Shown: piece by piece, positions 1 through 64,000 of the stretch
Numbering within the stretch: position 1 is the stretch's first letter
Layout of the letters: the number at the start of each line of letters is the position of its first letter
Notes under the pieces: generated by a model
Seen by the model: only the letters and a program-made list of their open reading frames with translations
Database searches by the model: none
Told to the model about the DNA's origin: nothing
Sequence record: MZ501109
Source of the DNA: Escherichia phage TrudiRoth
Length of the DNA stretch: 64,000 nucleotides
Reading direction: 5' to 3' (one strand)
Translations under genes and position numbers: made by a program

Positions 1-84
1 ATAAGCATATCCAAACCAGCAATACAGGTAGCTACTCCAGCATTATACCCAGCATTCCACTGCTCCATGAGCATATTTTCTAAA

Positions 85-288
85 TTACTTTTTAGATTCT
101 GATTCAAGAAGTCCATAAAGTTTTTCCTCCAATTCCATAATACGATTTTCGTAAGAAGCACGCAGCTTCTCGATGGACAAAGCACGAACTGTAACTTCAT
201 CTGAATTGATCGCTAGCTGAGCTAGATCTTCTGTTTCCATACGTCCGTTGTAAATTAAGCGATATTTAAGATGTTTTACGTTTTTCAT
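85..288 (-). CDS. hypothetical protein
   Basis: 67-aa ORF downstream of nrdD on the same strand; no recognisable motif. Confidence 0.35.
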   Translation of the reverse strand: MKNVKHLKYRLIYNGRMETEDLAQLAINSDEVTVRALSIEKLRASYENRIMELEEKLYGLLESESKK

Positions 289-297
289 TCTTGTTCC

Positions 298-579
298 TTA
301 GTTCTGTACTGTAAATTCATTCTTATCACAGTGAGCATAATAATACCCATACATACGATAAATTTTCACAGCCTTAGTAGACCCCTTCGATTCTTCATAA
401 TCAATCCAGAGCCACTTGTCTTTACCTACATAATGTACCCGAAACTTCTTAACTTTCTTATCATTCCATGTTGCAACAACACGACGATAATCAAATCCGC
501 CCAACCAATCTAGAGCCTTACGTTCTTCACTAGGCTCTCCAAGATGGGAAACATCTACTTTTGGAAGCAATTCGCTCAT
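298..579 (-). CDS. hypothetical protein
   Basis: 93-aa ORF co-oriented with nrdD; no radical-SAM CxxxCxxC motif, so not an NrdG activase. Confidence 0.4.
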   Translation of the reverse strand: MSELLPKVDVSHLGEPSEERKALDWLGGFDYRRVVATWNDKKVKKFRVHYVGKDKWLWIDYEESKGSTKAVKIYRMYGYYYAHCDKNEFTVQN

Positions 580-677
580 AGCTTTCTCCTCTCAAATTTA
601 TAAATCAATTATACATAAGTTTTAGTTCGAAAGCAAATAAAATAAAAGCCAGGTCGACTAGCAACCTGGCTGATTCA

Positions 678-2552
678 TTATTTAGCGCGAATGTCTTGAT
701 GTTTCACTCGACCCATAACCTCATGTTGTTTACCTGGGTTAAACGGACGAGCACCTGGATTTCCAAGATATCCACAAACTCGACGAGTTACCTCAAGAGT
801 CTCAGGATCATGGTTGCCACAAATAGGGCATTTGAAACCATCCTCAGAAGCTATAGTTTCACCCAAGAACCCACATTCCCCACAAGAGTCTACTGGAGTA
901 TTAATACCGAAGTAATGAACTTTACTTGCAGCATAGTTAATAACCCATTCCAGTGCATCAGGGAATCGTTTCATATCCGGTAATTCCACATAGGAAATGC
1001 ACCCACCAGAAGCAATAGGAGTAAAGTTAGACTCATAATCAAACTTCACATTTGGAGCAACCTTACGTTCTACATCAAGGTGATGGGAATTAGTGTAATA
1101 TCCTTTAGCCAGAATATCTTCATGCTCTGGGAAATACTCACGGTCTAGGCGACAGAAGCGATCACATAGAGATTCAGATGGTGTAGCATACAGACTATAC
1201 CCTAATTGAGTCTCTTCCTTCTTCTGATCAGCACGATCACGCATGTATTGTAGCACACGTTGAACGAACTTGATACAAGACTCAGACATTGTATCTACAT
1301 CTTTACCAAACATGAGTTGCAACATTTCGTGGCAGCCAATATATCCTAGGGATACAGAAGCACGCTTGTAGAAATGATCAAACACATATTCATCTGGCCC
1401 CAGACGTAATCCAAAGGCTCCTGACGTATAGAGGATGGGCGCAGCTTTAGCTTGAATGTATTTTAAGCGATCAACCCTCCACTCCAATGCTTTTAACGCG
1501 GTATCCACACGCAGCTCAAGCAGATCGAAGAATAGATCAATATTTCCTTCCGCTTCGATAGCGATTCGAGGAAGGTTTACGGAAACAACGCCTAAGTTGT
1601 TACGACCAGAAGTTTCACCATCTTCCGCAGCAGCCAGGAATGAACGACAGCCCATAGAGACTTTGTAGTCCCCCGTAACTTCTACAACCTTATCATAACT
1701 GATGTAGTCAGGATACATACGTTCAGCAGTACATTTCATAGCTAACTTCTTGATATCATAGTTAACATCACCAGGTTTCATGTTTACGCCCTCACGCAAA
1801 ACAAATACCAGTTTAGGGAAGATAGCTGTACGTTTATTGATACCCAAACCATCCATACGTACTTCTAGTATTGCTTTCTGTACAAGACGTGCTTCCCAAG
1901 AAGTTCCTAGACCAAAACCAAAGGTAATAAACGGACTTTGACCATTAGAGTTGAACATCGTATTGATTTCATACTCCAGGCCCTGACAGGCATCGTAAAC
2001 TTCTTTCTCAGTCATTTCCGTAGCCATTACAGATGCTTTAGCTTCATCCTTAGTCCAACGCTTTGCAAACGCATGATTCTTATCATAAGACTTACGAACA
2101 TAAGGAGCCAATACTTCATCTAATCGGTCTACAGAAGTACCCCCATATTGATGTGAACTAACCTGAGTGATAATCTGAGCTGTGATAGCAGCCGCAGTAG
2201 TAATAGAGTTTGGTGTACTGATTTCAGCATTACCAACCTTCATACCATTCTTCAACATATCTTCCAAAGCAACCAGGCAACAGTTAGTCATACCTAACGC
2301 AGCGTAATCAGCATCATGGAAGTGAATATCACCAATCATGTGAGCATTTCGAATCTGGATTGGCATTTCTTCCAGAATCAGATATTTACTCAATTCCCCT
2401 GCAAGCATATCCCTTTGTGTAGGGAAACGTTCTGAGGGCTTATTGGCATTATTAAACAGCAGCTCTTCATCTGCTGAACCTTCGATAATTTCTTTGCAGT
2501 TTCGAATCAAGGACTGCATTCCTTTATACTTTAGTTCTTCATTGCGATTCAT
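678..2552 (-). CDS. nrdD: anaerobic ribonucleoside-triphosphate reductase (class III, glycyl-radical enzyme)
   Basis: 624 aa; C-terminal glycyl-radical motif RVCGYLG and Cys-rich zinc ribbon (CGECG...CPICG). Confidence 0.9.
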   Translation of the reverse strand: MNRNEELKYKGMQSLIRNCKEIIEGSADEELLFNNANKPSERFPTQRDMLAGELSKYLILEEMPIQIRNAHMIGDIHFHDADYAALGMTNCCLVALEDMLKNGMKVGNAEISTPNSITTAAAITAQIITQVSSHQYGGTSVDRLDEVLAPYVRKSYDKNHAFAKRWTKDEAKASVMATEMTEKEVYDACQGLEYEINTMFNSNGQSPFITFGFGLGTSWEARLVQKAILEVRMDGLGINKRTAIFPKLVFVLREGVNMKPGDVNYDIKKLAMKCTAERMYPDYISYDKVVEVTGDYKVSMGCRSFLAAAEDGETSGRNNLGVVSVNLPRIAIEAEGNIDLFFDLLELRVDTALKALEWRVDRLKYIQAKAAPILYTSGAFGLRLGPDEYVFDHFYKRASVSLGYIGCHEMLQLMFGKDVDTMSESCIKFVQRVLQYMRDRADQKKEETQLGYSLYATPSESLCDRFCRLDREYFPEHEDILAKGYYTNSHHLDVERKVAPNVKFDYESNFTPIASGGCISYVELPDMKRFPDALEWVINYAASKVHYFGINTPVDSCGECGFLGETIASEDGFKCPICGNHDPETLEVTRRVCGYLGNPGARPFNPGKQHEVMGRVKHQDIRAK

Positions 2553-2802
2553 TATACCCTCCTTCTCTAACTAAGACTACTATTATAACTCATTCGAAGG
2601 CGGATGTCAACAATATTTTACTATAAAGTTCTGTAACATGATCTGAGTCAAAAAATTTTATTTGCCAACCTCTACTAAAAATAGTATAATCACGCATCCG
2701 TGTACGCGATATAAAATGATTATCTAGTACCATACATCTCCCAATAAAAGCAAGCAAATTTTTTATTTAAATGCAATATCATAGGCTTATTTAAAATTGT
2801 AG

Positions 2803-2831
2803 TTGCTTTCTCCCGTATATATTGGTATAAT
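2803..2831 (+). promoter_or_regulatory. sigma70-type early promoter
   Basis: -35 TTGCTT, 17-bp spacer, -10 TATAAT upstream of phoH. Confidence 0.6.
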
Positions 2832-2904
2832 ATATTTGTAAGTTGATAAACAAGATCTTTTTGTTGATCCTCTGTTAGCGAAGTACACTATAGGAGTGTT
2901 ATTT

Positions 2905-3657
2905 ATGGGAAAAGCACGTCAAAAAAGAGAGAACCGCAATGGTTCAAGAAAGCGTGGCAACAAGTATGAGAGTAACGTAATTCAAGCAGATTTCTCTGGT
3001 GATTACGCCAATCCAGTTGCTAAATCCCTAGTTGGTAAAAACCGTGAGCAAAAATCATATATCAATATGATCAAGAACAACACAGTGACTGTGGGTATTG
3101 GTGAACCAGGTACTGGTAAAACCTTTATTCCGTCCGTTCTTGCAGCTCAGGAACTCGTAGACATTCACTCAGATATTGAGCAAGTGATCCTCGTGCGTCC
3201 GAACGAACCTCTAGGTAAATCTCTTGGTATGCTCCCAGGTGATCTGGCAGAAAAGCTAGAGCCTTGGTTGGAACCAATAACCGATGGTATGAAATGGGCA
3301 ATCGGTGATCACGCCTACAAAGGATATGTCGAACGTCAGAAAATTAAATTCCTGGCTATCGAACATGCCCGTGGCCGAACTTTCAACAACTCCTATGTAA
3401 TTGTCGATGAAGCTCAGAATATCTCCGTTGAAGCAATGATCTGTCTCCTGACTCGTGTAGGACAAGATTGTCGTTTAATTATCTGTGGGGATATAGCTCA
3501 GAAAGACATCAAGGGTGATTCAGGTCTAGCACTTCTTATGGAAGTCTATGAGAAGTACGAAAACTCTCCTTTCTCTATGATCGAACTGATCGACAACGTT
3601 CGCTCACCAGAGTCTAAAGCATTCTACGATATCTTTAAGGATATGGGGAAGGTGTAA
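2905..3657 (+). CDS. phoH: PhoH-like ATPase
   Basis: Walker A GEPGTGKTF and Walker B VIVDEAQN; ORF opens at GTG 2896, ATG 2905 follows RBS TAGGAG. Confidence 0.85.
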   Translation: MGKARQKRENRNGSRKRGNKYESNVIQADFSGDYANPVAKSLVGKNREQKSYINMIKNNTVTVGIGEPGTGKTFIPSVLAAQELVDIHSDIEQVILVRPNEPLGKSLGMLPGDLAEKLEPWLEPITDGMKWAIGDHAYKGYVERQKIKFLAIEHARGRTFNNSYVIVDEAQNISVEAMICLLTRVGQDCRLIICGDIAQKDIKGDSGLALLMEVYEKYENSPFSMIELIDNVRSPESKAFYDIFKDMGKV

Positions 3658-3658
3658 T

Positions 3659-3901
3659 ATGGGAAACGTCGTACATCTGCACCGCAAAACTAAGATCCAC
3701 CGTACTTCACTGAGCGCTGCTAATATGATTACACGTAAGGAAGGGGAAGAAAGTCCTAAGACTACCCTAGCGTGGAAAATTGTAGCCTCTAATCCAAATC
3801 GGCCTTTCAACTATAATGAACTGAGTACTTCTATAGACATTCTTATGGCTAAGGAAATACAACAGAAACTAACTGATATGACCGATAAACTTAAATGGTA
3901 A
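3659..3901 (+). CDS. hypothetical protein
   Basis: 80-aa ORF start-coupled to phoH stop, followed by terminator hairpin. Confidence 0.4.
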   Translation: MGNVVHLHRKTKIHRTSLSAANMITRKEGEESPKTTLAWKIVASNPNRPFNYNELSTSIDILMAKEIQQKLTDMTDKLKW

Positions 3902-3908
3902 GACAGAC

Positions 3909-3941
3909 GAGCCTGGGTATGAAAATATCCGGGCTCTTTTT
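3909..3941 (+). terminator. rho-independent terminator
   Basis: Stem GAGCCUGG/CCGGGCUC followed by UUUUU. Confidence 0.65.
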
Positions 3942-4024
3942 ATCTGTAAAATTGTACTTGCAAAATGACCCAAAACAAAGTAGAATATTTCCTAAATCCT
4001 GATAACTACAAAAAGGAAAGCCAA

Positions 4025-6358
4025 ATGAGCCATCGTATCGAAAAAGTAATTAAACGTGACGGTACTGTTCAGGACTTTGCTCCTGAAAAACTCAATGATT
4101 GGGCTGCATGGGCATGTAAAGATACTGACGTAAGTTGGTCTGCCGTAGTTATGGCTGCCCTGAAAAATCTACCCAAAGGTGTTGTAGACTCCGATACACT
4201 CCAAGATGTGTTAATTAAAGCCGCTGAAGGTCTTATCAAAGACAACCCAGCATATGATACTGTAGCAAAGGAATTACGTCTTGCGCAGATGCGTAAACGC
4301 CTATATGATTCTTTTGAACCTCCTTCTCTGCGTTTCTTCCACGATCATATGGTTCGTGTCGGCGCTTGGGAAGACATGAGTGCATGGATTAGCGATGATC
4401 AGTTTGAAGCTCTGAACCAAGTTATTGATCATGATCGTGATCGTTTATTCACCAGTGGTGGACTGAAACAGTTCTTCGACAAGTATTCCCGTCGTAATAT
4501 TGCAACTGGTGAAATTTATGAAACCCCGCAGTTTGCCTACATGGGTATGGCAATGGCGATGTTATCTCAACCTAACTGGACAATTCTCGATGCAATCGAC
4601 CTCTACAACGCAATGTCACTCCATAAAATCAACGTGCCGACTCCACCTCTCGTGGGTCTTAGGAGCAGCGACCGCGGTTTTGCTTCTTGTTGTCTTGTTG
4701 ATAGTACTGATACCCTCGATTCAATCGACACAGCCGAGCACATCGTCTTCAAAATGGTCGCAGCCAGAGCGGGAATCGGGTATCATCTTGAAAGCCGATC
4801 AATTGCTGATCCGGTGCGAAATGGGGCATTCCCGCATTCCGGAAAACTGCCATATTATCGACACATTGACCGATCAGTAAAAGCTAACACTCAGCAAACC
4901 CGTGGTGGTTCTGCTACTGTGTCTTACCCATACTTCGATCCTGAAATCATTCAGTTGATGCAGGTTAAGCAGCAACGTGCTACAGACGAGAATAAAATCG
5001 ATAAGATGGATTACTCTCTGAGCTTTAACAACCTTCTGTTAAAACGTTACCTGAAAAATGAAGATATTACGCTAATGTCCTACTTCTACGCACCAGAAGT
5101 TCATGAAGCGTTTTATGGCGAAGATGAGGCTAAGTTTGAAGAAATCTACGTGGCAGCGGAGAAACGTGTGGCATCTCTTACAAAGATCGACCACGAAGGA
5201 AAAACAATTCCAGCAGCTCCTAGAATCTCTGCAAAAGAAATCCTAGATACTTGGTTACGTATCCGTATGGAAACAGGGCGTATGTATGCTCATCACATTG
5301 GTGAATCTAACCGTCATGGTAACTTCCTTGACCCGATTCGTATGACCAACCTTTGTGTTGAAATTACTCAGCCAACCCGTCCATTCCATCACATTACGGA
5401 GCTGTATAAGACCCAAGATCAGTTAGACGATATGCGTCCAGAGGACATTGGTGAAGTATCTCTGTGTAACTTAGGTGGTGTTGTACTAGGTCGCATGGAA
5501 TCTCTGGCTGAATGGGAGAAAACTTGCTACATCCTTCTGAAATTCGTTGATACAATCATCGAGATTCAGGATTATCCATTCCCAACCATGGAATACACGG
5601 CTAAGAAACGTCGTAACGTTGGTATTGGTCTGATGAACGCAGCAGGTGCAATGGCAGCAGAAGGTTTGGCTTACGAAGGTGTTGAAGCACGTAACTGGAT
5701 TCACCGTGAAGCTGAAAAGCTGTCCTACTTCCTGCACAAAGCCTCTGTACGTCTGGCCAAAGAACAGGGTGCATGTGACTGGTTTAATCGTACTAAGCCT
5801 TCACAAGGAACTCTGGTAATCGACACGTATAAGAAAACTGTTGATGAACTGGTAACTGTAGGTCTAGAAATGGATTGGGAATCTCTACGTGCAGATATCC
5901 TGAAATATGGTATGCGTAACTCCGTTCTGACTGCTCAGATGCCGGGTGAAAGTTCCTCTGTACTGCTAGGTGTTACTAACTCTATTGAACCGCCTCGTAA
6001 GATTGTATCTATCAAGGGTAGTGCAGTGAATAAAGTAATTGCAATTGCTCCAGGTGCAACTGATTGGGATACATTAATGAGCTATAAACTGGCTTATGAT
6101 GTAGATCGTATCGAGTGGATCAAATGGGTAGCAACCATGCAGAAATTCTTCAGTCAGTCTATAAGTACGAATATGTACTATGACTACACCAAGTTTGAGA
6201 ATGAAATTATTCCTGGCCCAGTAGTAGTTCGTGACTTCATGACTGCTGTTAAGTACGGTTGGAAAACTTTCTACTATGCAAACTTTAACACCGAGAATGG
6301 TGGTGGTGCAGGGGAAGAAACTGCTGCTGGATGCGCATCAGGTGGTTGTAACCTGTAA
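4025..6358 (+). CDS. nrdA: ribonucleotide reductase class Ia large subunit
   Basis: ATP-cone-like N-terminus (KRDGTVQDF), NLCVEI active-site loop, C-terminal Cys pair; ORF opens at 3965 but ATG 4025 has RBS AAGGAAA and matches the NrdA N-terminus. Confidence 0.9.
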   Translation: MSHRIEKVIKRDGTVQDFAPEKLNDWAAWACKDTDVSWSAVVMAALKNLPKGVVDSDTLQDVLIKAAEGLIKDNPAYDTVAKELRLAQMRKRLYDSFEPPSLRFFHDHMVRVGAWEDMSAWISDDQFEALNQVIDHDRDRLFTSGGLKQFFDKYSRRNIATGEIYETPQFAYMGMAMAMLSQPNWTILDAIDLYNAMSLHKINVPTPPLVGLRSSDRGFASCCLVDSTDTLDSIDTAEHIVFKMVAARAGIGYHLESRSIADPVRNGAFPHSGKLPYYRHIDRSVKANTQQTRGGSATVSYPYFDPEIIQLMQVKQQRATDENKIDKMDYSLSFNNLLLKRYLKNEDITLMSYFYAPEVHEAFYGEDEAKFEEIYVAAEKRVASLTKIDHEGKTIPAAPRISAKEILDTWLRIRMETGRMYAHHIGESNRHGNFLDPIRMTNLCVEITQPTRPFHHITELYKTQDQLDDMRPEDIGEVSLCNLGGVVLGRMESLAEWEKTCYILLKFVDTIIEIQDYPFPTMEYTAKKRRNVGIGLMNAAGAMAAEGLAYEGVEARNWIHREAEKLSYFLHKASVRLAKEQGACDWFNRTKPSQGTLVIDTYKKTVDELVTVGLEMDWESLRADILKYGMRNSVLTAQMPGESSSVLLGVTNSIEPPRKIVSIKGSAVNKVIAIAPGATDWDTLMSYKLAYDVDRIEWIKWVATMQKFFSQSISTNMYYDYTKFENEIIPGPVVVRDFMTAVKYGWKTFYYANFNTENGGGAGEETAAGCASGGCNL

Positions 6359-6366
6359 TAAAAACA

Positions 6367-6392
6367 AGGAGATCTTCGGGTCTCCTTTTTCT
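6367..6392 (+). terminator. rho-independent terminator after nrdA
   Basis: Stem AGGAGAUC/GGUCUCCU, loop UUCG, U-run. Confidence 0.7.
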
Positions 6393-6404
6393 TTGAAATT
6401 TTAC

Positions 6405-6433
6405 TTGCTAATCGCTACCAGATTTGCTATAAT
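6405..6433 (+). promoter_or_regulatory. sigma70-type early promoter
   Basis: -35 TTGCTA, 17 bp, -10 TATAAT upstream of the HNH gene at 6460. Confidence 0.55.
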
Positions 6434-6459
6434 ATCTCCATTAGTTAAGGAGATTAGTT

Positions 6460-6975
6460 TTGATAACACAAGATGAATTAAAAAGGATTCTGGAGTATAA
6501 TCCAGATGAAGGAACATTTACTTGGTTAAATAACCAAGAAGTACACAATAAAGTAAGAGGACTACCTGCTGGTTGTTTAAAACCCCACTCAGTAGATCCT
6601 AACCGAAAAGACTTAGTAATACAAATCAATGGTAAGAAATATCCTGCACAAAATATTGCTTTCCTGTACATGACAGGAAACTTACCTAAAGTTATGGTTG
6701 ATCATATAGATGGAGATTCACTAAACTATAAGTGGACTAATCTAAGAGAAGCAGACTGGCAGTTAAATAGTCAAAATAGAAAAACCAGTAAAAACAATAT
6801 ATTGGGTACTAAGAATATTCGGAAGAAAGGGTCTGGATTTCAAGTTAGAAAATCCATTAACGGAAAAGAATACGTGAAAACTCTTCCAACTCTCGAAGAG
6901 GCGATAGAGTATCGAGATTCTTTAATCCTCTCTATAACCAAAGACCCAACACTACTTAGAAACACAGATAAATAG
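6460..6975 (+). CDS. HNH homing endonuclease with AP2-like DNA-binding domain
   Basis: TTG start after AAGGAG; motifs AFLYMTG, DHIDGD, NLREA and GSGFQVRKSINGKEY; free-standing between nrdA and nrdB; paralog of 28736, 39902 and 42058. Confidence 0.7.
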   Translation: MITQDELKRILEYNPDEGTFTWLNNQEVHNKVRGLPAGCLKPHSVDPNRKDLVIQINGKKYPAQNIAFLYMTGNLPKVMVDHIDGDSLNYKWTNLREADWQLNSQNRKTSKNNILGTKNIRKKGSGFQVRKSINGKEYVKTLPTLEEAIEYRDSLILSITKDPTLLRNTDK

Positions 6976-6983
6976 GAGAACTA

Positions 6984-8129
6984 ATGACAACTTTACTTAA
7001 CTTAAACTGGGATCATACCAATAAAGATCTATTTCTCGGTGATTCTCTTGGTATTGCAGATTATGTACGAGTAGCTCATCCAGAGCTAGAAAGGCTGGCG
7101 TTATTAGCTCGCTCTCAATTCTGGACTGAAACTGAAATCAGTCTGGAAGCTGATAAGAAACAATGGCCAAACCTTCCGCGTGATATTCAGGAAATTACTC
7201 TCCTGAACTTAGCATGGCAGACCCAAACAGATTCTTTCATTAGCCGTGCTCCTGAAGCAGCTATTATGCCGCTTGTAAGCCGTCCTGAATTGGAGGGTAT
7301 GCTCAAGCAGTGGAGCTACTTCGAAGATCTGCATAGCCGTGCATATAGTAACATTATTCGTAACGTTCTGACTGATCCAGCAGAATTTATTGATTCTGTA
7401 ACTAAAAACCAAGAAGCATTTGCACGTATCGCAGATTCTGTTGAACTGTTTGATGAATTGTATCTGTTAGGTCAGTATTTCCTTGCAGTACGTGATCATC
7501 GTGGTGATAATACTTATCCAGAAACTGAGTTCCCTGAAGTTAAACGTGAAACTCAGGCTAAGCTGTTAGATGCTTACTTTGCAATCTACGGTCTGGAAGC
7601 AATGCAGTTCTACGCATCCTTTGCATGTACCTTTGCTCTAGCAGAGAACGATATTCTGCAAGGTATTGCCAAGAACCTGCAACTAATCGCTAAAGATGAA
7701 GCTCTACATACTCAAATGTCTAAAGCTATCATCCAGATTATGTTCCAGCAGTTTGATAAAGATCTGGTAGACGAAGCATTAGCTAAAGCACCAGCACAAC
7801 TCCTAAAAACTCTGAAAACTGAGATTGAATGGGGCCACTTTATCTTTAAAGGCCGCAGTCTGATTGGTTTGAACGCAGAATTGCTTGAAGAATACCTTTA
7901 CTTTGTAGGACGTAACGCATTTATGCACATTGGTGTAGAATGGCCAAGCCACTTACCTGTAATTACTAAGAACCCTATTCCGTGGATTATGAACTGGCTG
8001 GATACTACTTCCTTACAGCCTGCCCCACAAGAAATCCAGATTGGTGCAGCATATCGTGTGGGTCAGGTAACTGAAACTTCTGCTGATACCCTGAAAGATC
8101 TGGGTAACGAATTTGAGGGCATGTTCTAA
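6984..8129 (+). CDS. nrdB: ribonucleotide reductase class Ia small subunit
   Basis: 381 aa, helical di-iron fold signature, adjacent to nrdA, RBS AGGAGA. Confidence 0.85.
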   Translation: MTTLLNLNWDHTNKDLFLGDSLGIADYVRVAHPELERLALLARSQFWTETEISLEADKKQWPNLPRDIQEITLLNLAWQTQTDSFISRAPEAAIMPLVSRPELEGMLKQWSYFEDLHSRAYSNIIRNVLTDPAEFIDSVTKNQEAFARIADSVELFDELYLLGQYFLAVRDHRGDNTYPETEFPEVKRETQAKLLDAYFAIYGLEAMQFYASFACTFALAENDILQGIAKNLQLIAKDEALHTQMSKAIIQIMFQQFDKDLVDEALAKAPAQLLKTLKTEIEWGHFIFKGRSLIGLNAELLEEYLYFVGRNAFMHIGVEWPSHLPVITKNPIPWIMNWLDTTSLQPAPQEIQIGAAYRVGQVTETSADTLKDLGNEFEGMF

Positions 8130-8659
8130 TGATAGCAGCAATCTATGCAACTGGGCCGAATGGGGAGTTCGGCCTCAATGGTAAGCTCCCCTGGGGTTCT
8201 TTCAAAGAAGAACTAGATATCTTCTATACTACTTTGGATTCTCTAGCACCTGATAATATTATTGTAGGTGCAGGAACTTGGTTAGCCTTCCCTGAGACTC
8301 TGCAAAAAAGAATACTAGGAGATTCTGACCTATTTATTTATGCAAATAGATCACTACCTAACTCTGTAGGATCAGCTACACGCATAAGCAACATTGGATA
8401 CCGTCTGCCTGATTTTCTCAAGGAAGAGGTAACTGTAGTATTAGGGGGAGCAACTCTGCTTCTTGAAATGTATGTCAAAAATCATCTAGATATGGCGTAT
8501 ATCTCTACTATTACTTCAGCCACACCATTATCTGCTGATGTACATCTGCATCATCATATTACTTTAACTAATTCAATGGCAACTAGAATGGACTATGTGG
8601 CAGGACAGAATGCAGATAAAACGCTTTCATTCTTACAAGAATTGGTGATATTTAAATGA
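8129..8659 (+). CDS. frd: dihydrofolate reductase
   Basis: N-terminal [22 protein letters not shown] motif; start-coupled to nrdB and thyA. Confidence 0.8.
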
Positions 8660-9510
8660 AGCAATATATTGAAACTGGAAAACGTATTCTTGAAGAGGGT
8701 GTATGGGTAACGAATCCTAGAACAGGGGTTCGTTGCCTAACCATTATTGATGCAGACTTTACCTTTAACGTAGGAGCAGGAGAACTGCCGCTAGTAACTA
8801 CTCGTAAAGCATTTGCTAAACAAGCAATAATGGAAATGATCGGATATCTCCGTGGGTACGACTCAGCAGCACAATTCCGCGCTATTGGTGTTAATACATG
8901 GAATGCTAATGCAAATGAAAATATTGCCTGGCTAGGTAATCCATTCCGTAAAGGCGAGGATGATATGGGACGAGTCTATGGTGTTCAAGGACGTCATTGG
9001 ACTAATTCTGATGGTATGGTATTTGATCAGTTAGCCAAAGTCTATCATAATTTGAAAAGAGGGATTGACGATCGTGGAGAAATTTTAACTTTTTGGAACC
9101 CTGGGGAATTTCGTAAAGGATGCCTACGTCCGTGTATGCATACCCATCAATTCTCTATTTTAGGTGATACACTATACCTAAACTCTTTCCAGAGGTCTAA
9201 TGATTTCTTGCTGGGCCAAGTATTTAATATGGTGCAATGCTATGCACTTCTAGCTATTATGGCACAGATTACAGGTCTTAAGCCAGGTATTGCTCGTCAA
9301 AAGATTATTAATCTTCATATCTATGAAGATCAGTATAATGTTCTGATGGAGCACAAGCAATTCGATCGTGAACCTTTTGCACCTCCTACTTTAGAAATCA
9401 ATCCAAATATTAGAACTTTGGATGATGTATTAACGTGGGTAAGTAAGGATGATTTTACTGTTCGTGGCTATGAACACCATCCTGCTATTGCATATCCATT
9501 TACGGTGTAA
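8656..9510 (+). CDS. thyA: thymidylate synthase
   Basis: 284 aa, catalytic [10 protein letters not shown] (PCH) motif, no intron interruption visible. Confidence 0.85.
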
Positions 9511-9558
9511 CATATATTAATTATACTATTATTTGTCATATTCTTTCTAAAACATTTT

Positions 9559-9867
9559 ATGGCCGATTATCCACTCCAAACACCATATATGCTAAAAAAG
9601 ACGCATAAAATAGGGTGGAAACTTCCATTATTAACCCATTCGCTAGTACATGCTGGATTAACATTTGCAATTCTAATCCTATTCACATCACCAGGAATGT
9701 CTATAGCTTTAGCTATTATGGAATTAATTCTACACTTTATTATAGATTATTGGAAAGCACAACGCTGTAAATACGCTATAAGCGATGCTAAGTTTTGGAT
9801 AGCTTTAGGATTTGATCAGTTACTGCATTATCTGACATACGCCCTAATAATCTTGATTATAATCTAA
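9559..9867 (+). CDS. small membrane protein
   Basis: 102 aa with three hydrophobic segments; terminator follows. Confidence 0.5.
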   Translation: MADYPLQTPYMLKKTHKIGWKLPLLTHSLVHAGLTFAILILFTSPGMSIALAIMELILHFIIDYWKAQRCKYAISDAKFWIALGFDQLLHYLTYALIILIII

Positions 9868-9872
9868 TTCAA

Positions 9873-9895
9873 ATAGCCCTTCGGGGCTATTATAT
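9873..9895 (+). terminator. terminator-like hairpin
   Basis: AUAGCCC-UUCG-GGGCUAU followed by AU-rich tract. Confidence 0.5.
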
Positions 9896-9965
9896 TTAAA
9901 TTTCATTTGCTTACTGAGTGAAATTCAAATATAATATACTTCTAATTTGACAGAAGGATTTAATA

Positions 9966-10544
9966 ATGACAGCCATAGTAGCATTTAAATATAAAGATAA
10001 AGTATACTTAGCCGGTGATCGTATGGGTTCTAATGGCTATACGAAACTGCTGGTTAAAAATCCGAAAGTATTCAAAATCTCTGATGATTTGTGCTTCGGA
10101 TACACTAGTTCCTTCTACATGGGACAATTACTAGAGCATAGCTTTACTGTACCACCACGTTTAGCAGATATTTCTGATGATAAATATTTATATACGGAAA
10201 TAGTACCTAAATTACGTGATATGTTTAACCAGAAAGATTTTGGCGAAAAGAAAAATGAAAAATATGCTGAACCTAATCTGGGACAATTTATTATGCTCTA
10301 CAAAGGAAGAATCTTTATTTTCCAATCTAATGCTTCTATTCTAGAAGTTGAATATGCCGGTGTAGGCTGTGGAGGAGAAGATGTACTTTCCAGTATTCGT
10401 ACAGGTTTAGCTATTGCGGATTGTCGAGCCACAGATTTAGATGTAGATGATATATTTGAAATCATTGATCTGGCTTTTACGCATTGTGCAGATTATATGT
10501 GTGGTGTATCTTCTCAACATGATATTTTAGTAATTGGAGAATAA
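9966..10544 (+). CDS. HslV/proteasome-like Ntn-hydrolase family protein (putative)
   Basis: N-terminus MTAIVAFKYKDKVYLAGDRMGSNG resembles HslV TTIV..AGD; AGVGCGG resembles the GSGG loop; RBS present. Confidence 0.5.
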   Translation: MTAIVAFKYKDKVYLAGDRMGSNGYTKLLVKNPKVFKISDDLCFGYTSSFYMGQLLEHSFTVPPRLADISDDKYLYTEIVPKLRDMFNQKDFGEKKNEKYAEPNLGQFIMLYKGRIFIFQSNASILEVEYAGVGCGGEDVLSSIRTGLAIADCRATDLDVDDIFEIIDLAFTHCADYMCGVSSQHDILVIGE

Positions 10545-10546
10545 AT

Positions 10547-10816
10547 ATGTCTATTCTTTTATCTGCTTTAGAAGCAAAACAAAATACTATTGCTAGCATT
10601 AAAAAGGAAGTAATTGACCTAGAATCACTTATTGCCGTAGAGATTGACAAAGCTATTAAAGATAAAGAATTTAATTGTCACATCCAGGGATTAACTGAAT
10701 ACTCAGAAAACGCTAGAAATAGCGTCATGCAAAAACTTAGCAAACTAGGTTATGTTGTAGAAGCTAAGTATGAACAGCGTGAAGGTTTTTGGCTTGAAAT
10801 TGATTGGAGCAAATAA
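10547..10816 (+). CDS. hypothetical protein
   Basis: 89-aa ORF start-coupled between neighbours. Confidence 0.45.
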   Translation: MSILLSALEAKQNTIASIKKEVIDLESLIAVEIDKAIKDKEFNCHIQGLTEYSENARNSVMQKLSKLGYVVEAKYEQREGFWLEIDWSK

Positions 10817-11292
10817 TGTCGGTTTTCCACATATATACAGATGGTGCATGTAAAGGCAATCCTGGTTTAGGTGCGTGGGGATTCGTTGTCTATAATGATA
10901 ATGATGATCGTATTGGCTCTAAATCTGGCTTCAGCCCTAAAACTACTAATAACGAAATGGAACTTACTGCAATTGTAGAAGTTCTTCGTTGGTCTACTAA
11001 GAAAGATAATCGTCCAGTAATTATCTACACTGATTCTGCTTACTGCAAAAATGGTATGGAAAGCTGGATGTGGTCTTGGCAGAAGAAAGGCTGGAAGAAG
11101 GGAGATGGTGAAACCCCTCTTAATCTAGAACTCTGGCAAGAAGCATTTAAACTAACCCAACAGTACATTAACTTCCATGATACCAATCCAACCTTTGTTA
11201 AGGTTAAAGGTCACTCAGGTATTCGTGGTAATGAAGAAGTTGATGCTCTATGCAATACTGTAATTACTGAGCAAGAACTTGCTGAGATGTAA
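10816..11292 (+). CDS. rnhA: ribonuclease H
   Basis: RNase HI motifs HIYTDGACKGNPG, ELTAIVE, IYTDSAY, HSGIRGNEEVDAL; ORF opens at TTG 10804, ATG 10816 follows GGAG. Confidence 0.85.
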   Translation: MSVFHIYTDGACKGNPGLGAWGFVVYNDNDDRIGSKSGFSPKTTNNEMELTAIVEVLRWSTKKDNRPVIIYTDSAYCKNGMESWMWSWQKKGWKKGDGETPLNLELWQEAFKLTQQYINFHDTNPTFVKVKGHSGIRGNEEVDALCNTVITEQELAEM

Positions 11293-11312
11293 TAAATAAA
11301 TTAAAAATTCAC

Positions 11313-11341
11313 TTGCTTAAAGCCCTCGAATTTAGTATAAT
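11313..11341 (+). promoter_or_regulatory. sigma70-type early promoter
   Basis: -35 TTGCTT, 17 bp, -10 TATAAT inside the conserved AAAAATTCA-TTGCT cassette. Confidence 0.65.
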
Positions 11342-11368
11342 ATTCGTATTGAAAGTGAGGAGGGCTTT

Positions 11369-11647
11369 ATGCGAATTTACAACTCAAATTCATTAGGATT
11401 TAAACCTTTGAGAAAACGCGCACAATCTCCGCGTCAGATCAGAAAGGCAAATATTGGTGAGCCAGAAACTAGGCTTCCACCACCTCCGGAGCAACGTCTA
11501 GTTTACCTAGATGAAGAGTTAGCCGAAAGGGAACGCAAAGCTCAAGAAGAAATTGAGCGTAAGAAACTGTGTACTGCTCCTGCGTATAACAAGGGTGGTT
11601 ATCAATACGTTTCCAGTGAGGAACAAGCTAAGATGATCGGCAGATAA
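11369..11647 (+). CDS. hypothetical protein
   Basis: 92-aa ORF behind promoter 11313-11341 and RBS GAGGAGGG. Confidence 0.45.
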   Translation: MRIYNSNSLGFKPLRKRAQSPRQIRKANIGEPETRLPPPPEQRLVYLDEELAERERKAQEEIERKKLCTAPAYNKGGYQYVSSEEQAKMIGR

Positions 11648-11663
11648 TTTTTAAAAAATTCAT

Positions 11664-11692
11664 TTGCTAAACGCTTCAAAATTTAGTATAAT
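11664..11692 (+). promoter_or_regulatory. sigma70-type early promoter
   Basis: -35 TTGCTA, 17 bp, -10 TATAAT. Confidence 0.65.
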
Positions 11693-11730
11693 ATATCTCA
11701 TAAATTGATCAACAAAAAGGAAAACAAATA

Positions 11731-12246
11731 ATGGCTAAGCAGAAAAACGCAAAAACTCAGGCAGCTCCGGCAGTTAAAACTTTCGCTCAGACCGAAGCCA
11801 ATCGTAAGGCTCGTCTGGAACGTCATCTGCGTAAGCATCCTAGCGATGCTCAGGCTCAGACTGCTCTGAAGTCTCCGGTTCCGATTCGTCAGAAGCCGAA
11901 GGCTAAGAACTCCACTCGCGCAACTGCTAAGCAGGTTGTGTTCATCAAGGGTGAAGGTCATAAGTCTGTACCGGTAACTCTGAGCTTTAACGGAGGTGCT
12001 GAGATGTTCGCCCGCAACGGTATGGCTCTGAAAGATTACGAAAAAGCAGTCAATCAGAAGCGTAAGCCAATGGCTGACGTAATGCGTGAATCCCGTGGAC
12101 AGTTTGGCTCCGTTAAACCGAATATCTTCGGGGTAGAGTATAGCCGTGACAACGTTCGCGCTCTGTGCTATGGTATCGGTATTAAGTTTACTGGTGCTTC
12201 TGATCGTAAATCCACTAAACCTGCTCGTAAGCGTAAAGCGAAGTAA
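11731..12246 (+). CDS. hypothetical basic protein
   Basis: 171 aa, Lys/Arg-rich, own promoter and RBS, terminator follows; the overlapping - strand ORF is treated as a shadow. Confidence 0.5.
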   Translation: MAKQKNAKTQAAPAVKTFAQTEANRKARLERHLRKHPSDAQAQTALKSPVPIRQKPKAKNSTRATAKQVVFIKGEGHKSVPVTLSFNGGAEMFARNGMALKDYEKAVNQKRKPMADVMRESRGQFGSVKPNIFGVEYSRDNVRALCYGIGIKFTGASDRKSTKPARKRKAK

Positions 12247-12252
12247 TGATTG

Positions 12253-12270
12253 ATGGGGCGAAAGCCCCAT
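12253..12270 (+). terminator. GAAA-tetraloop hairpin (weak terminator or RNA-end element)
   Basis: AUGGGGC-GAAA-GCCCCAU with no clear U-tract. Confidence 0.4.
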
Positions 12271-12307
12271 ATACTAACTCTTTCTCTGACTAATTAAGGA
12301 TATTTTT

Positions 12308-12523
12308 ATGTTCTCTAAGAAACCACGTTCCGTTACTGAAATCGTTGCTTCCTTTACCACTATTACTGATGAACTTCAAGCTCGTATTGAAGCTGACCAG
12401 AAAACTGCTGCTGATATTCAGAAACAGCAGGAAGAACTCGCTCTGAAACTGGCTGAAACCAATAAGAGTGAAAAATCTGCTCAAACTATTAAGGAAAATA
12501 TCCTTAAACTGCTGGGCAAGTAA
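12308..12523 (+). CDS. hypothetical protein
   Basis: 71 aa, coiled-coil-like, flanked by two GGGGCGAAAGCCCC hairpins. Confidence 0.45.
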   Translation: MFSKKPRSVTEIVASFTTITDELQARIEADQKTAADIQKQQEELALKLAETNKSEKSAQTIKENILKLLGK

Positions 12524-12532
12524 TTTAAATCA

Positions 12533-12556
12533 GGGGGCGAAAGCCCCTCTTATTTG
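12533..12556 (+). terminator. rho-independent terminator
   Basis: GGGGGC-GAAA-GCCCCU followed by CUUAUUU. Confidence 0.55.
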
Positions 12557-12564
12557 GAGAAACT

Positions 12565-12777
12565 ATGCGTAACTTCGTTGCAAAGAATGATTTTAACCGT
12601 GCTAGCACTCACAAGTCTGCTAGAGACTACACTCGTCTTTCTAAACATGAGCTTCTAGAAGAAATCATGGAAGAAAACTGGGATGTTAGTGAAAATGGAA
12701 CAGACCTGTTTGAAGAAGGGGAACTTCCTCTGAAAGACCCCAAACAGTGGGAGTCTATTAAAGAGACAGCTCTTTAA
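12565..12777 (+). CDS. hypothetical acidic protein
   Basis: 70-aa ORF. Confidence 0.45.
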   Translation: MRNFVAKNDFNRASTHKSARDYTRLSKHELLEEIMEENWDVSENGTDLFEEGELPLKDPKQWESIKETAL

Positions 12778-12807
12778 TAGTTTTCTACAACAATAAAGGA
12801 CATAATT

Positions 12808-13509
12808 ATGAAATTCAAGCCCTTTGGTATGCTGGACATTGAATCTCTAGGTACTCCAGGAAATTGCGGTACTACTCATATTGCAATGCCTTCTTTCGCT
12901 TTTGTAGCGATGCACGGAATTGATAAAGATCCTGATCTGGTATTCGTTACTCTAGACGTTCAAGATCAGCTTAATGCGGGTGCTAAGGTAACTGCCTCTA
13001 CTATTGCATTCTGGATGGATCAAGCTAAAAACAGTCCATCTGCGCTCCATATTATGGAGGCTCTAAATGGTCGTAATCCTAAACTGATTGCCTTCCGTGA
13101 TGGTAAGCATCACTGCACTAATGACGTAGGCTCTAATTATGCTGCCTTCTCTATGGCTCAGAACATTATGGAATTGTCTCTAGGAGATAATGCTCTGTAT
13201 TACGGCAATGGCCCAGAGTTTGATATGACTATCTACTCTGCAAATACGTTCCATGCCGGAACCCATGAAGAAGTAGTTCCGTGGAAATTCTGGAACTTAG
13301 GTAATGTTCGATCTTTCCGTAATCAATGGATGCAAGCTGGTTATAGTTATAAAGATCTAGAAGCCGAAGGTGCTAGCTGGGCAAAAGCTAAAATGGAAAA
13401 GATGGATACCATTCGTTATGGAATCTATCCAGTTAAACATGATCCAGCATTCGATGCTTTAGTTGAAAGTTATTGTGTAGCCATCATGATCGAAAAAATC
13501 AAAATTTGA
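12808..13509 (+). CDS. DEDDh-type 3'-5' exonuclease-like protein (putative)
   Basis: Exo I-like LDIESLG, Exo II-like GNGPEFD, Exo III-like KHDPAFDAL. Confidence 0.5.
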   Translation: MKFKPFGMLDIESLGTPGNCGTTHIAMPSFAFVAMHGIDKDPDLVFVTLDVQDQLNAGAKVTASTIAFWMDQAKNSPSALHIMEALNGRNPKLIAFRDGKHHCTNDVGSNYAAFSMAQNIMELSLGDNALYYGNGPEFDMTIYSANTFHAGTHEEVVPWKFWNLGNVRSFRNQWMQAGYSYKDLEAEGASWAKAKMEKMDTIRYGIYPVKHDPAFDALVESYCVAIMIEKIKI

Positions 13510-13510
13510 T

Positions 13511-13539
13511 TTGCTTTCAGCTCCAAAATTCTGTATAAT
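13511..13539 (+). promoter_or_regulatory. sigma70-type early promoter
   Basis: -35 TTGCTT, 17 bp, -10 TATAAT. Confidence 0.65.
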
Positions 13540-13579
13540 ATATTCATAAATTTGAGAGAACAACAAAAGGAAAATAATT

Positions 13580-13762
13580 ATGCCAGTATCTAAAAACGTC
13601 CGTAAAAATGGTAAAGTAGCAAAACGTAACCTGGGTCTGCGTCGTATGGCTGAGCGTCAGTCCGGCATCCAGAAAATCTTTAATGTACTGAATCGCACCA
13701 ACCCGAATATTGATAACAGTTCTGATACTGTTCTGCGCACTCTGCTCGCAATCGGTCTGTAA
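13580..13762 (+). CDS. hypothetical protein
   Basis: 60-aa basic ORF behind promoter 13511-13539. Confidence 0.4.
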   Translation: MPVSKNVRKNGKVAKRNLGLRRMAERQSGIQKIFNVLNRTNPNIDNSSDTVLRTLLAIGL

Positions 13763-13816
13763 TAGACCGTTTTTAAAACAAGTTCAAATCTCAAACTTCA
13801 TATAAGGAAGCAAATA

Positions 13817-14455
13817 ATGACTACTCGTATCTCTAAAACTCGTGCTCTGGCAACTATCAAGTCTCTGGAAGCTAAAATCCGTAAAGCTACTGAACAACAG
13901 CTTTTGATTGCTGTTGGTGAAGGTAAAGACAAGAATCAAGTTGTCGTTGGTGCTGCAATCGAAGTAGATGCTCTGTCTACTCGTATTAAAACTGATTTCC
14001 AGTCTCTGCTGGATATGATGACCCAGCGTGATCATCTGAAAGCAGCGCTGATCAAGAGCAATGCTGAAACTGTTGTAGAGATCGGTTCCCGCTCTATGAC
14101 TGTTGCGGAAGCAATCGAAGCTAAGCGTTCTATGGAACTCAAAGCTCAGTTGCTGGCTAACATGCGTAAGCAGTTCCATGCTGCTACTGTTAAGTTTAAC
14201 ACTCAAAAGGCTCAGTTTGATGCCAAGTATGAGCGTTTGCAGGATACCATGGCTACCCGTGACAAGAAGACTTCCGAGGATGAAGTTAAGATGCAGCTTA
14301 ACCTGCTGGAACTCAAGAACACTCCGTTCCTGATCGATCCGCTGGAGCTGGAAAAGCTGATCAAGCAACACGACGAAGAGTACCAGGACTTTGCAACCAA
14401 CGTTGACTTTGTTCTGTCTGAGTCCAACGCCTCTACTTTTATCGAAGTAGAGTAA
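13817..14455 (+). CDS. hypothetical coiled-coil protein
   Basis: 212 aa with RBS; the overlapping - strand ORF is treated as a shadow. Confidence 0.5.
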   Translation: MTTRISKTRALATIKSLEAKIRKATEQQLLIAVGEGKDKNQVVVGAAIEVDALSTRIKTDFQSLLDMMTQRDHLKAALIKSNAETVVEIGSRSMTVAEAIEAKRSMELKAQLLANMRKQFHAATVKFNTQKAQFDAKYERLQDTMATRDKKTSEDEVKMQLNLLELKNTPFLIDPLELEKLIKQHDEEYQDFATNVDFVLSESNASTFIEVE

Positions 14456-14838
14456 TAATTTAAAAGACTAGTAAATCGGTAGACGAAAGCCCAAGCATCT
14501 TACCTCGCAGCAGCGGTTGAAATACGAGGTTAAATAAGACCGCTGACCATACTATAAAGTATAATCTATTGGAGATTATGTTTATTACATCAGACATTTA
14601 ATCTGACACGTAAAAACAAAAGGTCGTTGGTAGTACCAACACAACTTCAAAGATCAACGCTCAAGTATGAAAGCTGAAAAGTTAAAAGCACTCAAACTTC
14701 TAACCTTCTAAAGCTAAAAGATGCAAAGTATTCGTTGATGATTCAAACCCTAGATCAAAGGTACATGGCTCATAAGATATGGCCTGTGGCGCCTCTAGGC
14801 TGTTTATCGGTTTACTAGTCTCTCAATTTAAAAATGTA

Positions 14839-14867
14839 TTTGCTAATTAGTTTAGTTTTCTATATAA
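14839..14867 (+). promoter_or_regulatory. sigma70-type early promoter
   Basis: -35 TTGCTA, 17 bp, -10 TATAAT. Confidence 0.6.
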
Positions 14868-14898
14868 TATATTTTTAAATTGATGAGACGAGGCTATT

Positions 14899-15216
14899 AT
14901 GATTTTTCATATTCTGATTGATGATGTGCGTAACCTTCATGGAATGGACATTATCATTCGAACCCCCGAAGCCGCTGTTGAGTTTCTGAATAAAACCGAT
15001 ACCACAGGTCATTTCGTTTATATGGATAACGATCTGGCTGTAGATGGTATGGAAGGTTATCAAATTCTTCGTTTACTCCTAGAATTTGGTCAGAGACCCA
15101 AGAAAGTGGTACTAGTAACCTCGAACCCAGTAGCTAAAGAGACCATGCGTAATGATCTCTTAGACGAAGGGTATCAAGAAAGCCCTAATCGTATTGAGTA
15201 CGATTGGCCGGAGTAA
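14899..15216 (+). CDS. hypothetical protein
   Basis: 105-aa ORF behind promoter 14839-14867. Confidence 0.45.
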   Translation: MIFHILIDDVRNLHGMDIIIRTPEAAVEFLNKTDTTGHFVYMDNDLAVDGMEGYQILRLLLEFGQRPKKVVLVTSNPVAKETMRNDLLDEGYQESPNRIEYDWPE

Positions 15217-15221
15217 ATAAA

Positions 15222-15671
15222 ATGAAGGCAGCTTTGCTTTTAATAGCTGCCCTAACCTATAGCTTCAATAGTCATGCGACCTACGACTCAAAGCAGATTG
15301 ATTGCATTGCAAAAAATATCTACTTCGAAGCACGAGGTGAGGGCACTAAAGGAATGATCGCAGTTGCACAGGTTACTAAAAACCGTGTTAACTCTGGTAC
15401 TTTTCCTAATTCTTACTGTAAAGTAGTATATCAGTCTAACCAGTTCTCTTGGGTGGCCAAGAGACCAAAAGTTGATAAAACCGATGAGGCTTGGCAAGTT
15501 GCTAAGAATTTAGCTAGAGTGATATACTACGTTGATTTACCACAAGATCCAACACATGGAGCGTTATACTTCCATAGTGGTAAAGATAAACCGTACTGGA
15601 CAAAGAAGTTTAAGAAAACAACGAAGATTCAAGGCCATACGTTCTACAAGCCTGTGGTTAAGAAAACTTAA
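15222..15671 (+). CDS. SleB-like cell wall hydrolase with signal peptide
   Basis: Signal peptide MKAALLLIAALTYSFNSHA and hydrolase motif NIYFEARGEG...VAQVTKNRV; ATG 15222 preferred over TTG 15204. Confidence 0.65.
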   Translation: MKAALLLIAALTYSFNSHATYDSKQIDCIAKNIYFEARGEGTKGMIAVAQVTKNRVNSGTFPNSYCKVVYQSNQFSWVAKRPKVDKTDEAWQVAKNLARVIYYVDLPQDPTHGALYFHSGKDKPYWTKKFKKTTKIQGHTFYKPVVKKT

Positions 15672-15680
15672 AAATTCGAT

Positions 15681-15709
15681 TGCTTAAAGCCTTAAATTTC
15701 TGTATAATA
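15681..15709 (+). promoter_or_regulatory. sigma70-type early promoter
   Basis: -35 TTGCTT, 17 bp, -10 TATAAT. Confidence 0.65.
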
Positions 15710-15739
15710 CTTTCATAAATTAATGAGAGGAAGCGAAAT

Positions 15740-15910
15740 ATGAAATCAGTTGTAATTATTGGTGTTAATACTCGTGGTATCCGTACTACGAAAACAGTTA
15801 AAACTACTAACGTTGCTGAAATTACTACAAACCCTAAGAAGTTTGATTTCGCTAAAGTCTCGGCAGTTATGACAGAACAATCTTTTAACCAAGCACTGGG
15901 AATTAAATAA
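15740..15910 (+). CDS. small hypothetical protein
   Basis: 56-aa ORF (below the track cutoff) behind promoter 15681-15709. Confidence 0.3.
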   Translation: MKSVVIIGVNTRGIRTTKTVKTTNVAEITTNPKKFDFAKVSAVMTEQSFNQALGIK

Positions 15911-16353
15911 TGGAAGAGAATATTCTAGATGTTTTGCGTAGGGCTTTGCAGGAATCTAAGGTTGATGGTTCTGATAAAGAAGTAGCTAAAAGCTACCAGA
16001 CCATAATCGGAGATCTTCAGCGTGTTGATAAAGACTTCATTACTTCTGAACAGTTTGTATCTTATATAAAAGCTCAACTGAAAAGCATTAATCAGACGAA
16101 AGCTAAACTTCACGGTCAAGACCTTGATAATTATAGCTTGCAGTCTGCTCAGTATGAGTATATACTGAACAAATGGCTACAACAGTATCTGCCGCCTCAG
16201 TTATCTGATTCTGAGATTCGCAAATACTTTGCAGAATTAGTTAAGTTGAACCCTGGGATTACAAAAGGTATGCTGATGAAAGCGATTAAGGAAGAGTTTC
16301 CTGGTCGTTACGACGGTGGCATTGCTGCTCAGGTTGCTGGCGAATTTAATTAA
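15910..16353 (+). CDS. GatB/YqeY-domain-like protein (putative)
   Basis: C-terminal SDSEIRKYFAELVKLNPGITKGMLMKAIKEEFPGRYDG resembles the YqeY domain. Confidence 0.45.
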   Translation: MEENILDVLRRALQESKVDGSDKEVAKSYQTIIGDLQRVDKDFITSEQFVSYIKAQLKSINQTKAKLHGQDLDNYSLQSAQYEYILNKWLQQYLPPQLSDSEIRKYFAELVKLNPGITKGMLMKAIKEEFPGRYDGGIAAQVAGEFN

Positions 16354-16361
16354 AAATTGAT

Positions 16362-16390
16362 TTGCTAAACGCCTCAAAATTCTGTATAAT
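16362..16390 (+). promoter_or_regulatory. sigma70-type early promoter driving an ORF-free region
   Basis: -35 TTGCTA, 17 bp, -10 TATAAT; no ORF of 60 aa or more for about 880 nt downstream. Confidence 0.65.
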
Positions 16391-17276
16391 AGATTCATAA
16401 ATTAGAGAACAGCGAGCCGATTACGCTGAGTGAGTTTAGTGATTCCTACTAGGATAGCTATTCCACTGAATAGAGTCGGTGAGTTTAGAATGATCACCTG
16501 TTAGAGTTCCGAGTCCAGTCCGGTATATCCGGCCAAGTGACTAGAGTAACGAATATAGGTTCGAGACTTCTTGTAAAACTCGGGAGCTGTCCCGAAATCT
16601 CGTAAACTCTTCTCTAGTTTATGTTAGTGGGGTGTCGAACTGACTTATGTGATAACACTGCCGTCCTAGTATAAACGGTAATATCAAACCGTAACTGGTG
16701 GAAGATGCAGGTTCGAATCCTGCGGTCGGAAAGAATCAGATAACTCGGGCTTATACCGGATAAGCATTCGCTGCTGGAGTACATACTATGACGGTTCAGG
16801 AGGTACGCCACCTGATCAGTATTAGGTTAGAATCGAAACAGCTAAACCACGAGGAAACCTGACGGCCTCAACCAAACTCGGAACTCGGGATCACTGCCTA
16901 GTGTGTGCCCCGTTTAACCTGAGACTAGGCATCCAGCTTCGCATCGAAAATCGGAGGTGCGATTCTAACAGACCGCGTGAATATGAGAGTGGGAAACGCT
17001 GACATGAGAGATGTCACTAATGGTGCCCAATAGTACAGGTAATTCGCGATAATTCCTGTTGAGCGGCAGCAGTAGGCTGGGAGTCATGACCTAAGCCTAA
17101 CCGAGTTCTTCACATACGGAGAACATAACCACAAAGTCACCCTGACTTAAACTGGAAGATATTGTCTGACGGAAGGGCTGCAGAGCTTAATCTGAGGGGG
17201 CTGACCCTACCTACCATCGGGTATCTTTAAGAGCTTTTTCGAGAGTTCTTAAAAATACCTAACAAAAGGAATCAAT

Positions 17277-17786
17277 ATGAATCTAGGAACAACTTGTATC
17301 TTTGATCATCAAGAAATGTGTTGCCCTCGTATTCTGCATATAGCACATTTCTCTGAACGATTGACACTTGATCAAGCTCGCGAGAAAATGAGTGAGATTA
17401 CAGGATATAATTTTCGAGAAGGTGAATACTTTAGCGTAGCTTTGGATTACATCGACAATACTCGTCTTTATCACCTAGTTCAGCTTGGTGAAGAAACTGA
17501 TGAAGTAAAAATGGCGAAAGATACATTACGTCGTTATCGCCCGCAGATTCTAGAGAGTACACTTCGCGGAGAGCCTAGTGATTACTTCTATATGCGCTGT
17601 TATGACGCAGATGCACAAGAATACATGGCACATCAACGTTTCTACCACGATATTAAAGAGTTCGTTAATATCAAGTATGACAAGCTATTGATTGACTCTA
17701 AAGCACAACGTGCAGCTAAAAATGCTGAGAAATCTGCTAAAGAAGCTGTTGAAAGTCAAACTAAATTGAATAAAGTCATTAAATGA
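17277..17786 (+). CDS. hypothetical protein
   Basis: 169-aa ORF with RBS AAGGAA after the ORF-free region. Confidence 0.5.
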   Translation: MNLGTTCIFDHQEMCCPRILHIAHFSERLTLDQAREKMSEITGYNFREGEYFSVALDYIDNTRLYHLVQLGEETDEVKMAKDTLRRYRPQILESTLRGEPSDYFYMRCYDADAQEYMAHQRFYHDIKEFVNIKYDKLLIDSKAQRAAKNAEKSAKEAVESQTKLNKVIK

Positions 17787-17794
17787 TTAACTTT

Positions 17795-17869
17795 CGGGGT
17801 GTAGTCTAAGGGATAGGCAGGAGTCTTCTAAATTCCTTTATGCAGGTTCGAATCCTGTCACCTCGGCCA
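17795..17869 (+). tRNA. tRNA-Arg (anticodon UCU)
   Basis: Hand-folded: acceptor CGGGGUG/CACCUCG, anticodon loop CUUCUAA, T-arm GCAGG-UUCGAAU-CCUGU, encoded CCA. Confidence 0.7.
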
Positions 17870-17895
17870 ATTTTATTAACTGCTAGGAAAATAAA

Positions 17896-18096
17896 GTGAA
17901 AACACGATATATAGTAAAAGTAGTAGGTGAACATTCACAAGTAAATACCACCGATGTTACAGCGCTAGCATTTGAAGTAGTCTCCGGTATAGTCATATTT
18001 CATAACGGAGATATCAAAGCTCCTGAATTTGCTGTGGATGCTAGCCTGTTTATTTCTGCAACTAAAGTAACTGTAGTAGCTAACTCTTCTAAATAA
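17896..18096 (+). CDS. hypothetical protein
   Basis: 66-aa ORF with GTG start after tRNA-Arg. Confidence 0.3.
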   Translation: MKTRYIVKVVGEHSQVNTTDVTALAFEVVSGIVIFHNGDIKAPEFAVDASLFISATKVTVVANSSK

Positions 18097-18107
18097 TAAG
18101 GAAATAT

Positions 18108-19052
18108 ATGTTTACTAAAAACACTAAAGAACTGACTTCCGATCAAAAAGTAATTCGTACTATTAAACGTTGGGGCGTTGGTGCTGTAGTTGGTCTTGGC
18201 GCTCTTATTCTGGCTCTCAATTCCTATACAGTTGTTCAGGACGGTACGGTTAAAACTCAGACTTTCCTGGGTAAAGTTAGTCCTAATCCTGTATTGCCGG
18301 GGTTCCATATTGTCAACCCATTCGCCTCTTTTGATACTTTTAGTACGAAAGATATTTCTATGAAACTGGATAAACTTCAGGTTCCTAGCCAGGATAAGTT
18401 TAAGTCCACTGTTGACATTACCGTTATGTTGCAGTTTGATGGTGCTAAAGCTCCTATGAACCGTGTTAACGCAGGTACTCAGGATCAAGCTCTGAACAAG
18501 TACGTTGAAGAGAAGATGCTATCTACGATTCGTGAGTTTGGTAAGTCTGTACCAAAAGCACAAGATCTGTTCGACGCTAAGATTCAGGCTCAACTGCAAA
18601 CTGCTATTCAGCAAGAAGTAGAAGAGTACGCGCGTCCTTATGGTTACACGGTTAAGCAAGTATTCCTTCAGGATATTACTCTGCCACCTGTAATCATGGA
18701 ACAGGTACAAAACACAAAAGTTCGTGAAGAACAAGTTAACGCCGCTAAAGCTGAATTGGCTCGTGTTGAACAAGAAGCACAGCAGAAAGTTAAGCAAGCT
18801 GAAGCTGATCGTTCTGCTCGTGAAAACATGGCAGTAGCTAACGAACGTGACGCAGATGCTAAACTGTACGCAGCTAAGAAAGAAGCTGAAGCTAACGCCG
18901 CGCTGCAACGTACCATTACTCCTGAAATGATTCGTTGGAAGCAGCTGGAAGTTGAAATGCTTCGTGCTGAAAAATACCAAGGTGGTGTACCGCAGACTGT
19001 TGTTGGTACTGGCTACGATGGTCAAATGATCATGGATATGCGTAACAAGTAA
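18108..19052 (+). CDS. SPFH/band-7 (prohibitin/HflK-like) membrane protein
   Basis: N-terminal TM segment, SPFH core and long Ala/Glu/Gln-rich coiled coil; strong terminator follows. Confidence 0.75.
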   Translation: MFTKNTKELTSDQKVIRTIKRWGVGAVVGLGALILALNSYTVVQDGTVKTQTFLGKVSPNPVLPGFHIVNPFASFDTFSTKDISMKLDKLQVPSQDKFKSTVDITVMLQFDGAKAPMNRVNAGTQDQALNKYVEEKMLSTIREFGKSVPKAQDLFDAKIQAQLQTAIQQEVEEYARPYGYTVKQVFLQDITLPPVIMEQVQNTKVREEQVNAAKAELARVEQEAQQKVKQAEADRSARENMAVANERDADAKLYAAKKEAEANAALQRTITPEMIRWKQLEVEMLRAEKYQGGVPQTVVGTGYDGQMIMDMRNK

Positions 19053-19075
19053 TAGTTACACGTAATCTTCGAACC

Positions 19076-19110
19076 AAGCCCGCGTTTCCTCTGAGAGCGC
19101 GGGCTTTTCT
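19076..19110 (+). terminator. rho-independent terminator after the SPFH gene
   Basis: 9-bp stem AAGCCCGCG/CGCGGGCUU then UUUU. Confidence 0.75.
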
Positions 19111-19255
19111 GTATTTAAGGCAAAAGAAAAGCCCATAAGTTATTCAACTAAGGTCTTTAGTATTTAATTCTTTAGAATCATATACTATTATTTCAGCAAC
19201 AACGTGCTGCCCTTAAGTGCCCTGCGATTTTCCTCTAAAAAGTTAAAAAATTCGA

Positions 19256-19284
19256 TTGCTTGAATGCTAAATTCTCTGTATAAT
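19256..19284 (+). promoter_or_regulatory. sigma70-type early promoter
   Basis: -35 TTGCTT, 17 bp, -10 TATAAT upstream of nadR. Confidence 0.65.
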
Positions 19285-19314
19285 ATATTTATAAATTTGA
19301 GAGAGGAATCAAAT

Positions 19315-20370
19315 ATGATTAAGACTGGTCTAGTAATTGGTAAGTTCGCACCATTAACACGTGGTCATATTAACCTAATAAACACAGCAGCAACTATGTG
19401 TGAACGAGTTATAGTTGTAGTTAGTCATGATAATCGCTGGCTGGATAAACAAAACACACGTGATCAGGAAGTCTTACAGTTAAAGAACCGACTTCGTTGG
19501 TTAGAACAAACTTACGCGGATATTGAGCACATTTCGGTAGAGTACATTATTGAAGATGATATTCCTGAATATCCGAATGGTTGGCCGGAATATGCTAGAA
19601 TACTTAATGAAAATTATGGACATTTGCCTGAGATCACCATTTTCTCTAGCGAACTAGACTATGATGCAGAATATAAGAAATATCTGCCGAAGTTTGGTCA
19701 TTATATTGTAGATTCTGATCGGACTCGTGTTCCAATCTCAGCTACAATGATTCGTAATGATCTTATGAAGTATTGGGAGTTTCTTCCTAGCGTAGTTCGT
19801 AAAGATTACGTGCGTAAGGTTGTAATCATTGGGACTGAAAGCTCGGGAAAGACTACTTTAACAAAATACCTTGCGAAGCTATACAACACTTCGTGGGTAG
19901 AAGAATATGGTCGAACGTATTGTGAAGTTGATCTAGTTGGTAACGAAAATCTGCTTACCAGCGAAGATTATAGTAAAATTGCGTTCAGACACAAAGAGCT
20001 AGAGTTTGAAGCAGAACGTACTGCAAATAAGATCATGTTTGTGGATACAAATGCTTTTATTACTGAGTTCTACCACAGACTTTATGAACATAGTAAGAAT
20101 CCTGTGGTTACAGCAATTGCAAAAGAAGAACATTATGATTTAGTAATTGTTCTAGCGCCTACTGTCAAGTGGGTAGATGATGGTTTACGTATTAACTCCG
20201 ATCGTTCAATTACTTCTGAACTGTTCGAGCAGATGAAGAAAGAATTTCCAAATCAGTTCCCTGAAGGGCGTACTGTTTACATCGACTCTCCGGACTACAA
20301 AGTTCGTATGGACGAAGCAGTAAACGCAGTAGACTGGCTGATTCATCACTTTAACGTTGGAGAGTTTTAA
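19315..20370 (+). CDS. nadR: NadR-like bifunctional NMN adenylyltransferase / ribosylnicotinamide kinase
   Basis: Nucleotidyltransferase motif GKFAPLTRGHINLI and P-loop kinase domain GTESSGKTTL; ATG 19315 after promoter 19256-19284. Confidence 0.75.
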   Translation: MIKTGLVIGKFAPLTRGHINLINTAATMCERVIVVVSHDNRWLDKQNTRDQEVLQLKNRLRWLEQTYADIEHISVEYIIEDDIPEYPNGWPEYARILNENYGHLPEITIFSSELDYDAEYKKYLPKFGHYIVDSDRTRVPISATMIRNDLMKYWEFLPSVVRKDYVRKVVIIGTESSGKTTLTKYLAKLYNTSWVEEYGRTYCEVDLVGNENLLTSEDYSKIAFRHKELEFEAERTANKIMFVDTNAFITEFYHRLYEHSKNPVVTAIAKEEHYDLVIVLAPTVKWVDDGLRINSDRSITSELFEQMKKEFPNQFPEGRTVYIDSPDYKVRMDEAVNAVDWLIHHFNVGEF

Positions 20371-20371
20371 T

Positions 20372-21049
20372 ATGACTAACTATCTCGTAAATGACTTTAA
20401 AAACTGGAAACCTCTGGAATATCTGTGGCTGTTCATAGCGGTTGTCTTCATTAGTTTAGCAAACTATAATGGTACAGCTCTAGATTGGGCTACTGCAATA
20501 ACCAATGTGGTTTGTGTTATTCTGGTTGCAAAAGGACGTGTTTCCAACTATATTTGGGGCTTAGTGGGTGTTCTTACATATGGTATTACAGCTTTAAACG
20601 CAGATCTTTATGGTAACGCTGCACTAAACCTGCTATACTACGTTCCTATGCAGTTTTATGGAATGTACTTATGGCATAAAAATAAGCCAAGTAATCTGCC
20701 GGATGTTCCAACTAAGGTTCTGACTAAAGCCCAAGCTCTGCTGACTCTAGGGATTCTAGCAGTAGCCACGTTAGGGTATGGTAGTTTCTTAGCTACTACG
20801 GCTGATCCATTTCCAATGTTGGATGCATTTACTGCGGTAGGTAGTGTGATCGCTATGTGGCTTATGGTTAAGCAGTATGCCGAGCAGTGGCTGATCTGGA
20901 TTGCTATTAACATTGGTACTGTGTACATTTGGCTTGTAACTGCTCAATCTACAGGTGCATCTTATGCAATCCTAGCAATGTGGCTAGTATTCTTAGGTAA
21001 CTCTATTATGGGAGCCTATAAAGGATACTTTGTACGCGTTAACAAATAA
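20372..21049 (+). CDS. pnuC: nicotinamide riboside transporter PnuC
   Basis: About 7 TM segments, PnuC-like WxxxY-rich profile; overlaps nadR stop; ORF opens at TTG 20357. Confidence 0.75.
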   Translation: MTNYLVNDFKNWKPLEYLWLFIAVVFISLANYNGTALDWATAITNVVCVILVAKGRVSNYIWGLVGVLTYGITALNADLYGNAALNLLYYVPMQFYGMYLWHKNKPSNLPDVPTKVLTKAQALLTLGILAVATLGYGSFLATTADPFPMLDAFTAVGSVIAMWLMVKQYAEQWLIWIAINIGTVYIWLVTAQSTGASYAILAMWLVFLGNSIMGAYKGYFVRVNK

Positions 21050-21058
21050 AGTAGTTAT

Positions 21059-21082
21059 AGCCCTCGCTTAGAGGGCTATTAT
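21059..21082 (+). terminator. terminator-like hairpin after pnuC
   Basis: AGCCCUC-GCUUA-GAGGGCU followed by AUUAUA. Confidence 0.5.
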
Positions 21083-21096
21083 ACAGAAATTTTCAC

Positions 21097-21125
21097 TTGC
21101 TTAATATAGAAAATTTCTGTATAAT
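21097..21125 (+). promoter_or_regulatory. sigma70-type early promoter
   Basis: -35 TTGCTT, 17 bp, -10 TATAAT. Confidence 0.65.
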
Positions 21126-21155
21126 ATATTTATAAATTTGAGAGAGGAATCAAAT

Positions 21156-21452
21156 ATGAAACGCATTGTACTTGCATTGACTCTAGTATCTACTTCTGTA
21201 TTTGCTGCTCCACAACAGGAACTTTGTCAAGTTCAAGTTTGTAATAAGCTAGAACGATTTACTCTAGACATTTGGTCACATATTAAAGATAATATGGGTG
21301 AACAGTGTTTTGATATTGTTCTGCCAAAAGAACAAGCTGTTCCTGGTGCTGTTCTCAGTTCAGAATCACGTTGGTGGCAGGGTTCTTCTATCAATCCAAC
21401 TAAGAAGTCAGTGACACGTATCAAACAAGTATATCAGTGCAATGTTCAGTAA
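21156..21452 (+). CDS. secreted small protein
   Basis: Signal peptide MKRIVLALTLVSTSVFAAP and six Cys. Confidence 0.5.
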   Translation: MKRIVLALTLVSTSVFAAPQQELCQVQVCNKLERFTLDIWSHIKDNMGEQCFDIVLPKEQAVPGAVLSSESRWWQGSSINPTKKSVTRIKQVYQCNVQ

Positions 21453-21460
21453 AATTTCAC

Positions 21461-21489
21461 TTGCTTAATGCCGAAATTTTCTGTATAAT
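21461..21489 (+). promoter_or_regulatory. sigma70-type early promoter (tRNA-Ser/tRNA-Met unit)
   Basis: -35 TTGCTT, 17 bp, -10 TATAAT directly upstream of the tRNA at 21504. Confidence 0.65.
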
Positions 21490-21503
21490 ATATTCATAAT
21501 TTC

Positions 21504-21597
21504 GGAAGATTAACCCTAAAGGTAAGGGAGCTGTTTGCTAAACAGCTAGTAGCTGTGGAAACACGGTGTGCCAGTTCGAGTCTGGCATCTTCCTCCA
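21504..21597 (+). tRNA. tRNA-Ser (anticodon GCU)
   Basis: Acceptor GGAAGAU/AUCUUCC, anticodon stem GCUGU/ACAGC with loop UUGCUAA, long variable arm, T-arm GCCAG-UUCGAGU-CUGGC, CCA. Confidence 0.75.
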
Positions 21598-21602
21598 AAT
21601 TT

Positions 21603-21680
21603 GGTTCTCAAGCTCATTTGGTATGAGCCGTCGCCTCATAAGCGAAAGGTAGGTAGGTTCGAATCCTCCGGGAGCCACCA
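21603..21680 (+). tRNA. tRNA-Met/Ile2 (anticodon CAU)
   Basis: D-stem GCUC/GAGC, anticodon loop CUCAUAA, T-loop UUCGAAU, CCA. Confidence 0.65.
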
Positions 21681-21697
21681 ATTAACTAGGAGACGAT

Positions 21698-21883
21698 ATG
21701 TCTAAGTTTCAGGAATTGAAGCAGGAACTAGAAGAGTGTGCCTGCCCAAAATGCTTCGGAGCAGGTGAATGGAACGATGCTGAACCTGGTGATACATGGT
21801 ATAATACATACGTTTGTACACATTGTAATGGTTCTGGTATTAATCCTGAATGCGGTATTTCTCTAGGTATTGAGCGAGGCTAA
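21698..21883 (+). CDS. zinc-ribbon protein
   Basis: 61 aa with CACPKC...CTHCNGSG. Confidence 0.45.
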   Translation: MSKFQELKQELEECACPKCFGAGEWNDAEPGDTWYNTYVCTHCNGSGINPECGISLGIERG

Positions 21884-22217
21884 GATGGATATTTACACTA
21901 CACCAGCAGTAAACCTGATTGGCTCTTGCCTTGTGCATTTCCGCTTCTTCCAAACGGATGATAGCAAAGAGGAGTATACCTATCCTCTGATGGATTTTCA
22001 GATTGAGGACTTCTTCCGTGAAGTGCGTAATATCTCTGAGAACTTCTATTATGGCATGGATAAGGAAGACTTTGACATTGAGTTCCCTATAATCTCTCGT
22101 TATTTCCTAGAGCAGTCCGACGCTCGGTTTGAGAAGATTGAACACATGGAAGTAGCCTGGGCTATCCAGTTCGAAATTACTGGCTTTGCTCGATACATTC
22201 AAGGTTACGAACTATGA
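21870..22217 (+). CDS. hypothetical protein
   Basis: 115-aa ORF overlapping the previous stop. Confidence 0.45.
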   Translation: MSEAKMDIYTTPAVNLIGSCLVHFRFFQTDDSKEEYTYPLMDFQIEDFFREVRNISENFYYGMDKEDFDIEFPIISRYFLEQSDARFEKIEHMEVAWAIQFEITGFARYIQGYEL

Positions 22218-22309
22218 AATTAAAAGATTATTATATTGGTTGGTTTGTAGGACTAATAGTAGGATTTTCACTGGGCTACAACTTGTATCAACTGATAAAC
22301 TGATTACAT

Positions 22310-22386
22310 GGGGGTGTAATCGAATTGGCATAGGTACTGGACTTAAAATTCAGGTTTTGTGGGTTCGAATCCCACCACCCCTACCA
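22310..22386 (+). tRNA. tRNA with anticodon UAA (Leu?), class I geometry
   Basis: Acceptor GGGGGUG/CACCCCU, anticodon stem CUGGA/UUCAG with loop CUUAAAA, T-arm GUGGG-UUCGAAU-CCCAC, A73, CCA; D-arm poorly paired. Confidence 0.45.
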
Positions 22387-22537
22387 AATTAAGGAAATAA
22401 AATGAAAGCTATTAAGAAAGCACTGCGTAAATTTATGTATTGTCGTTTTCATAGCATCAAGGCTTCAACTAATGGTACTACTTACGATCGCTATGATCCT
22501 AAGTTTGGCTTACATTCTAAATAACTGGAGAAAACAA

Positions 22538-22744
22538 ATGGCTAATCCTGAAATTACGGCACAACGCTTTATGCTGAAAGGAATTATTGCTGAAGCAGGC
22601 ATGACAGAAGAAGTTGCAGATTTTCAAAAGCAATTCCTCAATATTCTCACTCAAGCCAAAGAGCTAGGAGAGAAAGAACATGGCGCGGCTATTATGGCAA
22701 TCACATTGGTTGGGCTTGATCTGGCTGAAGAATCAGGAGTTTAA
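22538..22744 (+). CDS. hypothetical protein
   Basis: ORF opens at 22472; ATG 22538 has RBS GGAG. Confidence 0.4.
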   Translation: MANPEITAQRFMLKGIIAEAGMTEEVADFQKQFLNILTQAKELGEKEHGAAIMAITLVGLDLAEESGV

Positions 22745-22774
22745 CTCCTCCAAGCAGAAATTTTAAAAATGTAC

Positions 22775-22804
22775 TTGCTTTTTACTTAAGATTTCTGCTA
22801 TAAT
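22775..22804 (+). promoter_or_regulatory. sigma70-type early promoter
   Basis: -35 TTGCTT, 18 bp, -10 TATAAT. Confidence 0.6.
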
Positions 22805-22833
22805 AGTTATATAAGTTGATGAGAGGAATCAGA

Positions 22834-23100
22834 ATGTTAAAACGTTTTGCAGCAACTGGTATTGAAAGCTCAGTATGTAAATCCTGGGGTGGTTGGGAAG
22901 GTGAGATCGAGTGGCTTTATTTCTACAATGTAGAACTTCTTCCAGAGATCAAAGCTCAATGTATTGAGGCTGGTATGGCTCCTGATGCTACGGCTGATGT
23001 TGAAATCAGCATGAATAAGCTAGAGGGTCGAGTAGTCACTGTTACTGATGAAGGTGAAGAGGTATTCGAACTTCCATTCACTTTGAAAGTCACTCCTTAA
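22834..23100 (+). CDS. hypothetical protein
   Basis: 88 aa behind promoter 22775-22804 and the conserved leader GATGAGAGGAATCA. Confidence 0.5.
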   Translation: MLKRFAATGIESSVCKSWGGWEGEIEWLYFYNVELLPEIKAQCIEAGMAPDATADVEISMNKLEGRVVTVTDEGEEVFELPFTLKVTP

Positions 23101-23145
23101 TTTGATTAACTGATACAGCACTGAGCAAGTTCTTTAAAATTTGAC

Positions 23146-23174
23146 TTGCTCAGTCCTTCAAAACTTGATATAAT
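23146..23174 (+). promoter_or_regulatory. sigma70-type early promoter (tRNA cluster)
   Basis: -35 TTGCTC, 17 bp, -10 TATAAT; -35 lies inside a 10-bp inverted repeat. Confidence 0.55.
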
Positions 23175-23238
23175 AGTTATCTAATTTGGAAAACATATTT
23201 AAAAGTGTTTAAACTAGTATTTGAATATTTCTAAATAT

Positions 23239-23329
23239 GTTGGATTAGTATCGTAGAGGTAGCGAAGCAGACTGTAAATCTGCCGACTCGGAAGGGTCTC
23301 GGGTGGTTCGACTCCATCATCCAACACCA
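23239..23329 (+). tRNA. tRNA-Tyr (anticodon GUA)
   Basis: Acceptor GUUGGAU/AUCCAAC, anticodon stem GCAGA/UCUGC with loop CUGUAAA, long variable arm, CCA. Confidence 0.75.
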
Positions 23330-23336
23330 AATTTAA

Positions 23337-23413
23337 GTCCTGTTAGACAAACTGGTAAAGTCACTACCCTTTCAAGGTAGGATTTGCGGGTTCGATCCCC
23401 GCACAGGACGCCA
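23337..23413 (+). tRNA. tRNA-Glu (anticodon UUC)
   Basis: Acceptor GUCCUGU/ACAGGAC, anticodon stem CUACC/GGUAG with loop CUUUCAA, T-arm GCGGG-UUCGAUC-CCCGC, CCA. Confidence 0.75.
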
Positions 23414-23421
23414 ATTTCTGC

Positions 23422-23498
23422 ATTCCTAGAGTGTTACTGGACAGCATGTCGGTCTCCAAAACCGTACGGTCTAGGTTCGAGTCCTAGTAGGTTTGCCA
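23422..23498 (+). tRNA. tRNA-like, anticodon CCA (Trp?), poorly paired
   Basis: T-arm CUAGG-UUCGAGU-CCUAG and CCA end are good; anticodon loop CUCCAAA; acceptor and D stems have mismatches. Confidence 0.3.
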
Positions 23499-23504
23499 AT
23501 ATTT

Positions 23505-23579
23505 GCACCTTTAGCTGAGATGGATTAGCGCTTGCCTGAAGAGCTTGAGAGGTTCGTTCGATACGAACAGGGTGCACCA
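23505..23579 (+). tRNA. tRNA-like, anticodon GAA (Phe?)
   Basis: Acceptor GCACCUU/AGGGUGC, T-arm GUUCG-UUCGAUA-CGAAC, CCA; anticodon loop CUGAAGA with two U-U mismatches in the stem. Confidence 0.4.
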
Positions 23580-23596
23580 ATTTGAAGGAGATGCTG

Positions 23597-23869
23597 ATGC
23601 ATCCTGAAAACTTCTTTATTTACTGTGCGGATAAGTCACTGAAACGCAGAATTAACAAAGTCTATCATTATCGTGCTAGTCAACAGCCTTATGTTTATGC
23701 TTTTGATGGAGATTACATCCCACTAGAACAGTTGGCCTGTGATTACATGGTTTTGAAGAACTTTGACGAGACAAAGATCTCAAGCGTTCATAATCGACAG
23801 AACCCGTTAACGTGGAAATATAAGAAGAAAAAGAAAGGCATCAAATTCTTAAAAAATGTAGTTGCTTAA
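23597..23869 (+). CDS. hypothetical protein
   Basis: RBS GAAGGAG then ATG 23597; ORF opens at 23582. Confidence 0.45.
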   Translation: MHPENFFIYCADKSLKRRINKVYHYRASQQPYVYAFDGDYIPLEQLACDYMVLKNFDETKISSVHNRQNPLTWKYKKKKKGIKFLKNVVA

Positions 23870-23890
23870 CCGCTTAAAGTTCTGTATAAT
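23862..23890 (+). promoter_or_regulatory. sigma70-type early promoter
   Basis: -35 TTGCTT, 17 bp, -10 TATAAT. Confidence 0.65.
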
Positions 23891-23919
23891 TATTACATAA
23901 ATTGAACTGGAGAAGCAAC

Positions 23920-24144
23920 ATGACAGAACAAGAATTGAAAGAACGTAAGCTGGTAATGCTTCGCTTACTAAACATTTTCTCTGGTATGGATGGTGGTATT
24001 GACTTCATTCAACTACGCACTTTTGTAGAAGAAGCAGAAGGCGAGGCTATCACTAGGATTCTTAAACATATGGGTTTGTTACTAGATGCTGCTAATGTGG
24101 CTACTCAATATAAACTCGAAGATTTACCGGAGCGTGTTAAATGA
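23920..24144 (+). CDS. hypothetical protein
   Basis: ATG 23920 behind promoter 23862-23890. Confidence 0.45.
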   Translation: MTEQELKERKLVMLRLLNIFSGMDGGIDFIQLRTFVEEAEGEAITRILKHMGLLLDAANVATQYKLEDLPERVK

Positions 24145-24332
24145 AAATGTTAGTTAAATTTAAGTGTTGTGGTTCTGAACATATTTTCACTCGTTATAGA
24201 GAGTTTAAGATGTGTGAGTGCGGTAAATCAGGCTACGATGCTGGAGATGGCTATTATGCTAGATCTATAGGACATTCTAAAGATCTAGAGTTTACTAATC
24301 TCGAAAAGCAAGATAAATCGACCGTTGGCTGA
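24141..24332 (+). CDS. zinc-ribbon protein
   Basis: 63 aa with CCGSEH...CECG; its stop overlaps the 5' end of a tRNA. Confidence 0.4.
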   Translation: MKMLVKFKCCGSEHIFTRYREFKMCECGKSGYDAGDGYYARSIGHSKDLEFTNLEKQDKSTVG

Positions 24333-24394
24333 ATGGCTTAGGCGGAGGCCTGCAAAACCTCCTTATGTGAGTTCGAATCTCATGCGGTCGTCCA
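24319..24394 (+). tRNA. tRNA-Cys (anticodon GCA)
   Basis: Acceptor CGACCGU/GCGGUCG, anticodon loop CUGCAAA, T-arm GUGAG-UUCGAAU-CUCAU, CCA; 5' end overlaps the stop of ORF 24141..24332. Confidence 0.5.
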
Positions 24395-24401
24395 AATTTT
24401 A

Positions 24402-24484
24402 GGGTCGTTAGCCAAGCGGTTTGGCGGTGGACTGTTAATCCATGTCGAAAGACAACGTAGGTTCGAATCCTACACGGCCCGCCA
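24402..24484 (+). tRNA. tRNA-Asn (anticodon GUU) with 13-nt variable region
   Basis: Acceptor GGGUCGU/ACGGCCC, D-stem GCCA/UGGC, anticodon loop CUGUUAA, variable GUCGAAAGACAAC, T-arm GUAGG-UUCGAAU-CCUAC, CCA. Confidence 0.5.
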
Positions 24485-24587
24485 TATTCTGTGTAGAGTT
24501 AAGTAAACCGGTAGCCAACCAGCTATCATTGCTGATATCGAATTCAGTCACAGATACCATTTTTCATTAACAACTGAGGAAATAGAT

Positions 24588-24773
24588 ATGACAACTCGTG
24601 CAATTGCTCGACTAGAAGCTGATCGTGATAATCTGATTAATAATATTAAGGTTCGTGGTAATATTATTAAGGCTCTGAAAGCTGAACTTCTTGAAGAACT
24701 TCAAGGTCAAGTAGAGCGTCGTGAAGCTCTAAAAGAGGTTGAGGAAGCTATCGAAAAACTCAAAACTGAGTAA
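24588..24773 (+). CDS. hypothetical coiled-coil protein
   Basis: 61-aa ORF. Confidence 0.4.
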   Translation: MTTRAIARLEADRDNLINNIKVRGNIIKALKAELLEELQGQVERREALKEVEEAIEKLKTE

Positions 24774-24776
24774 ATT

Positions 24777-25358
24777 ATGCACGGAATATCCTTACCCATT
24801 CCAGGGTTTGAGGAGTACTTAGTAAGTTTGGATGGGTTAGTATTTAGTATCAAATCAAACAAAATACTAACCCAAATAACCAGTAATTACGGATACTTAT
24901 CTATACGTCTCCATAAAAATGGTCAACAGAGAAATACCGGTGTACATAGGATTTTAGCATGTGCATTTAAGAAATTACCAAGTCTAGACTCTGAACTAGA
25001 AGTTGACCATATTAACACAGACATTACTTATTGGGGTCTTAATAACTTACAAGTGCTCACAAAAGAGCAGCATCTAGAAAAGACTTTAAAAGATAAAGGA
25101 TTTAGTAAACTAAACCATGATAATTGTTGTAAGGATTGTGGTAAAGCTATTTCTTTAAAAGCTGAAAAATGTCAGGAGTGCTCTTCACATAAACCAAAAG
25201 ATATCTCTATAACTAAAGAAATAATCGAGGTTACAGTAAGAGAGCTAGGCTGGTCAGGTGCAGGGAGAAAGTTAAGTTATTCAGATAATGGGTTGCGTAA
25301 AAGATACACTTCTTTAGGAGGCAATCCTAAAGAACTTAAAAAGTTAAAGGTACTATAG
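24777..25358 (+). CDS. HNH homing endonuclease (second family)
   Basis: N-terminal GFEEYLVSLDGLVFS, HNH core HRILACAF...VDHINTD...NL and C-terminal Cys cluster; sits inside the tRNA array. Confidence 0.65.
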   Translation: MHGISLPIPGFEEYLVSLDGLVFSIKSNKILTQITSNYGYLSIRLHKNGQQRNTGVHRILACAFKKLPSLDSELEVDHINTDITYWGLNNLQVLTKEQHLEKTLKDKGFSKLNHDNCCKDCGKAISLKAEKCQECSSHKPKDISITKEIIEVTVRELGWSGAGRKLSYSDNGLRKRYTSLGGNPKELKKLKVL

Positions 25359-25423
25359 TCTAACGGTTAGGATACTCCCCTGTCACGGGAGAGGTAGGGT
25401 TTCGATTACCCTTAGTACCGCCA
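25349..25423 (+). tRNA. tRNA-Asp (anticodon GUC)
   Basis: Acceptor GGUACUA/UAGUACC, anticodon stem CUCCC/GGGAG with loop CUGUCAC, T-arm AGGGU-UUCGAUU-ACCCU, CCA; 5' end overlaps the HNH gene stop. Confidence 0.75.
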
Positions 25424-25429
25424 AATTAT

Positions 25430-25506
25430 ACATCCATAGCTCAATTGGTTAGAGCTACCGCCTCTTAAGCGGTAGGTTCTAGGTTCAAGTCCTAGTGGGT
25501 GTACCA
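25430..25506 (+). tRNA. tRNA-Lys (anticodon CUU)
   Basis: Acceptor ACAUCCA/UGGGUGU, D-stem GCUC/GAGC, anticodon stem ACCGC/GCGGU with loop CUCUUAA, T-arm CUAGG-UUCAAGU-CCUAG, CCA. Confidence 0.75.
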
Positions 25507-25719
25507 AACATCAGAGCAGCGTGATGTACTGCAAAGACCCAAAGTCCGGGGTGGACTTCTTGATTCAAAGGAGCAGGCACTAATTATCATTCTAGCGTGG
25601 TGGAGAGGGGACACCAGCTTGCCGAGGGTAGAAGCTCGTTCGATTCGAGTGAAAGAATGGTTCTCGTAAATCCGCACAAGTGATAGCAGGTTCAAGTCCT
25701 GCCTAGATTGACTTATTAT

Positions 25720-25793
25720 GCGTTCGTAGTTAAAAGGTATAATTTTTGGTTGCCAACCAGAAGTTGAGGGTTCGATTCCCTCCGACCGCACCA
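25720..25793 (+). tRNA. tRNA-Gly (anticodon GCC)
   Basis: Acceptor GCGUUCG/CGACCGC (one mismatch), D-stem GUUA/UAAU, anticodon loop UUGCCAA, T-arm GAGGG-UUCGAUU-CCCUC, CCA. Confidence 0.7.
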
Positions 25794-26102
25794 AATCTAT
25801 CAAACCAAGCCTGCGCATTCGTGTAACAACTTGTGCGTCTGTAAGGTGATAGTAAACAAGCCACGGAGTTCCGGCCGTTCAACGTGGTAAAATCTTCTGA
25901 ATAACAGGTCGTGGATACCTCTTTGGAGGCTCAACGGAAACGCAGGAGTGTAAGTAAACGAAAGTTTACTTATTATGTAGGTTCCGATAGATCGGCGGGT
26001 CTATTCTGGCATTTAAGAGAAGTCTCGCAAACTTCTTTGTCAGCCGTGGGGTTGGTAGCCTCCAGGTGGCCTACACAATAAGTAAATTTATTAAAAATTA
26101 AT

Positions 26103-26131
26103 TTGCTATTCTGCTTAATTATCTGTATAAT
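26103..26131 (+). promoter_or_regulatory. sigma70-type early promoter
   Basis: -35 TTGCTA, 17 bp, -10 TATAAT. Confidence 0.6.
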
Positions 26132-26165
26132 ATATTTTATAAAGTGAATAGAAGGAAGTTAACAA

Positions 26166-26405
26166 ATGAAAAAATATTCAGAAGAATTTCTAGAAGATAT
26201 GGATTTACATTACCTGTTAACTTTGGTTTTAGAAGAAAAAATCTATGACCAATTTGATCTAGAAGGTCTTACAAAAGTAGATTGTATTCGTGCCCTTCTC
26301 ACTGTTGAAACTCGCTATTTCGAATGTCAACAGTGTGGTGAAGTTAATGAGTGCTCTTGGGAATGTCCAGAGTGTGGATATGACGATCTGCTTGAAACAG
26401 AATAA
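26166..26405 (+). CDS. zinc-ribbon protein
   Basis: 79 aa with CQQCG...CPECG; flanked by two near-identical tRNA-Lys(CUU) cores. Confidence 0.5.
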   Translation: MKKYSEEFLEDMDLHYLLTLVLEEKIYDQFDLEGLTKVDCIRALLTVETRYFECQQCGEVNECSWECPECGYDDLLETE

Positions 26406-26408
26406 TAT

Positions 26409-26485
26409 CTCCGATTAGCTCAATTGGTTAGAGCTACCGCCTCTTAAGCGGTAGGTTCTAGGTTCAAGTCCTTCATTGGAGACCA
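26409..26485 (+). tRNA. tRNA-Lys (anticodon CUU)-like second copy with degenerate T-stem
   Basis: 58-nt core identical to the tRNA at 25430-25506, but T-stem 3' strand is CCUUC (3 bp only) and the acceptor differs; CCA present. Confidence 0.45.
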
Positions 26486-26491
26486 AACAAT

Positions 26492-26569
26492 TGCGGGTTA
26501 GATCTTTGGTAGAGATCGCTAGTCTCATAAGCTAGAAAGAGGTAGGTTCGATTCCTGCACCCGCTTCCA
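26492..26569 (+). tRNA. tRNA-Met/Ile2 (anticodon CAU), unpaired 1-72
   Basis: D-stem GAUC/GAUC, anticodon stem CUAGU/GCUAG with loop CUCAUAA, T-arm GUAGG-UUCGAUU-CCUGC, U1-U72 mismatch, CCA. Confidence 0.65.
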
Positions 26570-26590
26570 ATTTAATAGAAGGATTTCGAA

Positions 26591-26755
26591 ATGAAATTAT
26601 TTCGTTTAAAAGTAAGTGATTTACGTTCTAGCAAAGATCGTAAGAAGTATCCACTAGCCCATTACGGTAAAGATGAAAACGAAGTGATGGCGGAATTTGG
26701 TATTAATCACCCTTACTTAAAAGTTTATTCTATTAAGGAAGTCTATGCTAATTAA
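26591..26755 (+). CDS. small hypothetical protein
   Basis: 54-aa ORF (below the track cutoff) translated by hand; RBS AAGGA. Confidence 0.3.
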   Translation: MKLFRLKVSDLRSSKDRKKYPLAHYGKDENEVMAEFGINHPYLKVYSIKEVYAN

Positions 26756-27218
26756 TAAAGTTTTAGCTGCCTTAAACCTTCCTGATAACTTCATTATAGA
26801 TGATAAGCTCATAAGAGCTTATATGAGCAAATATAACGAAATTTCAGGTAAAGAAGGTAAGTTAAAAACTTCAGAGTTTAGATTCTGTTATCGAATGGCA
26901 GCCTTAAATCTCTTAAAATATAAAAGGGAGCATAAAATACCTATAACGGAAGGTTTTGTATATGTAATTGGTAATCCAGCATGGCCAGGCATGTATAAAA
27001 TAGGTATGACTATAGATGTGAATGAGAGGTTAACAAGTTATCAAACTTATTCACCTAATAGAGACTACAAGCTATACCATTTCAGATTTTCGTCGGATAA
27101 AAGACGTACAGAGAAAGAATTACATAATCTTCTTAAAGATTATAGAGTATCTGGAGAATGGTTTGAAGTACCTGTACTAGATGCTTTTAAATTATTAGTA
27201 GAAAAATTGGATTGCTAG
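26745..27218 (+). CDS. T5orf172-domain (GIY-YIG superfamily) protein
   Basis: GFVYVIGNPAWPGMYKIGMTIDVNERL matches the GIY..YIG..R pattern. Confidence 0.65.
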   Translation: MLINKVLAALNLPDNFIIDDKLIRAYMSKYNEISGKEGKLKTSEFRFCYRMAALNLLKYKREHKIPITEGFVYVIGNPAWPGMYKIGMTIDVNERLTSYQTYSPNRDYKLYHFRFSSDKRRTEKELHNLLKDYRVSGEWFEVPVLDAFKLLVEKLDC

Positions 27219-27286
27219 CTCAACTGGATAAGAGTAGCGGACCTTTAATCCGTCAGTTCTGGGTTCGAATCCCAGGCAATCCACCA
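27209..27286 (+). tRNA. tRNA-Lys (anticodon UUU) with C at position 33
   Basis: Acceptor GGAUUGC/GCAAUCC, anticodon stem GCGGA/UCCGU with loop CCUUUAA, T-arm CUGGG-UUCGAAU-CCCAG, CCA; 5' end overlaps the T5orf172 gene stop. Confidence 0.7.
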
Positions 27287-27290
27287 AATT

Positions 27291-27364
27291 GCTCGGTTAG
27301 TTTAATGGGAGAACCCCGTCTTTACACGGCGGTTGCGATAGTTCGATTCTATCACCGAGTACCA
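27291..27364 (+). tRNA. tRNA-Val (anticodon UAC)
   Basis: Acceptor GCUCGGU/ACCGAGU, D-stem GUUU/GAAC, anticodon stem CCGUC/GGCGG with loop UUUACAC, T-arm GAUAG-UUCGAUU-CUAUC, CCA. Confidence 0.75.
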
Positions 27365-27382
27365 CTCAACTAAAATAAGGAA

Positions 27383-27625
27383 TTGCAAATGCAATTATCA
27401 TCTAAAGTTCAAGGTTTCTTCGCACATGCAACAGCAGAATTTGCTATTAGCAAGGGTTGGGATTTTGAGCAAGAACTTTCTGAGTTCTATAAAGATATAG
27501 ATATGAATACGCCATACATGGGACTCTCCACTGGTCAAGAGATCACAGAAGGCGATGTGTTCAAGGCAAGTCAAGGTGAGGTAACACCTAGTTTTGCCGC
27601 TTTTTTGGAGTGGCTTCACAATTAA
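27383..27625 (+). CDS. hypothetical protein
   Basis: 80-aa ORF with RBS AAGGAA. Confidence 0.45.
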   Translation: MQMQLSSKVQGFFAHATAEFAISKGWDFEQELSEFYKDIDMNTPYMGLSTGQEITEGDVFKASQGEVTPSFAAFLEWLHN

Positions 27626-27734
27626 AGAAGAAGCTCCAGATGATGATGTATTTATGCAAAGCATGCACTCTGGGAGTTCTGATATGTTATTTGTTAAAGA
27701 TGTACGACATATCCAAGAAGTGGTAAAAACGCAG

Positions 27735-27763
27735 TTGCTTAATGCTTAATTTCTTGTTATAAT
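27735..27763 (+). promoter_or_regulatory. sigma70-type early promoter driving an ORF-free leader
   Basis: -35 TTGCTT, 17 bp, -10 TATAAT; about 320 nt without an ORF before the next tRNA. Confidence 0.6.
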
Positions 27764-28097
27764 ATTTATATAAATTGATGCGAAAATAGCTGCCTAGATA
27801 CCAGGTGTATGACGTCTACACTAGCAGAGCTACCGAAAAAGAGATCCTCAGGATAAACGTCGTAGCAAAATTAGTCTGGTATCCATTAATTTAGTTCACT
27901 AAGGTATTAGCTCGACCTAGGACTGGCTGCCAAAAAGCACGATCCCTACGATTTGGGAGAAGTTCTAGATTAGTCCACTAGATTCAGCGGCAACTGAATA
28001 GTGTATCGGGTTTGTGAAGAGCAGCTATTCTCTACTGGCTAATGTCTGAGGTTAGTACGCACACCGAGCTAATAGCCTTAGTAAACTTAAAGAATTT

Positions 28098-28173
28098 GGG
28101 CGAATAGTGTCAGCGGGAGCACACCAGACTTGCAAGTCTGGTAGGGAGGGTTCGAGTCTCTCTTTGTCCACCA
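28098..28173 (+). tRNA. tRNA, isotype unresolved (Ala-UGC or Cys-GCA)
   Basis: Acceptor GGGCGAA/UUUGUCC, D-stem GUGU/ACAC, T-arm GAGGG-UUCGAGU-CUCUC, CCA; perfect anticodon stem CAGAC/GUCUG encloses only 6 nt (UUGCAA). Confidence 0.45.
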
Positions 28174-28188
28174 AATTAAAAAGAATGC

Positions 28189-28265
28189 GCGCGATTGACG
28201 GAATAGGTATACGTGTCAGCCTTAGAAGTTGAATTTTGAGGGTTCGAATCCCTTGTCGCGCACCA
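28189..28265 (+). tRNA. tRNA with anticodon UAG (Leu?), class I geometry
   Basis: Acceptor GCGCGAU/GUCGCGC, anticodon stem UCAGC/GUUGA with loop CUUAGAA, 5-nt variable loop, T-arm GAGGG-UUCGAAU-CCCUU, A73, CCA. Confidence 0.5.
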
Positions 28266-28390
28266 AATTTGATGGTCAGAGTAAATTAAACCTACTATCT
28301 CGGTTGAGCTGTTTTAATGGATTCGAATCCCAGCGAGGCGTAACTGCCTGGCGTGATAGAGGCATCATTCCACTAACATTGGAAAAACTA

Positions 28391-28621
28391 ATGAAACGAA
28401 AATTAAAAAAGTCTTATATAATTAAGATAAATAAGCTACGAAGTAGGGCAAAAGGATGGCCACTTCGAATATTAATTGCGGATAACCATATTAGATACCA
28501 TGCGGAACAACATCATTACAAACAGTGGGAGTCATACTGTCGCTCAAAAGCAGGTCGTTTAGATGGATCTTATGAGCTTCTATTTGGTAAGAAGCCTACT
28601 AGATTAGCTTTAGGTAAGTAA
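28391..28621 (+). CDS. small basic protein
   Basis: First in-frame ATG of track ORF 28229..28621; the upstream part overlaps a tRNA. Confidence 0.35.
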   Translation: MKRKLKKSYIIKINKLRSRAKGWPLRILIADNHIRYHAEQHHYKQWESYCRSKAGRLDGSYELLFGKKPTRLALGK

Positions 28622-28626
28622 TACTT

Positions 28627-28720
28627 GGAAAAGCAAATAGACTGGCGACTAAACCCGATTGGAAATCGGTTGAGTAATAGCAATATTGCCTTATGGGTTC
28701 AACTCCCATCTTTTCCGCCA
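28627..28720 (+). tRNA. tRNA-Ser (anticodon GGA)
   Basis: Acceptor GGAAAAG/CUUUUCC, anticodon loop UUGGAAA, long variable arm with GCAAUAUUGC hairpin, T-arm AUGGG-UUCAACU-CCCAU, G73, CCA. Confidence 0.7.
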
Positions 28721-28735
28721 AATATTGGAGTATAG

Positions 28736-29251
28736 ATGCTAACACAACAAGAATTAAAATCCGTGTTGTTATATAAACCAGATACTGGAGAGTTTTTCTG
28801 GAAATATAGATCTGATTTAGATAGTCAATGGAATAGTAAATATGCTGGAACTAGGGCAGGATTTATTAATGAACTAGGCTATTGGAAGATAACTCTAGGA
28901 AATACTAGCTGGTTAGCACATCGTCTAGCATTCTTATACATGACTGGGGAAATACCAGATCTAATTGACCACAAGGATCAAGATAAGTCCAATACTAAAT
29001 GGGATAACTTACGAATAGCCACTGTATCACAGAATCAGGCTAATGCTAAATTAAGGGTAGATAATACCTCTGGGTACAAAAATGTAACTTGGCATAAGCA
29101 AAGAAATAAGTGGAAAGTAGAAGTACGTAAAGATGGCAAACTCCATTATGGTGGACTTTTTACAGAACTAGATAAAGCTGTAAATAAAGCTAATAATCTT
29201 AGACGTGAGTTATTCGGGGAATTTGCAGTATATGAAGAGTTTATGGGGTAG
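28736..29251 (+). CDS. HNH homing endonuclease with AP2-like domain
   Basis: Shares AHRLAFLYMTGE, DHKDQDK, NLR and GYKNV motifs with 6460, 39902 and 42058. Confidence 0.7.
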   Translation: MLTQQELKSVLLYKPDTGEFFWKYRSDLDSQWNSKYAGTRAGFINELGYWKITLGNTSWLAHRLAFLYMTGEIPDLIDHKDQDKSNTKWDNLRIATVSQNQANAKLRVDNTSGYKNVTWHKQRNKWKVEVRKDGKLHYGGLFTELDKAVNKANNLRRELFGEFAVYEEFMG

Positions 29252-29341
29252 GTCAATCCAACGGCTGGCGCTGGACTCCGACTTGAAATCGGTTGATCGT
29301 AGTGATACGGTGTAAGGGTTCGATCCCCTTACCTACCTCCA
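29247..29341 (+). tRNA. tRNA-Ser (anticodon UGA)
   Basis: Acceptor GGUAGGU/ACCUACC, anticodon loop CUUGAAA, long variable arm, T-arm AAGGG-UUCGAUC-CCCUU, CCA; 5' end overlaps the HNH gene stop. Confidence 0.7.
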
Positions 29342-29361
29342 ATTAACTATAAGGAATCCTT

Positions 29362-29535
29362 ATGAGCAAAACAGCTACTGTAACAATGAAGGATGGTACA
29401 AAATTTAAAGCATGTCTTCATGAAACAGATAATGGATGGAAGGCTTATTTGCCACACCTAGATTCCACTGGGTATGGAATGACCCAACGTGAAGCTATTG
29501 TTGATGCTTTAAATGAGGCTTCCGCTGGTTTATAA
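29362..29535 (+). CDS. small hypothetical protein
   Basis: 57-aa ORF translated by hand; RBS AAGGAA. Confidence 0.35.
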   Translation: MSKTATVTMKDGTKFKACLHETDNGWKAYLPHLDSTGYGMTQREAIVDALNEASAGL

Positions 29536-29794
29536 AAATTCTTGGAATATGCCGGAATTGGTAGACGGGACTGCCGAATAGGTTTACTAGGAACATCCAC
29601 TCCTAGAAATATACCTTAAAAGCGGTTGAGTTAAATGGTATAACTCATGAAGGTTCAAGTCCTTCTATTCCTTGATACATCAATGGCTCAAAGTGTAACG
29701 GTGCTATTTGATGCTCTTGGCAAGACTTCCCCGACATGCGTTCGGGAGTAAGCTGCTAAGACTAGAGTAGAAGAGTTTCAACAAGACAACGATA

Positions 29795-29869
29795 GCTCTT
29801 AAAGCATTGCTGGCGATGCAGTTGCCTTGTAAGCATCTGAACCGGGTTCGATTCCTAGTGGGAGCACCA
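29795..29869 (+). tRNA. tRNA-Thr (anticodon UGU)
   Basis: Acceptor GCUCUUA/UGGGAGC (two G-U pairs), D-stem GCAU/AUGC, anticodon loop CUUGUAA, T-loop UUCGAUU, CCA. Confidence 0.65.
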
Positions 29870-29885
29870 AAATTAAAAAATTCAT

Positions 29886-29914
29886 TTGCCTTCTCTCTTA
29901 TTTCTTGTTATTAT
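29886..29914 (+). promoter_or_regulatory. sigma70-type early promoter
   Basis: -35 TTGCCT, 17 bp, -10 TATTAT. Confidence 0.5.
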
Positions 29915-29944
29915 ATTTATATAAATTAATGAGAGGGAAACCAA

Positions 29945-30238
29945 ATGAAACGTTATCTTTCTGTTATGTTCCAAACTGGTGGTCAACGCTATACTTATGA
30001 ATTTCCATCTTCTTGGAAGATCAAAGAAGGTGATCAAGTAGTAGTGTTAACACCGCGTGATGGTTTCAAGGTAGTAACGGTTAAGCAAGTATTTCCAAAA
30101 GATCACGAACCATCTAAGGCTATTCAGTACAAGATGATTCATGGTCTGGTACGAAAAGTACCTAGAACAGAAGTCGAAGTAGATAAAACTGGGGAAGCTA
30201 AATACCAGTATACCTCTTACTTAGACGAGTTGTTATAA
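29945..30238 (+). CDS. hypothetical protein
   Basis: 97 aa behind promoter 29886-29914. Confidence 0.5.
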   Translation: MKRYLSVMFQTGGQRYTYEFPSSWKIKEGDQVVVLTPRDGFKVVTVKQVFPKDHEPSKAIQYKMIHGLVRKVPRTEVEVDKTGEAKYQYTSYLDELL

Positions 30239-30444
30239 TGGGAATTACTTTCACAGAAAAGATTATGGGCAATGGTGTTATGATCATTACCGCATGGGAT
30301 GGTAATCAGTGGTGTAGTGTTTCAGGTATTAAGCCTGAAGAACAAACACTAGAAAATATCTCAAAGATTAAGCGAAGAATGGCAGAACGTGCACGACTTC
30401 CAGGTGCGCCTAGAAATGGTAAACGTTCTGCAATTAAATGTTAA
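30238..30444 (+). CDS. hypothetical protein
   Basis: 68 aa, start-coupled. Confidence 0.45.
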   Translation: MGITFTEKIMGNGVMIITAWDGNQWCSVSGIKPEEQTLENISKIKRRMAERARLPGAPRNGKRSAIKC

Positions 30445-30445
30445 T

Positions 30446-30522
30446 GCTTCGGTAGCTTAGCGATCTAAAGCACTCGGCTGATAACCGAGAGATCGGGGGT
30501 TTAAATCCCTCCCGGAGTACCA
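30446..30522 (+). tRNA. tRNA-Ile (anticodon GAU) with UUUAAAU T-loop
   Basis: Acceptor GCUUCGG/CCGGAGU, D-stem GCUU/AAGC, anticodon stem CUCGG/CCGAG with loop CUGAUAA, T-arm GGGGG-UUUAAAU-CCCUC, CCA. Confidence 0.7.
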
Positions 30523-30558
30523 AATTTAGGAAGTAAGACTATGCGTCCAGGAAAGTTT

Positions 30559-30572
30559 AAAAAAAAAAAAAA
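30559..30572 (+). repeat. A14 homopolymer tract
   Basis: 14 consecutive A between tRNA-Ile and the third CAU tRNA, inside a 15-codon ORF (MRPGKFKKKKKLIGL). Confidence 0.9.
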
Positions 30573-30626
30573 GCTAATTGGTCTAAAGAGTATAAAGAAT
30601 ATTTACTTAGTCTAGTAAAACATAAT

Positions 30627-30702
30627 AGTTAGTTGGCAGAGTGGTTATGCACCTCCTTCATACGGAGCGACTACAGTGGTTCAAATCCACTACTAACTAC
30701 CA
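30627..30702 (+). tRNA. tRNA-Met/Ile2 (anticodon CAU)
   Basis: Acceptor AGUUAGU/ACUAACU, anticodon loop UUCAUAC, T-arm AGUGG-UUCAAAU-CCACU, CCA. Confidence 0.7.
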
Positions 30703-30740
30703 TAAAAAAGAGCTAGAGATAGCTAAATATAGGAGCAAGT

Positions 30741-30935
30741 GTGTTAACTGTTAAAATAATGTCTGCAAATGGTGGTGAAGAAATTCATGATGGTAATAGC
30801 GTAGGATTTAATCCTAAAAATAAGAGTATTCATGTCTCGGGATTAGATCAAGCCATATTCCTAAAAGAGGATGAAGTCGCCTACGTTATGAATCAGAACG
30901 GTAAAACAGTTTCTGTTTACTACGGTAAGCTGTAA
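30741..30935 (+). CDS. hypothetical protein
   Basis: 64 aa, GTG start after AGGAG. Confidence 0.4.
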   Translation: MLTVKIMSANGGEEIHDGNSVGFNPKNKSIHVSGLDQAIFLKEDEVAYVMNQNGKTVSVYYGKL

Positions 30936-31302
30936 AGAACAGAGGATCAGGTCATTGTACCAGATCCTGCTGAGAAGAGAGTCCACATTCTATAAATGGC
31001 CGGGCGTGACAGCAGGAAGTAGACTGCAACTCCATGCTATCCAGGAGTATAAATGTAGAAGCTAAGACTTTAGATAGCCATTGTCTTAGCGTGAGCAATC
31101 ACGTAGTTGCAACAGACCTGGAAGATCGCAACGTTAAAATCAAAGCTCCTGTGCTTATTAAACTGAATGGGACTATCAATCCACAAGCCGGACTACGAGC
31201 GATTATCGGGTATTCACTTAATAAGCAAGCCTGCCTTCCAGTTTTTATCTTGCTTCTGGGTTAACAAAAAGCTGAGCCAAATTCTAACATCAGGGAGATC
31301 TA

Positions 31303-31671
31303 ATGAAAGCATATCAAAGTCTTAAGTCTGGCGTAATTAACATTGTTCATAACAATCAGATCATTCAACTATATTCTAAAGATGGTGAACTTAAACAGAA
31401 AGTTCTAGTCGAAGATCTAGAAGGTATCACACCTCACTTTGACCCTGAGGCCTTTCGCATTGTAGATGTGGAAGTGGTTCCTCAAGTCGAGGGTGGTCAG
31501 CACCTAAATGTCAATGTGTTAAGCCGTGATCAGCTTTTGGATGCACAGAAACATCCTGAAAAATATCCTCAGTTGACCATCCGTGTCTCTGGCTATGCTG
31601 TTCGATTTAACGCATTGACGCGTGAACAACAGAACGACGTTATTAGTCGTACATTTACTCAGGCGATATAA
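31303..31671 (+). CDS. grcA: autonomous glycyl-radical cofactor GrcA/YfiD-like
   Basis: [12 protein letters not shown]...[37 protein letters not shown] closely matches the C-terminal glycyl-radical domain of GrcA/PFL; RVSGY radical site. Confidence 0.8.
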
Positions 31672-31752
31672 TGGGGTTTGGATACGATTTCTCCCAGCTA
31701 CGCAAGGTAGTCGAGCAAACTCCATTTATCTCCCAAGTTTTAGGAGAAATGT

Positions 31753-32052
31753 GTGGATCGAGCATTAAGACGCCATCACCGGCAACGTGTGAAAAACAAT
31801 CGCAAAAAGTATTGGACAGTCTTCCCACATGAAGAAAGTCCTAAGCGGTTAGGCATTATCACTACCACTCCTTGCATCTGTTCTTGTTGGATGTGTGGGA
31901 ATCCTCGCAAATACTATAAGAATAGTAAAGCAGGCATGAAAATCTCGGAGATTAAAAAGATGGATGCAATGATTATGGGCATCACCTTTACAGGTGGTAT
32001 CTCTGATGAATTCGACGGTTTTGTAACTCAGGATATTGTCGAAATTATCTAA
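31753..32052 (+). CDS. hypothetical protein
   Basis: 99 aa, GTG start; terminator follows. Confidence 0.35.
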   Translation: MDRALRRHHRQRVKNNRKKYWTVFPHEESPKRLGIITTTPCICSCWMCGNPRKYYKNSKAGMKISEIKKMDAMIMGITFTGGISDEFDGFVTQDIVEII

Positions 32053-32062
32053 TTAATAATAA

Positions 32063-32098
32063 ACCCCAGCTATTGAATAGGTAGTCTGGGGTTTTCTT
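32063..32098 (+). terminator. rho-independent terminator
   Basis: Stem ACCCCAG/CUGGGGU followed by UUUUCUU. Confidence 0.65.
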
Positions 32099-32116
32099 GT
32101 ATGTAGGATTTTCGAA

Positions 32117-32302
32117 ATGAAAATTTTTAAAGTGAACTATAGCGGCCTGTGGTTAGGTGGTACAGCTATTGTCGTTGCAGAAACTGCAGAAGAAGCAATC
32201 GAACTGACTAGAAACCATAGAAGTTCTATAGAATTCGAGGATGTGACAGTAGAAGAACTCCCGAGCAGTGGGGTAGTATACAACAACAACGGAGATTACT
32301 GA
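32117..32302 (+). CDS. hypothetical protein
   Basis: 61-aa ORF. Confidence 0.4.
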   Translation: MKIFKVNYSGLWLGGTAIVVAETAEEAIELTRNHRSSIEFEDVTVEELPSSGVVYNNNGDY

Positions 32303-32360
32303 TGTTATATTTTGAAGTTCGCCCACATTAAGTTAATTTAAAAGACTTAATGGAGGTAAT

Positions 32361-32756
32361 ATGAGCCGTACATATCGTAAACAATCTGGTGATCGTCACT
32401 GGCGTGATGCACATCGTTCTACTTATAATTTTCATAGCACTAATATCCGTATTCCGTATACCTACACGGATAGGGATGGTAAGCAGTGGAAGTATTATCA
32501 AGTTCGATCCAATGAAGCATGGGCTAAAACTTGGGATGAAATTGAGAAGGAGATTCAGGAAAATATCATCCGTAACGAGAAGAAAGATGGGCACTGGTGG
32601 GATTCTGTTAGTAGGAATGTTAAGTGGCATTCTAACAAAATGGTTCGTCAGGGAAACCGTCGCGAACTTCATCGTGTGATGAAAGATCCAGAAAATTACG
32701 ACTATAATCGCGATCATGATCTGCGTAAGCGTGGGTTATGGTGGTGCTACGACTAA
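32361..32756 (+). CDS. hypothetical protein
   Basis: 131 aa, Trp/His/Arg-rich, RBS GGAGG. Confidence 0.5.
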   Translation: MSRTYRKQSGDRHWRDAHRSTYNFHSTNIRIPYTYTDRDGKQWKYYQVRSNEAWAKTWDEIEKEIQENIIRNEKKDGHWWDSVSRNVKWHSNKMVRQGNRRELHRVMKDPENYDYNRDHDLRKRGLWWCYD

Positions 32757-32773
32757 TTTCGTAAATAATTCAT

Positions 32774-32802
32774 TTGCTAAAACCCTCTCCTTTTGATATA
32801 AT
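32774..32802 (+). promoter_or_regulatory. sigma70-type early promoter
   Basis: -35 TTGCTA, 17 bp, -10 TATAAT. Confidence 0.65.
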
Positions 32803-32832
32803 ATTTATATAAATTGATGAGAGGGCTTTGAA

Positions 32833-33105
32833 ATGAAAGAAGCAGAAATTAATGAAATGGCTAGAATATTCATCGTTTCCTATATGCAAGGCAGTTGCAA
32901 TAGTTTATTCGAGTCTGCTATAGTATTTCAGGAAATGTTAGCCGAGAAAGGCGTACATATGGAAGATACTGAAATTGAAGATCTTCTAATGGAAACTTGT
33001 AGTAGTGCTGAAGTCTTCCAGTGTGGTAACTGTAATTGGTGGTGTCCAGAGCATGATCGTTCTGAAGAAGGTTCCTACTGTTCCGATTGTGAAGGAGAAG
33101 AATAA
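32833..33105 (+). CDS. Cys-rich small protein
   Basis: 90 aa with CGNCNWWC...CSDC behind promoter 32774-32802. Confidence 0.5.
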   Translation: MKEAEINEMARIFIVSYMQGSCNSLFESAIVFQEMLAEKGVHMEDTEIEDLLMETCSSAEVFQCGNCNWWCPEHDRSEEGSYCSDCEGEE

Positions 33106-33404
33106 TGAATAAGTTTATTATTGCTCTAGTAATTTCAGCAGTTAGTTTCGGTTCTCTGGCATCTACCAAAGTTTCTATGAAAAATGGTAATGTTAAAGTT
33201 CAGCAGAATGGCATTACCACCGAATATGGTAAAGTACGTGATGTAAAAGAACGTAATGGCAAAGTAGAAATATATACTAATAAAAACTTCTCTACTCCGG
33301 CTGTTACTGTTAGTAAACGTGGTGAAATCACTACTCAACGTACTAATAGTTCTGATTCTTTTACTTGCCGTTATGACTGCGGCTTTGAAGGTGAAGATGA
33401 GTAA
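33105..33404 (+). CDS. secreted protein
   Basis: 99 aa with signal peptide MNKFIIALVISAVSFGSLAS. Confidence 0.5.
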   Translation: MNKFIIALVISAVSFGSLASTKVSMKNGNVKVQQNGITTEYGKVRDVKERNGKVEIYTNKNFSTPAVTVSKRGEITTQRTNSSDSFTCRYDCGFEGEDE

Positions 33405-33816
33405 TTTAGACCCTAGAATTAAACATGCAGTCGAAGAAATCCAAGATCAGATAGATGAGGACTTCACTGTTTGGTCAAGATTTGGCAATGGTGAAGGCTG
33501 TCAGCTTTATAGCATGAAAATGGGCATCTCGATTGAACTTAGTATCAATCCAGAGGGCAACGTAGAAGCCCAACCCATGTTCAGTGTTCCAGGCTTCTCT
33601 GGATTTGTTATGGGCATGAAACTATGTCTACCAAATAAACATCTTTACCGTGTTATCTGTCAGCTAGAAACAATTAAACATTTCTTGCCAGAAGATAACA
33701 TTAATGACTACTATCATGAAGTTGTAGCAGCTTACATGATGAAAGAACGCAAACGTCGGAGAGAAGAACGTGAAAGAGCTAAATCTCAACAGTCTAGTAC
33801 AGATTCCAGCAACTGA
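33397..33816 (+). CDS. hypothetical protein
   Basis: ATG 33397 overlaps the previous stop; track ORF opens at 33319. Confidence 0.45.
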   Translation: MSNLDPRIKHAVEEIQDQIDEDFTVWSRFGNGEGCQLYSMKMGISIELSINPEGNVEAQPMFSVPGFSGFVMGMKLCLPNKHLYRVICQLETIKHFLPEDNINDYYHEVVAAYMMKERKRRREERERAKSQQSSTDSSN

Positions 33817-34063
33817 TGCTGTACTAGAATATCTTAGAAAGGATCATGTTAAATTCTGGACTGATTATAGCTACGAGCATAACTCAGATTTAGCTACTGA
33901 TTTTGCAAATAAACGAATAGCTGAGTATACAGATCCTAGAGTTAAGAATGGTGTGATTACTTTACCACTTTGGGATGTGATGGAAAAGTTTGGTAAAGAT
34001 TTGTGCCCAGGTTGTGTACCATTGTTTGTTACTATTCTAATTGATGAAAAGGATCTTAAATGA
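33770..34063 (+). CDS. hypothetical protein
   Basis: 97 aa, GTG start overlapping the upstream ORF. Confidence 0.35.
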   Translation: MKELNLNSLVQIPATDAVLEYLRKDHVKFWTDYSYEHNSDLATDFANKRIAEYTDPRVKNGVITLPLWDVMEKFGKDLCPGCVPLFVTILIDEKDLK

Positions 34064-34344
34064 TTATCTCTCCATTTGCTTTGTGGTTTGTTATTGGTGC
34101 AGTTGTCGCGATTTACAGCCTGATTGATGATCTGTATATCTCTAAAAATAAAGATGTTATTCTTTATGTTATAAACAAATATCGTCCACCAGAATTAGCA
34201 GAATTTGACAATGAAAAGATGTTCAAATTCATTATGTCAGGTATGCTTATCATGGACACCTTGTTCGGGCCAGTAGCTACTTACTTCTTCTTCCGTAAAA
34301 CTCGTAAGATGAAAAAGTTTCGCGCTGAAATGCAGAGCAAGTAA
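34060..34344 (+). CDS. membrane protein
   Basis: 94 aa with two hydrophobic segments. Confidence 0.45.
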   Translation: MIISPFALWFVIGAVVAIYSLIDDLYISKNKDVILYVINKYRPPELAEFDNEKMFKFIMSGMLIMDTLFGPVATYFFFRKTRKMKKFRAEMQSK

Positions 34345-34461
34345 AGAACTCGCGTAGGACCGAGTTGCGTCACCTGCAACTGTTACGGATAAGGGAGTCG
34401 TGCCCCTTTAGTGCGGTAAGTGGTGAGTTGGTCGCTGACCTCAACTTTAACTGGAGATATC

Positions 34462-34809
34462 ATGAGCTTTATTTTATTCAGTGTAGCAGCATGGTTTATT
34501 ATTGGTTTAGGCTATGCTATTGCAGTTATTCGTCATCTGGATGAATATTCTGCTGAATGGTTTATTAAGTACCTACGTTTAGACGATCGAGAACACGAGT
34601 TCGACAGTGCTGAGGAAAGACAGGCTGTCCAGTCAATGACTCCCAAAGAATGCTTGCTTTACATGCGTGTAATTGGTTTCTTTGGACTGTTGGTAGTGGG
34701 GCCGCTAGGTCTTACTATTGCTCCCTACAAAGAAGTTGTTGACGACATTAAACTATGGAGAACCGCTGGATCGCTACGTCGTGCTAGAGAATTAAGTAAA
34801 CAAGAGTGA
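34462..34809 (+). CDS. membrane protein
   Basis: ATG 34462 after GGAGAT; track ORF opens at 34420. Confidence 0.45.
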   Translation: MSFILFSVAAWFIIGLGYAIAVIRHLDEYSAEWFIKYLRLDDREHEFDSAEERQAVQSMTPKECLLYMRVIGFFGLLVVGPLGLTIAPYKEVVDDIKLWRTAGSLRRARELSKQE

Positions 34810-34844
34810 TGATAATCACCTCCTAGCAAGAATAATAATGACAA

Positions 34845-34880
34845 AGCCCAGCCTGCAATTTTGCGACTGGGCTATTTTTG
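34845..34880 (+). terminator. rho-independent terminator
   Basis: Stem AGCCCAG/CUGGGCU followed by AUUUUUG. Confidence 0.6.
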
Positions 34881-34894
34881 TAATAAAATTTCAG

Positions 34895-34923
34895 TTGCTC
34901 AGATGCCACAAGTATTGTATAAT
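34895..34923 (+). promoter_or_regulatory. sigma70-type early promoter
   Basis: -35 TTGCTC, 17 bp, -10 TATAAT. Confidence 0.6.
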
Positions 34924-34954
34924 ATGTTTATAGATTGAGGCAAAAGGATAATTT

Positions 34955-35653
34955 ATGAGAATCATTTCAAAGTTCAATGATGTATACGATTTGCAGAATA
35001 GTTTATTTGATCCAGATCGTGTCTGGGAGCGTAAAACTGAAGAGCTGCGAGTAAAAGTAACTGACGATGTAGAAAAGAATATCGTTCATAATCGTCAGGT
35101 GTTTCGTGAGGGTTCCTTATCCTTCCGTGGTGACTTCGAATACTCAGTAAATCCACTGTTTATTGCAGGCGAAGTTTACTGGTTACATGAACTGTCCTGC
35201 TGGCATCCAGCATTCAGTTTCAAAACGTTCAACATCGATGCTGTGTTCGATAAAATGGAAGAAATGGGATTACATGCCCGTTCTTACTTACTAGATAAGA
35301 ATCGTGGTGATGTTCGTGAAACCATGCGAGATATGTTGGTTGAAGCAAAACCTAAAGCAGAACGTATCTTATCTGAACTGCGCGTACCAATTGCATATGT
35401 GAAAGGTATTAAGAAGAACGATAACGATGATGTTCGTAACTTCGTAATTCAGACAAACATTCGTTTCCATCAGTCAGGTATTCCGTGGCAGGAAATTGAA
35501 AGTAACTTATACCGTTTACACCAAGTTCTCGAACAGTATATCTTCGGTGTACTAGGAACTGGTGAGCCTGATATGATTACCGTATCAGATAAAGACAGGT
35601 TAGCAGCACATGGATTTGATACAAAAACTTCTTTCAGGAATATGGCAAGGTAA
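34955..35653 (+). CDS. hypothetical protein
   Basis: 232 aa behind promoter 34895-34923. Confidence 0.5.
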   Translation: MRIISKFNDVYDLQNSLFDPDRVWERKTEELRVKVTDDVEKNIVHNRQVFREGSLSFRGDFEYSVNPLFIAGEVYWLHELSCWHPAFSFKTFNIDAVFDKMEEMGLHARSYLLDKNRGDVRETMRDMLVEAKPKAERILSELRVPIAYVKGIKKNDNDDVRNFVIQTNIRFHQSGIPWQEIESNLYRLHQVLEQYIFGVLGTGEPDMITVSDKDRLAAHGFDTKTSFRNMAR

Positions 35654-36059
35654 GTGGTATATCCTGGGAGCTGGTCTTGCGATAGGTATCGGATTCGGTG
35701 CTTATCACTTAGTTAATAAGGTTGAGACTCTAGCAGGTGATCTTGCAGTTGCGACTAAAAAGATCTCCACTCTAGAGACTTCTCTTAATAAAGTGAAAAC
35801 TGAGAGTGAACTTCGTGAGACTCGAATGAACCAGTATTTCACAATGAATAATATTTCGCAAGCAGATCTAGACAAAAAGATTAAGCAGTTAGATAAAGCT
35901 CTTAGTCGTCAAGATGTTATCGCTGCAAAGCCTGGATTGGTAACATTAATTGCTAAAAAGCAGAATAAAGAGTTCGAGGAAAGATTAGCGTGTTTAACTG
36001 GAAACTTGGAGTACTGCTCGCAGCCGCAATCACAATCACAGGCTGTGCAGAAGAAATAA
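35610..36059 (+). CDS. i-spanin-like protein (putative)
   Basis: N-terminal TM segment (WYILGAGLAIGIGFGAY) followed by coiled coil. Confidence 0.45.
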   Translation: MDLIQKLLSGIWQGKWYILGAGLAIGIGFGAYHLVNKVETLAGDLAVATKKISTLETSLNKVKTESELRETRMNQYFTMNNISQADLDKKIKQLDKALSRQDVIAAKPGLVTLIAKKQNKEFEERLACLTGNLEYCSQPQSQSQAVQKK

Positions 36060-36343
36060 AACCGGAGCCATCCCATGAGTTAAAGCAAGCTCATATAGAT
36101 TGGCCTAAAGGACTTCAGCCGTGTAGCTTTGATTTCAAATTCGAAAAGAAATTAGCTACAAATGGTGAAGATGGCGTAGTAGTTGTTGTACCTTACAAAG
36201 ATTGGAATGCAAAAGCAAAATGCGAGGAAGCAGTTTACTCTTACATTTCACGACTGACCGGTATGGTTTGCTTCTATCGTCAAGATTTACAAGAAAAACG
36301 TTGCTTAGTTTATTATCCACCCATTACAAATAGGAAAGATTAA
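35990..36343 (+). CDS. o-spanin-like lipoprotein (putative)
   Basis: Signal peptide with lipobox ITGC; start lies in the +1 frame inside the end of the i-spanin-like ORF. Confidence 0.5.
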   Translation: MFNWKLGVLLAAAITITGCAEEIKPEPSHELKQAHIDWPKGLQPCSFDFKFEKKLATNGEDGVVVVVPYKDWNAKAKCEEAVYSYISRLTGMVCFYRQDLQEKRCLVYYPPITNRKD

Positions 36344-37095
36344 TGTCAGTATTAGTCGGTTTACACGGTGAGGCTGGTGCGGGAAAAGATACCGTTGCAG
36401 AATTAATGATTGACTGGTGTAATGACACGTTCCCAACGTGTTTATCCCGTCGTTACAGTTTTGCTAAACCCGTTTACGAACTTGCATCCGTAATCCTCGG
36501 GGTAACTCCAGAGTTTCTGGGAGAGCGCAGGGGGAAAGAGATTGACCAATGGTTTACAGTCACACAATCTCAATTGGAGCGAGCTAGAGACATATGGTTT
36601 AAGTATGGTATCGATAAGTTTGAGGACTTCTCGTACGTTTGGCCTATTTTTGAAGGAAAATACCTTGATCCTCAGCAGTTAATTGGGCAAGCTGATGATG
36701 CGCTGTATAGCGTGTTTATCTCCCCAAGAAAAATGCTACAGCTTGTAGGTACTGAGTTAGGAAGGCAGCTGGTGCATGAACGCATTTGGCTCATAATTCT
36801 GGAGCAATCCATCGATAAAGACGACCCAGACGTCGCAATCGTTACCGATGTGCGTTTTCCCAATGAGGGAGAGCTAATCATGGAAACCAATACTCTAGAT
36901 ATGGATTCCATACTTATTAAGGTTGAATCTGGTATTACTAATAAGTATCGCATCGAGACAGATCATCCGTCTGAAAGCGGTATTCCTGAAAAATACATTT
37001 CTCATAAATTTGAGAATACCTTCAACGGACTTGATGCACTTCGTACCGATGTGTACCACTTCTGTGACTTAGAGCTAGAACCACTAGTTGGATAA
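36343..37095 (+). CDS. dnk: deoxynucleoside monophosphate kinase
   Basis: P-loop GLHGEAGAGKDT; 250 aa as for T5 Dnk. Confidence 0.7.
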   Translation: MSVLVGLHGEAGAGKDTVAELMIDWCNDTFPTCLSRRYSFAKPVYELASVILGVTPEFLGERRGKEIDQWFTVTQSQLERARDIWFKYGIDKFEDFSYVWPIFEGKYLDPQQLIGQADDALYSVFISPRKMLQLVGTELGRQLVHERIWLIILEQSIDKDDPDVAIVTDVRFPNEGELIMETNTLDMDSILIKVESGITNKYRIETDHPSESGIPEKYISHKFENTFNGLDALRTDVYHFCDLELEPLVG

Positions 37096-37107
37096 TTAAG
37101 GATCACT

Positions 37108-37707
37108 ATGACTAACAAGAAAGAAGAAAAGACTAACCTGTTTCACACTGTTCGCCAATCTAATGAGTATACCTTTTTCTTTGACGAAGAGTTAGGCTCA
37201 CCGGATGAGTATCGTGATCTATCAATGATACTGATGCAGGCTGGTGAAGATGATGAAATTAATCTGATGATTAATGGGCCTGGTGGTTACGTTGATACTG
37301 CTGCACAGCTATCTAACCTAATAGCTAACTGTCGTGGAACGGTTATTGGGCACCTGCTCGGTCCTAGTGCTTCTGCTTACTGCACAATCTTCCTATCTTG
37401 CCACGGTTGGGTTGTACATCCACATGCTACGCTTATGGGACATACGTTCTCTGGCGGATTCTGCGAGAAAGGTCAAGAAATCAAGAAAGCCTATGAATCC
37501 TACAACCAGTTTGTAGAAGATATGATGCTAGATATTTACTTTCCGTTCTTCTCTGTCGACGAAATCGAGGACATGGTAAAAGAGAATAAGAATATCTATC
37601 TCAACAGCAAAGAAATCAATAAGCGTATTGAAATTTTGGCGAATTATCGTAAAGAGCAGTGTAGTAAAGCTCAAGCCCCACATCCAGAAGAACATGGAGA
37701 AGTGTAA
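37108..37707 (+). CDS. ClpP-family serine peptidase-like protein
   Basis: INLMINGPGGYVDTAAQL resembles ClpP IYLYINSPGG; candidate catalytic Ser in GPSASAY and His in HPHATLMGH. Confidence 0.6.
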   Translation: MTNKKEEKTNLFHTVRQSNEYTFFFDEELGSPDEYRDLSMILMQAGEDDEINLMINGPGGYVDTAAQLSNLIANCRGTVIGHLLGPSASAYCTIFLSCHGWVVHPHATLMGHTFSGGFCEKGQEIKKAYESYNQFVEDMMLDIYFPFFSVDEIEDMVKENKNIYLNSKEINKRIEILANYRKEQCSKAQAPHPEEHGEV

Positions 37708-37715
37708 GTAGTTTT

Positions 37716-37750
37716 AAGCCAGAGTTTAACGACTCTGGCTTTTCTTTTGC
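37716..37750 (+). terminator. rho-independent terminator after the ClpP-like gene
   Basis: 10-bp stem AAGCCAGAGU/ACUCUGGCUU followed by UUUCUUUUG. Confidence 0.75.
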
Positions 37751-37863
37751 CTAAAATTCTTCTTGACAACGACAAAAAATTGTGCTCCAGAAGTGATCTT
37801 AAAAAACACATTGTAATTTTACTCTAGAATTAGTATAATGGTAGTGGTTAGAGGAGGTTACAA

Positions 37864-38520
37864 GTGGAAAAGTTTATACAACTATTAACGATACTGCTAC
37901 AAGAAGCGAAAGATCCAGCTTCACTACTAAAACGTCTGCTAACTATCTTAGTTGCTGTCATTATTTTCTTGTTTGTAAGTAACACTAGCGAGGTGATGTC
38001 ATTTTTAAAGACTTTCTCCACGTCTTCGGTTTTACAGGATGTTCAAACCCAAAGGATAGATAACTTTCCTAATGTAGCACGAGAAAAGAGTATGGTTCTT
38101 TTCTCCCAGACTGGTGCGGATGCCGTTTTTGTAGTAAAGTATAAACCAGATGCTATAAATGATTATTCAAACATTATTGCATGGGAAAGCAATGCGCAAT
38201 TGGATAGGGCTGACTTGGCCGATAAAGCAGTAAATAAGACGTCTGAACTTTATAGACGTCACCTGGAAGGCTTTAACTACGCTGCGGATTTAAGTGTAAA
38301 AGTAAATAAATATACGGGGTCAAATATACCAGCGTTTAAGAACATTACTTTTAATTACGTCTACACTTGTCCATATTTCAACCTAAATAATATCTATGCT
38401 GGATACATAGGTATTGCATGGAAGGATAAACCCGTAGATACAGCTGATTCGGAACAATTTAATGAGTACTTAGCAAAGCTCTGTTCCCCACAACGGAGAT
38501 CATTAGGTAGATCTATATGA
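37864..38520 (+). CDS. holin-like membrane protein (putative)
   Basis: 218 aa with one strong TM segment, immediately upstream of and overlapping the endolysin gene; GTG start after GGAGG. Confidence 0.5.
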   Translation: MEKFIQLLTILLQEAKDPASLLKRLLTILVAVIIFLFVSNTSEVMSFLKTFSTSSVLQDVQTQRIDNFPNVAREKSMVLFSQTGADAVFVVKYKPDAINDYSNIIAWESNAQLDRADLADKAVNKTSELYRRHLEGFNYAADLSVKVNKYTGSNIPAFKNITFNYVYTCPYFNLNNIYAGYIGIAWKDKPVDTADSEQFNEYLAKLCSPQRRSLGRSI

Positions 38521-38930
38521 GTTTTAAATTTGGTAAAAATAGCGAAAAACAATTAGCAACTGTTAAGCCCGAGCTACAGAAGGTAGCTCGTAGGGCTTTA
38601 GAATTATCTCCATATGATTTCATAATCGTACAGGGTATTCGTACAGTAGCACAAAGTGCCCAAAACATTGCTAATGGTACTTCATTTTTGAAAGACCCTA
38701 GCAAGAGTAAGCATGTAACTGGAGACGCTATCGATTTTGCACCATATATTAATGGAAAGATTGATTGGAAAGATCTGGAAGCATTTTGGGCTGTTAAGAA
38801 GGCTTTTGAACAAGCCGGTAAGGAACTTGGTGTCAAACTTCGTTTTGGTGCCGACTGGAATAGTTCTGGTGATTATCATGATGAGATCGATCGTGGTACT
38901 TACGACGGTGGTCACGTAGAATTAGTCTGA
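38517..38930 (+). CDS. lys: endolysin, L-alanyl-D-glutamate peptidase (T5-type)
   Basis: 137 aa with zinc-site motifs HVTGDAIDF and DGGHVEL; matches the T5 endolysin as I recall it. Confidence 0.85.
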   Translation: MSFKFGKNSEKQLATVKPELQKVARRALELSPYDFIIVQGIRTVAQSAQNIANGTSFLKDPSKSKHVTGDAIDFAPYINGKIDWKDLEAFWAVKKAFEQAGKELGVKLRFGADWNSSGDYHDEIDRGTYDGGHVELV

Positions 38931-38940
38931 TAATAAATCA

Positions 38941-38964
38941 AGGCGGGGTAATTCCCGCCTTTTA
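38941..38964 (+). terminator. rho-independent terminator after the endolysin gene
   Basis: AGGCGGG-GUAAUU-CCCGCCU then UUU. Confidence 0.7.
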
Positions 38965-39005
38965 AAGCAAAGGGGGCTTTAAAAACTTAATGATAGGAGA
39001 AAGCC

Positions 39006-39422
39006 ATGTTTGCAGAACTATTCACCATGATATTACTAGGAATATGGAAAATAAGCCTAGTAATTTTCATCTTAATGATAATTCTCACTGTTGTCGCACT
39101 AGTTACCCAAAATGATACATTAAAGAAAGTCGTTCATGGGCTAGAGTATATAATTATGGGCACATTCGGCGTTTGCAAATGCAACTGTCAGAGGAATACG
39201 AAATATTGTTGGCTTTGGATGGAGTTAGAGAACTGCATCACAGTAGCCCTGGCTGTCTCATTCGGTATGATTCTTATGGCCCTAACTCTAGCATTGATAC
39301 CACTAATGTTAGCTGGGGGAGTCACGGCTTATTTCACCCTTTTCTCCCCTATACTTATGTATTCAATATATCCAATAACTATGTACTTAGTTAGGAAGAG
39401 ATTCCCACATCAAGCACACTAA
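39006..39422 (+). CDS. polytopic membrane protein
   Basis: 138 aa with about four hydrophobic segments. Confidence 0.5.
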   Translation: MFAELFTMILLGIWKISLVIFILMIILTVVALVTQNDTLKKVVHGLEYIIMGTFGVCKCNCQRNTKYCWLWMELENCITVALAVSFGMILMALTLALIPLMLAGGVTAYFTLFSPILMYSIYPITMYLVRKRFPHQAH

Positions 39423-39435
39423 TATAAAAAAGTAG

Positions 39436-39464
39436 TTGACTTTCCGCTGAAATTTTTATATAAT
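39436..39464 (+). promoter_or_regulatory. sigma70-type early promoter
   Basis: -35 TTGACT, 17 bp, -10 TATAAT. Confidence 0.65.
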
Positions 39465-39497
39465 ATTTGTATAAATTGAATCAGAGGAGTTTCACAA

Positions 39498-39905
39498 ATG
39501 TCAGATCGTTACTATACTCAGATGGCTAACCATTACAATATGGCTCCGTATGAATTGAACATCGCATTACGTGACCTCGATTCACCAGAGCGTGCAAAAC
39601 TTGAGAAAAAGGCGGGAATTCGTATGTCTAGCAAGGGCAAGAAACTTACTCGTATTGACTTAAATACCATGTTAATGGAAGAGCTTGGCGTGAATATTGA
39701 AGGTCAGAAGTTGCCTCTCAATGTTCTTGAAACGATGCTGGATAAAGTCAAAAAGAAAACCTATAAGAAAGTACAAGTACCGGAAGGCAGGCTAAAAGCC
39801 CCTTATCAGGCTGCTGTATCTGAGTGCTTAGGTGCTACCTTAGATCTTAGCACTGCAACTGTTAAAGTGATGCGTGCGTTTTTAGAGGCAGTTAATAAAT
39901 TGTGA
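39498..39905 (+). CDS. hypothetical protein
   Basis: 135 aa behind promoter 39436-39464. Confidence 0.5.
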   Translation: MSDRYYTQMANHYNMAPYELNIALRDLDSPERAKLEKKAGIRMSSKGKKLTRIDLNTMLMEELGVNIEGQKLPLNVLETMLDKVKKKTYKKVQVPEGRLKAPYQAAVSECLGATLDLSTATVKVMRAFLEAVNKL

Positions 39906-40429
39906 TTACCCAAGAAAGATTGAAGGAGCTTCTAGAGTACAATCCAGATACAGGGATATTTATATGGAAGAGCCGAAAGATAGATAGAAGTGGTTTTAAC
40001 AAGCAATTCGCAGGAAAAGTTGCTGGCAATCCTCAAAATAACGGTTATATCAATATTACTGTTGATTCCGAAGTTCATGGGGCACATAGATTAGCTTTTC
40101 TTTACATGGAAGGCTATATGCCTGCAAGGGTAGACCACGAAAACATGGTTAGGTCTGATAACAAATGGCTTAACCTACGAGAAGCTACAGTCTCTCAAAA
40201 TGGTGCTAATGCGTTAAAGTATTCTAACAATAGTTCTGGATATAAGAACGTATACTGGACAAAGAAAACGTGTAAATGGCAAGTACAGGTTATGAAAGAT
40301 GGTAAATCCTACTCGGGAGGATACTTCACAAACCTCAAAGATGCTGTAGAAACTGCCAATGAGTTAAGATTTGAATTATTTGGGGAATTTGCCCTATATG
40401 AACCATTTAAAGGAGATAAACATGAGTAA
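39902..40429 (+). CDS. HNH homing endonuclease with AP2-like domain
   Basis: AHRLAFLYMEGYMP, DHENMVRSDNKWLNLREAT and GYKNVYW; paralog of 6460, 28736 and 42058. Confidence 0.7.
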   Translation: MITQERLKELLEYNPDTGIFIWKSRKIDRSGFNKQFAGKVAGNPQNNGYINITVDSEVHGAHRLAFLYMEGYMPARVDHENMVRSDNKWLNLREATVSQNGANALKYSNNSSGYKNVYWTKKTCKWQVQVMKDGKSYSGGYFTNLKDAVETANELRFELFGEFALYEPFKGDKHE

Positions 40430-40712
40430 ATTAGTATATCTATTAAAGGGATCTACCTGCAATCCGTGCAAAATGTTCGAGCCTGTATTCGATAAAGTAG
40501 TACAGGACTACAGTCTAGAAGTTCATAAAGAGACTGATAACACAGAACTTATGCAGAAATTTGGCGTTCGTCAGGTTCCTGTAGTAGTTCTAGCAGATCG
40601 TCTCCCTAATGGTCGTGTGGAAGCCAACCACATTCTGATTGGTCGTCAGCTTCGTAAAGAAACTATGCACGATGCAATCAAAAACTTCCTGGAAGATAAT
40701 CCAGAAGATTAA
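40422..40712 (+). CDS. thioredoxin-like protein
   Basis: CNPCKMFEPV redox motif; ATG 40422 after AGGAG; track ORF opens at 40371. Confidence 0.6.
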   Translation: MSKLVYLLKGSTCNPCKMFEPVFDKVVQDYSLEVHKETDNTELMQKFGVRQVPVVVLADRLPNGRVEANHILIGRQLRKETMHDAIKNFLEDNPED

Positions 40713-40720
40713 TAAATCCA

Positions 40721-40750
40721 ACCCAGATCTTAGCTGATCTGGGTTTTTTA
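40721..40750 (+). terminator. rho-independent terminator
   Basis: 9-bp stem ACCCAGAUC/GAUCUGGGU then UUUUUUAUU. Confidence 0.75.
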
Positions 40751-40754
40751 TTAC

Positions 40755-40783
40755 TTGCTTTCTGCTAAAAATTTTGATATAAT
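40755..40783 (+). promoter_or_regulatory. sigma70-type early promoter
   Basis: -35 TTGCTT, 17 bp, -10 TATAAT. Confidence 0.65.
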
Positions 40784-40814
40784 ATATTTATAAATTGATG
40801 AGAGGAGTATCACA

Positions 40815-41195
40815 TTGAATTACGCATATCTTATAATACATAACAACGTGGTCTGTGGTACTCGTGCTGTAGAAATGGGAATCACAGAAGAAAAATATAA
40901 GTCACTACCTGAAAAAGAGCAAGAATATTACGTTGAGCAAGCTGCTTGGGAATATGCTGAAGTTTATCCCGAAGAACGTGAAGGTCGTGTTACTATTGTT
41001 GTTGCTCTGGGGCTGGTGGGCTGTGATACCGAAGTTGATACAGATCTAGAAACACTTGAAGAATGGGAAGAGCTGGATATTGCAGAGCAAAATGCTATTA
41101 TCCGTGAATCTTTCTGGGAAGCAGTAGACTGTCACGTTGTCTTTGAGCCAAACGATACAGAAGCTGAAAAACATACTAATTGGATGACTCGATAA
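40815..41195 (+). CDS. hypothetical acidic protein
   Basis: 126 aa, TTG start behind promoter 40755-40783. Confidence 0.4.
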   Translation: MNYAYLIIHNNVVCGTRAVEMGITEEKYKSLPEKEQEYYVEQAAWEYAEVYPEEREGRVTIVVALGLVGCDTEVDTDLETLEEWEELDIAEQNAIIRESFWEAVDCHVVFEPNDTEAEKHTNWMTR

Positions 41196-42058
41196 TGAAA
41201 AAAGAATTTAACCTGCATGAAATGTTAGTAGTACCAGACGATGTTAACCTGTTCTTCGTAGGAGATATTCACGGCTGTAATGATATGCTGGAAGATGCTC
41301 TTAAACTAGCAGGATATAAAGAAAAGCGTGACTATGTTGTCTGTGTTGGCGACTTAATTGACCGTGGCCCGCAGAACTTACAGGTTCTAGCCAAATTCTT
41401 ATATAACCCACGTTTCCGTAGCGTTCGTGGCAACCATGATCAGTTTATGATTGCCGGGGATTATGCCAACTGGATGTATAATGGTGGAATGTGGGCAATG
41501 AATGATCTGGATACCGATACAATTAAAGGTATCGCAGAAGATATGGCAGTTAAAATGCCAGTATTCATGACTGTACTCCATCGTGGCAAGAAATACGGTA
41601 TTGTTCATGGTGGAATACCATTCCAGTATAAAGATGCGGGATTCGATGTACATACACCTAATTGGGACGATATTATTGATCATATCGCTGCAAGTGAAAA
41701 TGATCCTAATGATCATCCTAGTTATTACATTGAGCCATATCTATGGGATCGTGATGTAATTCAGGAAATTGGGTTCATCCTAGCACGTGGAGGAGCTACT
41801 CATGAGTACTTCAATCGTTATGCTAGCTTTAAGAATCAGTTAGTAGTTGAAGTACCTCCAGTTAAAGGTGTGGACTATGTATTCCATGGGCACACAGGTG
41901 TACCATACCCAATCCTGTACCAGAACCGCGTATACCTAGATACTGGCGGTGTGTTCAACGGGAAGTTGACGGTTGCGCAAGTTAATGATGAAGCCGGTAA
42001 GATTATGACATTTACCACAGATAAAAATGATAGCTGTGGTGTACAGAGGATTCTGTAA
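41195..42058 (+). CDS. Ser/Thr protein phosphatase (PPP family)
   Basis: Motifs GDIHG, GDLIDRG and RGNHD; ATG 41195 overlaps the previous stop. Confidence 0.75.
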   Translation: MKKEFNLHEMLVVPDDVNLFFVGDIHGCNDMLEDALKLAGYKEKRDYVVCVGDLIDRGPQNLQVLAKFLYNPRFRSVRGNHDQFMIAGDYANWMYNGGMWAMNDLDTDTIKGIAEDMAVKMPVFMTVLHRGKKYGIVHGGIPFQYKDAGFDVHTPNWDDIIDHIAASENDPNDHPSYYIEPYLWDRDVIQEIGFILARGGATHEYFNRYASFKNQLVVEVPPVKGVDYVFHGHTGVPYPILYQNRVYLDTGGVFNGKLTVAQVNDEAGKIMTFTTDKNDSCGVQRIL

Positions 42059-42570
42059 TGGCCGGTATTTCTCAGGAATACCTGAAGAGTAGACTAACCT
42101 ATAATCCTGAAACATGGGAGTTTCGGTGGAAGCCTAACCCAAATGCTAGTAAAACATGGAATACTAGGTTTGCTGGTAAAGAAGCAGGTACTCTAAATAA
42201 AACTACCGGATATATCAATTTAACAATTGATGGGGTTAAGCATGGTGCACATAGAATGGCTTTCTTATACATGGAGGGCTATTTACCTACTAAAGTGGAT
42301 CACAAAGATACAATAAGAACAAATAATGCTTGGAGTAACCTTAGGGCTGCTGATAATGCTCAGAATACTTGGAATGCTGGTATGAAAAGCTCCAATACTT
42401 CAGGATTTAAAGGTGTTTACTTAGATAAGCGTATAAATAAATATGTAGGTAGAGTTCGCTTTAGAGACAAAAGGTTCTCTACTAAATATTATGAAAATGC
42501 TGAGGATGCAGCTAAAGAGTTGGAAATCCTTAGAGAACAGTTACATAAAGAATTTGCGAGGAATGAATAA
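42058..42570 (+). CDS. HNH homing endonuclease with AP2-like domain
   Basis: AHRMAFLYMEGYLP, DHKDTIRTNNAWSNLR and GFKGVY. Confidence 0.7.
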   Translation: MAGISQEYLKSRLTYNPETWEFRWKPNPNASKTWNTRFAGKEAGTLNKTTGYINLTIDGVKHGAHRMAFLYMEGYLPTKVDHKDTIRTNNAWSNLRAADNAQNTWNAGMKSSNTSGFKGVYLDKRINKYVGRVRFRDKRFSTKYYENAEDAAKELEILREQLHKEFARNE

Positions 42571-43168
42571 TGCGTGTTAAATTCTGGTCGGATTTGCACT
42601 TAGACCACCCTGGAACTCTTCGCTTCCGTCCGTGGTTTAAGAATATGAAAGAACATGATGAATATATCCTAGATACTTTGTCCAAGCACATTGGCAAGCG
42701 TACTAAGCTCGTCTTGCTAGGGGATATTGCCGTGGGGCGTGAAGGGTTGGCTAAATTAAAGTCGGTTATCCACAATGTGCCTAACCAGTTAATCATGGGC
42801 AACCACGATGCTGAACGTCAGGGTCTGCATATTAAAGATCTTGTAGACGTTTATGATGATATTCAGGCTCTAGGTAAGCAAACAGGTGGTGGCAAGAAGT
42901 TTTGGCTGTCACACTGTCACACTGTCCATTGCACGAAGCAGAACTTCGTGGTAAGCTAAACATTCACGGACATGTGCACACCAATTCTGTGCGCGACCCA
43001 CGTTATATCAACATCTCTTTTGAGATGAGTAAGACTCCTATTCCTCTAGAAGATATTGTATCTGGCAAGTTCACAAGCTATGATAGAGTAGTTAACTGCA
43101 CTACTGGTGAAGTACTCCAAATCGATGAAGATGTGGCAGCAGTATTGAGGGGAGATATCAATGTTTGA
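42570..43168 (+). pseudogene. calcineurin-like metallophosphoesterase interrupted by an 8-bp tandem duplication
   Basis: Frame 1 (42570..42959) carries DLHLD, GDIAVG and GNHD; frame 2 (42902..43168) carries HGHVH; removing one GTCACACT copy at 42908-42923 fuses them into ...FWLSHCPLHEAELRGKLNIHGHVHT... Confidence 0.6.
42908..42923 (+). repeat. 8-bp tandem duplication GTCACACT x2 inside the metallophosphoesterase reading frame
   Basis: GTCACACTGTCACACTGTCC read directly; accounts for the +2 frame change. Confidence 0.85.
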
Positions 43169-43270
43169 TTTTGATGGTATGGCTCGTGAGATATTTATAG
43201 CAATAGGGGTAGTAGTTCTTATCTCTTTCTTTACGGGCCTAGGCTTAGGCCTTTTATTTTAAAACTTCAT

Positions 43271-43299
43271 TTGCTAAAATGCTTAGTTTTCTGTATAAT
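43271..43299 (+). promoter_or_regulatory. sigma70-type early promoter
   Basis: -35 TTGCTA, 17 bp, -10 TATAAT. Confidence 0.65.
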
Positions 43300-43329
43300 T
43301 ACTTTATAAATTGATGAGAAGGAATCAAA

Positions 43330-43761
43330 ATGCAAAAGATTGATAAAGCACTTTTAATCGCAACAGCAGATAAGTTTGAGCAAGTTAAAGCTACTTTTAA
43401 GGCAGTCTTTCAGTCCTATGTTCAAGACAAATCGAACCCGATTTCTGAGCGTTTGATGATGTGGGAATGTTTTGCTTGCAATGCTCTGCTAATTTCCGAT
43501 TATAAGGGAGAAGTATCTGAGGAATTGCATGAGATCTTTATTAATGAGGATACTCCACGCTATCAGTTAGTGAACTTCCAAGATCTAGCTGAGCAAGTTA
43601 TTCCTGATGATCTTTGGGACAAGTATTACGGTGATCCTGAAGAAGATGGTATGGAACCTGAGAAGTGCATTGAACTGATCTGTAAAGATCATCCTGAAAT
43701 TGCTGAGAAATTTGAGTTGGTATTTGCTTCGGAGTTCTCAGGTTTCGTTAACGATTGGTAA
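43330..43761 (+). CDS. hypothetical acidic protein
   Basis: 143 aa behind promoter 43271-43299. Confidence 0.5.
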   Translation: MQKIDKALLIATADKFEQVKATFKAVFQSYVQDKSNPISERLMMWECFACNALLISDYKGEVSEELHEIFINEDTPRYQLVNFQDLAEQVIPDDLWDKYYGDPEEDGMEPEKCIELICKDHPEIAEKFELVFASEFSGFVNDW

Positions 43762-43774
43762 ATAAATAATTTAC

Positions 43775-43803
43775 TTGCTAAATGTCCAGAAATCTTATAT
43801 AAT
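43775..43803 (+). promoter_or_regulatory. sigma70-type early promoter
   Basis: -35 TTGCTA, 17 bp, -10 TATAAT. Confidence 0.65.
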
Positions 43804-43835
43804 ATATTTATAAATTAATGAGAGAGGAAGTTCAA

Positions 43836-44087
43836 ATGGAAAACATGACTAAAACTGAAATGGCAAACGTATTGGCTATCCTGCTGGACATGCAAGGGTT
43901 TGAAGGTCAGCTCATGAAGATGTCTATTCCGGCAATGAAAAAGATGTACGATTCTCTGAACAAGAATGCTATGGCATTCAACCTCGCAAAACAGGAAGCA
44001 CGTTTTGCGAAAGAGCATCAAGCAACTGCCGAACGTCGTGCAGCATCTTTTGAGCGTGAAGTTAAGCAACTAAAAGGTAAGAAATAA
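43836..44087 (+). CDS. hypothetical protein
   Basis: ATG 43836 behind promoter 43775-43803. Confidence 0.45.
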   Translation: MENMTKTEMANVLAILLDMQGFEGQLMKMSIPAMKKMYDSLNKNAMAFNLAKQEARFAKEHQATAERRAASFEREVKQLKGKK

Positions 44088-44461
44088 TGACTAACGGAAA
44101 ATTCTTACTTGTACTAGGGCTGAATGCCCTAGTTTCCCTGGCTATCACGCTTGGTGTTACCGATTTCACGCTCAACCAGCGTGAGAAGATGGAGGACTTA
44201 CCTTTATCCTTCTCAGCGGTTGAATATACTAACCAAGAAGCAGATGTTATACGTTACCAAGCTAACCTAGACGAGGGTCTTTCGAAGTATTCTGGTGTGG
44301 AAGTTTTTGATGCGTATAAACTGAATGATATCGCTGAAGCTAAGCTTCAGATTGAAGAAGGTAAACTCTTCTGTAAAGCAAGTAACTCATCCCTAGTAAA
44401 AATTAAGTTTTATGAAACTATAAGCCCCTACATTAAATGTAGTAATGGAGTAACGGATTAA
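44087..44461 (+). CDS. hypothetical protein with N-terminal TM segment
   Basis: 124-aa ORF. Confidence 0.45.
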   Translation: MTNGKFLLVLGLNALVSLAITLGVTDFTLNQREKMEDLPLSFSAVEYTNQEADVIRYQANLDEGLSKYSGVEVFDAYKLNDIAEAKLQIEEGKLFCKASNSSLVKIKFYETISPYIKCSNGVTD

Positions 44462-44742
44462 TGATTACAGAAATTTTAATTGGATTGCTGGTTCTCACGA
44501 CTTTAGCAGCAATTGGCGGAATCATTGGCATTATTAATGCTAATAAAAATATGGATAGGATGCGCCTCACTAATGATGGGCTAGTTAAACGTCTCGTTGA
44601 ACAGGAAGAAGATATCGAATTAGCACAAAGACGCTCAGATCTTCTTAAAGAAAAGCTAACGAATATTGAAACTCTTGTTGGTAACACTAAACTTCCTATT
44701 AAAGTCCTGCGCGCTCAGGTAATCACGGAGATTAAGAAATGA
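44461..44742 (+). CDS. membrane-anchored coiled-coil protein
   Basis: 93-aa ORF. Confidence 0.45.
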   Translation: MITEILIGLLVLTTLAAIGGIIGIINANKNMDRMRLTNDGLVKRLVEQEEDIELAQRRSDLLKEKLTNIETLVGNTKLPIKVLRAQVITEIKK

Positions 44743-44984
44743 TGTTAATTATCTTAGCTTTTTATCTGGTTATTGTTGGTGTTCTGGTTACTAAGTATCA
44801 TACCTGGATCCCGAAGAACGTTGCTAAAGTAGCACTGTTTGTTCTGCCAGTTCCTATCATCATCGTTGCAATGCTGTTCACGATGTTGGCTGGTAAAGTG
44901 ACAAAAACCGACGTTAAACGCATTGTAGATGAACTACAGCAATCTTCTGACCTGATCGAGGATATTCTGAAAGATGAAGCTTAA
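44739..44984 (+). CDS. membrane protein
   Basis: 81 aa with two TM segments. Confidence 0.45.
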   Translation: MMLIILAFYLVIVGVLVTKYHTWIPKNVAKVALFVLPVPIIIVAMLFTMLAGKVTKTDVKRIVDELQQSSDLIEDILKDEA

Positions 44985-45306
44985 TTTTAGTGAATTAACC
45001 CTGCTGGACGAGTTTCTAGGTTTTGTTACTGAACGTGGGTTTATTAATGTAGATCCTCAGACACTAGAAGTTCTGCAATCTATCCAGAATAAAACTAGAA
45101 CAGATCTAGAAGACTTATGGCGACCGCTTTCTGAGCTAACTCCTCTTAACATGAAAGTGATTGTTAAAAATATTGAAACTGGTGAAGAACGCGAAATGGT
45201 TCGTAAAGAACTGGCTAATAGTTATTCTCCAGAGTCCTTAGTAATGCATCATGACGATGAACCAGAAACACTTTGGACAGCCCATTACGTTTGGCGTCTG
45301 CCTTGA
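44974..45306 (+). CDS. hypothetical protein
   Basis: 110-aa ORF. Confidence 0.45.
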   Translation: MKLNFSELTLLDEFLGFVTERGFINVDPQTLEVLQSIQNKTRTDLEDLWRPLSELTPLNMKVIVKNIETGEEREMVRKELANSYSPESLVMHHDDEPETLWTAHYVWRLP

Positions 45307-45406
45307 TTGATTTAACAACTGTTACGGCAATCCTAGTCTTCGGTTTAGTGGTTGCCGTTTTCATAATAGTTGAGCAGGCCAAAGTAATACGGAGACTTAA
45401 AAATAG

Positions 45407-45607
45407 ATGATTAATTTTTATAACCCTAAATTGCAGAAAGCAACGTGGGATTACTTTATAATTCTACCAGCTTTTATGTTAAGTTGTGCAATCATTAACA
45501 TTATGTATCAAGAAGCTGGTTGGACAGTCCAAGATTTCCACATTTCACAAGTTCTTCCTTTCATGTATGAAGGCGTTATCGCAGCAATAAATGGAGTTTG
45601 TAAATGA
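45407..45607 (+). CDS. small membrane protein
   Basis: 66-aa ORF. Confidence 0.35.
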   Translation: MINFYNPKLQKATWDYFIILPAFMLSCAIINIMYQEAGWTVQDFHISQVLPFMYEGVIAAINGVCK

Positions 45608-46071
45608 CAGCACTGCAAAGATTACAGAATTACTGGTTTGATGGCCAATTTAATGATTTATTCATCCAGTTGTTTGTCGAAACGAACGGACGTTTTAATT
45701 ACCGCTTCTTTAATACTTTCCATGAAACGAAGTTCTCGCATACAGAGATTAACGCAGCGATTCAAGATCTCACTGGTTCTAAGGTAATTCCTTATCGTGA
45801 TGTAGATTTTGCACCTGACTGTTTTGGTTTTGAACTGTTTAAGAAAGCATATAAGTTCGGTAAGTTCGAAGATGCACGACATTGGGTTCATGACTTCTGG
45901 TATAATACCGATATCGTCCCTAGCCGTGTACTGATCCTCAACTGGATTGCTAAACAACATCCGCCGAAGGCACAATCGGCATTCCTTCCAACTGATACAG
46001 GAAATCTTTACCATGACACAAAAGAAAAATCCAGTGCTAGAGCAGATGAAGCAGTTGGAGAAGCAGATTGA
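45604..46071 (+). CDS. hypothetical protein
   Basis: 155-aa ORF. Confidence 0.45.
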   Translation: MTALQRLQNYWFDGQFNDLFIQLFVETNGRFNYRFFNTFHETKFSHTEINAAIQDLTGSKVIPYRDVDFAPDCFGFELFKKAYKFGKFEDARHWVHDFWYNTDIVPSRVLILNWIAKQHPPKAQSAFLPTDTGNLYHDTKEKSSARADEAVGEAD

Positions 46072-46396
46072 GGAAGGAAGCGTTGATGGACAGTCAATTG
46101 TCAATCATGCTTTTGATCTTACAGTAGGATGTGCTAATCCGCTGGTGGCAGGTGAAACAGCAGATATTCTTGGGCTTTTAATGGCAGTTGGCCAGTTAAT
46201 CGAGATTACCCAAGAAGAGCTAGACAATGATGAAGAAGTAATTGTTCATGATGTTCTTGGTGCTCTAGATCTGATTGTTAATGCTTATGCCTATAAACGC
46301 CGCCACTCAATTGATGAATATCGAGTTTCTCGTGAGATTACCGAATCTATTCTGGAAACTGCTGATATGGCCTTAAACGGCAAGCAACTTCACTAA
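46013..46396 (+). CDS. hypothetical protein
   Basis: First ATG of track ORF 45947..46396; terminator follows. Confidence 0.4.
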   Translation: MTQKKNPVLEQMKQLEKQIEEGSVDGQSIVNHAFDLTVGCANPLVAGETADILGLLMAVGQLIEITQEELDNDEEVIVHDVLGALDLIVNAYAYKRRHSIDEYRVSREITESILETADMALNGKQLH

Positions 46397-46402
46397 TCCT
46401 AG

Positions 46403-46431
46403 AGGCCAGGACTTAATTGTTCTGGCCTTTC
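46403..46431 (+). terminator. terminator-like hairpin
   Basis: AGGCCAG/CUGGCCU stem followed by UUUCG. Confidence 0.55.
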
Positions 46432-46450
46432 GTGTATCAAGGAATATAAT

Positions 46451-46648
46451 ATGAAATCACTAGATAATTACTTAAAAGCTAAATACAGTCCTATAGAAGA
46501 TCAATCCGCTGTAACTTGTGAAATAAGTCAAAATAATACATTACGATTAGCTCAAAAAGGTGGAGGAGCATCCGCCAGCATTATTTGGCTATCCGAAGAA
46601 CAAGCAAAAGACTTGTACCATAAGCTAGACAAGTTATTTAATAAGTAA
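46451..46648 (+). CDS. hypothetical protein
   Basis: 65-aa ORF. Confidence 0.4.
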   Translation: MKSLDNYLKAKYSPIEDQSAVTCEISQNNTLRLAQKGGGASASIIWLSEEQAKDLYHKLDKLFNK

Positions 46649-46649
46649 T

Positions 46650-47168
46650 ATGAGAGATAAAATAAACGAATTACTTTATGAGGAAGCATTACAATTCCCC
46701 ATAAATAGATTCACTAAATCAGATGGATCTATTAATAGAACTAAGCTCAAACAACTTCATCCAGATTTCCAGCAAGATGCACTTAATCTAATCTTTATTA
46801 GAAGAGCTGTAGAAGCACATGGTAAGTTCTTTGGGTATGAAAGAGTTAAGTATAGAACTATGCAACAGCAAGTTGAGATCTATTGTCCAGATCATGATGG
46901 TTACTTCTTGCAAACTGCACGGTCTCACTTAGAAGGACATGGTTGCCGATTATGTGCACATAAAGTTGTGACACGCTTAACAGAATATGGAGTGTACACC
47001 GTACCAGCACCTTTCCACAAATTTATAGTTGACGGTGAGCACATAATTTGGTATAATAAAGATCAAAAGTTAAAACAGGAGTTAAAGAAAGATGGAGTAC
47101 GTAGTCTGGTCAAACCCCTTAGCTCTACTCTCCCACAAACTGTTCAAGACGACGTGGGGAAAGAATGA
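46650..47168 (+). CDS. zinc-finger protein, paralog of 49190 (possibly truncated)
   Basis: Shares LHPDFQQ.ALNLIFI, YGYERV and ARSHLEGHGC..CA with ORF 49190. Confidence 0.45.
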   Translation: MRDKINELLYEEALQFPINRFTKSDGSINRTKLKQLHPDFQQDALNLIFIRRAVEAHGKFFGYERVKYRTMQQQVEIYCPDHDGYFLQTARSHLEGHGCRLCAHKVVTRLTEYGVYTVPAPFHKFIVDGEHIIWYNKDQKLKQELKKDGVRSLVKPLSSTLPQTVQDDVGKE

Positions 47169-47376
47169 GATAATTGTTAACGAGAGTCCTCTTAATCATC
47201 AACATCCTTTAGTCCCAGCTCTCTACAAGATTATTATAAATGGTACAGAATACCTAGTAGATGATTTCGGTAAAGAGTTTGTACAAGAAGCCATAGACAA
47301 CAATAACATTTCTATGGGCGAATTAATTAATAGAGCATCTAATTTTGATAAGAGTTGGATGCTAATCTGGGGTTGA
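47092..47376 (+). CDS. hypothetical protein
   Basis: Overlaps the 3' end of 46650 in another frame; may be the frameshifted remainder of a 49190-like gene. Confidence 0.3.
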   Translation: MEYVVWSNPLALLSHKLFKTTWGKNEIIVNESPLNHQHPLVPALYKIIINGTEYLVDDFGKEFVQEAIDNNNISMGELINRASNFDKSWMLIWG

Positions 47377-47561
47377 TATGGAAACATTACTTCTTGTACT
47401 ACTAGGCGGTTCACTCTTAACCATTCTAGGCTTGATAATTATATGTAGTCGCCTCAATGTTAAGAATCTAGAATTAGATAGTGAGAATCAGATTCTTAAC
47501 CGAGAAATTAAACAACATAATACACAGCTCGTAAGCTGTTAGATAAACTGGAGAATAGATA

Positions 47562-48167
47562 ATGTTTACACAACAAACCATTAAAGTAGTTGCAGATCAT
47601 GAACTCGACACATGGGATTACAGCTTTAAAGATCTGACTGCTACAGTACAGTTTAAATCTATGCAACTGTCGTTTTTGCACATTGATCTTCAGGCTTGCA
47701 AAGAGTTTCAGGCTAAGCTCATGAATGCTCGTAAGATCTTTGGCACAGCTCGCATCCCGGCTGATAATCTGATTAATGCACTGATCGATGCAGGATACAA
47801 ACTCGTGAAGACTGAAGTGAACCGCCCGAGTACTACAACTATTCCTCGTAATGACCCTTGGCATATTACTGCACTAACTAATTCTGATAAAAGATTAATG
47901 TCGGATATGCACAATGTTCCGTGTGGTGGCGTGGTAAGCAATACGCAATCATATAAATTTGGGGAAACATCTAGCGTAGACGAGTGGAATAAAGCTGGCG
48001 TTGCAATGATGGGCTTTGCAAAAGATCGCGGAGCACAAGAAGACTCCGGAGTTTCTAGGAACTCATATACTATCCGTTTGAGCAATCCTAGAAAAGAGGG
48101 AGAGCTTGAAGAAATGTTAACGAAAGTATTCGAAGCTATTGATGCAGATAAAGCTAGAGGTCGTTAA
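47562..48167 (+). CDS. hypothetical protein
   Basis: 201 aa with RBS. Confidence 0.5.
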   Translation: MFTQQTIKVVADHELDTWDYSFKDLTATVQFKSMQLSFLHIDLQACKEFQAKLMNARKIFGTARIPADNLINALIDAGYKLVKTEVNRPSTTTIPRNDPWHITALTNSDKRLMSDMHNVPCGGVVSNTQSYKFGETSSVDEWNKAGVAMMGFAKDRGAQEDSGVSRNSYTIRLSNPRKEGELEEMLTKVFEAIDADKARGR

Positions 48168-48475
48168 TGGATATAATTACTCAGTTTACTGTAGGCCGCT
48201 GTAAGGTGGCCACACTCAATAAACATACAGTCGGAGTTAGTACATTATCTGAAAACGAATATGAACAAAAAGAAGATATGCAGTATATTCTCTTCATTGG
48301 TTCAGATGATATGAAGTTACTTAAAGACCTAGTATTTAAGTTACCTCCAAATATAAAAATAACACCTAGAAATATATCTCACTTATCTAAGCAGCTAGGG
48401 TTTACGTGGATTAAGTTAGATCCTTCAGTGAAATCAGTAACAAAAACTAAACCAAAACCGGATGATTATATATGA
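48167..48475 (+). CDS. hypothetical protein
   Basis: 102-aa ORF. Confidence 0.45.
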   Translation: MDIITQFTVGRCKVATLNKHTVGVSTLSENEYEQKEDMQYILFIGSDDMKLLKDLVFKLPPNIKITPRNISHLSKQLGFTWIKLDPSVKSVTKTKPKPDDYI

Positions 48476-49197
48476 GTATAAAAAAGAATTTAGCAGAGAT
48501 TATTAAGTTAGCTAGAGCTTGTAATGGAAAGAATGTTTCCGAACTTAATGAGTTAGAAGCTCATGCAGTAGCATTTTGTGCAGAGTTTTATCCAGCATAT
48601 ATTAATGCTAGTGGGCAACCTAAATATAATAAAGATGCAGAAGAAGTCACATTAGCCCCTTCATACATTAGCTTACGTCGTCTAATTCAAACTATTGATC
48701 CGACTATTAAAGGATTCTCAGCGGATTCATTCCATGTGTTTGCAGATGTAGAACTTCCACATTTTAAGGAAGCAAATGCAAAGTCAGCATTAGAATGTTA
48801 TCCAAATATTTTAATGGTTCCACAAAAGCAATGTAAATACGATCATCTTCCTAGACTTATTAAAAAGGTAGAACCTCCTTATTCTTCCTTATCTGAATTA
48901 AAGCTAGGGATTGTATCTACTCTTACGCAAGTTCATCTAAGTTTAGTTGATGACAATGTTACTTCTAATCCTATTCTAGATGCCGCACATTATGAAATTC
49001 TACGTGACCCTGAGCAAGCTAGAAAAGTTGCAAAGTCAGTTAAGTTTGATATCTCAACAATTCTTGACATTGAACAAGAAACGAGACCTAGAGGAAGTGT
49101 GGATTATTCTGCGCTTAATTCTGAAGCATCTTATTTAGCGACATTCCTTTTTATGGCATCGAAAGGAGTTATTCTAAAGGTTAACAAAGATGGATGA
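48472..49197 (+). CDS. hypothetical protein
   Basis: 241-aa ORF. Confidence 0.5.
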   Translation: MSIKKNLAEIIKLARACNGKNVSELNELEAHAVAFCAEFYPAYINASGQPKYNKDAEEVTLAPSYISLRRLIQTIDPTIKGFSADSFHVFADVELPHFKEANAKSALECYPNILMVPQKQCKYDHLPRLIKKVEPPYSSLSELKLGIVSTLTQVHLSLVDDNVTSNPILDAAHYEILRDPEQARKVAKSVKFDISTILDIEQETRPRGSVDYSALNSEASYLATFLFMASKGVILKVNKDG

Positions 49198-49918
49198 TTT
49201 ACGTAGTGAAATTAATAAAAACCTAAGAGAGGAAGCCAGGAGGTTTCCTCTCAAAAACTTTTTAAAGTCAAACGGTTCTACTAATATTACAAAGATTAGG
49301 CAGCTTCATCCAGACTTCCAACAAGAGGCATTAAATCTTATCTTTATTAAGAAAGCATTGAAAGTCCAAAAGGAAGAGTATGGGTATGAAAGAGTTAACT
49401 ATAAAACAGCTACTCAATTAGTAGAGATTTGGTGTTACAAACATCAAGGCTATTTTATGCAAACAGCTAGATCCCATCTAGAAGGGCACGGTTGTTTACA
49501 ATGTGCTAGAGAAAGCAATCTCAATACACCTATCGAGAAACCGGAAATAGATGAGGATGTTCAGTTTCCCACCTATCTCTATATCTTCTCTAATAAGGAT
49601 CAGTCTAGGAAGAAATTAAAGACGAAGATTGGAGTTTCTAGAGAGCCACATCAAAGGTTTAAGAATCTAGAATATGATAAACTGCGTGTGCCGGGTTTCG
49701 AAGATATGGAAGTATTTGGTATATATCAGTATAAGAAAGGATCTAAAGAACTTGCTTATAAAATGGAACATCAAGCACATAAATTTTTCGAGAGCAGATT
49801 TGCTAATCATTATAAATTCGATGGAGCAAAAGAGATATTCAACGTTAAGGCTGTGGAGGCAGAAGAATATTTATTAAGTCAAGGATGCATAAAAATTTAC
49901 CCAACTCCAAACTCATGA
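49190..49918 (+). CDS. zinc-finger plus GIY-YIG/T5orf172-like protein
   Basis: N-terminal Cys/His cluster (HQGYF...HLEGHGCLQCA) and C-terminal TYLYIFSN...KIGVSREPHQR. Confidence 0.5.
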   Translation: MDDLRSEINKNLREEARRFPLKNFLKSNGSTNITKIRQLHPDFQQEALNLIFIKKALKVQKEEYGYERVNYKTATQLVEIWCYKHQGYFMQTARSHLEGHGCLQCARESNLNTPIEKPEIDEDVQFPTYLYIFSNKDQSRKKLKTKIGVSREPHQRFKNLEYDKLRVPGFEDMEVFGIYQYKKGSKELAYKMEHQAHKFFESRFANHYKFDGAKEIFNVKAVEAEEYLLSQGCIKIYPTPNS

Positions 49919-49945
49919 TAAAAATTTAAAAGTAACGAAATCTGC

Positions 49946-49975
49946 TTGACATTCGTGAGAATAATGTGTTATAAT
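49946..49975 (+). promoter_or_regulatory. near-consensus sigma70 promoter with no downstream ORF
   Basis: -35 TTGACA, 18-bp spacer, -10 TATAAT; opens into the repeat region. Confidence 0.55.
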
Positions 49976-50378
49976 AATCTCATAGATTAAAAACATCAAC
50001 TTGTTTTTACCTCTAGGCCGTAGATTTACATCATTCCTCGTAGGAAAACACTTGATGACGGTTCTGCTTGCAGGTTCTCGTCAATTGTTCTTCCTCCCCG
50101 AGACTCAGGAGGATGTATCAAATCGCGCGCGCCTAGAGGGGCTAACTCTCATGAAATGGGGGTATATTAACTTTTAAATAACTAAAAATATTTAAAGGCA
50201 ATATTTATGTTCAAGATGATACACCTGTTGCCGCTCATCTGCTAGGATGGCACAACACTTTCTTCTAGGCTCCTAAGTTTCTAGGAATAGTTAAGCACTA
50301 ACTCTAGAGTTTACACTAAACTTTAAATCTGTTTCTCACACATTCTAGGGCAGTTTCTCTCCAACGTTACATATCCTA

Positions 50379-50418
50379 GGGCGGTTTCCTATACAGGGCG
50401 GTTATAGGGAGGGCGGTT
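50379..50418. repeat. three close copies of GGGCGGTT
   Basis: Copies at 50379, 50396 and 50411, each preceded by TAGG/CAGG. Confidence 0.7.
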
Positions 50419-50462
50419 ATTTCTAGGAGACATTTTTTGAAAACACATTTCTGGAAATTACT

Positions 50463-51062
50463 GTCGGATTTGCACATTACATTTCTAGAAATTTATGGTC
50501 GGATTTGCACATTGATAGGAGTCTCCAAAGTTTTTAGGAACACTGAAAATAGCAGCATTATTTCGGGCCGAAGGCCCATATTTGCCTGAGTTTTTAGAGC
50601 CACAGGAATTTTCACTTGTCAAGCGATTTTGCCCCATTTTGCTAATAAAATTTCGCTTTATCTCCCCTAATCTCAATTCTAGCCAAAACATCCCGCATTA
50701 TCCTCAAAAATGCAGCAAACCGGTGCTAAAGCACCATCACCGCTGCTCCTTCCGTAGTTCCTCCCAAAATCTCATCGGATTCGCACTTCTCCCCAAACTC
50801 ACACAATCACACACCCTCTCATCGAAGTCACAAAAATCTTGTCGGATTTGCACACCTTAACACTTGTCGGATTTGCACATACTCTAGTAAACCCAGCTGG
50901 ATTGCATCGCAGTTGCGGATTGCTGGAGTTTTTAGGAAAATTCATTGTCGGATTTGCACACTATAAAAATTTTTCGGGTAGGATTTGCACATTACCAAAA
51001 ATTGTCGGATTCGCACATACACGCCAGCACGTAACCCATGGAGCAAATGTCGGATTTGCACA
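50463..51062. repeat. about nine dispersed direct copies of a GTCGGATTTGCACA-like 14-mer
   Basis: Exact copies at 50463, 50498, 50841, 50866, 50947 and 51049; variants at 50774 (ATCGGATTCGCAC), 50978 (GTAGGATTTGCACA) and 51004 (GTCGGATTCGCACA). Confidence 0.85.
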
Positions 51063-51090
51063 AAAGCGCAGGGCAATTTGCCCTGCCTGC

Positions 51091-51250
51091 CGAAATGCGA
51101 ATGATAATGAGAATGATTCGCATTTGAGAAGTTGAATGCGAATGAGAACAGTTATCATTTGACTACCGGAATACGAATGAGAATGATTTGCATTTAGGAA
51201 GGGAAACGCTAATAATAATGAGAATGACTCGCATTTACAAAGCGAAGTGA
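51091..51250. repeat. four degenerate tandem units of about 36-42 bp
   Basis: AATGAGAATGA cores at 51106, about 51141 (variant), 51175 and 51217, each followed by (T)CGCATTT. Confidence 0.75.
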
Positions 51251-51268
51251 GAAACACTGTTATTTAAG

Positions 51269-51351
51269 TTATCCACAGGTTTATTAACAGCACGATCTGA
51301 CTTGACAAAATCCTAGTGATTTTGAGGCGTTATCCACAGACTTATCAACAG
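51269..51351 (+). promoter_or_regulatory. two iteron-like 22-bp repeats each containing a consensus DnaA box
   Basis: TTATCCACAGGTTTATTAACAG at 51269 and TTATCCACAGACTTATCAACAG at 51330. Confidence 0.6.
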
Positions 51352-51360
51352 GTTATTCTA

Positions 51361-51378
51361 CTGTATATTTATACAGTA
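51361..51378. repeat. 18-bp near-palindrome CTGTATATTTATACAGTA, copy 1
   Basis: Identical 18-mer recurs at 55075-55092 on the other side of the - strand block. Confidence 0.8.
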
Positions 51379-51494
51379 TTCCTGCGTAGTGAATAACTCT
51401 AATATAGCTCTAAAACGCTCTCAAACGCGTTCTAACGCGTTTATTTTTGGGGGAGGTATTTTAATAAGGGGAAATTTGAGGAAGGCCAGAAAAG

Positions 51495-51518
51495 ACGGGG
51501 CCGATAGTTGCGCCCCGT
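51495..51518 (-). terminator. terminator closing the - strand block
   Basis: Stem ACGGGGC/GCCCCGU; on the - strand it is followed by CUUUUCU, directly downstream of ORF 51524..51718. Confidence 0.6.
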
Positions 51519-51523
51519 TATTA

Positions 51524-51718
51524 TTAGTCTGGTAGTCGATGTGTGATCTTTTCGCTTTCGCCGTAGGAGTCTACCAAATGTTGATAGTAACCATCGTTAT
51601 CATAAATCACTTTATCATAATCGCCACGCTCCACCGCTTGCCGATTTTCCAGCGTATCAGGCACAAAGAAAGTATCAACGGTAACAGTAGTTTTAGTTAC
51701 AACAATTTTATCACTCAT
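51524..51718 (-). CDS. hypothetical protein
   Basis: 64-aa ORF, last gene of the - strand block; terminator hairpin 51495-51518 follows. Confidence 0.4.
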   Translation of the reverse strand: MSDKIVVTKTTVTVDTFFVPDTLENRQAVERGDYDKVIYDNDGYYQHLVDSYGESEKITHRLPD

Positions 51719-51848
51719 AACGCCATTGCTCCTAGAATGAGAATGATTATCAATATCATTGTGAAGCCATTACCAAATCGTAAACGCTGGGAATGTTTCC
51801 CAGCGGTATTATTAGATTTATGGCTTTGTGTTTTTCGCCACCAGCTAT

Positions 51849-52061
51849 TCACGGTTTTAAATTCTCTATAGTTAATTTTGCGCGAATAGTGATTCCATAT
51901 AATTCGCCTCCCTTGTTTCTTACATCAGGTAGCCAGTCCCACAATTCATGGTATCCGCTTAAAATTCCTAGCGATGCAAGATTAGCAATAAAACCGGCTA
52001 TAGTAACCGCTTCCAGTGAAATAGTTACACGATTATTAATAACTAAAGTAAACTTTTTCAT
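51849..52061 (-). CDS. hypothetical protein
   Basis: 70-aa ORF. Confidence 0.4.
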   Translation of the reverse strand: MKKFTLVINNRVTISLEAVTIAGFIANLASLGILSGYHELWDWLPDVRNKGGELYGITIRAKLTIENLKP

Positions 52062-52402
52062 TGCGCCACCTTTCGAAACGCTGTTTCGATACTTTCAGCG
52101 GTTGATTGAATATACGCGCCTTTCATAATTAGACGCTCCGTACATACTTTGCGGAAAATGAAAATGAATTCATTTTCATTTTCCGCTATTAACGCTTCCC
52201 CCATAACCTGAACGTCACAAGACCCAAAAGTTAAAAATTGAAACGCTAGTTCACGGGCGACAACGGCAGAAATTTTATAATGTGCTTTGCCCTCATAGAT
52301 ATTAACCACGCCTTTATAAACAGGGGAAAGCTGATTTAAATAGTTTGCTAATAATGCCGGACGGCAATTAGTTACAAAGCGATTGCCCTCATAAATAACC
52401 AT
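52058..52402 (-). CDS. hypothetical protein
   Basis: 114-aa ORF. Confidence 0.45.
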   Translation of the reverse strand: MVIYEGNRFVTNCRPALLANYLNQLSPVYKGVVNIYEGKAHYKISAVVARELAFQFLTFGSCDVQVMGEALIAENENEFIFIFRKVCTERLIMKGAYIQSTAESIETAFRKVAQ

Positions 52403-52508
52403 TAAATGATCCTCGCATCACGGATAACCATAATCACTAGCGTGATCAACATTGCAGCACTAGACACGCCACAAACAAAAGTTAGCATTTTAACAATTGC
52501 CCCTTCCA

Positions 52509-52721
52509 TTATAACACCCCACGAAAAGCAGCGTAAAAAGTAGCAAAGTGTTTAACCGTTTCGGCTATCAAATTGCCGCGCTTGTCAAATTTCTTTTCTG
52601 TAACACGGAAAGCGTTTTTGTTGCGTGCTACATATTCTATTTTACAATCTGGACGCTCGAAGGTGTTAACATCCACCAGCTTAAAACCTTTAGAACGGGC
52701 AAGGGAAACATTTTTTAACAT
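52509..52721 (-). CDS. hypothetical protein
   Basis: 70-aa ORF. Confidence 0.4.
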   Translation of the reverse strand: MLKNVSLARSKGFKLVDVNTFERPDCKIEYVARNKNAFRVTEKKFDKRGNLIAETVKHFATFYAAFRGVL

Positions 52722-52919
52722 TTTTATTCCCCTTTACCAGTCATACAGCCCAACAAGTAAGAAAACCCCGCGATACCTGCTCCAATAATAACCACGTGAA
52801 CGCCGAAAGCTATTACAAACAGCGATAAAATAGCGCCCAAGATACTAGCCAGAATAGATCGAAAAATAACCATTTTATTAGCTCCTAGAAATTAGGGGAT
52901 AATATATCCCCTTTAATAA

Positions 52920-53147
52920 TTACATTAAAACAATTTTTACCGCTTGCTTTTTGGTGCAGTGGTTAGTTTTCAATTCATCCAACAAAAAGCCCGCCGTTTG
53001 CTGGTCAATCTTGTCATTGTCATAAAGTTCCTGAATGGTAACATAAGTTTTACCTATGCCGAACTCAGAAACCATAACGCTGACAATAGCGGGAACGGAT
53101 ACCCATTCCATACCGTTAAAAATTGCAGAAGATGATGAATGTACCAT
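52920..53147 (-). CDS. hypothetical protein
   Basis: 75-aa ORF. Confidence 0.4.
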   Translation of the reverse strand: MVHSSSSAIFNGMEWVSVPAIVSVMVSEFGIGKTYVTIQELYDNDKIDQQTAGFLLDELKTNHCTKKQAVKIVLM

Positions 53148-53254
53148 TTTAACGCCTCCTAGAAATCAGGGAAAATTTTCAATCCACCGTTTCGGTGTAA
53201 AGGCATTATAACAAAAAAGGCCACCATAATAGGCGACCTTTACAAAACTTTACA

Positions 53255-53776
53255 TTAGACTATTTCTAATGCTTCCACACCGAAACAGCGTTTTAGTTCT
53301 TTCTGTAAAACTGCATATTCATCCCAACGGGAATTATCAGGAATATAAACAAGCTGTTTTAATCGATTTGCATATAATAACGCCTTGTTACCAATTATTT
53401 CCGCGCCACCGTGTTTAATAATTAGTTTCATAACGGTATTAATAGGATCGCCGCCATTTACATAAGTACCGGACTTACTCAATTGATAATGATAAATACT
53501 CGCATATACATTATCATTTTCAATCCATTCCCCTGTTTCTTCATCTTCTTCCCCATCGCTACCGAAACGAGAAGCATTATCATATGCGTGTTCGTTTGCG
53601 AAAGCGTCCAGATCACAGCCAGCGGGAACAAAATGTTCCTCCGTCCAGCCCTCCCCGCAATAGCCAGTATGACAATCAACTAAAACGATCATATCGTGCT
53701 TAGCTTCATTCACACTTTCTAGTGAAAATCCATACTTGCAAACACTATCACGCTCAATAATTAATTTACTAAACAT
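53255..53776 (-). CDS. hypothetical protein
   Basis: 173 aa with central acidic stretch GSDGEEDEETGEW. Confidence 0.5.
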   Translation of the reverse strand: MFSKLIIERDSVCKYGFSLESVNEAKHDMIVLVDCHTGYCGEGWTEEHFVPAGCDLDAFANEHAYDNASRFGSDGEEDEETGEWIENDNVYASIYHYQLSKSGTYVNGGDPINTVMKLIIKHGGAEIIGNKALLYANRLKQLVYIPDNSRWDEYAVLQKELKRCFGVEALEIV

Positions 53777-53804
53777 AATTAGTCTCCTAACTAAAAGGGA
53801 AAGC

Positions 53805-53818
53805 GGGGATTATTCCCC
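53805..53818 (-). terminator. GGGGA-UUAU-UCCCC hairpin, member of a recurring motif
   Basis: Same motif as 57277-57294, in the sense orientation of the local genes, between - strand ORFs. Confidence 0.4.
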
Positions 53819-53829
53819 ACTAGTAATTA

Positions 53830-54825
53830 TTATTCACTTTCGGTGTTAGTGGTAAAGGTAGAAATGTCAATACCTTTTACCATTTCGTCGATCATTTCAG
53901 CAATATTGAAACTCTGTACCATTTCCAACATTGCCGCTTCCATTGCCGCGCCTGCTACCGCTTTCGCTTTCTGATTAGTCGGGGCGTACTGGTCAACTGC
54001 TACGCTTAACAGGTTAGCGATCACTATACGACCAATCGGCGTATCGATATAACCTTTAATCATAAACGGCGCTTTTTTCGCCGCTACTTTCGTGATTTGA
54101 GTTAATGCAATTTTACCCGCTTCCAGTTTTGCAGCATTTACAACAGCGGATTTATTAGCAGCAACGATAGAAGATACTTTAGTCATGATATTTCCTTTAT
54201 TTTCAGTAGTTTGCGCATTTGCGCTTGAAGTTTGAGAGTTTACAGCCTGTTTTGCTACGTTGTCAACTGGTTTTAGTGTAAATCCAGCGTTTGCAACGTT
54301 TGATTCATTCCCATACTCTAAATAATCGTTAGGGATCAACATGTTACCGCTAGCGCGTTCAAAACACAATACGCCAGTTGTTTCGATTGCGTCACTATCC
54401 GCACGTTTAATGGCGCTTGTCAATTCGCCCCAAATGCTAGACAGTAAATCTTCTACATCTCTGGAATTAATACCATTTACGCGAGTAGCGAAAACCATTT
54501 CTTTTTCTTGTACATTGTAACCACGGGCAATATAGCTTTTTTCGTCGTGACCTACAATGATAAAATCAATATCGCTTCCCCGCTGATTTCGTATGATGTG
54601 ATAGTCACGGTTGTAAAGCACTAGAACGCGGCTAGGGTCTAGTAATAGCGTGAAATCATCGACTGAATAATGAGTATCATTATTATCTAAAATATCATCG
54701 TGAATCTTTTCAACCATTGCCACCGTATGTTGTAGGCTTGCTGGACTTGATCCGTCTAGCAGGTTGCGCAAAATACCCTTAATAATAGTGGCGTTTGCTG
54801 GTACTGCAATTCTTACAGTAGACAT
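53830..54825 (-). CDS. hypothetical protein
   Basis: 331 aa, first and largest gene of the - strand block; Ala/Val/Asn-rich central region. Confidence 0.55.
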   Translation of the reverse strand: MSTVRIAVPANATIIKGILRNLLDGSSPASLQHTVAMVEKIHDDILDNNDTHYSVDDFTLLLDPSRVLVLYNRDYHIIRNQRGSDIDFIIVGHDEKSYIARGYNVQEKEMVFATRVNGINSRDVEDLLSSIWGELTSAIKRADSDAIETTGVLCFERASGNMLIPNDYLEYGNESNVANAGFTLKPVDNVAKQAVNSQTSSANAQTTENKGNIMTKVSSIVAANKSAVVNAAKLEAGKIALTQITKVAAKKAPFMIKGYIDTPIGRIVIANLLSVAVDQYAPTNQKAKAVAGAAMEAAMLEMVQSFNIAEMIDEMVKGIDISTFTTNTESE

Positions 54826-55074
54826 TTCTTTGTCTCCCTCGTTAATCGGTGAGTGAATGATATAGATAATTGTTCGCTATGGGCAAGAAAAAAGAAAAGG
54901 TTTTTTATTCCTTGCCTAACGCTTGTTTTTATGATACCCGCGTGTTTTCTATTTCTAGCTCTCTGTAAGCGTACACAAGGCTTTATTATAATAAGGGTAG
55001 CAGTGAGAAAACGCCGTGTAGCGTGTTCTAGACCTCTTAAATTTGATTGCGGTTGTTACTGCTACCATTCTACC

Positions 55075-55092
55075 CTGTATATTTATACAGTA
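55075..55092. repeat. 18-bp near-palindrome CTGTATATTTATACAGTA, copy 2
   Basis: Identical to 51361-51378. Confidence 0.8.
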
Positions 55093-55112
55093 GGATAACC
55101 TGTATATAAGTC

Positions 55113-55170
55113 TGTGGATAAGTCGCCAAATCGTCGCCTATTACGTCAAGTTATTTTGTGCTGTGGATAA
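55113..55170 (-). promoter_or_regulatory. two consensus DnaA boxes in inverted orientation
   Basis: TGTGGATAA at 55113-55121 and 55162-55170; an 8/9 box AGTGGATAA at 55447-55455. Confidence 0.6.
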
Positions 55171-55831
55171 CTTTGGGGATAAGTTAAATGATAGTGGTTC
55201 TCACTTAGCCCGATAGTTTCTCATAGTTATTATTTCTCTTTAATTTATAAGTATATTATATAATATGAAATAGTTAGTTGGCTAATAGGTTTTTAGAGTA
55301 TTAATAGTCTGCTAATAATAACGCATGTTACAATCCACCAGCGTGATTATCATCCTAGCGACTATTAGCGTGCTAATGACCTGATACACGTCCAGACTTA
55401 TTTGTCAATGAAAAATAATAGCAGAAAATACTTTTTTGAAAAATCAAGTGGATAACTCATTAAATTTCATTTTTGCTTTTTGTATAAGTTATTAACAGGG
55501 TCTAAAACGCTCTGTAACGCATTCTAAGCGCCTCAAAGGAAAAGATAGGCAATCATAAGGAGTACACCGAGAAAACCTCACCACTAGCGAAATAAGTTTT
55601 GTCAAGTACCCCAAAGCAGATATAAATGAAAAAATTACTTGCTAAAATGGTTGTTTTGATGTTATTCGCGCGCCCGTTTCATTTAATTTTAGGCAGTCGC
55701 TGGACGTGGTGCGGTGGCGTTTGTCCTTACGTTTCTTTACAAAAATAAGGTTGCGCCCTTCTCGGTATTCTCCTATTATTTATCACGTAGGGCGGCAATG
55801 ACGAACTACACGGCGGAGAAGTTTACCACCG

Positions 55832-55870
55832 CGCTCTTTAAAAACTAGGGAACATCTTAAAGCCTATCGG
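55832..55870. repeat. left arm of a ~40-bp inverted repeat
   Basis: CGCTCTTTAAAAACTAGGGAACATCTTAAAGCCTATCGG; its reverse complement occurs at 56277-56315 with one mismatch. Confidence 0.85.
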
Positions 55871-55903
55871 CGGTAAACTTATATAATATAAGGAATCGAC
55901 GAT

Positions 55904-56062
55904 ATGACAACAATATTTAACGATCATCCAGCTACCCACGACACGATCGAAAAAATCGAACAATGGGTAAAGACTGCAAATGAATACTATGCTAATCATT
56001 CGGAAGCGGTAATAATCTGCAATGATGGGAATGGTTTATATGCTTTGGAGGATCTCAAATGA
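55904..56062 (+). CDS. small hypothetical protein
   Basis: 52-aa ORF translated by hand; RBS AAGGAA; stop overlaps the next start (ATGA). Confidence 0.35.
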   Translation: MTTIFNDHPATHDTIEKIEQWVKTANEYYANHSEAVIICNDGNGLYALEDLK

Positions 56063-56268
56063 AACAAACGCTTTTGATCACTGGCAAGCCTATCAAGTCA
56101 CTTGATAGCAGAACAAAAAATTTGTTGATAGTAGCGCAAAAATCGGTAAAATACCGATTCAAGCAGTACAAGAAAGGAAGGCAGCAAGGTCTGGAAATGG
56201 TGTGGCGTAATATAATGATTGATTTATATAACTCCCATCAAATCGAAAAAAGTTTAAAAAACGCTTGA
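56059..56268 (+). CDS. small basic protein
   Basis: 69-aa ORF coupled to the previous one; the pair is flanked by a ~40-bp inverted repeat. Confidence 0.4.
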   Translation: MKQTLLITGKPIKSLDSRTKNLLIVAQKSVKYRFKQYKKGRQQGLEMVWRNIMIDLYNSHQIEKSLKNA

Positions 56269-56276
56269 TACGCTAG

Positions 56277-56315
56277 CCGATAGGTTTTAAGATGTTCCCT
56301 AGTTTTTAAAGAGCG
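56277..56315. repeat. right arm of a ~40-bp inverted repeat
   Basis: CCGATAGGTTTTAAGATGTTCCCTAGTTTTTAAAGAGCG. Confidence 0.85.
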
Positions 56316-56499
56316 ATAACTTGATAAAATTTGACGGTCGGCACTTACCATAATGTGCCCCGCCCCCTAACTGGGATATAGCGGCCCGCGTGGAGTTCTT
56401 TAAATTTATTATACTGGCGAGCGGATTATAATCTAATAGCGTTTCAACGTATCGAGGCGCTATTGTGGAATAATCCCCCAATAAACCGGAGTATTAAAA

Positions 56500-56751
56500 A
56501 TGCAAAACGTTATTACCGCGCCGAAAGTAGGTCAATCTGTTTTCATTCCTTTTGTAACTAAAACGGATGAATTAACCGGAAAAGCCGAACGTATTAAAGG
56601 TGTGGCGCTTGATCCTTTCGATAAAATCGAAGCGGTATACGCGGAAACGGAACGGAGTAACAACGGCAAGCCAATTTATAACGTTCGCGTTAAATCCGGC
56701 GACGTTGTAAAGATCATTCAGAAAGATGATAAATGGCAAGCTATTAGCTAA
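56500..56751 (+). CDS. hypothetical protein
   Basis: 83-aa ORF with RBS; hairpin follows. Confidence 0.45.
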   Translation: MQNVITAPKVGQSVFIPFVTKTDELTGKAERIKGVALDPFDKIEAVYAETERSNNGKPIYNVRVKSGDVVKIIQKDDKWQAIS

Positions 56752-56850
56752 TTAGTGCTAACTTTATATTCCCCTGAAATATGGGGAATATATGGATTAA
56801 CATTAGTTAATCATAATCCCTTAATTAATAATTGAATGGAGTATTAAATT

Positions 56851-57267
56851 ATGTCTAACGTTAAAACCGAAAAAGCCGCAAAATTCGCATGGAATGAAGA
56901 AAACACTGAAAAAGCCGTTTCTATGTATTCTGAAATGGTCGCTAAAAGCGGAATTGAATTTGCTAACACTGACGGCTTAAAAGAAATCGCCGCCGCCGTT
57001 GGCGCGGCTTCTCCCGTGTCTGTTCGCTCAAAATTGACCAGCGCAAAAGCCTACCAGAAAAGCGATAAACCTCGCAAAGTTGGCGGTGGTAGCTCAATCC
57101 GTAAAGCTCACTATGTGCGCGTCATTGCTAAACATGCCATTGATAGCGGCATTGTAAAAGACGCCGACGATCTGGCAAGTCTGGAAAGCGCAAAATTGGA
57201 AACGCTGGACGCCGTAGCGCAATTGTTAGGCGTAGCGGAGGAAGTAAAACAGGCCGCAGGCGAATAA
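56851..57267 (+). CDS. pre-early protein, possible A2-like
   Basis: 138 aa immediately upstream of the A1-like gene; assignment is positional only. Confidence 0.4.
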   Translation: MSNVKTEKAAKFAWNEENTEKAVSMYSEMVAKSGIEFANTDGLKEIAAAVGAASPVSVRSKLTSAKAYQKSDKPRKVGGGSSIRKAHYVRVIAKHAIDSGIVKDADDLASLESAKLETLDAVAQLLGVAEEVKQAAGE

Positions 57268-57276
57268 ATTTAATCA

Positions 57277-57294
57277 GTGGGGAATAATCCCCAC
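57277..57294 (+). terminator. GUGGGGA-AUAA-UCCCCAC hairpin, member of a recurring motif
   Basis: 7-bp perfect stem 10 nt after the stop of ORF 56851..57267; related hairpin at 56768-56786. Confidence 0.45.
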
Positions 57295-57316
57295 TATCCC
57301 TTAAAGGAGAATAATT

Positions 57317-57541
57317 TTGATCTTTTATCCTAGCGAAGCGTTTATTTTGGGCTTATTTATAGTTGCCGCCGCTTTTATTCTGAATTATACGCGGTCAATT
57401 CTGGCAATAATCGGAATTAATAACGTTTACGCCGCAAATAATTTCCGCAAAAACGCGAATATTCAAAAATATATGTCAATCATCTTTCTTACAATTGGCA
57501 TTGTATTTGGCTTTTGTTCTAGTTTAACGCCGATTAATTAA
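57317..57541 (+). CDS. small membrane protein
   Basis: 74 aa with two hydrophobic segments. Confidence 0.35.
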   Translation: MIFYPSEAFILGLFIVAAAFILNYTRSILAIIGINNVYAANNFRKNANIQKYMSIIFLTIGIVFGFCSSLTPIN

Positions 57542-57653
57542 ATGTTGCAAATTATAACGCCTTTAAAAGTCCTCACTTCAGGCAAGGCGTTATATTTGGC
57601 AATATTGCCAGCTTTAAAATGTTTTAAATCCCTTTAATGGAGTTACTTAACTT

Positions 57654-59318
57654 ATGAATATTTCCGCAGAAAAACAGTCTCAGATCAATAAACTTGCCGC
57701 CGACTTTAATTTCTACGGTAAGCGTTTACGCGCTACCAAACTTGAAGTTTGCGACGATATTTCAAAAGCTGTATATGATACGCCGAAACATTCAACGGCA
57801 ATTTGTGACTGGTTGGAAGCAAATAAGCCAGCGAAACCGAAGGCAGCGAAAGCTGTAAAAGCCATTAAAAACGATGATCGCCCCGAAGCGGCGGGGATCG
57901 TTTCTAGCACGGTTGAGCAATGGGAAGTTAAATCCGGTCGCCGTTTTATTCTAACGTCGATTCAAAATAATACTTTCCCGCACAAAAACTTTTTGAAAGC
58001 GCTTGAGCAATACGCTAGTTATTATGGCGCTGAATTGCTTGTTAGCAAATTCATTTACAACAAAAACGGATTTCAGAATGGGGAAGGCGGCGAAAAAATC
58101 AAATATGATCCCGCATTTGATAAATATATTTGTGAGAAAAACGTATTTTTAAATAATCGCCGCTTTGCTTTCATGGCTGAAATTAACGTATTACCAACGG
58201 CAGATTATCCGCTTTCAGGATTCGCAGAAACTGCCACCGCTTTAAATATTGAAGGTCTGGCAATTGGTCACGCAAAAATTACCGCTGAAAGTGTGCCAGC
58301 GTTAAAAGGTGAAGTAGTGCGCCGTATGTACTCCACCGGAACGGCTACGCTTAAAAACTACATTCAGCAGAAAGCAGGTCAAAAAGCTGAGGCGCTGCAT
58401 AATTACGGCGCTTTGCTGGTAGAATTTGACGACGACGGCGAATTTTTTGTTCGCCAGCTTGAGACAATGGATGAAAGCGGGATGTTTTATGATTTGAATA
58501 TTTGCGCTATACCAACCGGATGTTTCAAAACATCTGATCATGTTTTAGGTTTGCAATATGGCGATATTCACGCCGAAAAATTAGATGATGATTGCGCTGT
58601 TGCATCATGGGTGGGCGAAAATAGCTTGCTTGATATTCTTAAACCAAAATATCAGTTTATCCATGATGTGCATGATTTTACATCGCGTAACCATCATAAT
58701 CGCGCCTCTGGTGTATTCCTAGCTAAACAGTACGCCGCCGGACGTGATAAAGTTATTGATGATCTTATCGATACTGGACGTGTATTAGAATCAATGGAGC
58801 GCGATTTTTCTCAAACAATCATCGTGGAATCCAATCATGATTTGGCGTTATCCCGTTGGCTTGACGATCGCAACGCTAATATTAAAGACGATCCCGCAAA
58901 CGCCGAACTGTATCACAGCCTAAACGCCGCTATTTATGCAGCTATTGCAAAACAAGATGATACCTTTAACGTATTGGATTACGCGCTTAGAAACGTTGCA
59001 GGTTGCGAATTTAACGCTATTTTTCTGACTACTGACCAATCTTTCAAGATTGCAGGAATTGAATGCGGCGTACACGGTCACAATGGCATTAACGGCAGTC
59101 GGGGCAATCCTAAGCAGTTTAAGAAACTTGGACGCCTCAACACTGGCCATACTCACACGGCGAGCATTTACGGTGGCGTGTATACCGCTGGCGTTGCTGG
59201 TAGTCTCGATATGGGTTACAACGTGGGCGCGTCAAGCTGGACGCAAACGCATTTAATTACCTATGCAAACGGGCAACGTACTTTGATTGATTTCAAAAAC
59301 GGTAAATTCTTTGCATAG
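57654..59318 (+). CDS. A1: A1-like pre-early protein (metallophosphoesterase fold)
   Basis: 554 aa with GDIH, SNHD and GHTH phosphoesterase motifs; size and position next to dmp match T5 A1 as I recall it. Confidence 0.7.
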   Translation: MNISAEKQSQINKLAADFNFYGKRLRATKLEVCDDISKAVYDTPKHSTAICDWLEANKPAKPKAAKAVKAIKNDDRPEAAGIVSSTVEQWEVKSGRRFILTSIQNNTFPHKNFLKALEQYASYYGAELLVSKFIYNKNGFQNGEGGEKIKYDPAFDKYICEKNVFLNNRRFAFMAEINVLPTADYPLSGFAETATALNIEGLAIGHAKITAESVPALKGEVVRRMYSTGTATLKNYIQQKAGQKAEALHNYGALLVEFDDDGEFFVRQLETMDESGMFYDLNICAIPTGCFKTSDHVLGLQYGDIHAEKLDDDCAVASWVGENSLLDILKPKYQFIHDVHDFTSRNHHNRASGVFLAKQYAAGRDKVIDDLIDTGRVLESMERDFSQTIIVESNHDLALSRWLDDRNANIKDDPANAELYHSLNAAIYAAIAKQDDTFNVLDYALRNVAGCEFNAIFLTTDQSFKIAGIECGVHGHNGINGSRGNPKQFKKLGRLNTGHTHTASIYGGVYTAGVAGSLDMGYNVGASSWTQTHLITYANGQRTLIDFKNGKFFA

Positions 59319-59370
59319 TTAAATTTAATCGGCGGTTGAAATATACCGCCATTAATAAAAGGTTTATTAA

Positions 59371-59628
59371 ATGAATATTGTATTACCTAAAACGCTGGAT
59401 AAAAAGCAGTATATAACGCCGGATGATATGGAGTGCGGCAAGGTATACCAATTCGATTATATGTTGGCTAGTCCGACAAATACAGGTTGTATTATTGCAG
59501 TTGATACCCGCGATAATGACGTATTAACGTTTAATGATTATTCTGACTTTATGGAATGGTTAGATGATCAAAGTATCACTAATAATGGCGAATTAACGCC
59601 CTATCAATTAACGCTCACAATTAAATAG
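59371..59628 (+). CDS. hypothetical protein
   Basis: 85-aa ORF. Confidence 0.4.
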   Translation: MNIVLPKTLDKKQYITPDDMECGKVYQFDYMLASPTNTGCIIAVDTRDNDVLTFNDYSDFMEWLDDQSITNNGELTPYQLTLTIK

Positions 59629-59666
59629 TTTAATCCCGTAAATATAAATAATCAGGAGTTATAAAC

Positions 59667-60059
59667 ATGAAACAACAAAATATTCCTTTTGACGCTGCAA
59701 AATCTTCCATCGTTCTAGTTTATTCTAATGGTGAACGTTATCACGTCGAGGCGGGGCAAGTTAATTTTGATTTGCTGAATTATAACGACGCTTTGCAGGT
59801 TACTACCTTTGCTTATGATACCGGCAAAGTGGCAAGCCATACGAAAGCAAAAGGCGTTTACGCTGATACTTTGACAGTGCAAACAATTATTATTGATGCG
59901 CTTAAATCCGGTCTAGCGTTTGCAGTTGTTAAGCCGTGTCCGGTCTGCAATCCAGAAGCTAGCGCGATGGTTTACATTTGCGCGGGAATCCGTTCTAGTG
60001 TATCCGGTGAAGATCTTAGCTTTATTGGTGACGCGCTAGCGTACGGCCTCACTAATTAA
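59667..60059 (+). CDS. hypothetical protein
   Basis: 130-aa ORF. Confidence 0.45.
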   Translation: MKQQNIPFDAAKSSIVLVYSNGERYHVEAGQVNFDLLNYNDALQVTTFAYDTGKVASHTKAKGVYADTLTVQTIIIDALKSGLAFAVVKPCPVCNPEASAMVYICAGIRSSVSGEDLSFIGDALAYGLTN

Positions 60060-60147
60060 TAGTTAATTGAACATTGCCAGCTAATCTAATATAATTAGCT
60101 GGCAAGATTGAATTAACCCTAAACCCCTTAAATGGAGAATGTAGCAA

Positions 60148-60882
60148 ATGAATCAAGTTAATATGAATATTACCCGCGCTTTCCCGCATATTTCCCGCGT
60201 TATGATTTGGGATTTAGACGGGACAATCATTAATTCAATGCACCGTGTAGCGCCTTGTTTTGATGATAACGGAAATTTAAATTTAAATAAGTATTCCCGC
60301 GAAGCCTGCAAACATGATTTAATTATGCAGGATTCTTTATTGCCGTTGGTTGAATATATGCGCCAATGTATGAATGATGCAAATACTTTAAATATTATTT
60401 GTACCGCGCGCCTTATGTCTAAAAGCGATTACTTTTATTTGCGTAAACAAGGCTTGCGAGGGCGCGGAAATAGCAATATCCGCGTATTCTCCCGCGATAC
60501 ATTACACAAATACTTTGAAGCGGATAAGGTTAGCGAAATATACCACAGCAAAGACGCTGTATACAAAAGCTATTACTTTGAACTATTTAAACAGCTATAT
60601 CCGAACGCTGATTTTACGATGATTGATGATCATAAAGGCGTATTATCGGCGGCGGCAAGTGCTGGATTTAAAACGTTGGATGCTCAAGCCGTTAACGATA
60701 TCCTATCAATCGGCGTAACATTGATCGGTGAAACCTTTATTGATGAATCGCTTGATGATGATAACGATTATCAATTCCTAGCCGAACGTTTAAAAATGTG
60801 TTGGGAAGGTATGACCGAGGAAGAACGCGCGGAATATAGTACCACTCCGCAACAATTCATTGATAAATTAAAAGTTGCCTAA
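60148..60882 (+). CDS. dmp: 5'-deoxynucleotidase (HAD family)
   Basis: HAD motif I WDLDGTI; 244 aa; terminator follows. Confidence 0.7.
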   Translation: MNQVNMNITRAFPHISRVMIWDLDGTIINSMHRVAPCFDDNGNLNLNKYSREACKHDLIMQDSLLPLVEYMRQCMNDANTLNIICTARLMSKSDYFYLRKQGLRGRGNSNIRVFSRDTLHKYFEADKVSEIYHSKDAVYKSYYFELFKQLYPNADFTMIDDHKGVLSAAASAGFKTLDAQAVNDILSIGVTLIGETFIDESLDDDNDYQFLAERLKMCWEGMTEEERAEYSTTPQQFIDKLKVA

Positions 60883-60897
60883 CAATTAAAAATAAAA

Positions 60898-60935
60898 TAG
60901 TCACACTGTGTAATGATAACATGGTGTGACTATTA
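60898..60935 (+). terminator. terminator-like hairpin after dmp
   Basis: 9-bp stem UAGUCACAC/GUGUGACUA followed by UUAGCUU. Confidence 0.55.
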
Positions 60936-61045
60936 GCTTGCTAAGTACCGGGGCGGTAATGAGACTCATTCTCATCTAGGGAACCTCTGGGCACACCTTC
61001 ATGTGTAATCTTATGAGATTTCGAGAATTGGTAATTAGCGCTAAC

Positions 61046-61291
61046 TTAGGAGGAACACCGGTCTACCGGCTTGTATCCTGATTCTGACATACGAAATCTC
61101 CTCCGCGATGCCCGAGATCCATCCGACCACTCTCGCTCAAACTCCTCCCGTTTCTCCGCAAACTTCCGCTCCCTTTCCGAAAGCTCCCGCGATACTCCCG
61201 CAATATATTCACGATGCTTATTAATCGCCCCGAGTGTTCCGAAGATTCCCGCAAGCACCCCGATAATGAAGATAGCCACAAAACTAAACAT
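61046..61291 (-). CDS. small membrane protein
   Basis: 81 aa with N-terminal TM segment then Arg/Glu-rich tail. Confidence 0.3.
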   Translation of the reverse strand: MFSFVAIFIIGVLAGIFGTLGAINKHREYIAGVSRELSERERKFAEKREEFEREWSDGSRASRRRFRMSESGYKPVDRCSS

Positions 61292-61394
61292 TACTTGTCT
61301 CCCCGCAGCTTACGTTCGATACGAGCTAAGTGGTTATCTAAGATGCACTGTCCGATAATTACCACAACTAGTAAAGCAATAATTACTACTTCCA

Positions 61395-61580
61395 TTATAA
61401 CCACCCCGCCATAGCTGCTAACCAAAAGAGTACAAAGATAAAGAATAACACAGTCCCGAATCCGAAACTATTTATCCAACTTTCGTACACTTCCCCGCGT
61501 CTGTTCTTTCTTCTGTTGTCGTCTGACATCTCTTTGCTTCTCCTGTAGTCTTGGTATTTGGAATACCCTAGCAATTGCAC
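61395..61580 (-). CDS. small membrane protein
   Basis: 61 aa with C-terminal TM segment. Confidence 0.3.
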   Translation of the reverse strand: MQLLGYSKYQDYRRSKEMSDDNRRKNRRGEVYESWINSFGFGTVLFFIFVLFWLAAMAGWL

Positions 61581-61858
61581 GAACCATTATGACTGTCCCG
61601 ATAAGATCCATTACTTCATCAAAGCCGGATTCTTCTAGTAAGAAGGATGTTCCCATCACGTCTTCTATTGTATCTTCTATGACGTCTTGAATGATTTCAT
61701 CAATTGCATCATGTATTGCTTTTTATTCCTGGGATTTATTTCAAAGTTAACAGGTTCCTGAAAGGACTTTTCTTCATCTTGCATTGTGTTTGCTACCTGT
61801 ACCTCATCCCAGAAATAAAAATTTTTGTTTACTTCGAGATCTTTTTACTTTATACTAA

Positions 61859-62125
61859 TTACAAGTGACCAGATTGTTCTAGTTTAAATTTGCAATCACC
61901 ATATTTGAGATCAAACTGTGACAAATCCCACCACCCAAACTTAGTGCGTAACTGAGTTTTAGGGAATCGGTAGCCCACAGTACGTGCTTCTCGAATATCT
62001 AAAGCGTAGTGTTCTTCACCAACATGACCATAAGACTTCACATATGCCTTACAAAATGGCTCGGGAGCTGGCACACAACCCGTCAACACTACTGCTGCAA
62101 CTACGATGGCTAGTAACTTTTTCAT
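61859..62125 (-). CDS. llp: Llp-like lipoprotein (receptor-blocking, superinfection exclusion)
   Basis: Signal peptide with lipobox LTGC; divergent from and adjacent to the receptor-binding-protein gene. Confidence 0.6.
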   Translation of the reverse strand: MKKLLAIVVAAVVLTGCVPAPEPFCKAYVKSYGHVGEEHYALDIREARTVGYRFPKTQLRTKFGWWDLSQFDLKYGDCKFKLEQSGHL

Positions 62126-62208
62126 AATCGTTCCTCTGTTTAATTTATAAATATATTATAGCAAAATAGAGGGATCTAAGCAAATACATTTTTAAAGAAG
62201 GAGATTGT

Positions 62209-63990
62209 ATGAGTTTTTTCGCAGGAAAATTTAGTGATGGTAAAACTGTATTATCTCTAAACGCTGCTAATGGTGGTGATATAAATCAGCACTACTCTCC
62301 AAATACTAATAGTATCTTCCACTCAGATATGCCATTTGTCCTAGTTGATGGGACTTATGAAGCAGCCCTAGGTAACGCAGGTAATGGATACTTTGTTACT
62401 CAGATGCCTTGGGATATTATAAATATTAAATCCAATGATCCGGGTAGAGTTATATTAACTGCTATTGAGATAAACGGTACTCATCGTGGATTTCTGAATG
62501 GTACTCAATCTCAGGTTGGCCAGTTCTTATCATTCTTTGAAGACCCACCACGTGCTGGTGCTGAATTATCTGTAACATCTGCTTTTGCGATCGGTGATAG
62601 TTTAGCTCATGGTACTTATATCTATAATGGTGGTCTTGGTCATGAGGAATCTATTGCTAGGCAAGGTTCTGGAGGCAGTTTACTACAGTCCTCTGGTTTC
62701 CAGATCTTTAGACCTGGTGGTGTTTCTGCTGGTGAAGCCATTGCCAGAGCCTGGAGTCTTATGGGTTTTCCAACTGGTGTCTCTACTGTTCCTTTAGATG
62801 GTGGTAACGCAGATTATTGGGAACCTAACTGGCAGGCGCCTATTGGTTCTGCTGGTAGAGGCCATGATTGGTTTTATGTTTGTAGTTCTAATATTCGTGG
62901 CTTCGCAGGTAAAAAAGGCGTACTACCAGATAACGTAAACGTTCTTTACCAATCTCCTGCATACCCAGAAAAAATATATGTTTGTAGAGGTTCTACTTCT
63001 AATATGGCTGCTCAGTCTGCTAGAAAGGTATATGTACAGGACTGGTATAACGTTACGCCAACTAAGGTTATTTGGTATGTGCTAAATCTGCGCTATTCTA
63101 ATGGTAGTATGGGAGTTTCTGGTAATCCATTTACCGGTTCAGATATCCTAATATCTCCGTCTAATTTTACTATTAAAGGTGTTAGCCTACCAAATACAGG
63201 CTATAAATTTATTAACCAGAATGCTTTCGGAAACTTAGGCTATCGCCCTGATATGGAGTATGTTGGTAATAACGCTGCGTATACCGGAGTTTTTGGTGAT
63301 AATACTGCACGATGTGAATTTATCGGCTCTAGTAATGGCGGGTTGTGGTCTCCTGTTAACTATGGGGGTGCAGCTTCTCAAATTAGCTTATATAAATTTG
63401 GTATAGGTAAACAATGGTATGTAGATACTAATACCAACTCCATTGGTAATGAACATGGACCTGTGTGGAGTCCTAGTACTGTACCCCTCAGGTTATTCCC
63501 AGGCAACGTTGCAAGTACTTATGTAGGGGACGATATAACTCCATCCTACCCTGGTGCTGGTGACTTCTACACACCTTTGGCCACAGTTTGGTTGGGATTA
63601 CCAAATGCTCACTCTACTGTTATATTAACTACTGAAGTTATTATGGGTAATCTTAATACTGCTGGAATGCCTGTGCGTACTTACGGCGGTAGCGCTTGGC
63701 AGGTACAAGGTAGACGTCAACAAAGTTATACAGCTGGTGATGGTGTATTCCACCAGATTCTTACTCTGCCACCTGGATATCTAGTACCTTATCACAGTAC
63801 AACTTCCTATAGTTATATACAGACTTGGGCTAGTAGGCCTGATGAGTTTGCTTTCCGTAGGAACGGATATATTTATACTATTAAAAACCTTGGTAATGGC
63901 AACGTTGAGTTGGGTGTTATCATTCACGCTGCAGAAGCGGCAGCTGTTTTCTTGCCAAGACTACGTGTAACAGTTCAACGCCTAACCTAA
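62209..63990 (+). CDS. oad: receptor-binding tail protein (pb5-like)
   Basis: 593 aa, Gly/Asn/Ser/Thr-rich, paired with the llp-like lipoprotein as in T5 oad-llp. Confidence 0.6.
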   Translation: MSFFAGKFSDGKTVLSLNAANGGDINQHYSPNTNSIFHSDMPFVLVDGTYEAALGNAGNGYFVTQMPWDIINIKSNDPGRVILTAIEINGTHRGFLNGTQSQVGQFLSFFEDPPRAGAELSVTSAFAIGDSLAHGTYIYNGGLGHEESIARQGSGGSLLQSSGFQIFRPGGVSAGEAIARAWSLMGFPTGVSTVPLDGGNADYWEPNWQAPIGSAGRGHDWFYVCSSNIRGFAGKKGVLPDNVNVLYQSPAYPEKIYVCRGSTSNMAAQSARKVYVQDWYNVTPTKVIWYVLNLRYSNGSMGVSGNPFTGSDILISPSNFTIKGVSLPNTGYKFINQNAFGNLGYRPDMEYVGNNAAYTGVFGDNTARCEFIGSSNGGLWSPVNYGGAASQISLYKFGIGKQWYVDTNTNSIGNEHGPVWSPSTVPLRLFPGNVASTYVGDDITPSYPGAGDFYTPLATVWLGLPNAHSTVILTTEVIMGNLNTAGMPVRTYGGSAWQVQGRRQQSYTAGDGVFHQILTLPPGYLVPYHSTTSYSYIQTWASRPDEFAFRRNGYIYTIKNLGNGNVELGVIIHAAEAAAVFLPRLRVTVQRLT

Positions 63991-64000
63991 AGGAGGATAT

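What the first reader, a model, noticed from the sequence alone, without database searches (positions are those of the whole stretch)
25794..26095. About 300-nt ORF-free, structure-rich segment between tRNA-Gly and the next promoter
No ORF; contains a perfect 9-bp GAAA-tetraloop hairpin (TAAGTAAAC-GAAA-GTTTACTTA near 25960-25985) and other complementary pairs. Older T5 literature mentions stable small RNAs besides tRNAs in this part of the genome.
Basis: partly seen in the sequence, partly recalled or inferred. Interest (0 to 1): 0.4.

Follow-up and report, generated by a model that had tools for sequence, protein, structure and literature searches.

The report
T5 stable RNA IV gene region
The ORF-free stretch after tRNA-Gly holds the gene for "RNA IV", a small stable RNA of T5-like phages that has long been annotated but whose function is unknown, preceded by three small unannotated conserved RNA hairpins.

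Summary
The window is a T5-like phage tRNA region. Window 25975-26077 is the homologue of "RNAIV", annotated as a stable RNA of unknown function in the BF23 and T5 GenBank records and lying directly upstream of promoter P13a (window 26103-26131). Comparison of 31 distinct sequences, including a distant copy in Pectobacterium phage DU_PP_V, supports a four-way junction: 47 pairs, 99% paired, 19 with compensatory changes. Two loops are kept throughout, GGCG and CUCGCA(A). An 11-bp stalk formed by the flanks encloses the RNA. They are nearly isoenergetic. The 5' half (25794-25948) is three hairpins. Their stems covary, and one carries an invariant palindromic loop, UUCCGGCCGUU. No Rfam family matches, no reading frame is conserved, and no E. 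coli or bacterial homologue was found. A viable T5 deletion mutant lacks the locus. Most likely this is a processed accessory RNA cut from the tRNA precursor. What it does is unresolved. It is a known entity with an open function: interest is moderate.

The parts
25720..25793 (+). tRNA-Gly(GCC), the upstream neighbour. Together with the 5' half it forms a cassette that T5-type phages lack.
   Evidence: ARAGORN; Rfam tRNA 61.1 bits; absent in AKFV33/T5-type loci.
25708..25720 (+). Direct repeat TTGACTTATTATG. Its partner TTTACTTATTATG lies at 25965-25977. The pair brackets the tRNA-Gly + M1-M3 cassette.
   Evidence: the repeat finder D2. In T5-type phages RNA2 abuts RNA IV at this junction.
25797..25852 (+). 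M1: an imperfect hairpin directly after the tRNA-Gly CCA end.
   Evidence: Fold -16.6 kcal/mol, z = -2.56. 16 pairs, 3 with compensatory changes, among window, BF23 and DU_PP_V. Other phages carry a non-homologous hairpin at the same place.
25860..25888 (+). M2: a 6-bp stem (GCCACG/CGUGGU) with a 17-nt loop containing the invariant UUCCGGCCGUU. The palindrome CGGCCG lies at 25872-25877.
   Evidence: RNAalifold on 7 variants: 6 pairs, 4 with both-sided change. DU_PP_V has a third stem version, GGCAAG/CUUGCU. Also present in about 75 Klebsiella Sugarlandvirus phages that lack RNA IV.
25894..25948 (+). M3: a hairpin closed by CUUCUG/CAGGAG, with a variable inner stem-loop.
   Evidence: Folds. Closing stem invariant; inner pairs covary among window, KKP_3711 and DU_PP_V. 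Shorter in BF23 and Epseptimavirus types.
25951..25972 (+). Its 3' arm is also the 5' arm of the RNA IV stalk, so the two pairings exclude each other.
   Evidence: I6; chance 28/5000. Enforced hairpin -45.9 against enforced stalk -49.0 kcal/mol. The 5' arm is absent in T5-type phages and present in DU_PP_V.
25964..25974 (+). Stalk 5' arm, GUUUACUUAUU.
   Evidence: Inverted repeat I1. Pairs with 26077-26087 in the MFE structure. In DU_PP_V all 11 pairs are kept: two U-A pairs become U-G and the terminal G-U becomes G-C.
25975..26077 (+). RNA IV gene, homologous to the 103-nt BF23/T5 rnaIV. Four-way junction: P1 25977-25985 with 26065-26074; H1 25986-26005 (GGCG tetraloop 25994-25997); H2 26006-26043 (apical loop CUCGCAA 26024-26030); H3 26048-26062.
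   Evidence: Annotations; mapping. Structure and covariation. Covariance-model hit 25964-26087, 146.2 bits. H3 variants.
26077..26087 (+). Stalk 3' arm, AAUAAGUAAAU. It overlaps the A+T-rich region upstream of the next promoter.
   Evidence: Deleted in phage vaffelhjerte (L118).
26103..26131 (+). Promoter (P13a in BF23/T5): TTGCTA, 17-nt spacer, TATAAT. It starts the next transcription unit.
   Evidence: 10 of 12 matches. Annotated as promoter P13a in BF23 and T5.

Best explanation
The segment is the non-coding 3' end of a tRNA transcription unit in a T5-like phage. It carries two things.

(1) The gene for RNA IV (25975-26077). This RNA folds as a four-way junction: a closing helix P1 plus three hairpins. 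Two GC-rich loops are conserved across the family, GGCG on H1 and CUCGCA(A) on H2.

(2) Three short hairpins, M1-M3, lying between tRNA-Gly and RNA IV.

Shown here: homology to the annotated rnaIV; the fold and its covariation; conservation of the loops; the flanking 11-nt inverted repeat that can close a stalk around the RNA; the absence of any conserved ORF; and the restriction of the family to T5-like phages.

Inferred: the region is read through from a promoter upstream of the tRNA genes. RNA IV is then released by endonucleolytic cleavage at the stalk/P1 boundary. The annotated ends fall exactly in the small internal loop between the stalk and P1, and stalk plus P1 make about 20 bp of stacked helix, as an RNase III site would. 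In DU_PP_V they form one continuous helix of about 21 bp. The compact junction then survives as a stable RNA.

In phages that have the upstream arm, the local GAAA hairpin competes with the stalk and could modulate this processing.

The RNA is an accessory factor, because a T5 mutant with the locus deleted is viable. It most likely acts by presenting its conserved loops to a partner that is not yet known.
For: Identity: BF23 and T5 records annotate rnaIV at the homologous place, next to promoter P13a. The covariance model scores 146.2, 146.0 and 144.8 bits.

Structure on the MAFFT alignment of 30 distinct sequences: 41 pairs, 99.0% paired, 7 pairs with both-sided changes against 0.9 +/- 0.9 in shuffles (0 of 500) and 0-2 in slid controls.

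Structure with the distant DU_PP_V copy added (39.3 bits, E about 1e-9): 47 pairs, 19 with both-sided changes against 3.4 +/- 1.5, in all five helices (that alignment is fitted to the model).

Loops: CUCGCAA is invariant in 30 variants, while its closing pair changes U-A to C-G in phage smaug. GGCG is invariant except for one GGUG variant (L119). DU_PP_V keeps GGCG and CUCGCA on entirely different stems.

Stalk: z = -4.55 for 25948-26095. DU_PP_V keeps all 11 stalk pairs: two U-A pairs become U-G and the terminal G-U becomes G-C, as expected for RNA pairing.

Non-coding.

No promoter-like site on the + strand between 24400 and 26102.

Dispensable: the T5Mos deletion 30661-38625 is viable (PMC11464382), and rnaIV lies at 32841-32943 in T5 coordinates.

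Not host-derived: no match in 5,426 E. coli genomes. All 25 hits among bacterial species representatives fail the model.
Against: No transcript data were available, so the transcript ends, its stability and the processing enzyme all rest on the GenBank annotation and on geometry.

The stalk is sequence-invariant within Markadamsvirinae, so it has no compensatory support there. Its 3' arm overlaps the A+T-rich region upstream of P13a, which could explain that arm's conservation at the DNA level. One phage (vaffelhjerte) has lost the 3' arm.

Most compensatory changes come from only three lineages: the GreteKellenberger/STWB21 group, smaug and DU_PP_V.

No partner for the conserved loops has been identified, so a function beyond being a stable processing product is not demonstrated.
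Confidence: 0.7

Rival explanations
1. RNA IV is a tRNA mimic or decoy. In this view it is a tRNA-derived cloverleaf whose H2 tip imitates an anticodon stem-loop (C-U-CGC-A-A). It would trap or divert a host tRNA-directed enzyme such as an anticodon nuclease or a modification enzyme, or it would kiss the complementary anticodon of host tRNA-Arg(ICG).
For: - Four-way junction with a closing helix of 7-9 bp, located in a tRNA cluster.
- The 7-nt loop has U at position 2 and A at positions 6-7, like an anticodon loop, and is invariant.
- E. coli tRNA-Arg(ACG) has the loop CUACGAA, and its anticodon is complementary to CGC (plus base-pairing rules).
- The phage encodes no tRNA-Arg(ACG), yet 72% of its Arg codons are CGU/CGC/CGA.
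- T5 tRNA-region genes are known counter-defence factors (PMC11464382).
Against: - No tRNA or tRNA-like family match, even at E <= 10. ARAGORN is silent.
- Junction linkers differ from tRNA: none between P1/H1 and H1/H2, and 1-4 nt flanking H3.
- H1 has 8 bp with a tetraloop instead of a D-arm. There is no T-loop consensus. The 3' end is ACA, not CCA.
- Any CU-NNN-AA loop is complementary to some anticodon, so the tRNA-Arg match carries little statistical weight.
Confidence: 0.12
2. RNA IV is an antisense partner of another phage stable RNA, RNA 2H. The apical loop of H2 would pair with a single-stranded stretch of RNA 2H.
For: In T5/BF23-type phages, RNA 2H positions 106-115 read GUUUGCGAGA, a perfect complement of UCUCGCAAAC in RNA IV. 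The best duplex is -19.7 kcal/mol against -10.6 +/- 1.9 for shuffles (0 of 200). The stretch is largely unpaired in the RNA 2H MFE structure.
Against: - In this window RNA 2H (27905-28078) reads GUUUGUGAAG. The duplex is -12.0 kcal/mol, matched by 34 of 200 shuffles.
- In smaug the site is GUUCGUGAAG. It does not compensate for smaug's changed loop-closing pair, and no comparable loop-to-site duplex is found there (its best duplex maps elsewhere in RNA 2H and is matched by 148 of 200 shuffles).
- No RNA 2H homologue was found in 6 kb downstream of the DU_PP_V copy.
- The match was noticed post hoc.
- The RNA IV loop stays invariant where the proposed partner varies.
Confidence: 0.07
3. There is no trans-acting function. 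The hairpins and RNA IV would be punctuation: structured spacers that direct cleavage of the polycistronic tRNA precursor and protect neighbouring RNAs from exonucleases. RNA IV would be merely a long-lived by-product.
For: - Position at the very end of a tRNA unit.
- Modular, swappable hairpins with non-homologous replacements of M1 and M3.
- Loss of M1-M3 in T5-type phages, and loss of the whole locus in viable T5Mos.
Against: Processing signals need helices, not specific loop sequences. Yet GGCG and CUCGCA are kept between two phage subfamilies while every stem changed. The M2 loop UUCCGGCCGUU is likewise invariant over three stem versions.
Confidence: 0.15
4. The stalk plus the following U-rich run acts as a transcription terminator or insulator, separating the tRNA unit from promoter P13a. 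The GAAA hairpin would act as an anti-terminator.
For: - The stalk 3' arm is followed by UUUAUU, and the next promoter is about 15 nt away.
- The two mutually exclusive pairings differ by only 3.1 kcal/mol.
- RNA IV sits directly before P13a in nearly all genomes, whatever lies upstream.
Against: - The terminator scan finds no + strand site here.
- The stalk is A+U-rich and encloses about 100 nt, unlike an intrinsic terminator.
- DU_PP_V has no U run after the stalk.
- KKP_3711 has a different downstream sequence.
Confidence: 0.05
5. The segment encodes a small protein. Some GenBank records place 'hypothetical protein' CDSs over it.
For: A 56-aa GTG ORF lies at 25911-26081. 'Hypothetical protein' features overlap the match in a few records.
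Against: Every frame acquires stops in some variant. The +1 frame is open in T5-type sequences but has 6 stops in the GreteKellenberger group. Indels are 1-3 nt, and the substitutions are compensatory in helices.
Confidence: 0.01

Closest known systems
RNA IV (rnaIV) of bacteriophages T5 and BF23, from GenBank AY692264 and AJ604530/NC_042564 annotations by the Ksenzenko laboratory
   Same: Same locus, same strand relative to the tRNA genes, same neighbour (promoter P13a). Near-identical sequence in the RNA IV part of the alignment, against 80.0% identity over the whole 302-nt query. Same 103-nt extent.
   Different: In T5 itself RNA IV directly follows the tRNA-like RNA2. This window, like BF23, has tRNA-Gly plus hairpins M1-M3 and the GAAA hairpin inserted between them. 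The records give no structure and no function.
Other T5/BF23 'stable' and 'tRNA-like' RNAs of the same region (RNA I, RNA III, RNA 2H; RNA1, RNA2, RNA3)
   Same: Small non-coding RNAs interleaved with tRNA genes, of unknown function. RNA III also folds with a long closing stem and three hairpins. Homologues of RNA3, RNA2, RNA 2H, RNA1 and RNA I are present in this window.
   Different: The RNA IV covariance model finds no second copy and none of these RNAs. They are not detectable paralogues.
tRNA (Rfam RF00005) and tRNA-like structures
   Same: Cloverleaf-type four-way junction, a 7-nt apical loop with U at position 2 and purines at positions 6-7, location in a tRNA operon, and probable excision from a precursor.
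   Different: No covariance-model match at E <= 10. There is an 8-bp/tetraloop arm instead of a D-arm, a 13-bp interrupted 'anticodon' arm, no T-loop motif and no CCA.
Phage T4 species 1 and species 2 RNAs (rnaC, rnaD) of the T4 tRNA cluster (from my own knowledge, not checked here)
   Same: Stable small RNAs co-transcribed and processed with phage tRNAs. They are dispensable, and their function has remained unknown for decades.
   Different: Different phage family. No sequence comparison was made here.
RNase III processing stalks, such as those flanking rRNAs and the phage T7 early mRNA sites (from my own knowledge)
   Same: Complementary flanks form about 20 bp of stacked helix with a small internal loop around a structured RNA. 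The annotated ends of RNA IV fall in that internal loop.
   Different: Cleavage was not tested. The lower helix is only 11 bp and very A+U-rich. One phage lacks the 3' arm.

Membership tests
T5/BF23 RNA IV | Sequence homology to the annotated rnaIV | tested here: met
   Alignment to BF23: 80.0% identity over the whole 302-nt query, near-identical over RNA IV. Covariance model: 146.2 bits on the window, 146.0 on BF23, 144.8 on T5.
T5/BF23 RNA IV | Position at the end of a tRNA unit, directly upstream of promoter P13a | tested here: met
   Promoter-like site at 26103-26131. Annotations of BF23 and T5 st0.
T5/BF23 RNA IV | Accumulates as a discrete stable RNA in infected cells | not testable with these tools
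   Rests on the GenBank note 'stable RNA with unknown functions'. No expression data are available here.
tRNA / tRNA-like (Rfam RF00005, clan CL00001) | Match to the tRNA covariance model or to a tRNA finder | tested here: not met
   No Rfam match in 25794-26110 at E <= 10. ARAGORN reports nothing between 25793 and 26409.
tRNA / tRNA-like (Rfam RF00005, clan CL00001) | Cloverleaf four-way junction with a 7-bp acceptor helix | tested here: met
   P1 of 7-9 bp plus three hairpins, supported by covariation.
tRNA / tRNA-like (Rfam RF00005, clan CL00001) | D-loop and T-loop consensus, and a 3' CCA | tested here: not met
   H1 is 8 bp with a GGCG tetraloop. H3 loops read UUGGUAG, UUGAUAG or UUUGAAG. 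The 3' end is ACA.
Any curated RNA family (Rfam 15, 4227 models; includes tmRNA, 6S, Y RNA, riboswitches, phage motifs) | Covariance-model match | tested here: not met
   The related loci L121, L150 and L151 also give only tRNA hits.
Intrinsic terminator | G+C-rich hairpin followed immediately by a U run | tested here: not met
   No + strand terminator-like site in 25794-26100. The stalk is A+U-rich and encloses about 100 nt.
RNase III processing site | About two turns of double helix around the cleavage site | tested here: inconclusive
   An 11-bp stalk, a 2x3 internal loop and a 9-bp P1. DU_PP_V has one continuous helix of about 21 bp with a single bulge. Cleavage was not tested.
Protein-coding gene | Reading frame conserved among homologues | tested here: not met

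The most novel reading that the evidence does not exclude
RNA IV may be a phage counter-defence or translation-control RNA. It would use its two conserved loops (GGCG and the anticodon-like CUCGCAA) to bind a specific partner. Candidates are host tRNA-Arg(ICG), on which the phage depends for 72% of its Arg codons, a tRNA-directed nuclease, or (in T5/BF23) the phage RNA 2H. The upstream M2 hairpin, with its palindromic CGGCCG loop, would be a second, older functional RNA element of Demerecviridae.
Probability: 0.12. Interest if true: 0.7.

Novelty: already known. Interest (0 to 1): 0.38.

Why it matters
The T5 tRNA region is now known to hold counter-defence genes. Examples are tRNA-Lys against PARIS and tRNA-Tyr against a retron. 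Its non-tRNA RNAs, however, have stayed without function since they were first annotated, and none is in Rfam.

This work adds:
- a covariation-supported fold for RNA IV;
- two conserved loops that can be mutated without touching the helices;
- a distant homologue in a Pectobacterium phage;
- three unannotated conserved hairpins upstream.

These make the old question of what these RNAs do directly testable. As a discovery, though, the element itself is already annotated in public records.

Tried and rejected
- **Rfam.** Searches at permissive thresholds on the window and on related loci found only tRNAs.
- **Metagenome scan.** The pattern used the two stalk arms. It gave 92 loci, only about 10 of them real, and all were T5-like. 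This added little diversity.
- **Viral contigs.** A tRNA-Gly anchor gave 4 loci and an RNA IV pattern gave 18.
- **Bacterial genomes.** The scan gave 25 hits, all in unrelated G+C-rich taxa, and all failed the covariance model.
- **E. coli.** blastn against 5,426 genomes found no match.
- **Paralogy.** No paralogy with RNA I, RNA III or RNA 2H was detected. The tRNA region of Klebsiella phage Sugarland has no RNA IV.
- **Alternative D-arm-like hairpin** (CCGA-UAGA-UCGG) instead of H1. By inspection of alignment A3 it is broken (A.C) in two variants that improve H1, while H1 has compensatory changes. Rejected as the main fold.
- **Host shut-off by sequestering tRNA-Arg(ICG).** Disfavoured, because the phage itself uses CGU/CGC/CGA for 72% of its Arg codons.
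- **RNA IV-RNA 2H pairing.** Significant only in T5/BF23-type phages and not in this window.
- **Literature.** Five searches found no open-access paper describing RNA IV. Only context papers turned up.
- **Simple promoter scan of 23400-24500.** It did not locate the upstream promoter of the unit.

Full report
**What is there.** The window is the tRNA region of a T5-like phage (Demerecviridae). ARAGORN finds 23 tRNA genes on the + strand. They include tRNA-Gly(GCC) at 25720-25793, and the next tRNA starts at 26409. The finding's interval, 25794-26095, ends just before a strong promoter-like site, TTGCTA-17-TATAAT, at 26103-26131. That site precedes a real ORF at 26166-26405. G+C across 25400-26000 is 0.45-0.50, like the tRNA genes, against about 0.27-0.38 in neighbouring coding DNA.

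**Checking the observation.**
- Only short mechanical ORFs overlap the interval. The longest is 56 aa with a GTG start, at 25911-26081.
- No frame remains open across 30 sequence variants. For example, the frame that is open in T5-type sequences has six stops in the GreteKellenberger group.
- The perfect 9-bp hairpin with a GAAA loop exists at 25951-25959 / 25964-25972. This is about 10 nt left of the stated position.
- Such a hairpin arises in 28 of 5000 dinucleotide-preserving shuffles.
- The whole 302 nt folds with z = -2.56 on the + strand and z = -2.25 on the - strand.
- The signal is concentrated in 25948-26095: -49.0 kcal/mol, z = -4.55.
- Most of the 5' half, folded as 25801-25950, is not unusually stable (z = -0.55).

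**Identity of the 3' part.**
- BLAST against phage genomes shows that window positions from about 25948 to 26095 are conserved in about 405 records. Those whose taxonomy I inspected are Markadamsvirinae (Tequintavirus, Epseptimavirus and relatives). The 5' half occurs at 80% coverage or more in only about 20-24 records.
- The BF23 tRNA-region record AJ604530 annotates a misc_RNA 'rnaIV, RNAIV, stable RNA with unknown functions', followed by 'promoter P13a'. By pairwise alignment this is window 25975-26077.
- The T5 st0 record AY692264 carries the same rnaIV feature at 32841-32943, between rna2 and P13a.

Rfam has no family for it: nothing matches in 25794-26110 even at E <= 10.

**Structure of RNA IV.** I collected 30 distinct sequences from the phage, IMG/VR and metagenome collections and aligned them as A3. 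RNAalifold predicts the following:
- an outer stalk, GUUUACUUAUU with AAUAAGUAAAU;
- a closing helix P1 of 7-9 bp;
- hairpin H1 (8 bp, GGCG loop);
- a long interrupted hairpin H2 (5 + 8 bp, loop CUCGCAA).

A short hairpin H3 is seen in every variant when that segment is folded alone.

On the MAFFT alignment, 41 pairs are 99.0% paired. Seven pairs show both-sided changes, against 0.9 +/- 0.9 in shuffles (0 of 500) and 0-2 in slid controls.

I then built a covariance model, R1. It finds one copy per genome and no paralogue among RNA I, RNA III or RNA 2H.

It also finds a distant copy in Pectobacterium phage DU_PP_V, which belongs to a different subfamily, Mccorquodalevirinae. The hit is L150:1361-1478, 39.3 bits, E about 1e-9.

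With that sequence included, 47 pairs are 99.0% paired. Nineteen have both-sided changes, against 3.4 +/- 1.5 in shuffles and 2-6 in slid controls, and all five helices contribute. That alignment is fitted to the model, so it leans towards the structure.

The loop CUCGCAA is invariant in all 30 Markadamsvirinae variants, while its closing pair changes from U-A to C-G in phage smaug. GGCG is invariant apart from one GGUG variant (L119). DU_PP_V keeps GGCG and CUCGCA on completely different stems. The alternative D-arm-like hairpin CCGA/UCGG is less consistent with the variants than H1.

- Its 3' arm (25964-25972) is the 5' arm of the stalk, so hairpin and stalk exclude each other.
- Enforcing either one gives -45.9 (hairpin) against -49.0 kcal/mol (stalk).
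- The upstream arm is missing in T5-type phages, where the tRNA-like RNA2 abuts RNA IV.
- Both arms are present in DU_PP_V.
- The stalk is invariant within Markadamsvirinae, so it gets no compensatory support there.
- In DU_PP_V all 11 stalk pairs are kept. Two U-A pairs become U-G and the terminal G-U becomes G-C, which fits pairing in RNA.
- One phage, vaffelhjerte, has lost the 3' arm.
- That arm also overlaps the A+T-rich region upstream of P13a, which is a possible DNA-level reason for its conservation.
- The annotated ends of RNA IV lie exactly in the 2x3 internal loop between the stalk and P1. Stalk plus P1 give about 20 stacked base pairs, and in DU_PP_V they form one continuous helix of about 21 bp.

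This geometry is what an RNase III site looks like. The assignment is an inference, not a test.

**The 5' half.** It consists of three hairpins.
- **M1 (25797-25852)** has z = -2.56 and three compensatory pairs among window, BF23 and DU_PP_V. Other phages carry unrelated hairpins at the same spot.
- **M2 (25860-25888)** has a 6-bp stem in three different versions: GCCACG/CGUGGU here, GGCGAU/AGUCGCU in BF23 and others, and GGCAAG/CUUGCU in DU_PP_V. All three surround the invariant loop UUCCGGCCGUU. M2 also occurs in about 75 Klebsiella Sugarlandvirus phages. Sugarland itself, the one whose tRNA region I searched, has no RNA IV.
- **M3 (25894-25948)** keeps its closing stem CUUCUG/CAGGAG, while its interior varies with compensation.

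A direct repeat, TTGACTTATTATG at 25708 and TTTACTTATTATG at 25965, brackets tRNA-Gly plus M1-M3. T5-type phages lack exactly this block. DU_PP_V has the full order: RNA2, a 3' remnant of tRNA-Gly, M1, M2, M3, hairpin/stalk, RNA IV-like RNA. The window's arrangement is therefore probably the older one, and the T5 arrangement a deletion.

**Function.**
- Nothing here assigns a function.
- The locus is dispensable in the laboratory. T5Mos carries a deletion of 30661-38625, which covers rnaIV at about 32841-32943, and it still grows on hosts without PARIS (PMC11464382).
- There is no homologue in E. coli genomes. All 25 pattern hits in bacterial species representatives fail the model.
- The anticodon-like loop has 'anticodon' CGC, which is complementary to the anticodon of host tRNA-Arg(ICG). 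The phage encodes no such tRNA, although 72% of its Arg codons need it.
- Any such loop matches some anticodon, however, so this is only a lead.
- In T5/BF23-type phages, RNA 2H contains GUUUGCGAGA, a perfect complement of the RNA IV loop. The duplex is -19.7 kcal/mol, with 0 of 200 shuffles as good.
- The window's own RNA 2H reads GUUUGUGAAG (-12.0 kcal/mol; 34 of 200 shuffles as good). Smaug's version does not compensate for its changed closing pair.
- I therefore do not adopt the RNA 2H pairing for this window.

**Verdict.** The core element is the already annotated RNA IV gene of T5-like phages.

New here are:
- a covariation-supported fold and two conserved loops;
- the stalk/hairpin alternative pairing;
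- a homologue in another phage subfamily;
- three unannotated conserved hairpins upstream.

The most likely account is a processed, dispensable, stable RNA cut from the tRNA precursor. Its partner and role remain unknown.

Noticed in passing
window 25503-25586 (between tRNA-Lys(CTT) and RNA2): A block of about 80 nt is 97.6% identical in Klebsiella Sugarlandvirus phages. There it sits between tRNA-Lys and tRNA-Phe, while its flanks are unrelated. It folds into three small hairpins, but the three sequences compared show no variation that could test them. No Rfam match.
   Followed up: partly
window 25588-25713: Homologue of BF23/T5 'RNA2' (tRNA-like, 125 nt). It has an acceptor-like stem, a D-arm and a T-arm, with a large insertion in place of the anticodon arm. 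ARAGORN and Rfam do not call it here. In Enterobacter phage KKP_3711 a tRNA-Arg(CCG) is annotated between tRNA-Lys and tRNA-Gly, where RNA2 lies here.
   Followed up: partly
window 27905-28078; L001:3894-4065: Homologue of stable RNA 2H. T5/BF23-type RNA 2H carries a 10-nt perfect complement (GUUUGCGAGA) of the invariant RNA IV loop. The window's version switches to a different 3' half right inside that motif and reads GUUUGUGAAG.
   Followed up: yes
L124:9370-9540 (Sugarland); L121:~280-400 (smaug); L003: A structured 'element X' of about 110 nt (GCAAUGGGGCAGAC...GGGUGGCAUUUUCCC, with repeated GGCA/UGCC motifs). It lies between M2 and RNA IV in smaug, and between M2 and the promoter in Sugarland. 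No Rfam match in the loci searched, smaug and KPN4.
   Followed up: partly
window 15423-15530: The RNA IV covariance model gives a weak hit here (23.1 bits). It is a cloverleaf-shaped fold closed by a perfect 11-bp inverted repeat (GUAGUAUAUCA/UGAUAUACUAC), and it lies inside the ORF 15204-15671, which overlaps it. The T5 homologue of this hit lies inside the 'cell wall hydrolase homolog' CDS and scores 18 bits. Probably a chance match, because the model has low sequence information.
   Followed up: partly
window 24487-24559, 29541-29684, 29685-29779: Homologues of BF23 RNA3, RNA1 and RNA I (tRNA-like or stable RNAs of unknown function) are also present in this window.
   Followed up: no
window 28098-28173 and 29247-29337: ARAGORN calls a tRNA with a four-base anticodon 'tgca' at 28098-28173, and BF23 annotates a tRNA-Ala directly after RNA 2H at the corresponding position. 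Separately, a tRNA-Sec-model hit below threshold (38.3 bits) at 29247-29337 is not called by ARAGORN and is probably a long-arm tRNA-Ser.
   Followed up: no
L118 (Salmonella phage vaffelhjerte), 3' flank of RNA IV: This phage has a deletion that removes the 3' arm of the stalk (CCTACACAATAAAACTCATTTGCTA). The stalk is therefore not indispensable, or this RNA IV copy is processed differently.
   Followed up: no
window 25349-25793: This block (tRNA-Asp, tRNA-Lys, RNA2, tRNA-Gly) is 100% identical to Salmonella phage bux. Bux matches only the RNA IV half of the finding, at 93.9%. The window is therefore a mosaic, with a recombination junction at or near the tRNA-Gly 3' end.
   Followed up: no

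Follow-up and report, generated by a model that had tools for sequence, protein, structure and literature searches.

The window analysed here, a 64,000-nt stretch from Escherichia phage TrudiRoth (MZ501109), is the early region, rich in tRNA genes, of a T5-like phage (Demerecviridae, Markadamsvirinae), in which ARAGORN placed 23 tRNAs between 17.8 and 30.7 kb. When 1.9 kb of sequence spanning the site was used as a query, 428 phage records matched at 80–96% identity, mostly from Salmonella and Escherichia phages. The site belongs to a block of conserved order, running from tRNA-Met(fMet) through a 54-aa open reading frame (ORF) to tRNA-Lys and tRNA-Val (Table 1); the small ORF corresponds to T5.065 in T5 and to ORF trn 2.12 in BF23, and the tRNA-Val is 97–100% identical across BF23, EPS7, and the other three loci compared. 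The window also encodes a tRNA-Lys(CUU). The tRNA region of T5-like phages is a mosaic in which many of the tRNAs occur as divergent alleles and several homing endonucleases are present, and one of the other tRNAs of this window carries a private 1-nt loop insertion. A scan for promoters and terminators around the tRNA-Lys block returned nothing above chance.

Table 1. Positions of the tRNA-Lys(UUU) gene, its anticodon arm, and the other genes discussed, in coordinates of the window
Feature	Positions	Strand	Description	Method
tRNA-Asn(GUU)	24402..24484	+	SP15-type allele	
tRNA-Met(CAU)	26492..26569	+	fMet equivalent in T5/BF23; upstream neighbour in the block	
54-aa ORF	26591..26755	+	small conserved ORF, phrog_6221; precedes tRNA-Lys in all T5-like phages	
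157-aa ORF	26745..27218	+	GIY-YIG-like (T5orf172/MUG113); putative free-standing homing endonuclease	
tRNA-Lys(UUU)	27209..27286	+	BF23/EPS7-type allele; encoded CCA, discriminator A73	ARAGORN, Rfam RF00005, RNAfold
Anticodon stem-loop	27237..27253	+	GCGGA-CCUUUAA-UCCGU, with U39 C40 C41 at the AriB site	
C33	27243	+	tRNA position 33 occupied by C; immediately precedes the wobble base	three folds
tRNA-Val(UAC)	27291..27364	+	conserved block partner, 4 nt 3' of tRNA-Lys	
tRNA-Thr(UGU)	29795..29869	+	anticodon arm identical to that of T5; G39 at the site	

Fold and alleles of the tRNA-Lys(UUU) gene

The tRNA-Lys gene is 78 nt long, and its anticodon (ttt) was placed at tRNA position 36 by ARAGORN. 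It scored 59.9 bits with Rfam RF00005, for which the gathering score is 29, and RNAfold gave a canonical cloverleaf as the minimum free energy structure (−25.5 kcal/mol, z = −2.27). All three methods returned the same anticodon stem, GCGGA (27237–27241) paired with UCCGU (27249–27253), and the same 7-nt loop, C32 C33 U34 U35 U36 A37 A38, in agreement with the sequence-only reading, which had folded this arm by hand and had named an automated fold with U at position 33 as the outcome that would count against it; none of the three methods gave such a fold. The gene thus has a UUU anticodon in a 7-nt loop, A73, and a 3' CCA, and departs from the near-universal U33 by the C at 27243, exactly under which column, the consensus U33, the Rfam alignment shows no match. 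The observation of C33 is correct, and the remaining tRNAs of the window all have U33 (22/22).

At least five anticodon arms occupy this one tRNA-Lys slot in T5-like phages (Table 2). The arm of the host is GUUGA-CUUUUAA-UCAAU, from which all five alleles (5/5) differ at positions 39–41, a pattern that, judged from the sequences, would fit escape from nucleases that cut the stem. Many other tRNAs of the region likewise occur in divergent alleles, which is a caveat to that fit.

Table 2. Anticodon arms found in the tRNA-Lys slot of T5-like phages
Allele	5' stem	Loop	3' stem
T5	CUGGU	CUUUUAA	ACCAU
SP15	UCCGA	CUUUUAA	UCGGA
EscoHU1 / Bas29 (also SuperGirl)	CCGAG	CUUUUAC	CUCGU
BF23 / window	GCGGA	CCUUUAA	UCCGU
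Bas34	CUUGC	CUUUUAA	GCAAU

Conservation and frequency of C33

The tRNA-Lys allele of the window was matched in 86 phage records, 76 of which were identical over the 78 nt, and some of these records date to 2004. Its carriers include BF23 (both in the tRNA-region record AJ604530 and in the complete genome), EPS7, Yersinia phage phiR2-01, and Citrobacter phage YZU-L1, as well as the BASEL phages IrmaTschudi (Bas28) and IrisVonRoten (Bas32), and the allele crosses a genus boundary, being found in both Tequintavirus and Epseptimavirus. Among the ten non-identical carriers, C33 was kept in both of the two that were examined, and an exact U33 version, sought at 100% match with a query in which C33 was replaced by T, was absent from 50,697 phage records.

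More distant relatives retain the same arm on altered bodies. The tRNA-Lys of phage Elw shares the interior of the gene but has another acceptor stem, with both partners exchanged in two pairs, and in the Aeromonas T4-like phages phiAS4 and Riv-10 and an IMG/VR contig the body of the tRNA-Lys(UUU) differs at approximately 20% of positions while the 17-nt anticodon arm, C33 included, is identical to that of the T5-like phages. A consensus fold of five diverged members contained 21 pairs, six with compensatory double changes and none broken, and the anticodon arm with C33 was invariant across all five. The GenBank record of BF23 further describes a derivative whose anticodon was replaced with CUA as an "effective amber suppressor", from which it follows that the cell expresses and processes the derivative, charges it, and uses it on the ribosome; the evidence is at the level of an annotation, which does not state whether the derivative retained C33. 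The tRNA-Lys(UUU) of the BF23/EPS7 class is real, conserved, and functional. Non-U33 tRNAs are sometimes pseudogenes, and the loop insertion in another tRNA of the window could be cited in the same sense, but the 76 independent identical records, the high Rfam score, the covariation in the stems, and the suppressor annotation of BF23 effectively refute both an error of sequencing and decay into a pseudo-tRNA.

The same observations bear on the idea that decoding is not the main task of the C33 tRNA, which would instead soak up a tRNA nuclease as a decoy resistant to cleavage, or would decode in an altered way. Competitive inhibition by overexpressed viral tRNAs has been raised as a possibility (PMC12409363), and U33 takes part in the U-turn on which the shape of the anticodon loop depends; against this stand the effectiveness reported for the amber suppressor derived from the BF23 gene, which is identical, the covariation of the acceptor stem, and the retention of A73 and UUU, which are LysRS identity elements, and we consider such a role very unlikely. 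The phage has a tRNA-Lys(CUU) as well, but such a gene is found in 189 T5-like records spanning all allele classes, and a specific co-occurrence of the two genes as compensation was rejected for this reason.

As a bare event, C33 is not beyond chance. Among bystander tRNAs in IMG/VR loci that had been fetched for other reasons, approximately 2.4% were non-U33 (17 of 700 unique tRNAs), and at this rate the probability of at least one non-U33 tRNA among 23 is approximately 0.43. The meaning of C33 therefore comes from its conservation and not from its single occurrence. When IMG/VR was scanned for CCTTTAA correctly spaced relative to a T-loop, at least 50 distinct C33 tRNA-Lys(UUU) with many different stems were recovered, and when position 33 was left free, C33 was present in approximately 5 of approximately 91 viral tRNA-Lys(UUU) among the matches listed. 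An enrichment of C33 in viral tRNA-Lys(UUU) was considered and rejected, the difference between approximately 6% among the matches listed and approximately 2.4% being non-significant (Fisher p = 0.16).

An unrelated tRNA-Lys(UUU)-like gene with C33 lies downstream of Q in lambdoid prophages of E. coli (e.g., PPompW), with the arm UCAAC-CCUUUAA-GUUGA and the discriminator U73; matches to this gene, counted irrespective of C33, were found in 798 of 5,426 complete E. coli genomes. Its C33 may be taken, from sequence comparison, as a hint of convergence. The C33 tRNA-Lys has been present all along in the public records of BF23 and EPS7, and no published remark on the C33 of either was found in the searchable literature.

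The GIY-YIG-like ORF beside the tRNA

In the window, the 157-aa ORF is inserted between the 54-aa ORF and tRNA-Lys, and its last 10 nt, TAG stop included, lie inside the 5' end of the tRNA gene. Its Pfam matches were PF13455 (MUG113; 3.4e-18) and PF10544 (T5orf172; 6.5e-15), both of which we place, as branches, within the GIY-YIG nuclease superfamily; its PHROG matches were weak and annotated as homing endonuclease, and the annotation of IrmaTschudi and JLBYU43 lists it as a putative homing endonuclease or GIY-YIG nuclease. The ORF is present in identical arrangement in five other loci examined (BF23, EPS7, S114, phiR2-01, and IrisVonRoten) and absent from those of T5, SP15, EscoHU1, SuperGirl, vaffelhjerte, and Elw. 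The Aeromonas phages carry a homologue of the ORF (49% identity over 90 aa, E = 3e-29) that likewise extends into the 5' end of their C33 tRNA-Lys, which makes the ORF and the C33 tRNA-Lys a two-gene unit in two phage families.

Identity along this unit varied with the genome compared. Against three Epseptimavirus records, the ORF and the tRNAs were 99–100% identical and the downstream flank 80–93%, whereas against BF23 and IrisVonRoten the adjacent upstream ORF was only approximately 77% identical at the nucleotide level although the tRNA-Lys was 100% identical. Among the relatives of the ORF in IMG/VR, 73 of 80 loci had no tRNA downstream, on which ground the T5orf172-like family was rejected as a general partner of tRNA-Lys; only close relatives adjoin tRNA-Lys, and two distant ones adjoin tRNA-Asn.

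This arrangement offers an account of C33 that calls for no benefit to the tRNA, namely that C33 is a tolerated, near-neutral change, or a polymorphism conferring immunity at the DNA level, which was spread by linkage with a putative homing-endonuclease cassette, the ORF and the tRNA-Lys travelling together through homing and co-conversion in the way of T4 SegB. The overlap of the ORF with the tRNA and its recurrence in the Aeromonas Straboviridae are consistent with this account, as are the lack of the ORF at the U33-allele loci of T5, SP15, EscoHU1, SuperGirl, and vaffelhjerte, the occurrence of the allele in both Tequintavirus and Epseptimavirus, and the mosaic character of the tRNA region with its divergent alleles and several homing endonucleases; C33 is also functionally tolerated in yeast tRNA-Leu(GAG), and about 2% of viral tRNAs are non-U33. 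Phage Elw, however, has the C33 arm without the ORF, and neither the other IMG/VR C33 tRNA-Lys(UUU), of which there are at least 50, nor the lambdoid prophage tRNA has such an ORF nearby. Moreover, C33 and the arm are invariant while the nucleotide identity of the ORF falls to 77% and its amino-acid identity, in the Aeromonas phages, to 49%, and the invariance of the one beside the divergence of the other looks like long-term constraint and not like a recent sweep. We regard spread by linkage as a serious alternative and the chief one to a PrrC-related role for C33, though on the unlikely side.

Anticodon nucleases and comparison with known systems

Both PrrC and PARIS attack host tRNA-Lys(UUU), and it is now accepted that phage tRNAs can act as counter-defences. 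The sequence-only reading had stated that PrrC-type enzymes and the PARIS effector target tRNA-Lys, which the literature bears out for tRNA-Lys(UUU), and that a T5 tRNA-Lys variant neutralises PARIS, which is likewise accurate (Burman et al. 2024; Belukhina et al. 2025; PMC11464382, PMC12409363). Its general idea, that of a phage tRNA resistant to such cleavage, is plausible, and we place the tRNA-Lys of the window among phage tRNAs that stand in for a nuclease-targeted host tRNA. Most probably the phage gene serves to keep AAA and AAG decoded when defence nucleases destroy the only tRNA-Lys of the host, and a stem unlike that of the host, with C41 at the PARIS/AriB cleavage site, plausibly matters to this end.

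The link that had been drawn between C33 and PARIS is unsupported. The PARIS effector AriB cuts tRNA-Lys(UUU) between positions 40 and 41, in the anticodon stem, and in the resistance of the T5 tRNA the substitution U39A (Mut1) abolishes cleavage and A41C (Mut2) substantially inhibits it; AriB determinants also lie outside the anticodon arm, including D-loop U16-U17 (PMC12409363). T5 itself has the host loop CUUUUAA with U33 and owes its resistance to positions 39 and 41, for which reason C33 was rejected as a T5/PARIS determinant. The tRNA-Lys of the window retains U39 (27249), such that the Mut1 change of T5 is missing, and has C41 (27251), the Mut2 change; the allele has only the weaker of the two substitutions. 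Its AriB site, U36AAUCC41, is the same as that of E. coli tRNA-Asn(GUU), which is a secondary, weakly cut target of AriB (UAAUC/C), the host tRNA-Thr(UGU) being the second prime target (PMC12409363).

It is nonetheless conceivable that the allele was selected for evasion of PARIS/AriB-type nucleases via the stem C41 and the D-loop AACUGG, with C33 incidental. In favour are the substantial inhibition by A41C and the determinants in the D-loop, where the window has C16 like T5, and the departure of all five T5-like alleles from the host at 39–41; the tRNA-Thr(UGU) and tRNA-Asn(GUU) of the phage would complete a set for PARIS bypass, and the only T5 relatives reported as PARIS-sensitive are Bas33 and Bas34, the allele carriers Bas28 and Bas32 not being named. 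Against it, the allele retains U39, a change of which abolishes cleavage, its site UAAUCC is one that AriB still cuts in tRNA-Asn(GUU) (PMC12409363), and selection on the stem and D-loop leaves the invariance of C33 unexplained. We judge this explanation improbable. Bas34, which is PARIS-sensitive and bears a tRNA-Lys(UUU), was considered as a natural test of C33 and set aside, as it has the fifth allele, with U33.

PrrC provides a better-grounded putative route for C33 than PARIS. PrrC-type nucleases target tRNA-Lys(UUU), and PrrC cuts between positions 33 and 34; phages are rescued from PrrC170 by T5-like tRNA-Lys and only poorly by E. coli tRNA-Lys (Azam et al. 2024; PMC11555353). [quoted passage not shown] E. 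coli TsaBCDE formed no t6A37 in vitro on tRNAiMet-U33C; C33 blocks t6A37 in bacteria and yeast, and is tolerated by the human and nematode enzymes. The rationale is plausible in that C33 flanks the scissile bond and U33C is a published anti-determinant of t6A37. C33 could lower PrrC-type cleavage directly, as an altered nucleotide 5' of the scissile 33/34 bond, or indirectly, by preventing formation of t6A37 and with it a positive determinant for PrrC. Given that U33C blocks t6A37 and t6A37 promotes PrrC, a C33 tRNA-Lys is predicted to be unmodified at A37 in enterobacteria and a poor substrate for PrrC. That C33 reduces PrrC-type cleavage, by either path, is the best supported of the specific mechanisms considered, and we hold it as somewhat short of an even chance.

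The allele of EscoHU1, SuperGirl, and Bas29 has C38, which breaks U36-A37-A38, a strict determinant for t6A modification, and may be a hint, at the level of sequence, of convergence on the loss of the t6A determinant. In its fullest form, the PrrC reading would hold that C33 and, independently, C38 are putative anti-determinants that keep A37 free of t6A and so permit escape from PrrC, that C33 also removes the U33-A37 pairing, and that such a tRNA spread between T5-like and Aeromonas T4-like phages as a cassette with the GIY-YIG-like homing endonuclease; as a whole, we consider this chain doubtful. With regard to the pairing, t6A is said to prevent U33-A37 pairing within the loop, which is impossible for C33, and from this we infer its bearing on the tRNA-Lys of the window.

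Several observations weigh against the chain from C33 through t6A37 to PrrC. The anti-determinant effect of U33C was demonstrated on tRNAiMet only, a 2026 structure of TsaBD with tRNA has no base-specific contact to U33, which is there called unrelated to t6A, and the yeast gamma-toxin, another anticodon nuclease, is unaffected by C33. Viral tRNA-Lys(UUU) show no clear enrichment of C33, and the linked putative homing endonuclease could explain its spread without a benefit at the RNA level. The loop CCTTTAA was represented in none of the 11 tRNA-Lys constructs assayed against PrrC170 (0/11), and no experiment using a C33 tRNA-Lys was found in the literature searched. C33 is in any case not needed for evasion, given that T5 and SP15 evade PARIS and PrrC170 with a host-type loop, and the expectation that an altered anticodon loop is the signature of a resistant phage tRNA was not upheld for the same reason.

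The resistance determinants proven so far are substitutions in the stem and body of the tRNA. If the PrrC reading is true, a conserved C33 at the scissile bond would represent a different mechanism, that of evasion through the loop or through avoidance of a modification, and would serve as a simple sequence marker that predicts the bypass of tRNA nucleases by T5-like therapeutic phages. The presence of the allele in the well-known laboratory phages BF23, EPS7, Bas28, and Bas32 makes this reading directly testable, and the cassette of ORF and tRNA in T5-like and Aeromonas T4-like phages suggests how counter-defence tRNAs may move between families.

The closest known counterpart is the tRNA-Lys of T5, which occupies the same slot (fMet, small ORF, Lys, Val) and has the same anticodon, a D-loop that likewise starts with AACUGG, and C16 and C41 in common with the window; the two genes are 74% identical and differ in that T5 has U33 and A39 where the window has C33 and U39, and none of the proven determinants of T5, which lie in the stem and body, is at position 33. 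The tRNA-Lys of SP15 (Azam et al. 2024) is also a T5-like phage tRNA-Lys(UUU) in the same slot, but has the host-type loop CUUUUAA on the stem UCCGA/UCGGA and bypasses PrrC170 without C33. A broader parallel is found in van den Berg et al. (2023), who dealt with phage tRNAs that differ from those of the host at or beside the nuclease cleavage site and predicted that their anticodon-loop mutations block VapC, colicins, and similar nucleases; in that study, C33 goes unmentioned, and the coliphage tRNA-Lys(UUU) is the exception that has no loop mutation, for which repair by RNA ligase was invoked.

As for C33 itself, it occurs naturally in the initiator tRNA-Met of multicellular eukaryotes and in yeast tRNA-Leu(GAG), where, as in the tRNA-Lys of the window, C replaces U33 in an otherwise normal and functional tRNA; these are other isoacceptors and have no link to a nuclease. 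The ORF has its own precedents among GIY-YIG or HNH homing endonucleases that stand free in the tRNA clusters of phages: SegB of T4 is a free-standing homing endonuclease in the tRNA region of T-even phages that spread by homing and co-conversion, and the T5 record lists the homing endonucleases F-TflI/II/IV. Like these, the 157-aa ORF belongs to a nuclease family, is small, is wedged between tRNA genes, and is polymorphic for presence and absence; it differs from them in being of the T5orf172/MUG113 branch and a putative nuclease by domain match, in having its stop codon inside the tRNA gene, and in forming with that tRNA a pair common to two phage families.

Composition of the tRNA region

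Several of the TrudiRoth tRNA genes between window positions 17795 and 30702 differ strongly in sequence from their T5 counterparts yet are identical to those of SP15. The tRNA-Tyr shares 71% identity with T5 versus 100% with SP15, and the tRNA-Asn 64% versus 100%, while the Asp, Ser(GCU), and Leu(UAG) tRNAs are divergent from both phages; almost no variation is seen in the Glu, Phe, Thr, and Ile tRNAs or in two of the three Met(CAU) genes. These comparisons show the region to be a mosaic of exchangeable alleles.

Two genes in the window specify tRNA-Lys(CUU); E. coli is not known to have this isoacceptor. A Lys(CUU) gene is present in 189 T5-like records. From tRNA position 8 to position 64 the second copy matches the first at every nucleotide, but its acceptor stem is unlike and its T stem measures only 3 bp. 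A match to it over positions 8-77 was found solely in phage beppo; it looks like a chimeric or partial duplicate.

The tRNA of alanine identity (see table) has an 8-nt anticodon loop, CTTGCAAG, although its anticodon arm can alternatively be read with 6 bp in the stem and 6 nt in the loop. A 75-nt counterpart annotated as tRNA-Ala (97.4% identity) is present in 35 related phage records, none of which contains an identical copy of the TrudiRoth gene, so that the extra loop nucleotide is unique to this genome. It may reflect a sequencing mistake, or else the gene may be a pseudogene or encode a frameshift-suppressor-like tRNA.

Features of the window and of comparison loci (L-numbers) from other phages, prophages, or IMG/VR contigs
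Feature	Locus	Position	Strand	Detail
GIY-YIG-like ORF overlapping tRNA-Lys	window	26745-27218	+	
GIY-YIG-like ORF overlapping tRNA-Lys	L122	1138-1521		
GIY-YIG-like ORF overlapping tRNA-Lys	L032	3208-3798	-	
tRNA-Lys(CUU), two genes compared	window	26409-26485 vs 25430-25506	both +	
tRNA with alanine identity	window	28098-28173	+	G3:U70
tRNA-Asn(GUU) downstream of T5orf172-like relative	L378	1935-2010		
tRNA-Asn(GUU) downstream of T5orf172-like relative	L386	1936-2010		
tRNA-Lys(UUU)-like gene with C33	L447	3001-3076		PPompW_132418
tRNA-Lys(UUU), loop CUUUUAC (C38)	L128	294-371		EscoHU1
tRNA-Lys(UUU), loop CUUUUAC (C38)	L131	294-371		SuperGirl/Bas29
tRNA-Lys(UUU), Bas34 allele	L448	3867-3944		SelmaRatti/Bas34

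The ORF overlapping tRNA-Lys and its relatives

The GIY-YIG-like ORF runs into the tRNA-Lys gene and has its stop codon there, the overlap being 10 nt in the window and approximately 27 nt in Aeromonas phages. If both are carried on one transcript, maturation of the tRNA by RNase P would thus strip the ORF of its stop codon, a possible built-in brake on its expression. Two distant relatives of this T5orf172-like ORF (36-39% identity), on IMG/VR contigs of approximately 105-110 kb, are located directly upstream of tRNA-Asn(GUU) genes, whose anticodon loops are unusual: UUGUUAC (C38) and CAGUUAA (A33).

Other tRNA-Lys(UUU) genes

C33 also occurs in lambdoid E. coli prophages, in a tRNA-Lys(UUU)-like gene that lies downstream of Q within a tRNA-Met/Lys/Arg triplet. 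This gene has the anticodon stem UCAAC/GUUGA and discriminator U73, and is matched in 798 of 5,426 complete E. coli genomes when lower-identity matches are counted too.

The modification t6A37 requires the motif U36-A37-A38. In another allele of T5-like phages, that of EscoHU1 and SuperGirl/Bas29, C38 disrupts this motif and is predicted to be a second, different t6A anti-determinant in the same tRNA-Lys(UUU) slot. Bas34 adds a fifth anticodon arm to this slot, CUUGC-CUUUUAA-GCAAU, in which position 33 is U, position 39 is G, and C27 is mismatched with U43. A tRNA-Thr(UGU) gene was not found in the Bas34 region examined, in agreement with publication, and Bas34 has been reported to be sensitive to the defence system PARIS.

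What the first reader, a model, noticed from the sequence alone, without database searches (positions are those of the whole stretch)
27776..28097. About 320-nt ORF-free leader between a canonical promoter and the next tRNA
Promoter 27735-27763 is followed by 320 nt with no ORF and with distant complementary pairs (GATACCAG near 27797 with CTGGTATC near 27877). Likely a processed precursor leader or an independent small RNA.
Basis: seen in the sequence. Interest (0 to 1): 0.4.

Follow-up and report, generated by a model that had tools for sequence, protein, structure and literature searches.

The report
Phage T5 stable RNA "RNA2H" gene
The ORF-free stretch is the local copy of RNA2H, a small stable RNA of T5-like phages that was annotated long ago but has no known function; it is made from a strong phage promoter together with the tRNAs, has a conserved knotted fold, and here carries an extra folded 5' domain.

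Summary
A T5-type early promoter (-35 TTGCTT 27735-27740, -10 TATAAT 27758-27763) is followed by about 328 nt with no ORF of 30 aa or more, up to tRNA-Ala at 28098. The GATACCAG/CTGGTATC pair is at 27797-27804 and 27876-27883.

The window comes from a T5-like phage (Tequintavirus). The stretch has two parts:
- **RNA2H core (27894-28086):** the orthologue of "RNA2H", annotated as a "stable RNA with unknown functions" in T5, DT57C and Salmonella phage 5.
- **5' domain (27771-27893):** It occurs in 83 phage records. T5 has a 20-nt hairpin at this place and Sugarlandvirus has nothing.

Covariation across 39 distinct sequences from three genera supports a 21-bp closing stem, a loop-to-strand pseudoknot, a four-way junction and a variable arm. 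About 93% of cells pair, against roughly 35% when partners are slid. Rfam has no matching family.

The annotated RNA ends fall in an invariant box of the closing stem with RNase III-like geometry, which predicts a mature RNA at 27905-28077. Viable T5 deletion mutants and one natural deletion show the RNA is dispensable in the laboratory. Its function remains unknown. The gene is already known; the structural detail may be new.

The parts
27735..27763 (+). T5-type early promoter, homologue of P13b: -35 TTGCTT 27735-27740, 17-bp spacer, -10 TATAAT 27758-27763. The inferred transcription start is near 27770.
   Evidence: Sequence. 98% identical to the annotated promoter P13b of phage 5. Invariant in the alignments. 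The motif occurs 11 times in the window against 0.02 expected. The start site is inferred from the spacing in T5 promoter PN25 (own knowledge).
27771..27893 (+). P0, the 5' leader domain, a three-way junction. Outer stem 27771-27780 with 27884-27893. Hairpin 27805-27809 with 27817-27821. Hairpin 27829-27836 with 27860-27866, with an inner stem 27844-27847 with 27851-27854.
   Evidence: RNAalifold on 7 sequences; one pair shows C-G / U-A / U-G. Present in 83 phage records, one place each, all at least 90% identical. Replaced by a 20-nt GAAA hairpin in T5 and DT57C, and absent in Sugarlandvirus.
27894..27914 (+). P1 5' strand (GTTCACTAAGGTATTAGCTCG) of the 21-bp closing stem.
   Evidence: 21 pairs, 6 with changes on both sides, 96-98% of cells paired.
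28065..28086 (+). P1 3' strand (CGAGCTAATAGCCTTAGTAAAC), with one bulged G at 28075.
   Evidence: TAAGG and GCCTTA are invariant in all 39 sequences.
27905..28077 (+). Predicted mature RNA2H (173 nt), by transfer of the annotated ends from T5 and phage 5.
   Evidence: The phage 5 rna2H start maps to 27905. T5 rna2H is at locus L003 1214-1385. The ends lie in P1 and leave a 2-nt 3' overhang (read from the sequence; inference).
27920..27925 (+). Pseudoknot strand in the junction after P1 (GGACUG). It pairs with the P3 loop at 27971-27976.
   Evidence: 6 pairs, 4 with changes on both sides, 100% paired, including a change within Sugarlandvirus.
27971..27976 (+). Pseudoknot strand in the P3 loop (UAGUCC).
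27932..28013 (+). Four-way-junction subdomain. It is closed by Px (AAA 27932-27934 with UUU 28011-28013; GCAC 27937-27940 with GUGU 28001-28004). P2 is 27943-27946 with 27955-27958; it is 4 bp here and about 45 nt in other phages. P3 is 27964-27968 with 27978-27982. P4 is 27983-27987 with 27994-27998.
   Evidence: P2 and P3 have 3-4 pairs each with changes on both sides. Px shows only one-sided, consistent changes. P4 forms in both groups but is one column out of register in Sugarlandvirus.
28014..28064 (+). P5 arm, 'window-type' allele, with the conserved loop UGGCUAAU at 28036-28043. T5, DT57C and phage 5 carry a different allele at this place.
   Evidence: Covariation in P5. This allele is shared with Sugarlandvirus at about 77% identity.
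28078..28097 (+). Spacer between the predicted RNA2H 3' end and tRNA-Ala. It would be the 5' leader of the tRNA precursor.
   Evidence: Sequence; tRNA start. No terminator-like site on the + strand.
28098..28173 (+). tRNA-Ala(UGC) homologue, co-transcribed downstream. It has an extra G in the anticodon loop.

Best explanation
The segment is the orthologue of the T5 stable RNA gene rna2H, placed at the head of a tRNA transcription unit. The steps below are marked as shown or inferred.

1. Host sigma-70 RNA polymerase starts at a strong T5-type early promoter, near 27770 (inferred from homology to annotated promoters).
2. The transcript folds into a 5' leader domain, P0 (27771-27893), and then the RNA2H core. 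The core is a 21-bp closing stem P1 around a three-way junction. One branch is a four-way junction (P2-P4) whose P3 loop pairs with the strand after P1, forming a pseudoknot. The other branch is the P5 arm. This fold is shown by covariation.
3. RNase III most likely cuts P1 at the invariant AAGG/GCCUU box. That would release a 173-nt RNA (27905-28077) with a 10-bp terminal stem and a 2-nt 3' overhang. RNase P then makes the 5' end of tRNA-Ala at 28098. This step is inferred from the ends annotated in T5, DT57C and phage 5.
4. The excised RNA persists as a stable RNA and acts in trans, most likely by binding a protein. It is an accessory factor that is not needed on laboratory hosts. This last step is a guess; the function is unknown.
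For: Identity: the best match is Tequintavirus SelmaRatti at 97%. The region aligns to features annotated 'rna2H, stable RNA with unknown functions' in T5 AY543070, DT57C and phage 5 AJ604531, with the same promoter upstream and tRNA-Ala downstream. The covariance model scores the window at 210 bits.

Structure: RNAalifold on a plain MAFFT alignment found P1, the pseudoknot helix, P2 and P5 on its own, with 17 pairs showing compensatory change. For the full model, 92.9% of cells pair and 22 pairs change on both sides, against 31-38% and 1-3 pairs when partners are slid. On 39 sequences the figures are 92.7% and 27 pairs, against 2-10.

Strand: the promoter direction points to the + strand. Frequent G-U pairs (for example 32-106, 45-139 and 159-202) would be C-A mismatches on the other strand.

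Independent unit: the promoter-plus-RNA cassette is kept while both flanks vary. Upstream can be tRNA-Val, tRNA-Lys, tRNA-Pro, tRNA-Glu or an ORF. Downstream can be three kinds of tRNA-Ala or a non-tRNA sequence.

Processing: the annotated 5' end pairs with the fourth base from the 3' end, with the G bulged and CC overhanging. Both ends lie in the only sequence-invariant part of P1.

Dispensable: T5Mos (deletion 30661-38625) and T5-123 (deletion 29191-32442) are viable, and both deletions span rna2H at 31808-31979 (PMC11464382; coordinates). One natural phage has lost 126 nt of the interior.
Against: No expression or end-mapping data were available here. 'Stable RNA' and its ends come from GenBank annotation, and I could not read the experimental basis. 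RNase III cleavage is inferred from geometry only; RNase P or RNase E with trimming could give similar ends. Most compensatory changes separate two clades, Markadamsvirinae and Sugarlandvirus, so the number of independent events is smaller than the number of cells. Px has no change on both sides. P3 and the pseudoknot leave 0-1 nt between them, so they may not form fully at the same time. Nothing here speaks to what the RNA does.
Confidence: 0.82

Rival explanations
1. The segment is purely a cis-acting leader. It exists to stabilise, insulate or help process the downstream tRNA precursor, for example through a 5' structure that blocks RNase E or an RNase III entry site. The excised piece would then be a by-product with no function of its own.
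For: It always lies directly behind a strong promoter at the start of a transcription unit, and usually in front of tRNA-Ala. There is no + strand terminator-like site between it and the tRNA. The P0 domain pairs the extreme 5' end.
Against: A pseudoknot, a four-way junction and invariant junction sequences are kept across three genera, which is more than a leader needs. The cassette is kept when the downstream gene is not a tRNA (loci L019, L008, L022). It is annotated as a stable RNA species. Sugarlandvirus has no P0 yet keeps the core.
Confidence: 0.12
2. RNA2H is a tRNA-like decoy or anti-defence RNA. It would bind or divert a host tRNA-targeting nuclease or a tRNA-handling enzyme, like the T5 tRNA cluster's known role against PARIS.
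For: It lies inside the tRNA cluster. T5 tRNA-Lys from that cluster neutralises PARIS (PMC11464382). The P2-P4 subdomain has four helices in cloverleaf order. The predicted 3' end is stem-G-C-C, one A short of a tRNA-like NCCA end (read from the sequence). Peripheral modules are swapped between phages. It is dispensable in the laboratory.
Against: The tRNA covariance model gives no hit in 27776-28097, even at E up to 10. No T-loop or D-loop motifs are present. Of the three T5 fragments tested in the PARIS study, the two other than the tRNA-Pro/fMet/Lys/Val fragment had no effect. The P3 loop is occupied by the pseudoknot.
Confidence: 0.05
3. The region encodes a small protein or leader peptide.
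For: A 29-aa GTG ORF lies at 27805-27894. Some records annotate short 'hypothetical proteins' over the homologous region, on either strand.
Against: The ORF lies inside P0 stems, and a 1-nt indel breaks it in phage 5. P0 is absent from most homologues. The core varies by indels of 22-26 nt and by compensatory pairs, not by codon-like change. The annotated ORFs differ in strand and place between records.
Confidence: 0.01

Closest known systems
RNA2H (rna2H) of phage T5 (AY543070, 31808-31979), DT57C, DT571/2 and Salmonella phage 5 (AJ604531)
   Same: Orthologous sequence: 86% identity to T5 over 205 nt, and 97% to phage 5 over the first 113 nt. Same promoter (P13b), same position before tRNA-Ala, same fold.
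   Different: The window carries the other allele of the P5 arm, with loop UGGCUAAU, which it shares with Epseptimavirus and Sugarlandvirus phages. It also carries the long 5' domain P0, which phage 5 has too but leaves unannotated, and which T5 and DT57C lack.
Other stable RNAs of the T5 tRNA region (RNA I, RNA III, RNA IV; tRNA-like RNA1, RNA2, RNA3)
   Same: Small non-coding RNAs of unknown function placed among the tRNA genes. Homologues of five of them are in this window.
   Different: No sequence or model similarity to RNA2H. The covariance model finds one copy per genome and blastn finds no paralogue.
Phage T4 species 1 and species 2 RNAs (rnaC, rnaD) in the T4 tRNA cluster (own knowledge, not tested here)
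   Same: Stable RNAs co-transcribed with phage tRNAs, cut out of the precursor, dispensable, with function still unknown after decades.
   Different: Different phage family. No homology was tested or expected. As far as I recall, the T4 RNAs are matured along the tRNA pathway (RNase P) and not from a long RNase III-type stem.
RNase III excision of rRNAs from rrn operon transcripts (established E. coli pathway)
   Same: The 5' and 3' flanks of the mature RNA pair into a stem of about 20 bp. That stem would be cut with a 2-nt 3' overhang, with tRNAs on the same transcript.
   Different: The excised RNA is about 173 nt and is not ribosomal. Cleavage here is inferred, not shown.
GOLLD and ROOL large non-coding RNAs found next to tRNAs in phages (Rfam families)
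   Same: Structured phage RNAs of unknown function located by tRNA genes.
   Different: They are three to five times larger. No Rfam family matched the window or four homologues, even at permissive thresholds.

Membership tests
T5 RNA2H (annotated stable RNA of Tequintavirus) | Sequence homology to an annotated rna2H feature | tested here: met
   blastn: 86.5% to T5 rna2H. 97.3% to phage 5 rna2H over 113 nt, starting at window 27905. Alignments.
T5 RNA2H (annotated stable RNA of Tequintavirus) | Same genomic setting: directly after promoter P13b and before tRNA-Ala and tRNA-Leu | tested here: met
   Annotation tables of T5, DT57C and phage 5 compared with the window's tRNAs and promoter.
T5 RNA2H (annotated stable RNA of Tequintavirus) | Shared secondary structure | tested here: met
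   About 93% of cells paired, and 22-27 pairs with changes on both sides, against 1-10 when partners are slid. RNAalifold agrees.
T5 RNA2H (annotated stable RNA of Tequintavirus) | Accumulates as a discrete stable RNA in infected cells | not testable with these tools
   This rests on the GenBank notes only. No paper describing RNA2H was found in the searchable library.
RNase III substrate | Double-stranded stem of about two helical turns (20 bp or more) | tested here: met
   P1 has 21 pairs, with one bulged G and one C-A mismatch in Tequintavirus; all positions pair in Sugarlandvirus.
RNase III substrate | Staggered cuts on both strands leaving a 2-nt 3' overhang | tested here: inconclusive
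   The annotated ends in T5 (L003 1214 and 1385) fit this geometry within P1. Whether those ends were measured, and whether RNase III makes them, could not be checked.
tRNA (Rfam RF00005) | Match to the tRNA covariance model | tested here: not met
   No tRNA hit within 27776-28097 at E up to 10. ARAGORN finds none there.
Any described RNA family (Rfam 15, 4227 models), including riboswitches, ribozymes, tmRNA, 6S, Y RNA-like, GOLLD and ROOL | Match at or near the family's gathering score | tested here: not met
   Only tRNAs reach threshold in the window. Nothing credible appears in the region at E up to 10, nor in the T5, Sugarlandvirus and Epseptimavirus homologues at E up to 5.
Sigma-70 promoter of the T5 early type | -35 and -10 hexamers with 16-18 bp spacing | tested here: met
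   TATAAT is 6 of 6, the spacer is 17 bp, and -35 TTGCTT is 3 of 6 to TTGACA. It fell below the generic scan's cut-off. It is homologous to annotated promoters, and the motif repeats 11 times against 0.02 expected.

The most novel reading that the evidence does not exclude
RNA2H is not a passive by-product but a trans-acting RNA with a specific partner. Its core (21-bp stem, pseudoknot, four-way junction, invariant junction strands CCAAAAARCAC and AGUGUAUYG..UUUG) would bind a host or phage protein or a small ligand. It could serve, for example, as a decoy against a tRNA-directed or RNA-directed defence system. The swapped outer modules (P0 absent, short or long; P2 from 4 bp to 45 nt; two P5 alleles) would then reflect adaptation to different hosts. 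This would give a first function to the class of stable RNAs encoded in phage tRNA clusters.
Probability: 0.2. Interest if true: 0.7.

Novelty: already known. Interest (0 to 1): 0.3.

Why it matters
The stable RNAs encoded next to phage tRNA genes (several in T5, two in T4) have had no assigned function for about forty years. Meanwhile the tRNA clusters themselves have recently been shown to counter bacterial defences. This analysis does not reveal a function.

It does show that RNA2H has a conserved, pseudoknotted fold under selection in three genera of T5-like phages. It also shows that RNA2H behaves as a self-contained promoter-plus-RNA cassette, that it is probably released by a cut in a long stem, and that it has interchangeable outer modules. 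It has no Rfam family, so the alignment and model could seed one. They also give precise targets for deletion and compensatory-mutation experiments. For the genome scan itself, the finding is an already annotated gene type, not a discovery.

Tried and rejected
- **Rfam:** searches of the window (gathering threshold), of the region (E up to 10) and of four homologues (E up to 5) returned only tRNAs and chance-level hits.
- **Literature:** searches for RNA2H, T5 stable RNAs, T5 transcriptomes and Ksenzenko found no paper describing RNA2H's function or structure. One search failed on a term that was too short.
- **IMG/VR pattern scans:** these returned only known T5-like isolates.
- **Metagenome scan:** Only 2 of the 120 stretches were true homologues.
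- **Paralogues:** none in the window by blastn or by the covariance model. An nhmmer run failed on a format option.
- **More distant relative:** no homologue in Proteus phage PM135 (Novosibvirus). There, tRNA-Glu abuts tRNA-Ala directly. Other Demerecviridae subfamilies were not checked.
- **Alternative helix:** pairing between the strand after P1 (GCUGC) and the 5' strand of P5, which the single-sequence MFE fold suggested, is not supported. It pairs in 64% of cells, no better than shuffles.
- **Shared 9-mer:** GAATAGTGT occurs in both RNA2H and the T5-type tRNA-Ala. I judged this to be chance, because it is absent in Sugarlandvirus.
- **Protein-coding reading and a DNA-level element:** both rejected. 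Indels break the ORFs, and the many G-U pairs are specific to one strand.

Full report
**1. What is in the sequence**

The window carries 23 tRNA genes between about 16.6 and 30.7 kb. By blastn it is a T5-like phage (Demerecviridae, Tequintavirus). The closest record is Escherichia phage SelmaRatti, at about 97%.

The generic sigma-70 scan missed it because the -35 hexamer matches TTGACA at only 3 of 6 positions. It is 98% identical to the promoter annotated as P13b in Salmonella phage 5 and corresponds to P13b of T5. Its -10 plus initial-transcript motif occurs 11 times in the window against 0.02 expected by chance. It is therefore one of a family of repeated phage promoters. By analogy with T5 promoter PN25 (own knowledge) I place the start of transcription near 27770.

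From there to tRNA-Ala at 28098 there is no ORF of 30 aa or more on either strand apart from one that overlaps the tRNA. The region holds 6 perfect 8-mer complements against 1.0 +/- 1.3 in shuffles. The whole leader folds with z = -2.6.

**2. What it is**

Three curated GenBank records annotate the homologous stretch as 'rna2H, stable RNA with unknown functions', 172 nt long. They are T5 AY543070, DT57C KM979354 and phage 5 AJ604531. In each, the feature lies between promoter P13b and tRNA-Ala. The start of the phage 5 feature maps to window position 27905.

An alignment of the window with these records and with 30-odd further loci shows the leader has two parts.

- **The core (27894-28086).** It is present in about 500 phage records. 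All belong to Markadamsvirinae (Tequintavirus, Epseptimavirus) or, at about 77% identity over part of its length, to Sugarlandvirus phages of Klebsiella.
- **The 5' part (27771-27893).** It is present in only 83 records, once each, always at least 90% identical and always at this place. T5 and DT57C have a 20-nt hairpin with a GAAA loop there. Sugarlandvirus has nothing, and its core begins about 4 nt after the inferred start.

No Rfam family matches the window, the region at permissive thresholds, or four divergent homologues.

**3. The fold**

I derived a model by eye from the alignments and then tested it.

- RNAalifold on a plain MAFFT alignment of 16 sequences from three genera independently returned four elements. 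These were the closing stem P1, a helix between the strand after P1 and the loop of P3, the base of P2, and P5. 17 of its 45 pairs showed compensatory change.
- For the full model, with that helix written as a pseudoknot, 92.9% of cells form standard pairs and 22 pairs change on both sides. Sliding every partner by 1-3 columns gives 31-38% and 1-3 pairs.
- On 39 distinct sequences aligned to a covariance model, the figures are 92.7% and 27 pairs, against 2-10 when slid. That alignment leans towards the model; the MAFFT one does not.

The elements, with their support:

- **P1:** 21 pairs (27894-27914 with 28065-28086), 6 of them compensatory between clades.
- **Pseudoknot:** 6 pairs (27920-27925 with 27971-27976), 4 compensatory. 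One is a change within Sugarlandvirus (AGUC/GACU against AGCC/GGCU).
- **P2:** 4 bp in the window, but a branched arm of about 45 nt in Epseptimavirus and Sugarlandvirus.
- **P3:** changes on both sides appear in Salmonella phage bobsandoy (TCTGAT/ATCAGA against TCTAG/CTAGA) and between genera.
- **P4:** forms in both clades, but is one column out of register because the loop is 6 or 7 nt.
- **Px (AAA/UUU and RCAC/GUGU):** closes the P2-P4 junction. It shows only one-sided, consistent changes, so it is the weakest element.
- **P5:** comes in two alleles. The window, SelmaRatti, Epseptimavirus and Sugarlandvirus share one, with the loop UGGCUAAU at 28036-28043. T5, DT57C, BF23 and phage 5 have another. 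Each allele has its own covariation.

Many G-U pairs would be C-A on the other strand, so the RNA is read from the + strand, in line with the promoter. An alternative helix suggested by the single-sequence fold was tested and not supported.

Three caveats apply:
- Most compensatory changes separate two clades, so independent events are fewer than the counts suggest.
- P3 and the pseudoknot leave 0-1 nt between them. They may form a kissing-type loop helix, or they may alternate.
- P0 has little variation to test. One pair is C-G, U-A or U-G.

**4. How it is probably made**

In all 39 sequences the only sequence-invariant part of P1 is TAAGG on the 5' strand and GCCTTA on the 3' strand, while the pairs on either side covary. 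The ends annotated in T5 (locus L003 1214 and 1385) fall exactly there.

The first base (U) pairs with the fourth base from the 3' end, the next G is bulged, and CC overhangs. That is the 2-nt 3' overhang RNase III leaves in a stem of about two turns (established property of the enzyme). I therefore infer that RNase III excises the RNA. The window product would be 27905-28077 (173 nt), with a 10-bp terminal stem. A leader fragment of about 135 nt carrying P0 would be left behind. A tRNA precursor would also remain, whose 20-nt 5' leader (28078-28097) RNase P removes.

No terminator-like site on the + strand separates the RNA from the tRNAs. I could not check whether the annotated ends were measured.

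**5. What it does**

This is not known. Four things can be said.

- **It behaves as a self-contained cassette.** Promoter and RNA stay together while the upstream neighbour is tRNA-Val, tRNA-Lys, tRNA-Pro, tRNA-Glu or an ORF. The downstream neighbour is one of three tRNA-Ala types or a non-tRNA sequence. This argues against a leader tailored to one tRNA.
- **There is one copy per genome**, and no paralogue in the window.
- **It is dispensable in the laboratory.** The viable mutants T5Mos and T5-123 both lack the region that holds rna2H (PMC11464382, with coordinates). One natural phage lost 126 nt of the interior between two GCTCGA repeats.
- **It is absent from Proteus phage PM135**, where tRNA-Glu directly abuts tRNA-Ala.

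I rank the explanations as follows. A trans-acting, protein-binding accessory RNA is the most likely. A pure cis-acting leader comes second. A tRNA-like decoy is third: the four-helix order and the GCC 3' end are suggestive. However, the tRNA model does not match, and the T5 fragments other than the tRNA-Pro/fMet/Lys/Val one had no effect against PARIS. A coding reading is rejected.

**6. Comparison with what is known, and novelty**

The window element passes every testable criterion for membership of RNA2H: sequence, synteny and fold. Expression could not be tested.

The gene type has been in GenBank since the T5, BF23 and phage 5 tRNA-region records were deposited, so the finding is already known. 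The covariation-backed fold with its pseudoknot, the modular variation (P0, P2, P5) and the RNase III reading of the ends may be new. I found none of these in the searchable literature, but older papers in subscription journals were not searchable.

The closest analogues outside the family are the other T5 tRNA-region RNAs and the T4 species 1 and 2 RNAs (own knowledge). Their functions are likewise unknown.

**7. Verdict**

The feature is real, ordinary for this phage group and already annotated in relatives. Interest is modest (0.3). It lies in the unexplained function of a well-folded phage RNA and in the absence of an Rfam family.

Noticed in passing
window 28098-28173: The tRNA-Ala(UGC) homologue has an extra G in the anticodon loop (CTTGCAAGTCTGG against CTTGCAA-TCTGG in T5 and SelmaRatti). 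This gives an 8-nt loop, and ARAGORN calls it tRNA-??? with anticodon tgca. It could be a sequencing error, an inactivating mutation or a frameshift-suppressor-like variant.
   Followed up: partly
window 27383-27749 (T-run near 27599-27604): The ORF upstream of the promoter is split into an 80-aa and a 51-aa ORF by one extra T in a run of T, compared with the intact 119-aa gene of SelmaRatti (bas34_0092; no Pfam domain). Together with the tRNA-Ala insertion, that makes two single-base insertions within about 550 nt. This may point to indel errors in the source assembly.
   Followed up: partly
window 24487-24559, 25588-25712, 25977-26077, 29541-29684, 29685-29779: Homologues of five other 'stable RNA / tRNA-like RNA with unknown functions' features annotated in phage 5 and T5: RNA3, RNA2, RNA IV, RNA1 and RNA I (84-98% identity). 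No homologue of RNA III was found.
   Followed up: partly
window 14863, 22799, 23885, 27758, 29909, 32797, 34918, 39459, 40778, 43798 (+) and 62160 (-): There are eleven copies of the -10 plus initial-transcript motif TATAATATTTATATAAATTGA (up to 3 mismatches) against 0.02 expected. This is a family of repeated T5-type early promoters. The copy at 32797 is identical to the one in front of RNA2H.
   Followed up: partly
L025 2238-2303 (IMG/VR contig of 108,483 bp): A natural variant in which the interior of RNA2H (126 nt) is deleted between two GCTCGA repeats, one at the end of the P1 5' strand and one in the P5 loop. Only the closing stem and part of P5 remain.
   Followed up: yes
window 27785-27793 with 28021-28029: There is a 9-bp perfect complement (AATAGCTGC / GCAGCTATT) between the internal loop of the 5' domain P0 and the 5' strand of P5. 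By eye, the other six P0-carrying sequences keep weaker versions (about 6-8 bp with G-U pairs; one sequence has a mismatch). It could be an alternative pairing or chance.
   Followed up: partly
window 26745-27218 and 28736-29251: The flanking ORFs look like mobile homing-type genes. One is a T5orf172/MUG113-domain protein (157 aa, E = 3e-18). The other is an HNH_3 endonuclease (171 aa, E = 4e-13). Both fit the mosaic make-up of the tRNA region.
   Followed up: partly
window 28266-28345: The stretch after tRNA-Leu contains a T-arm-like GGATTCGAATCC but is not called as a tRNA. It may be a tRNA remnant.
   Followed up: no
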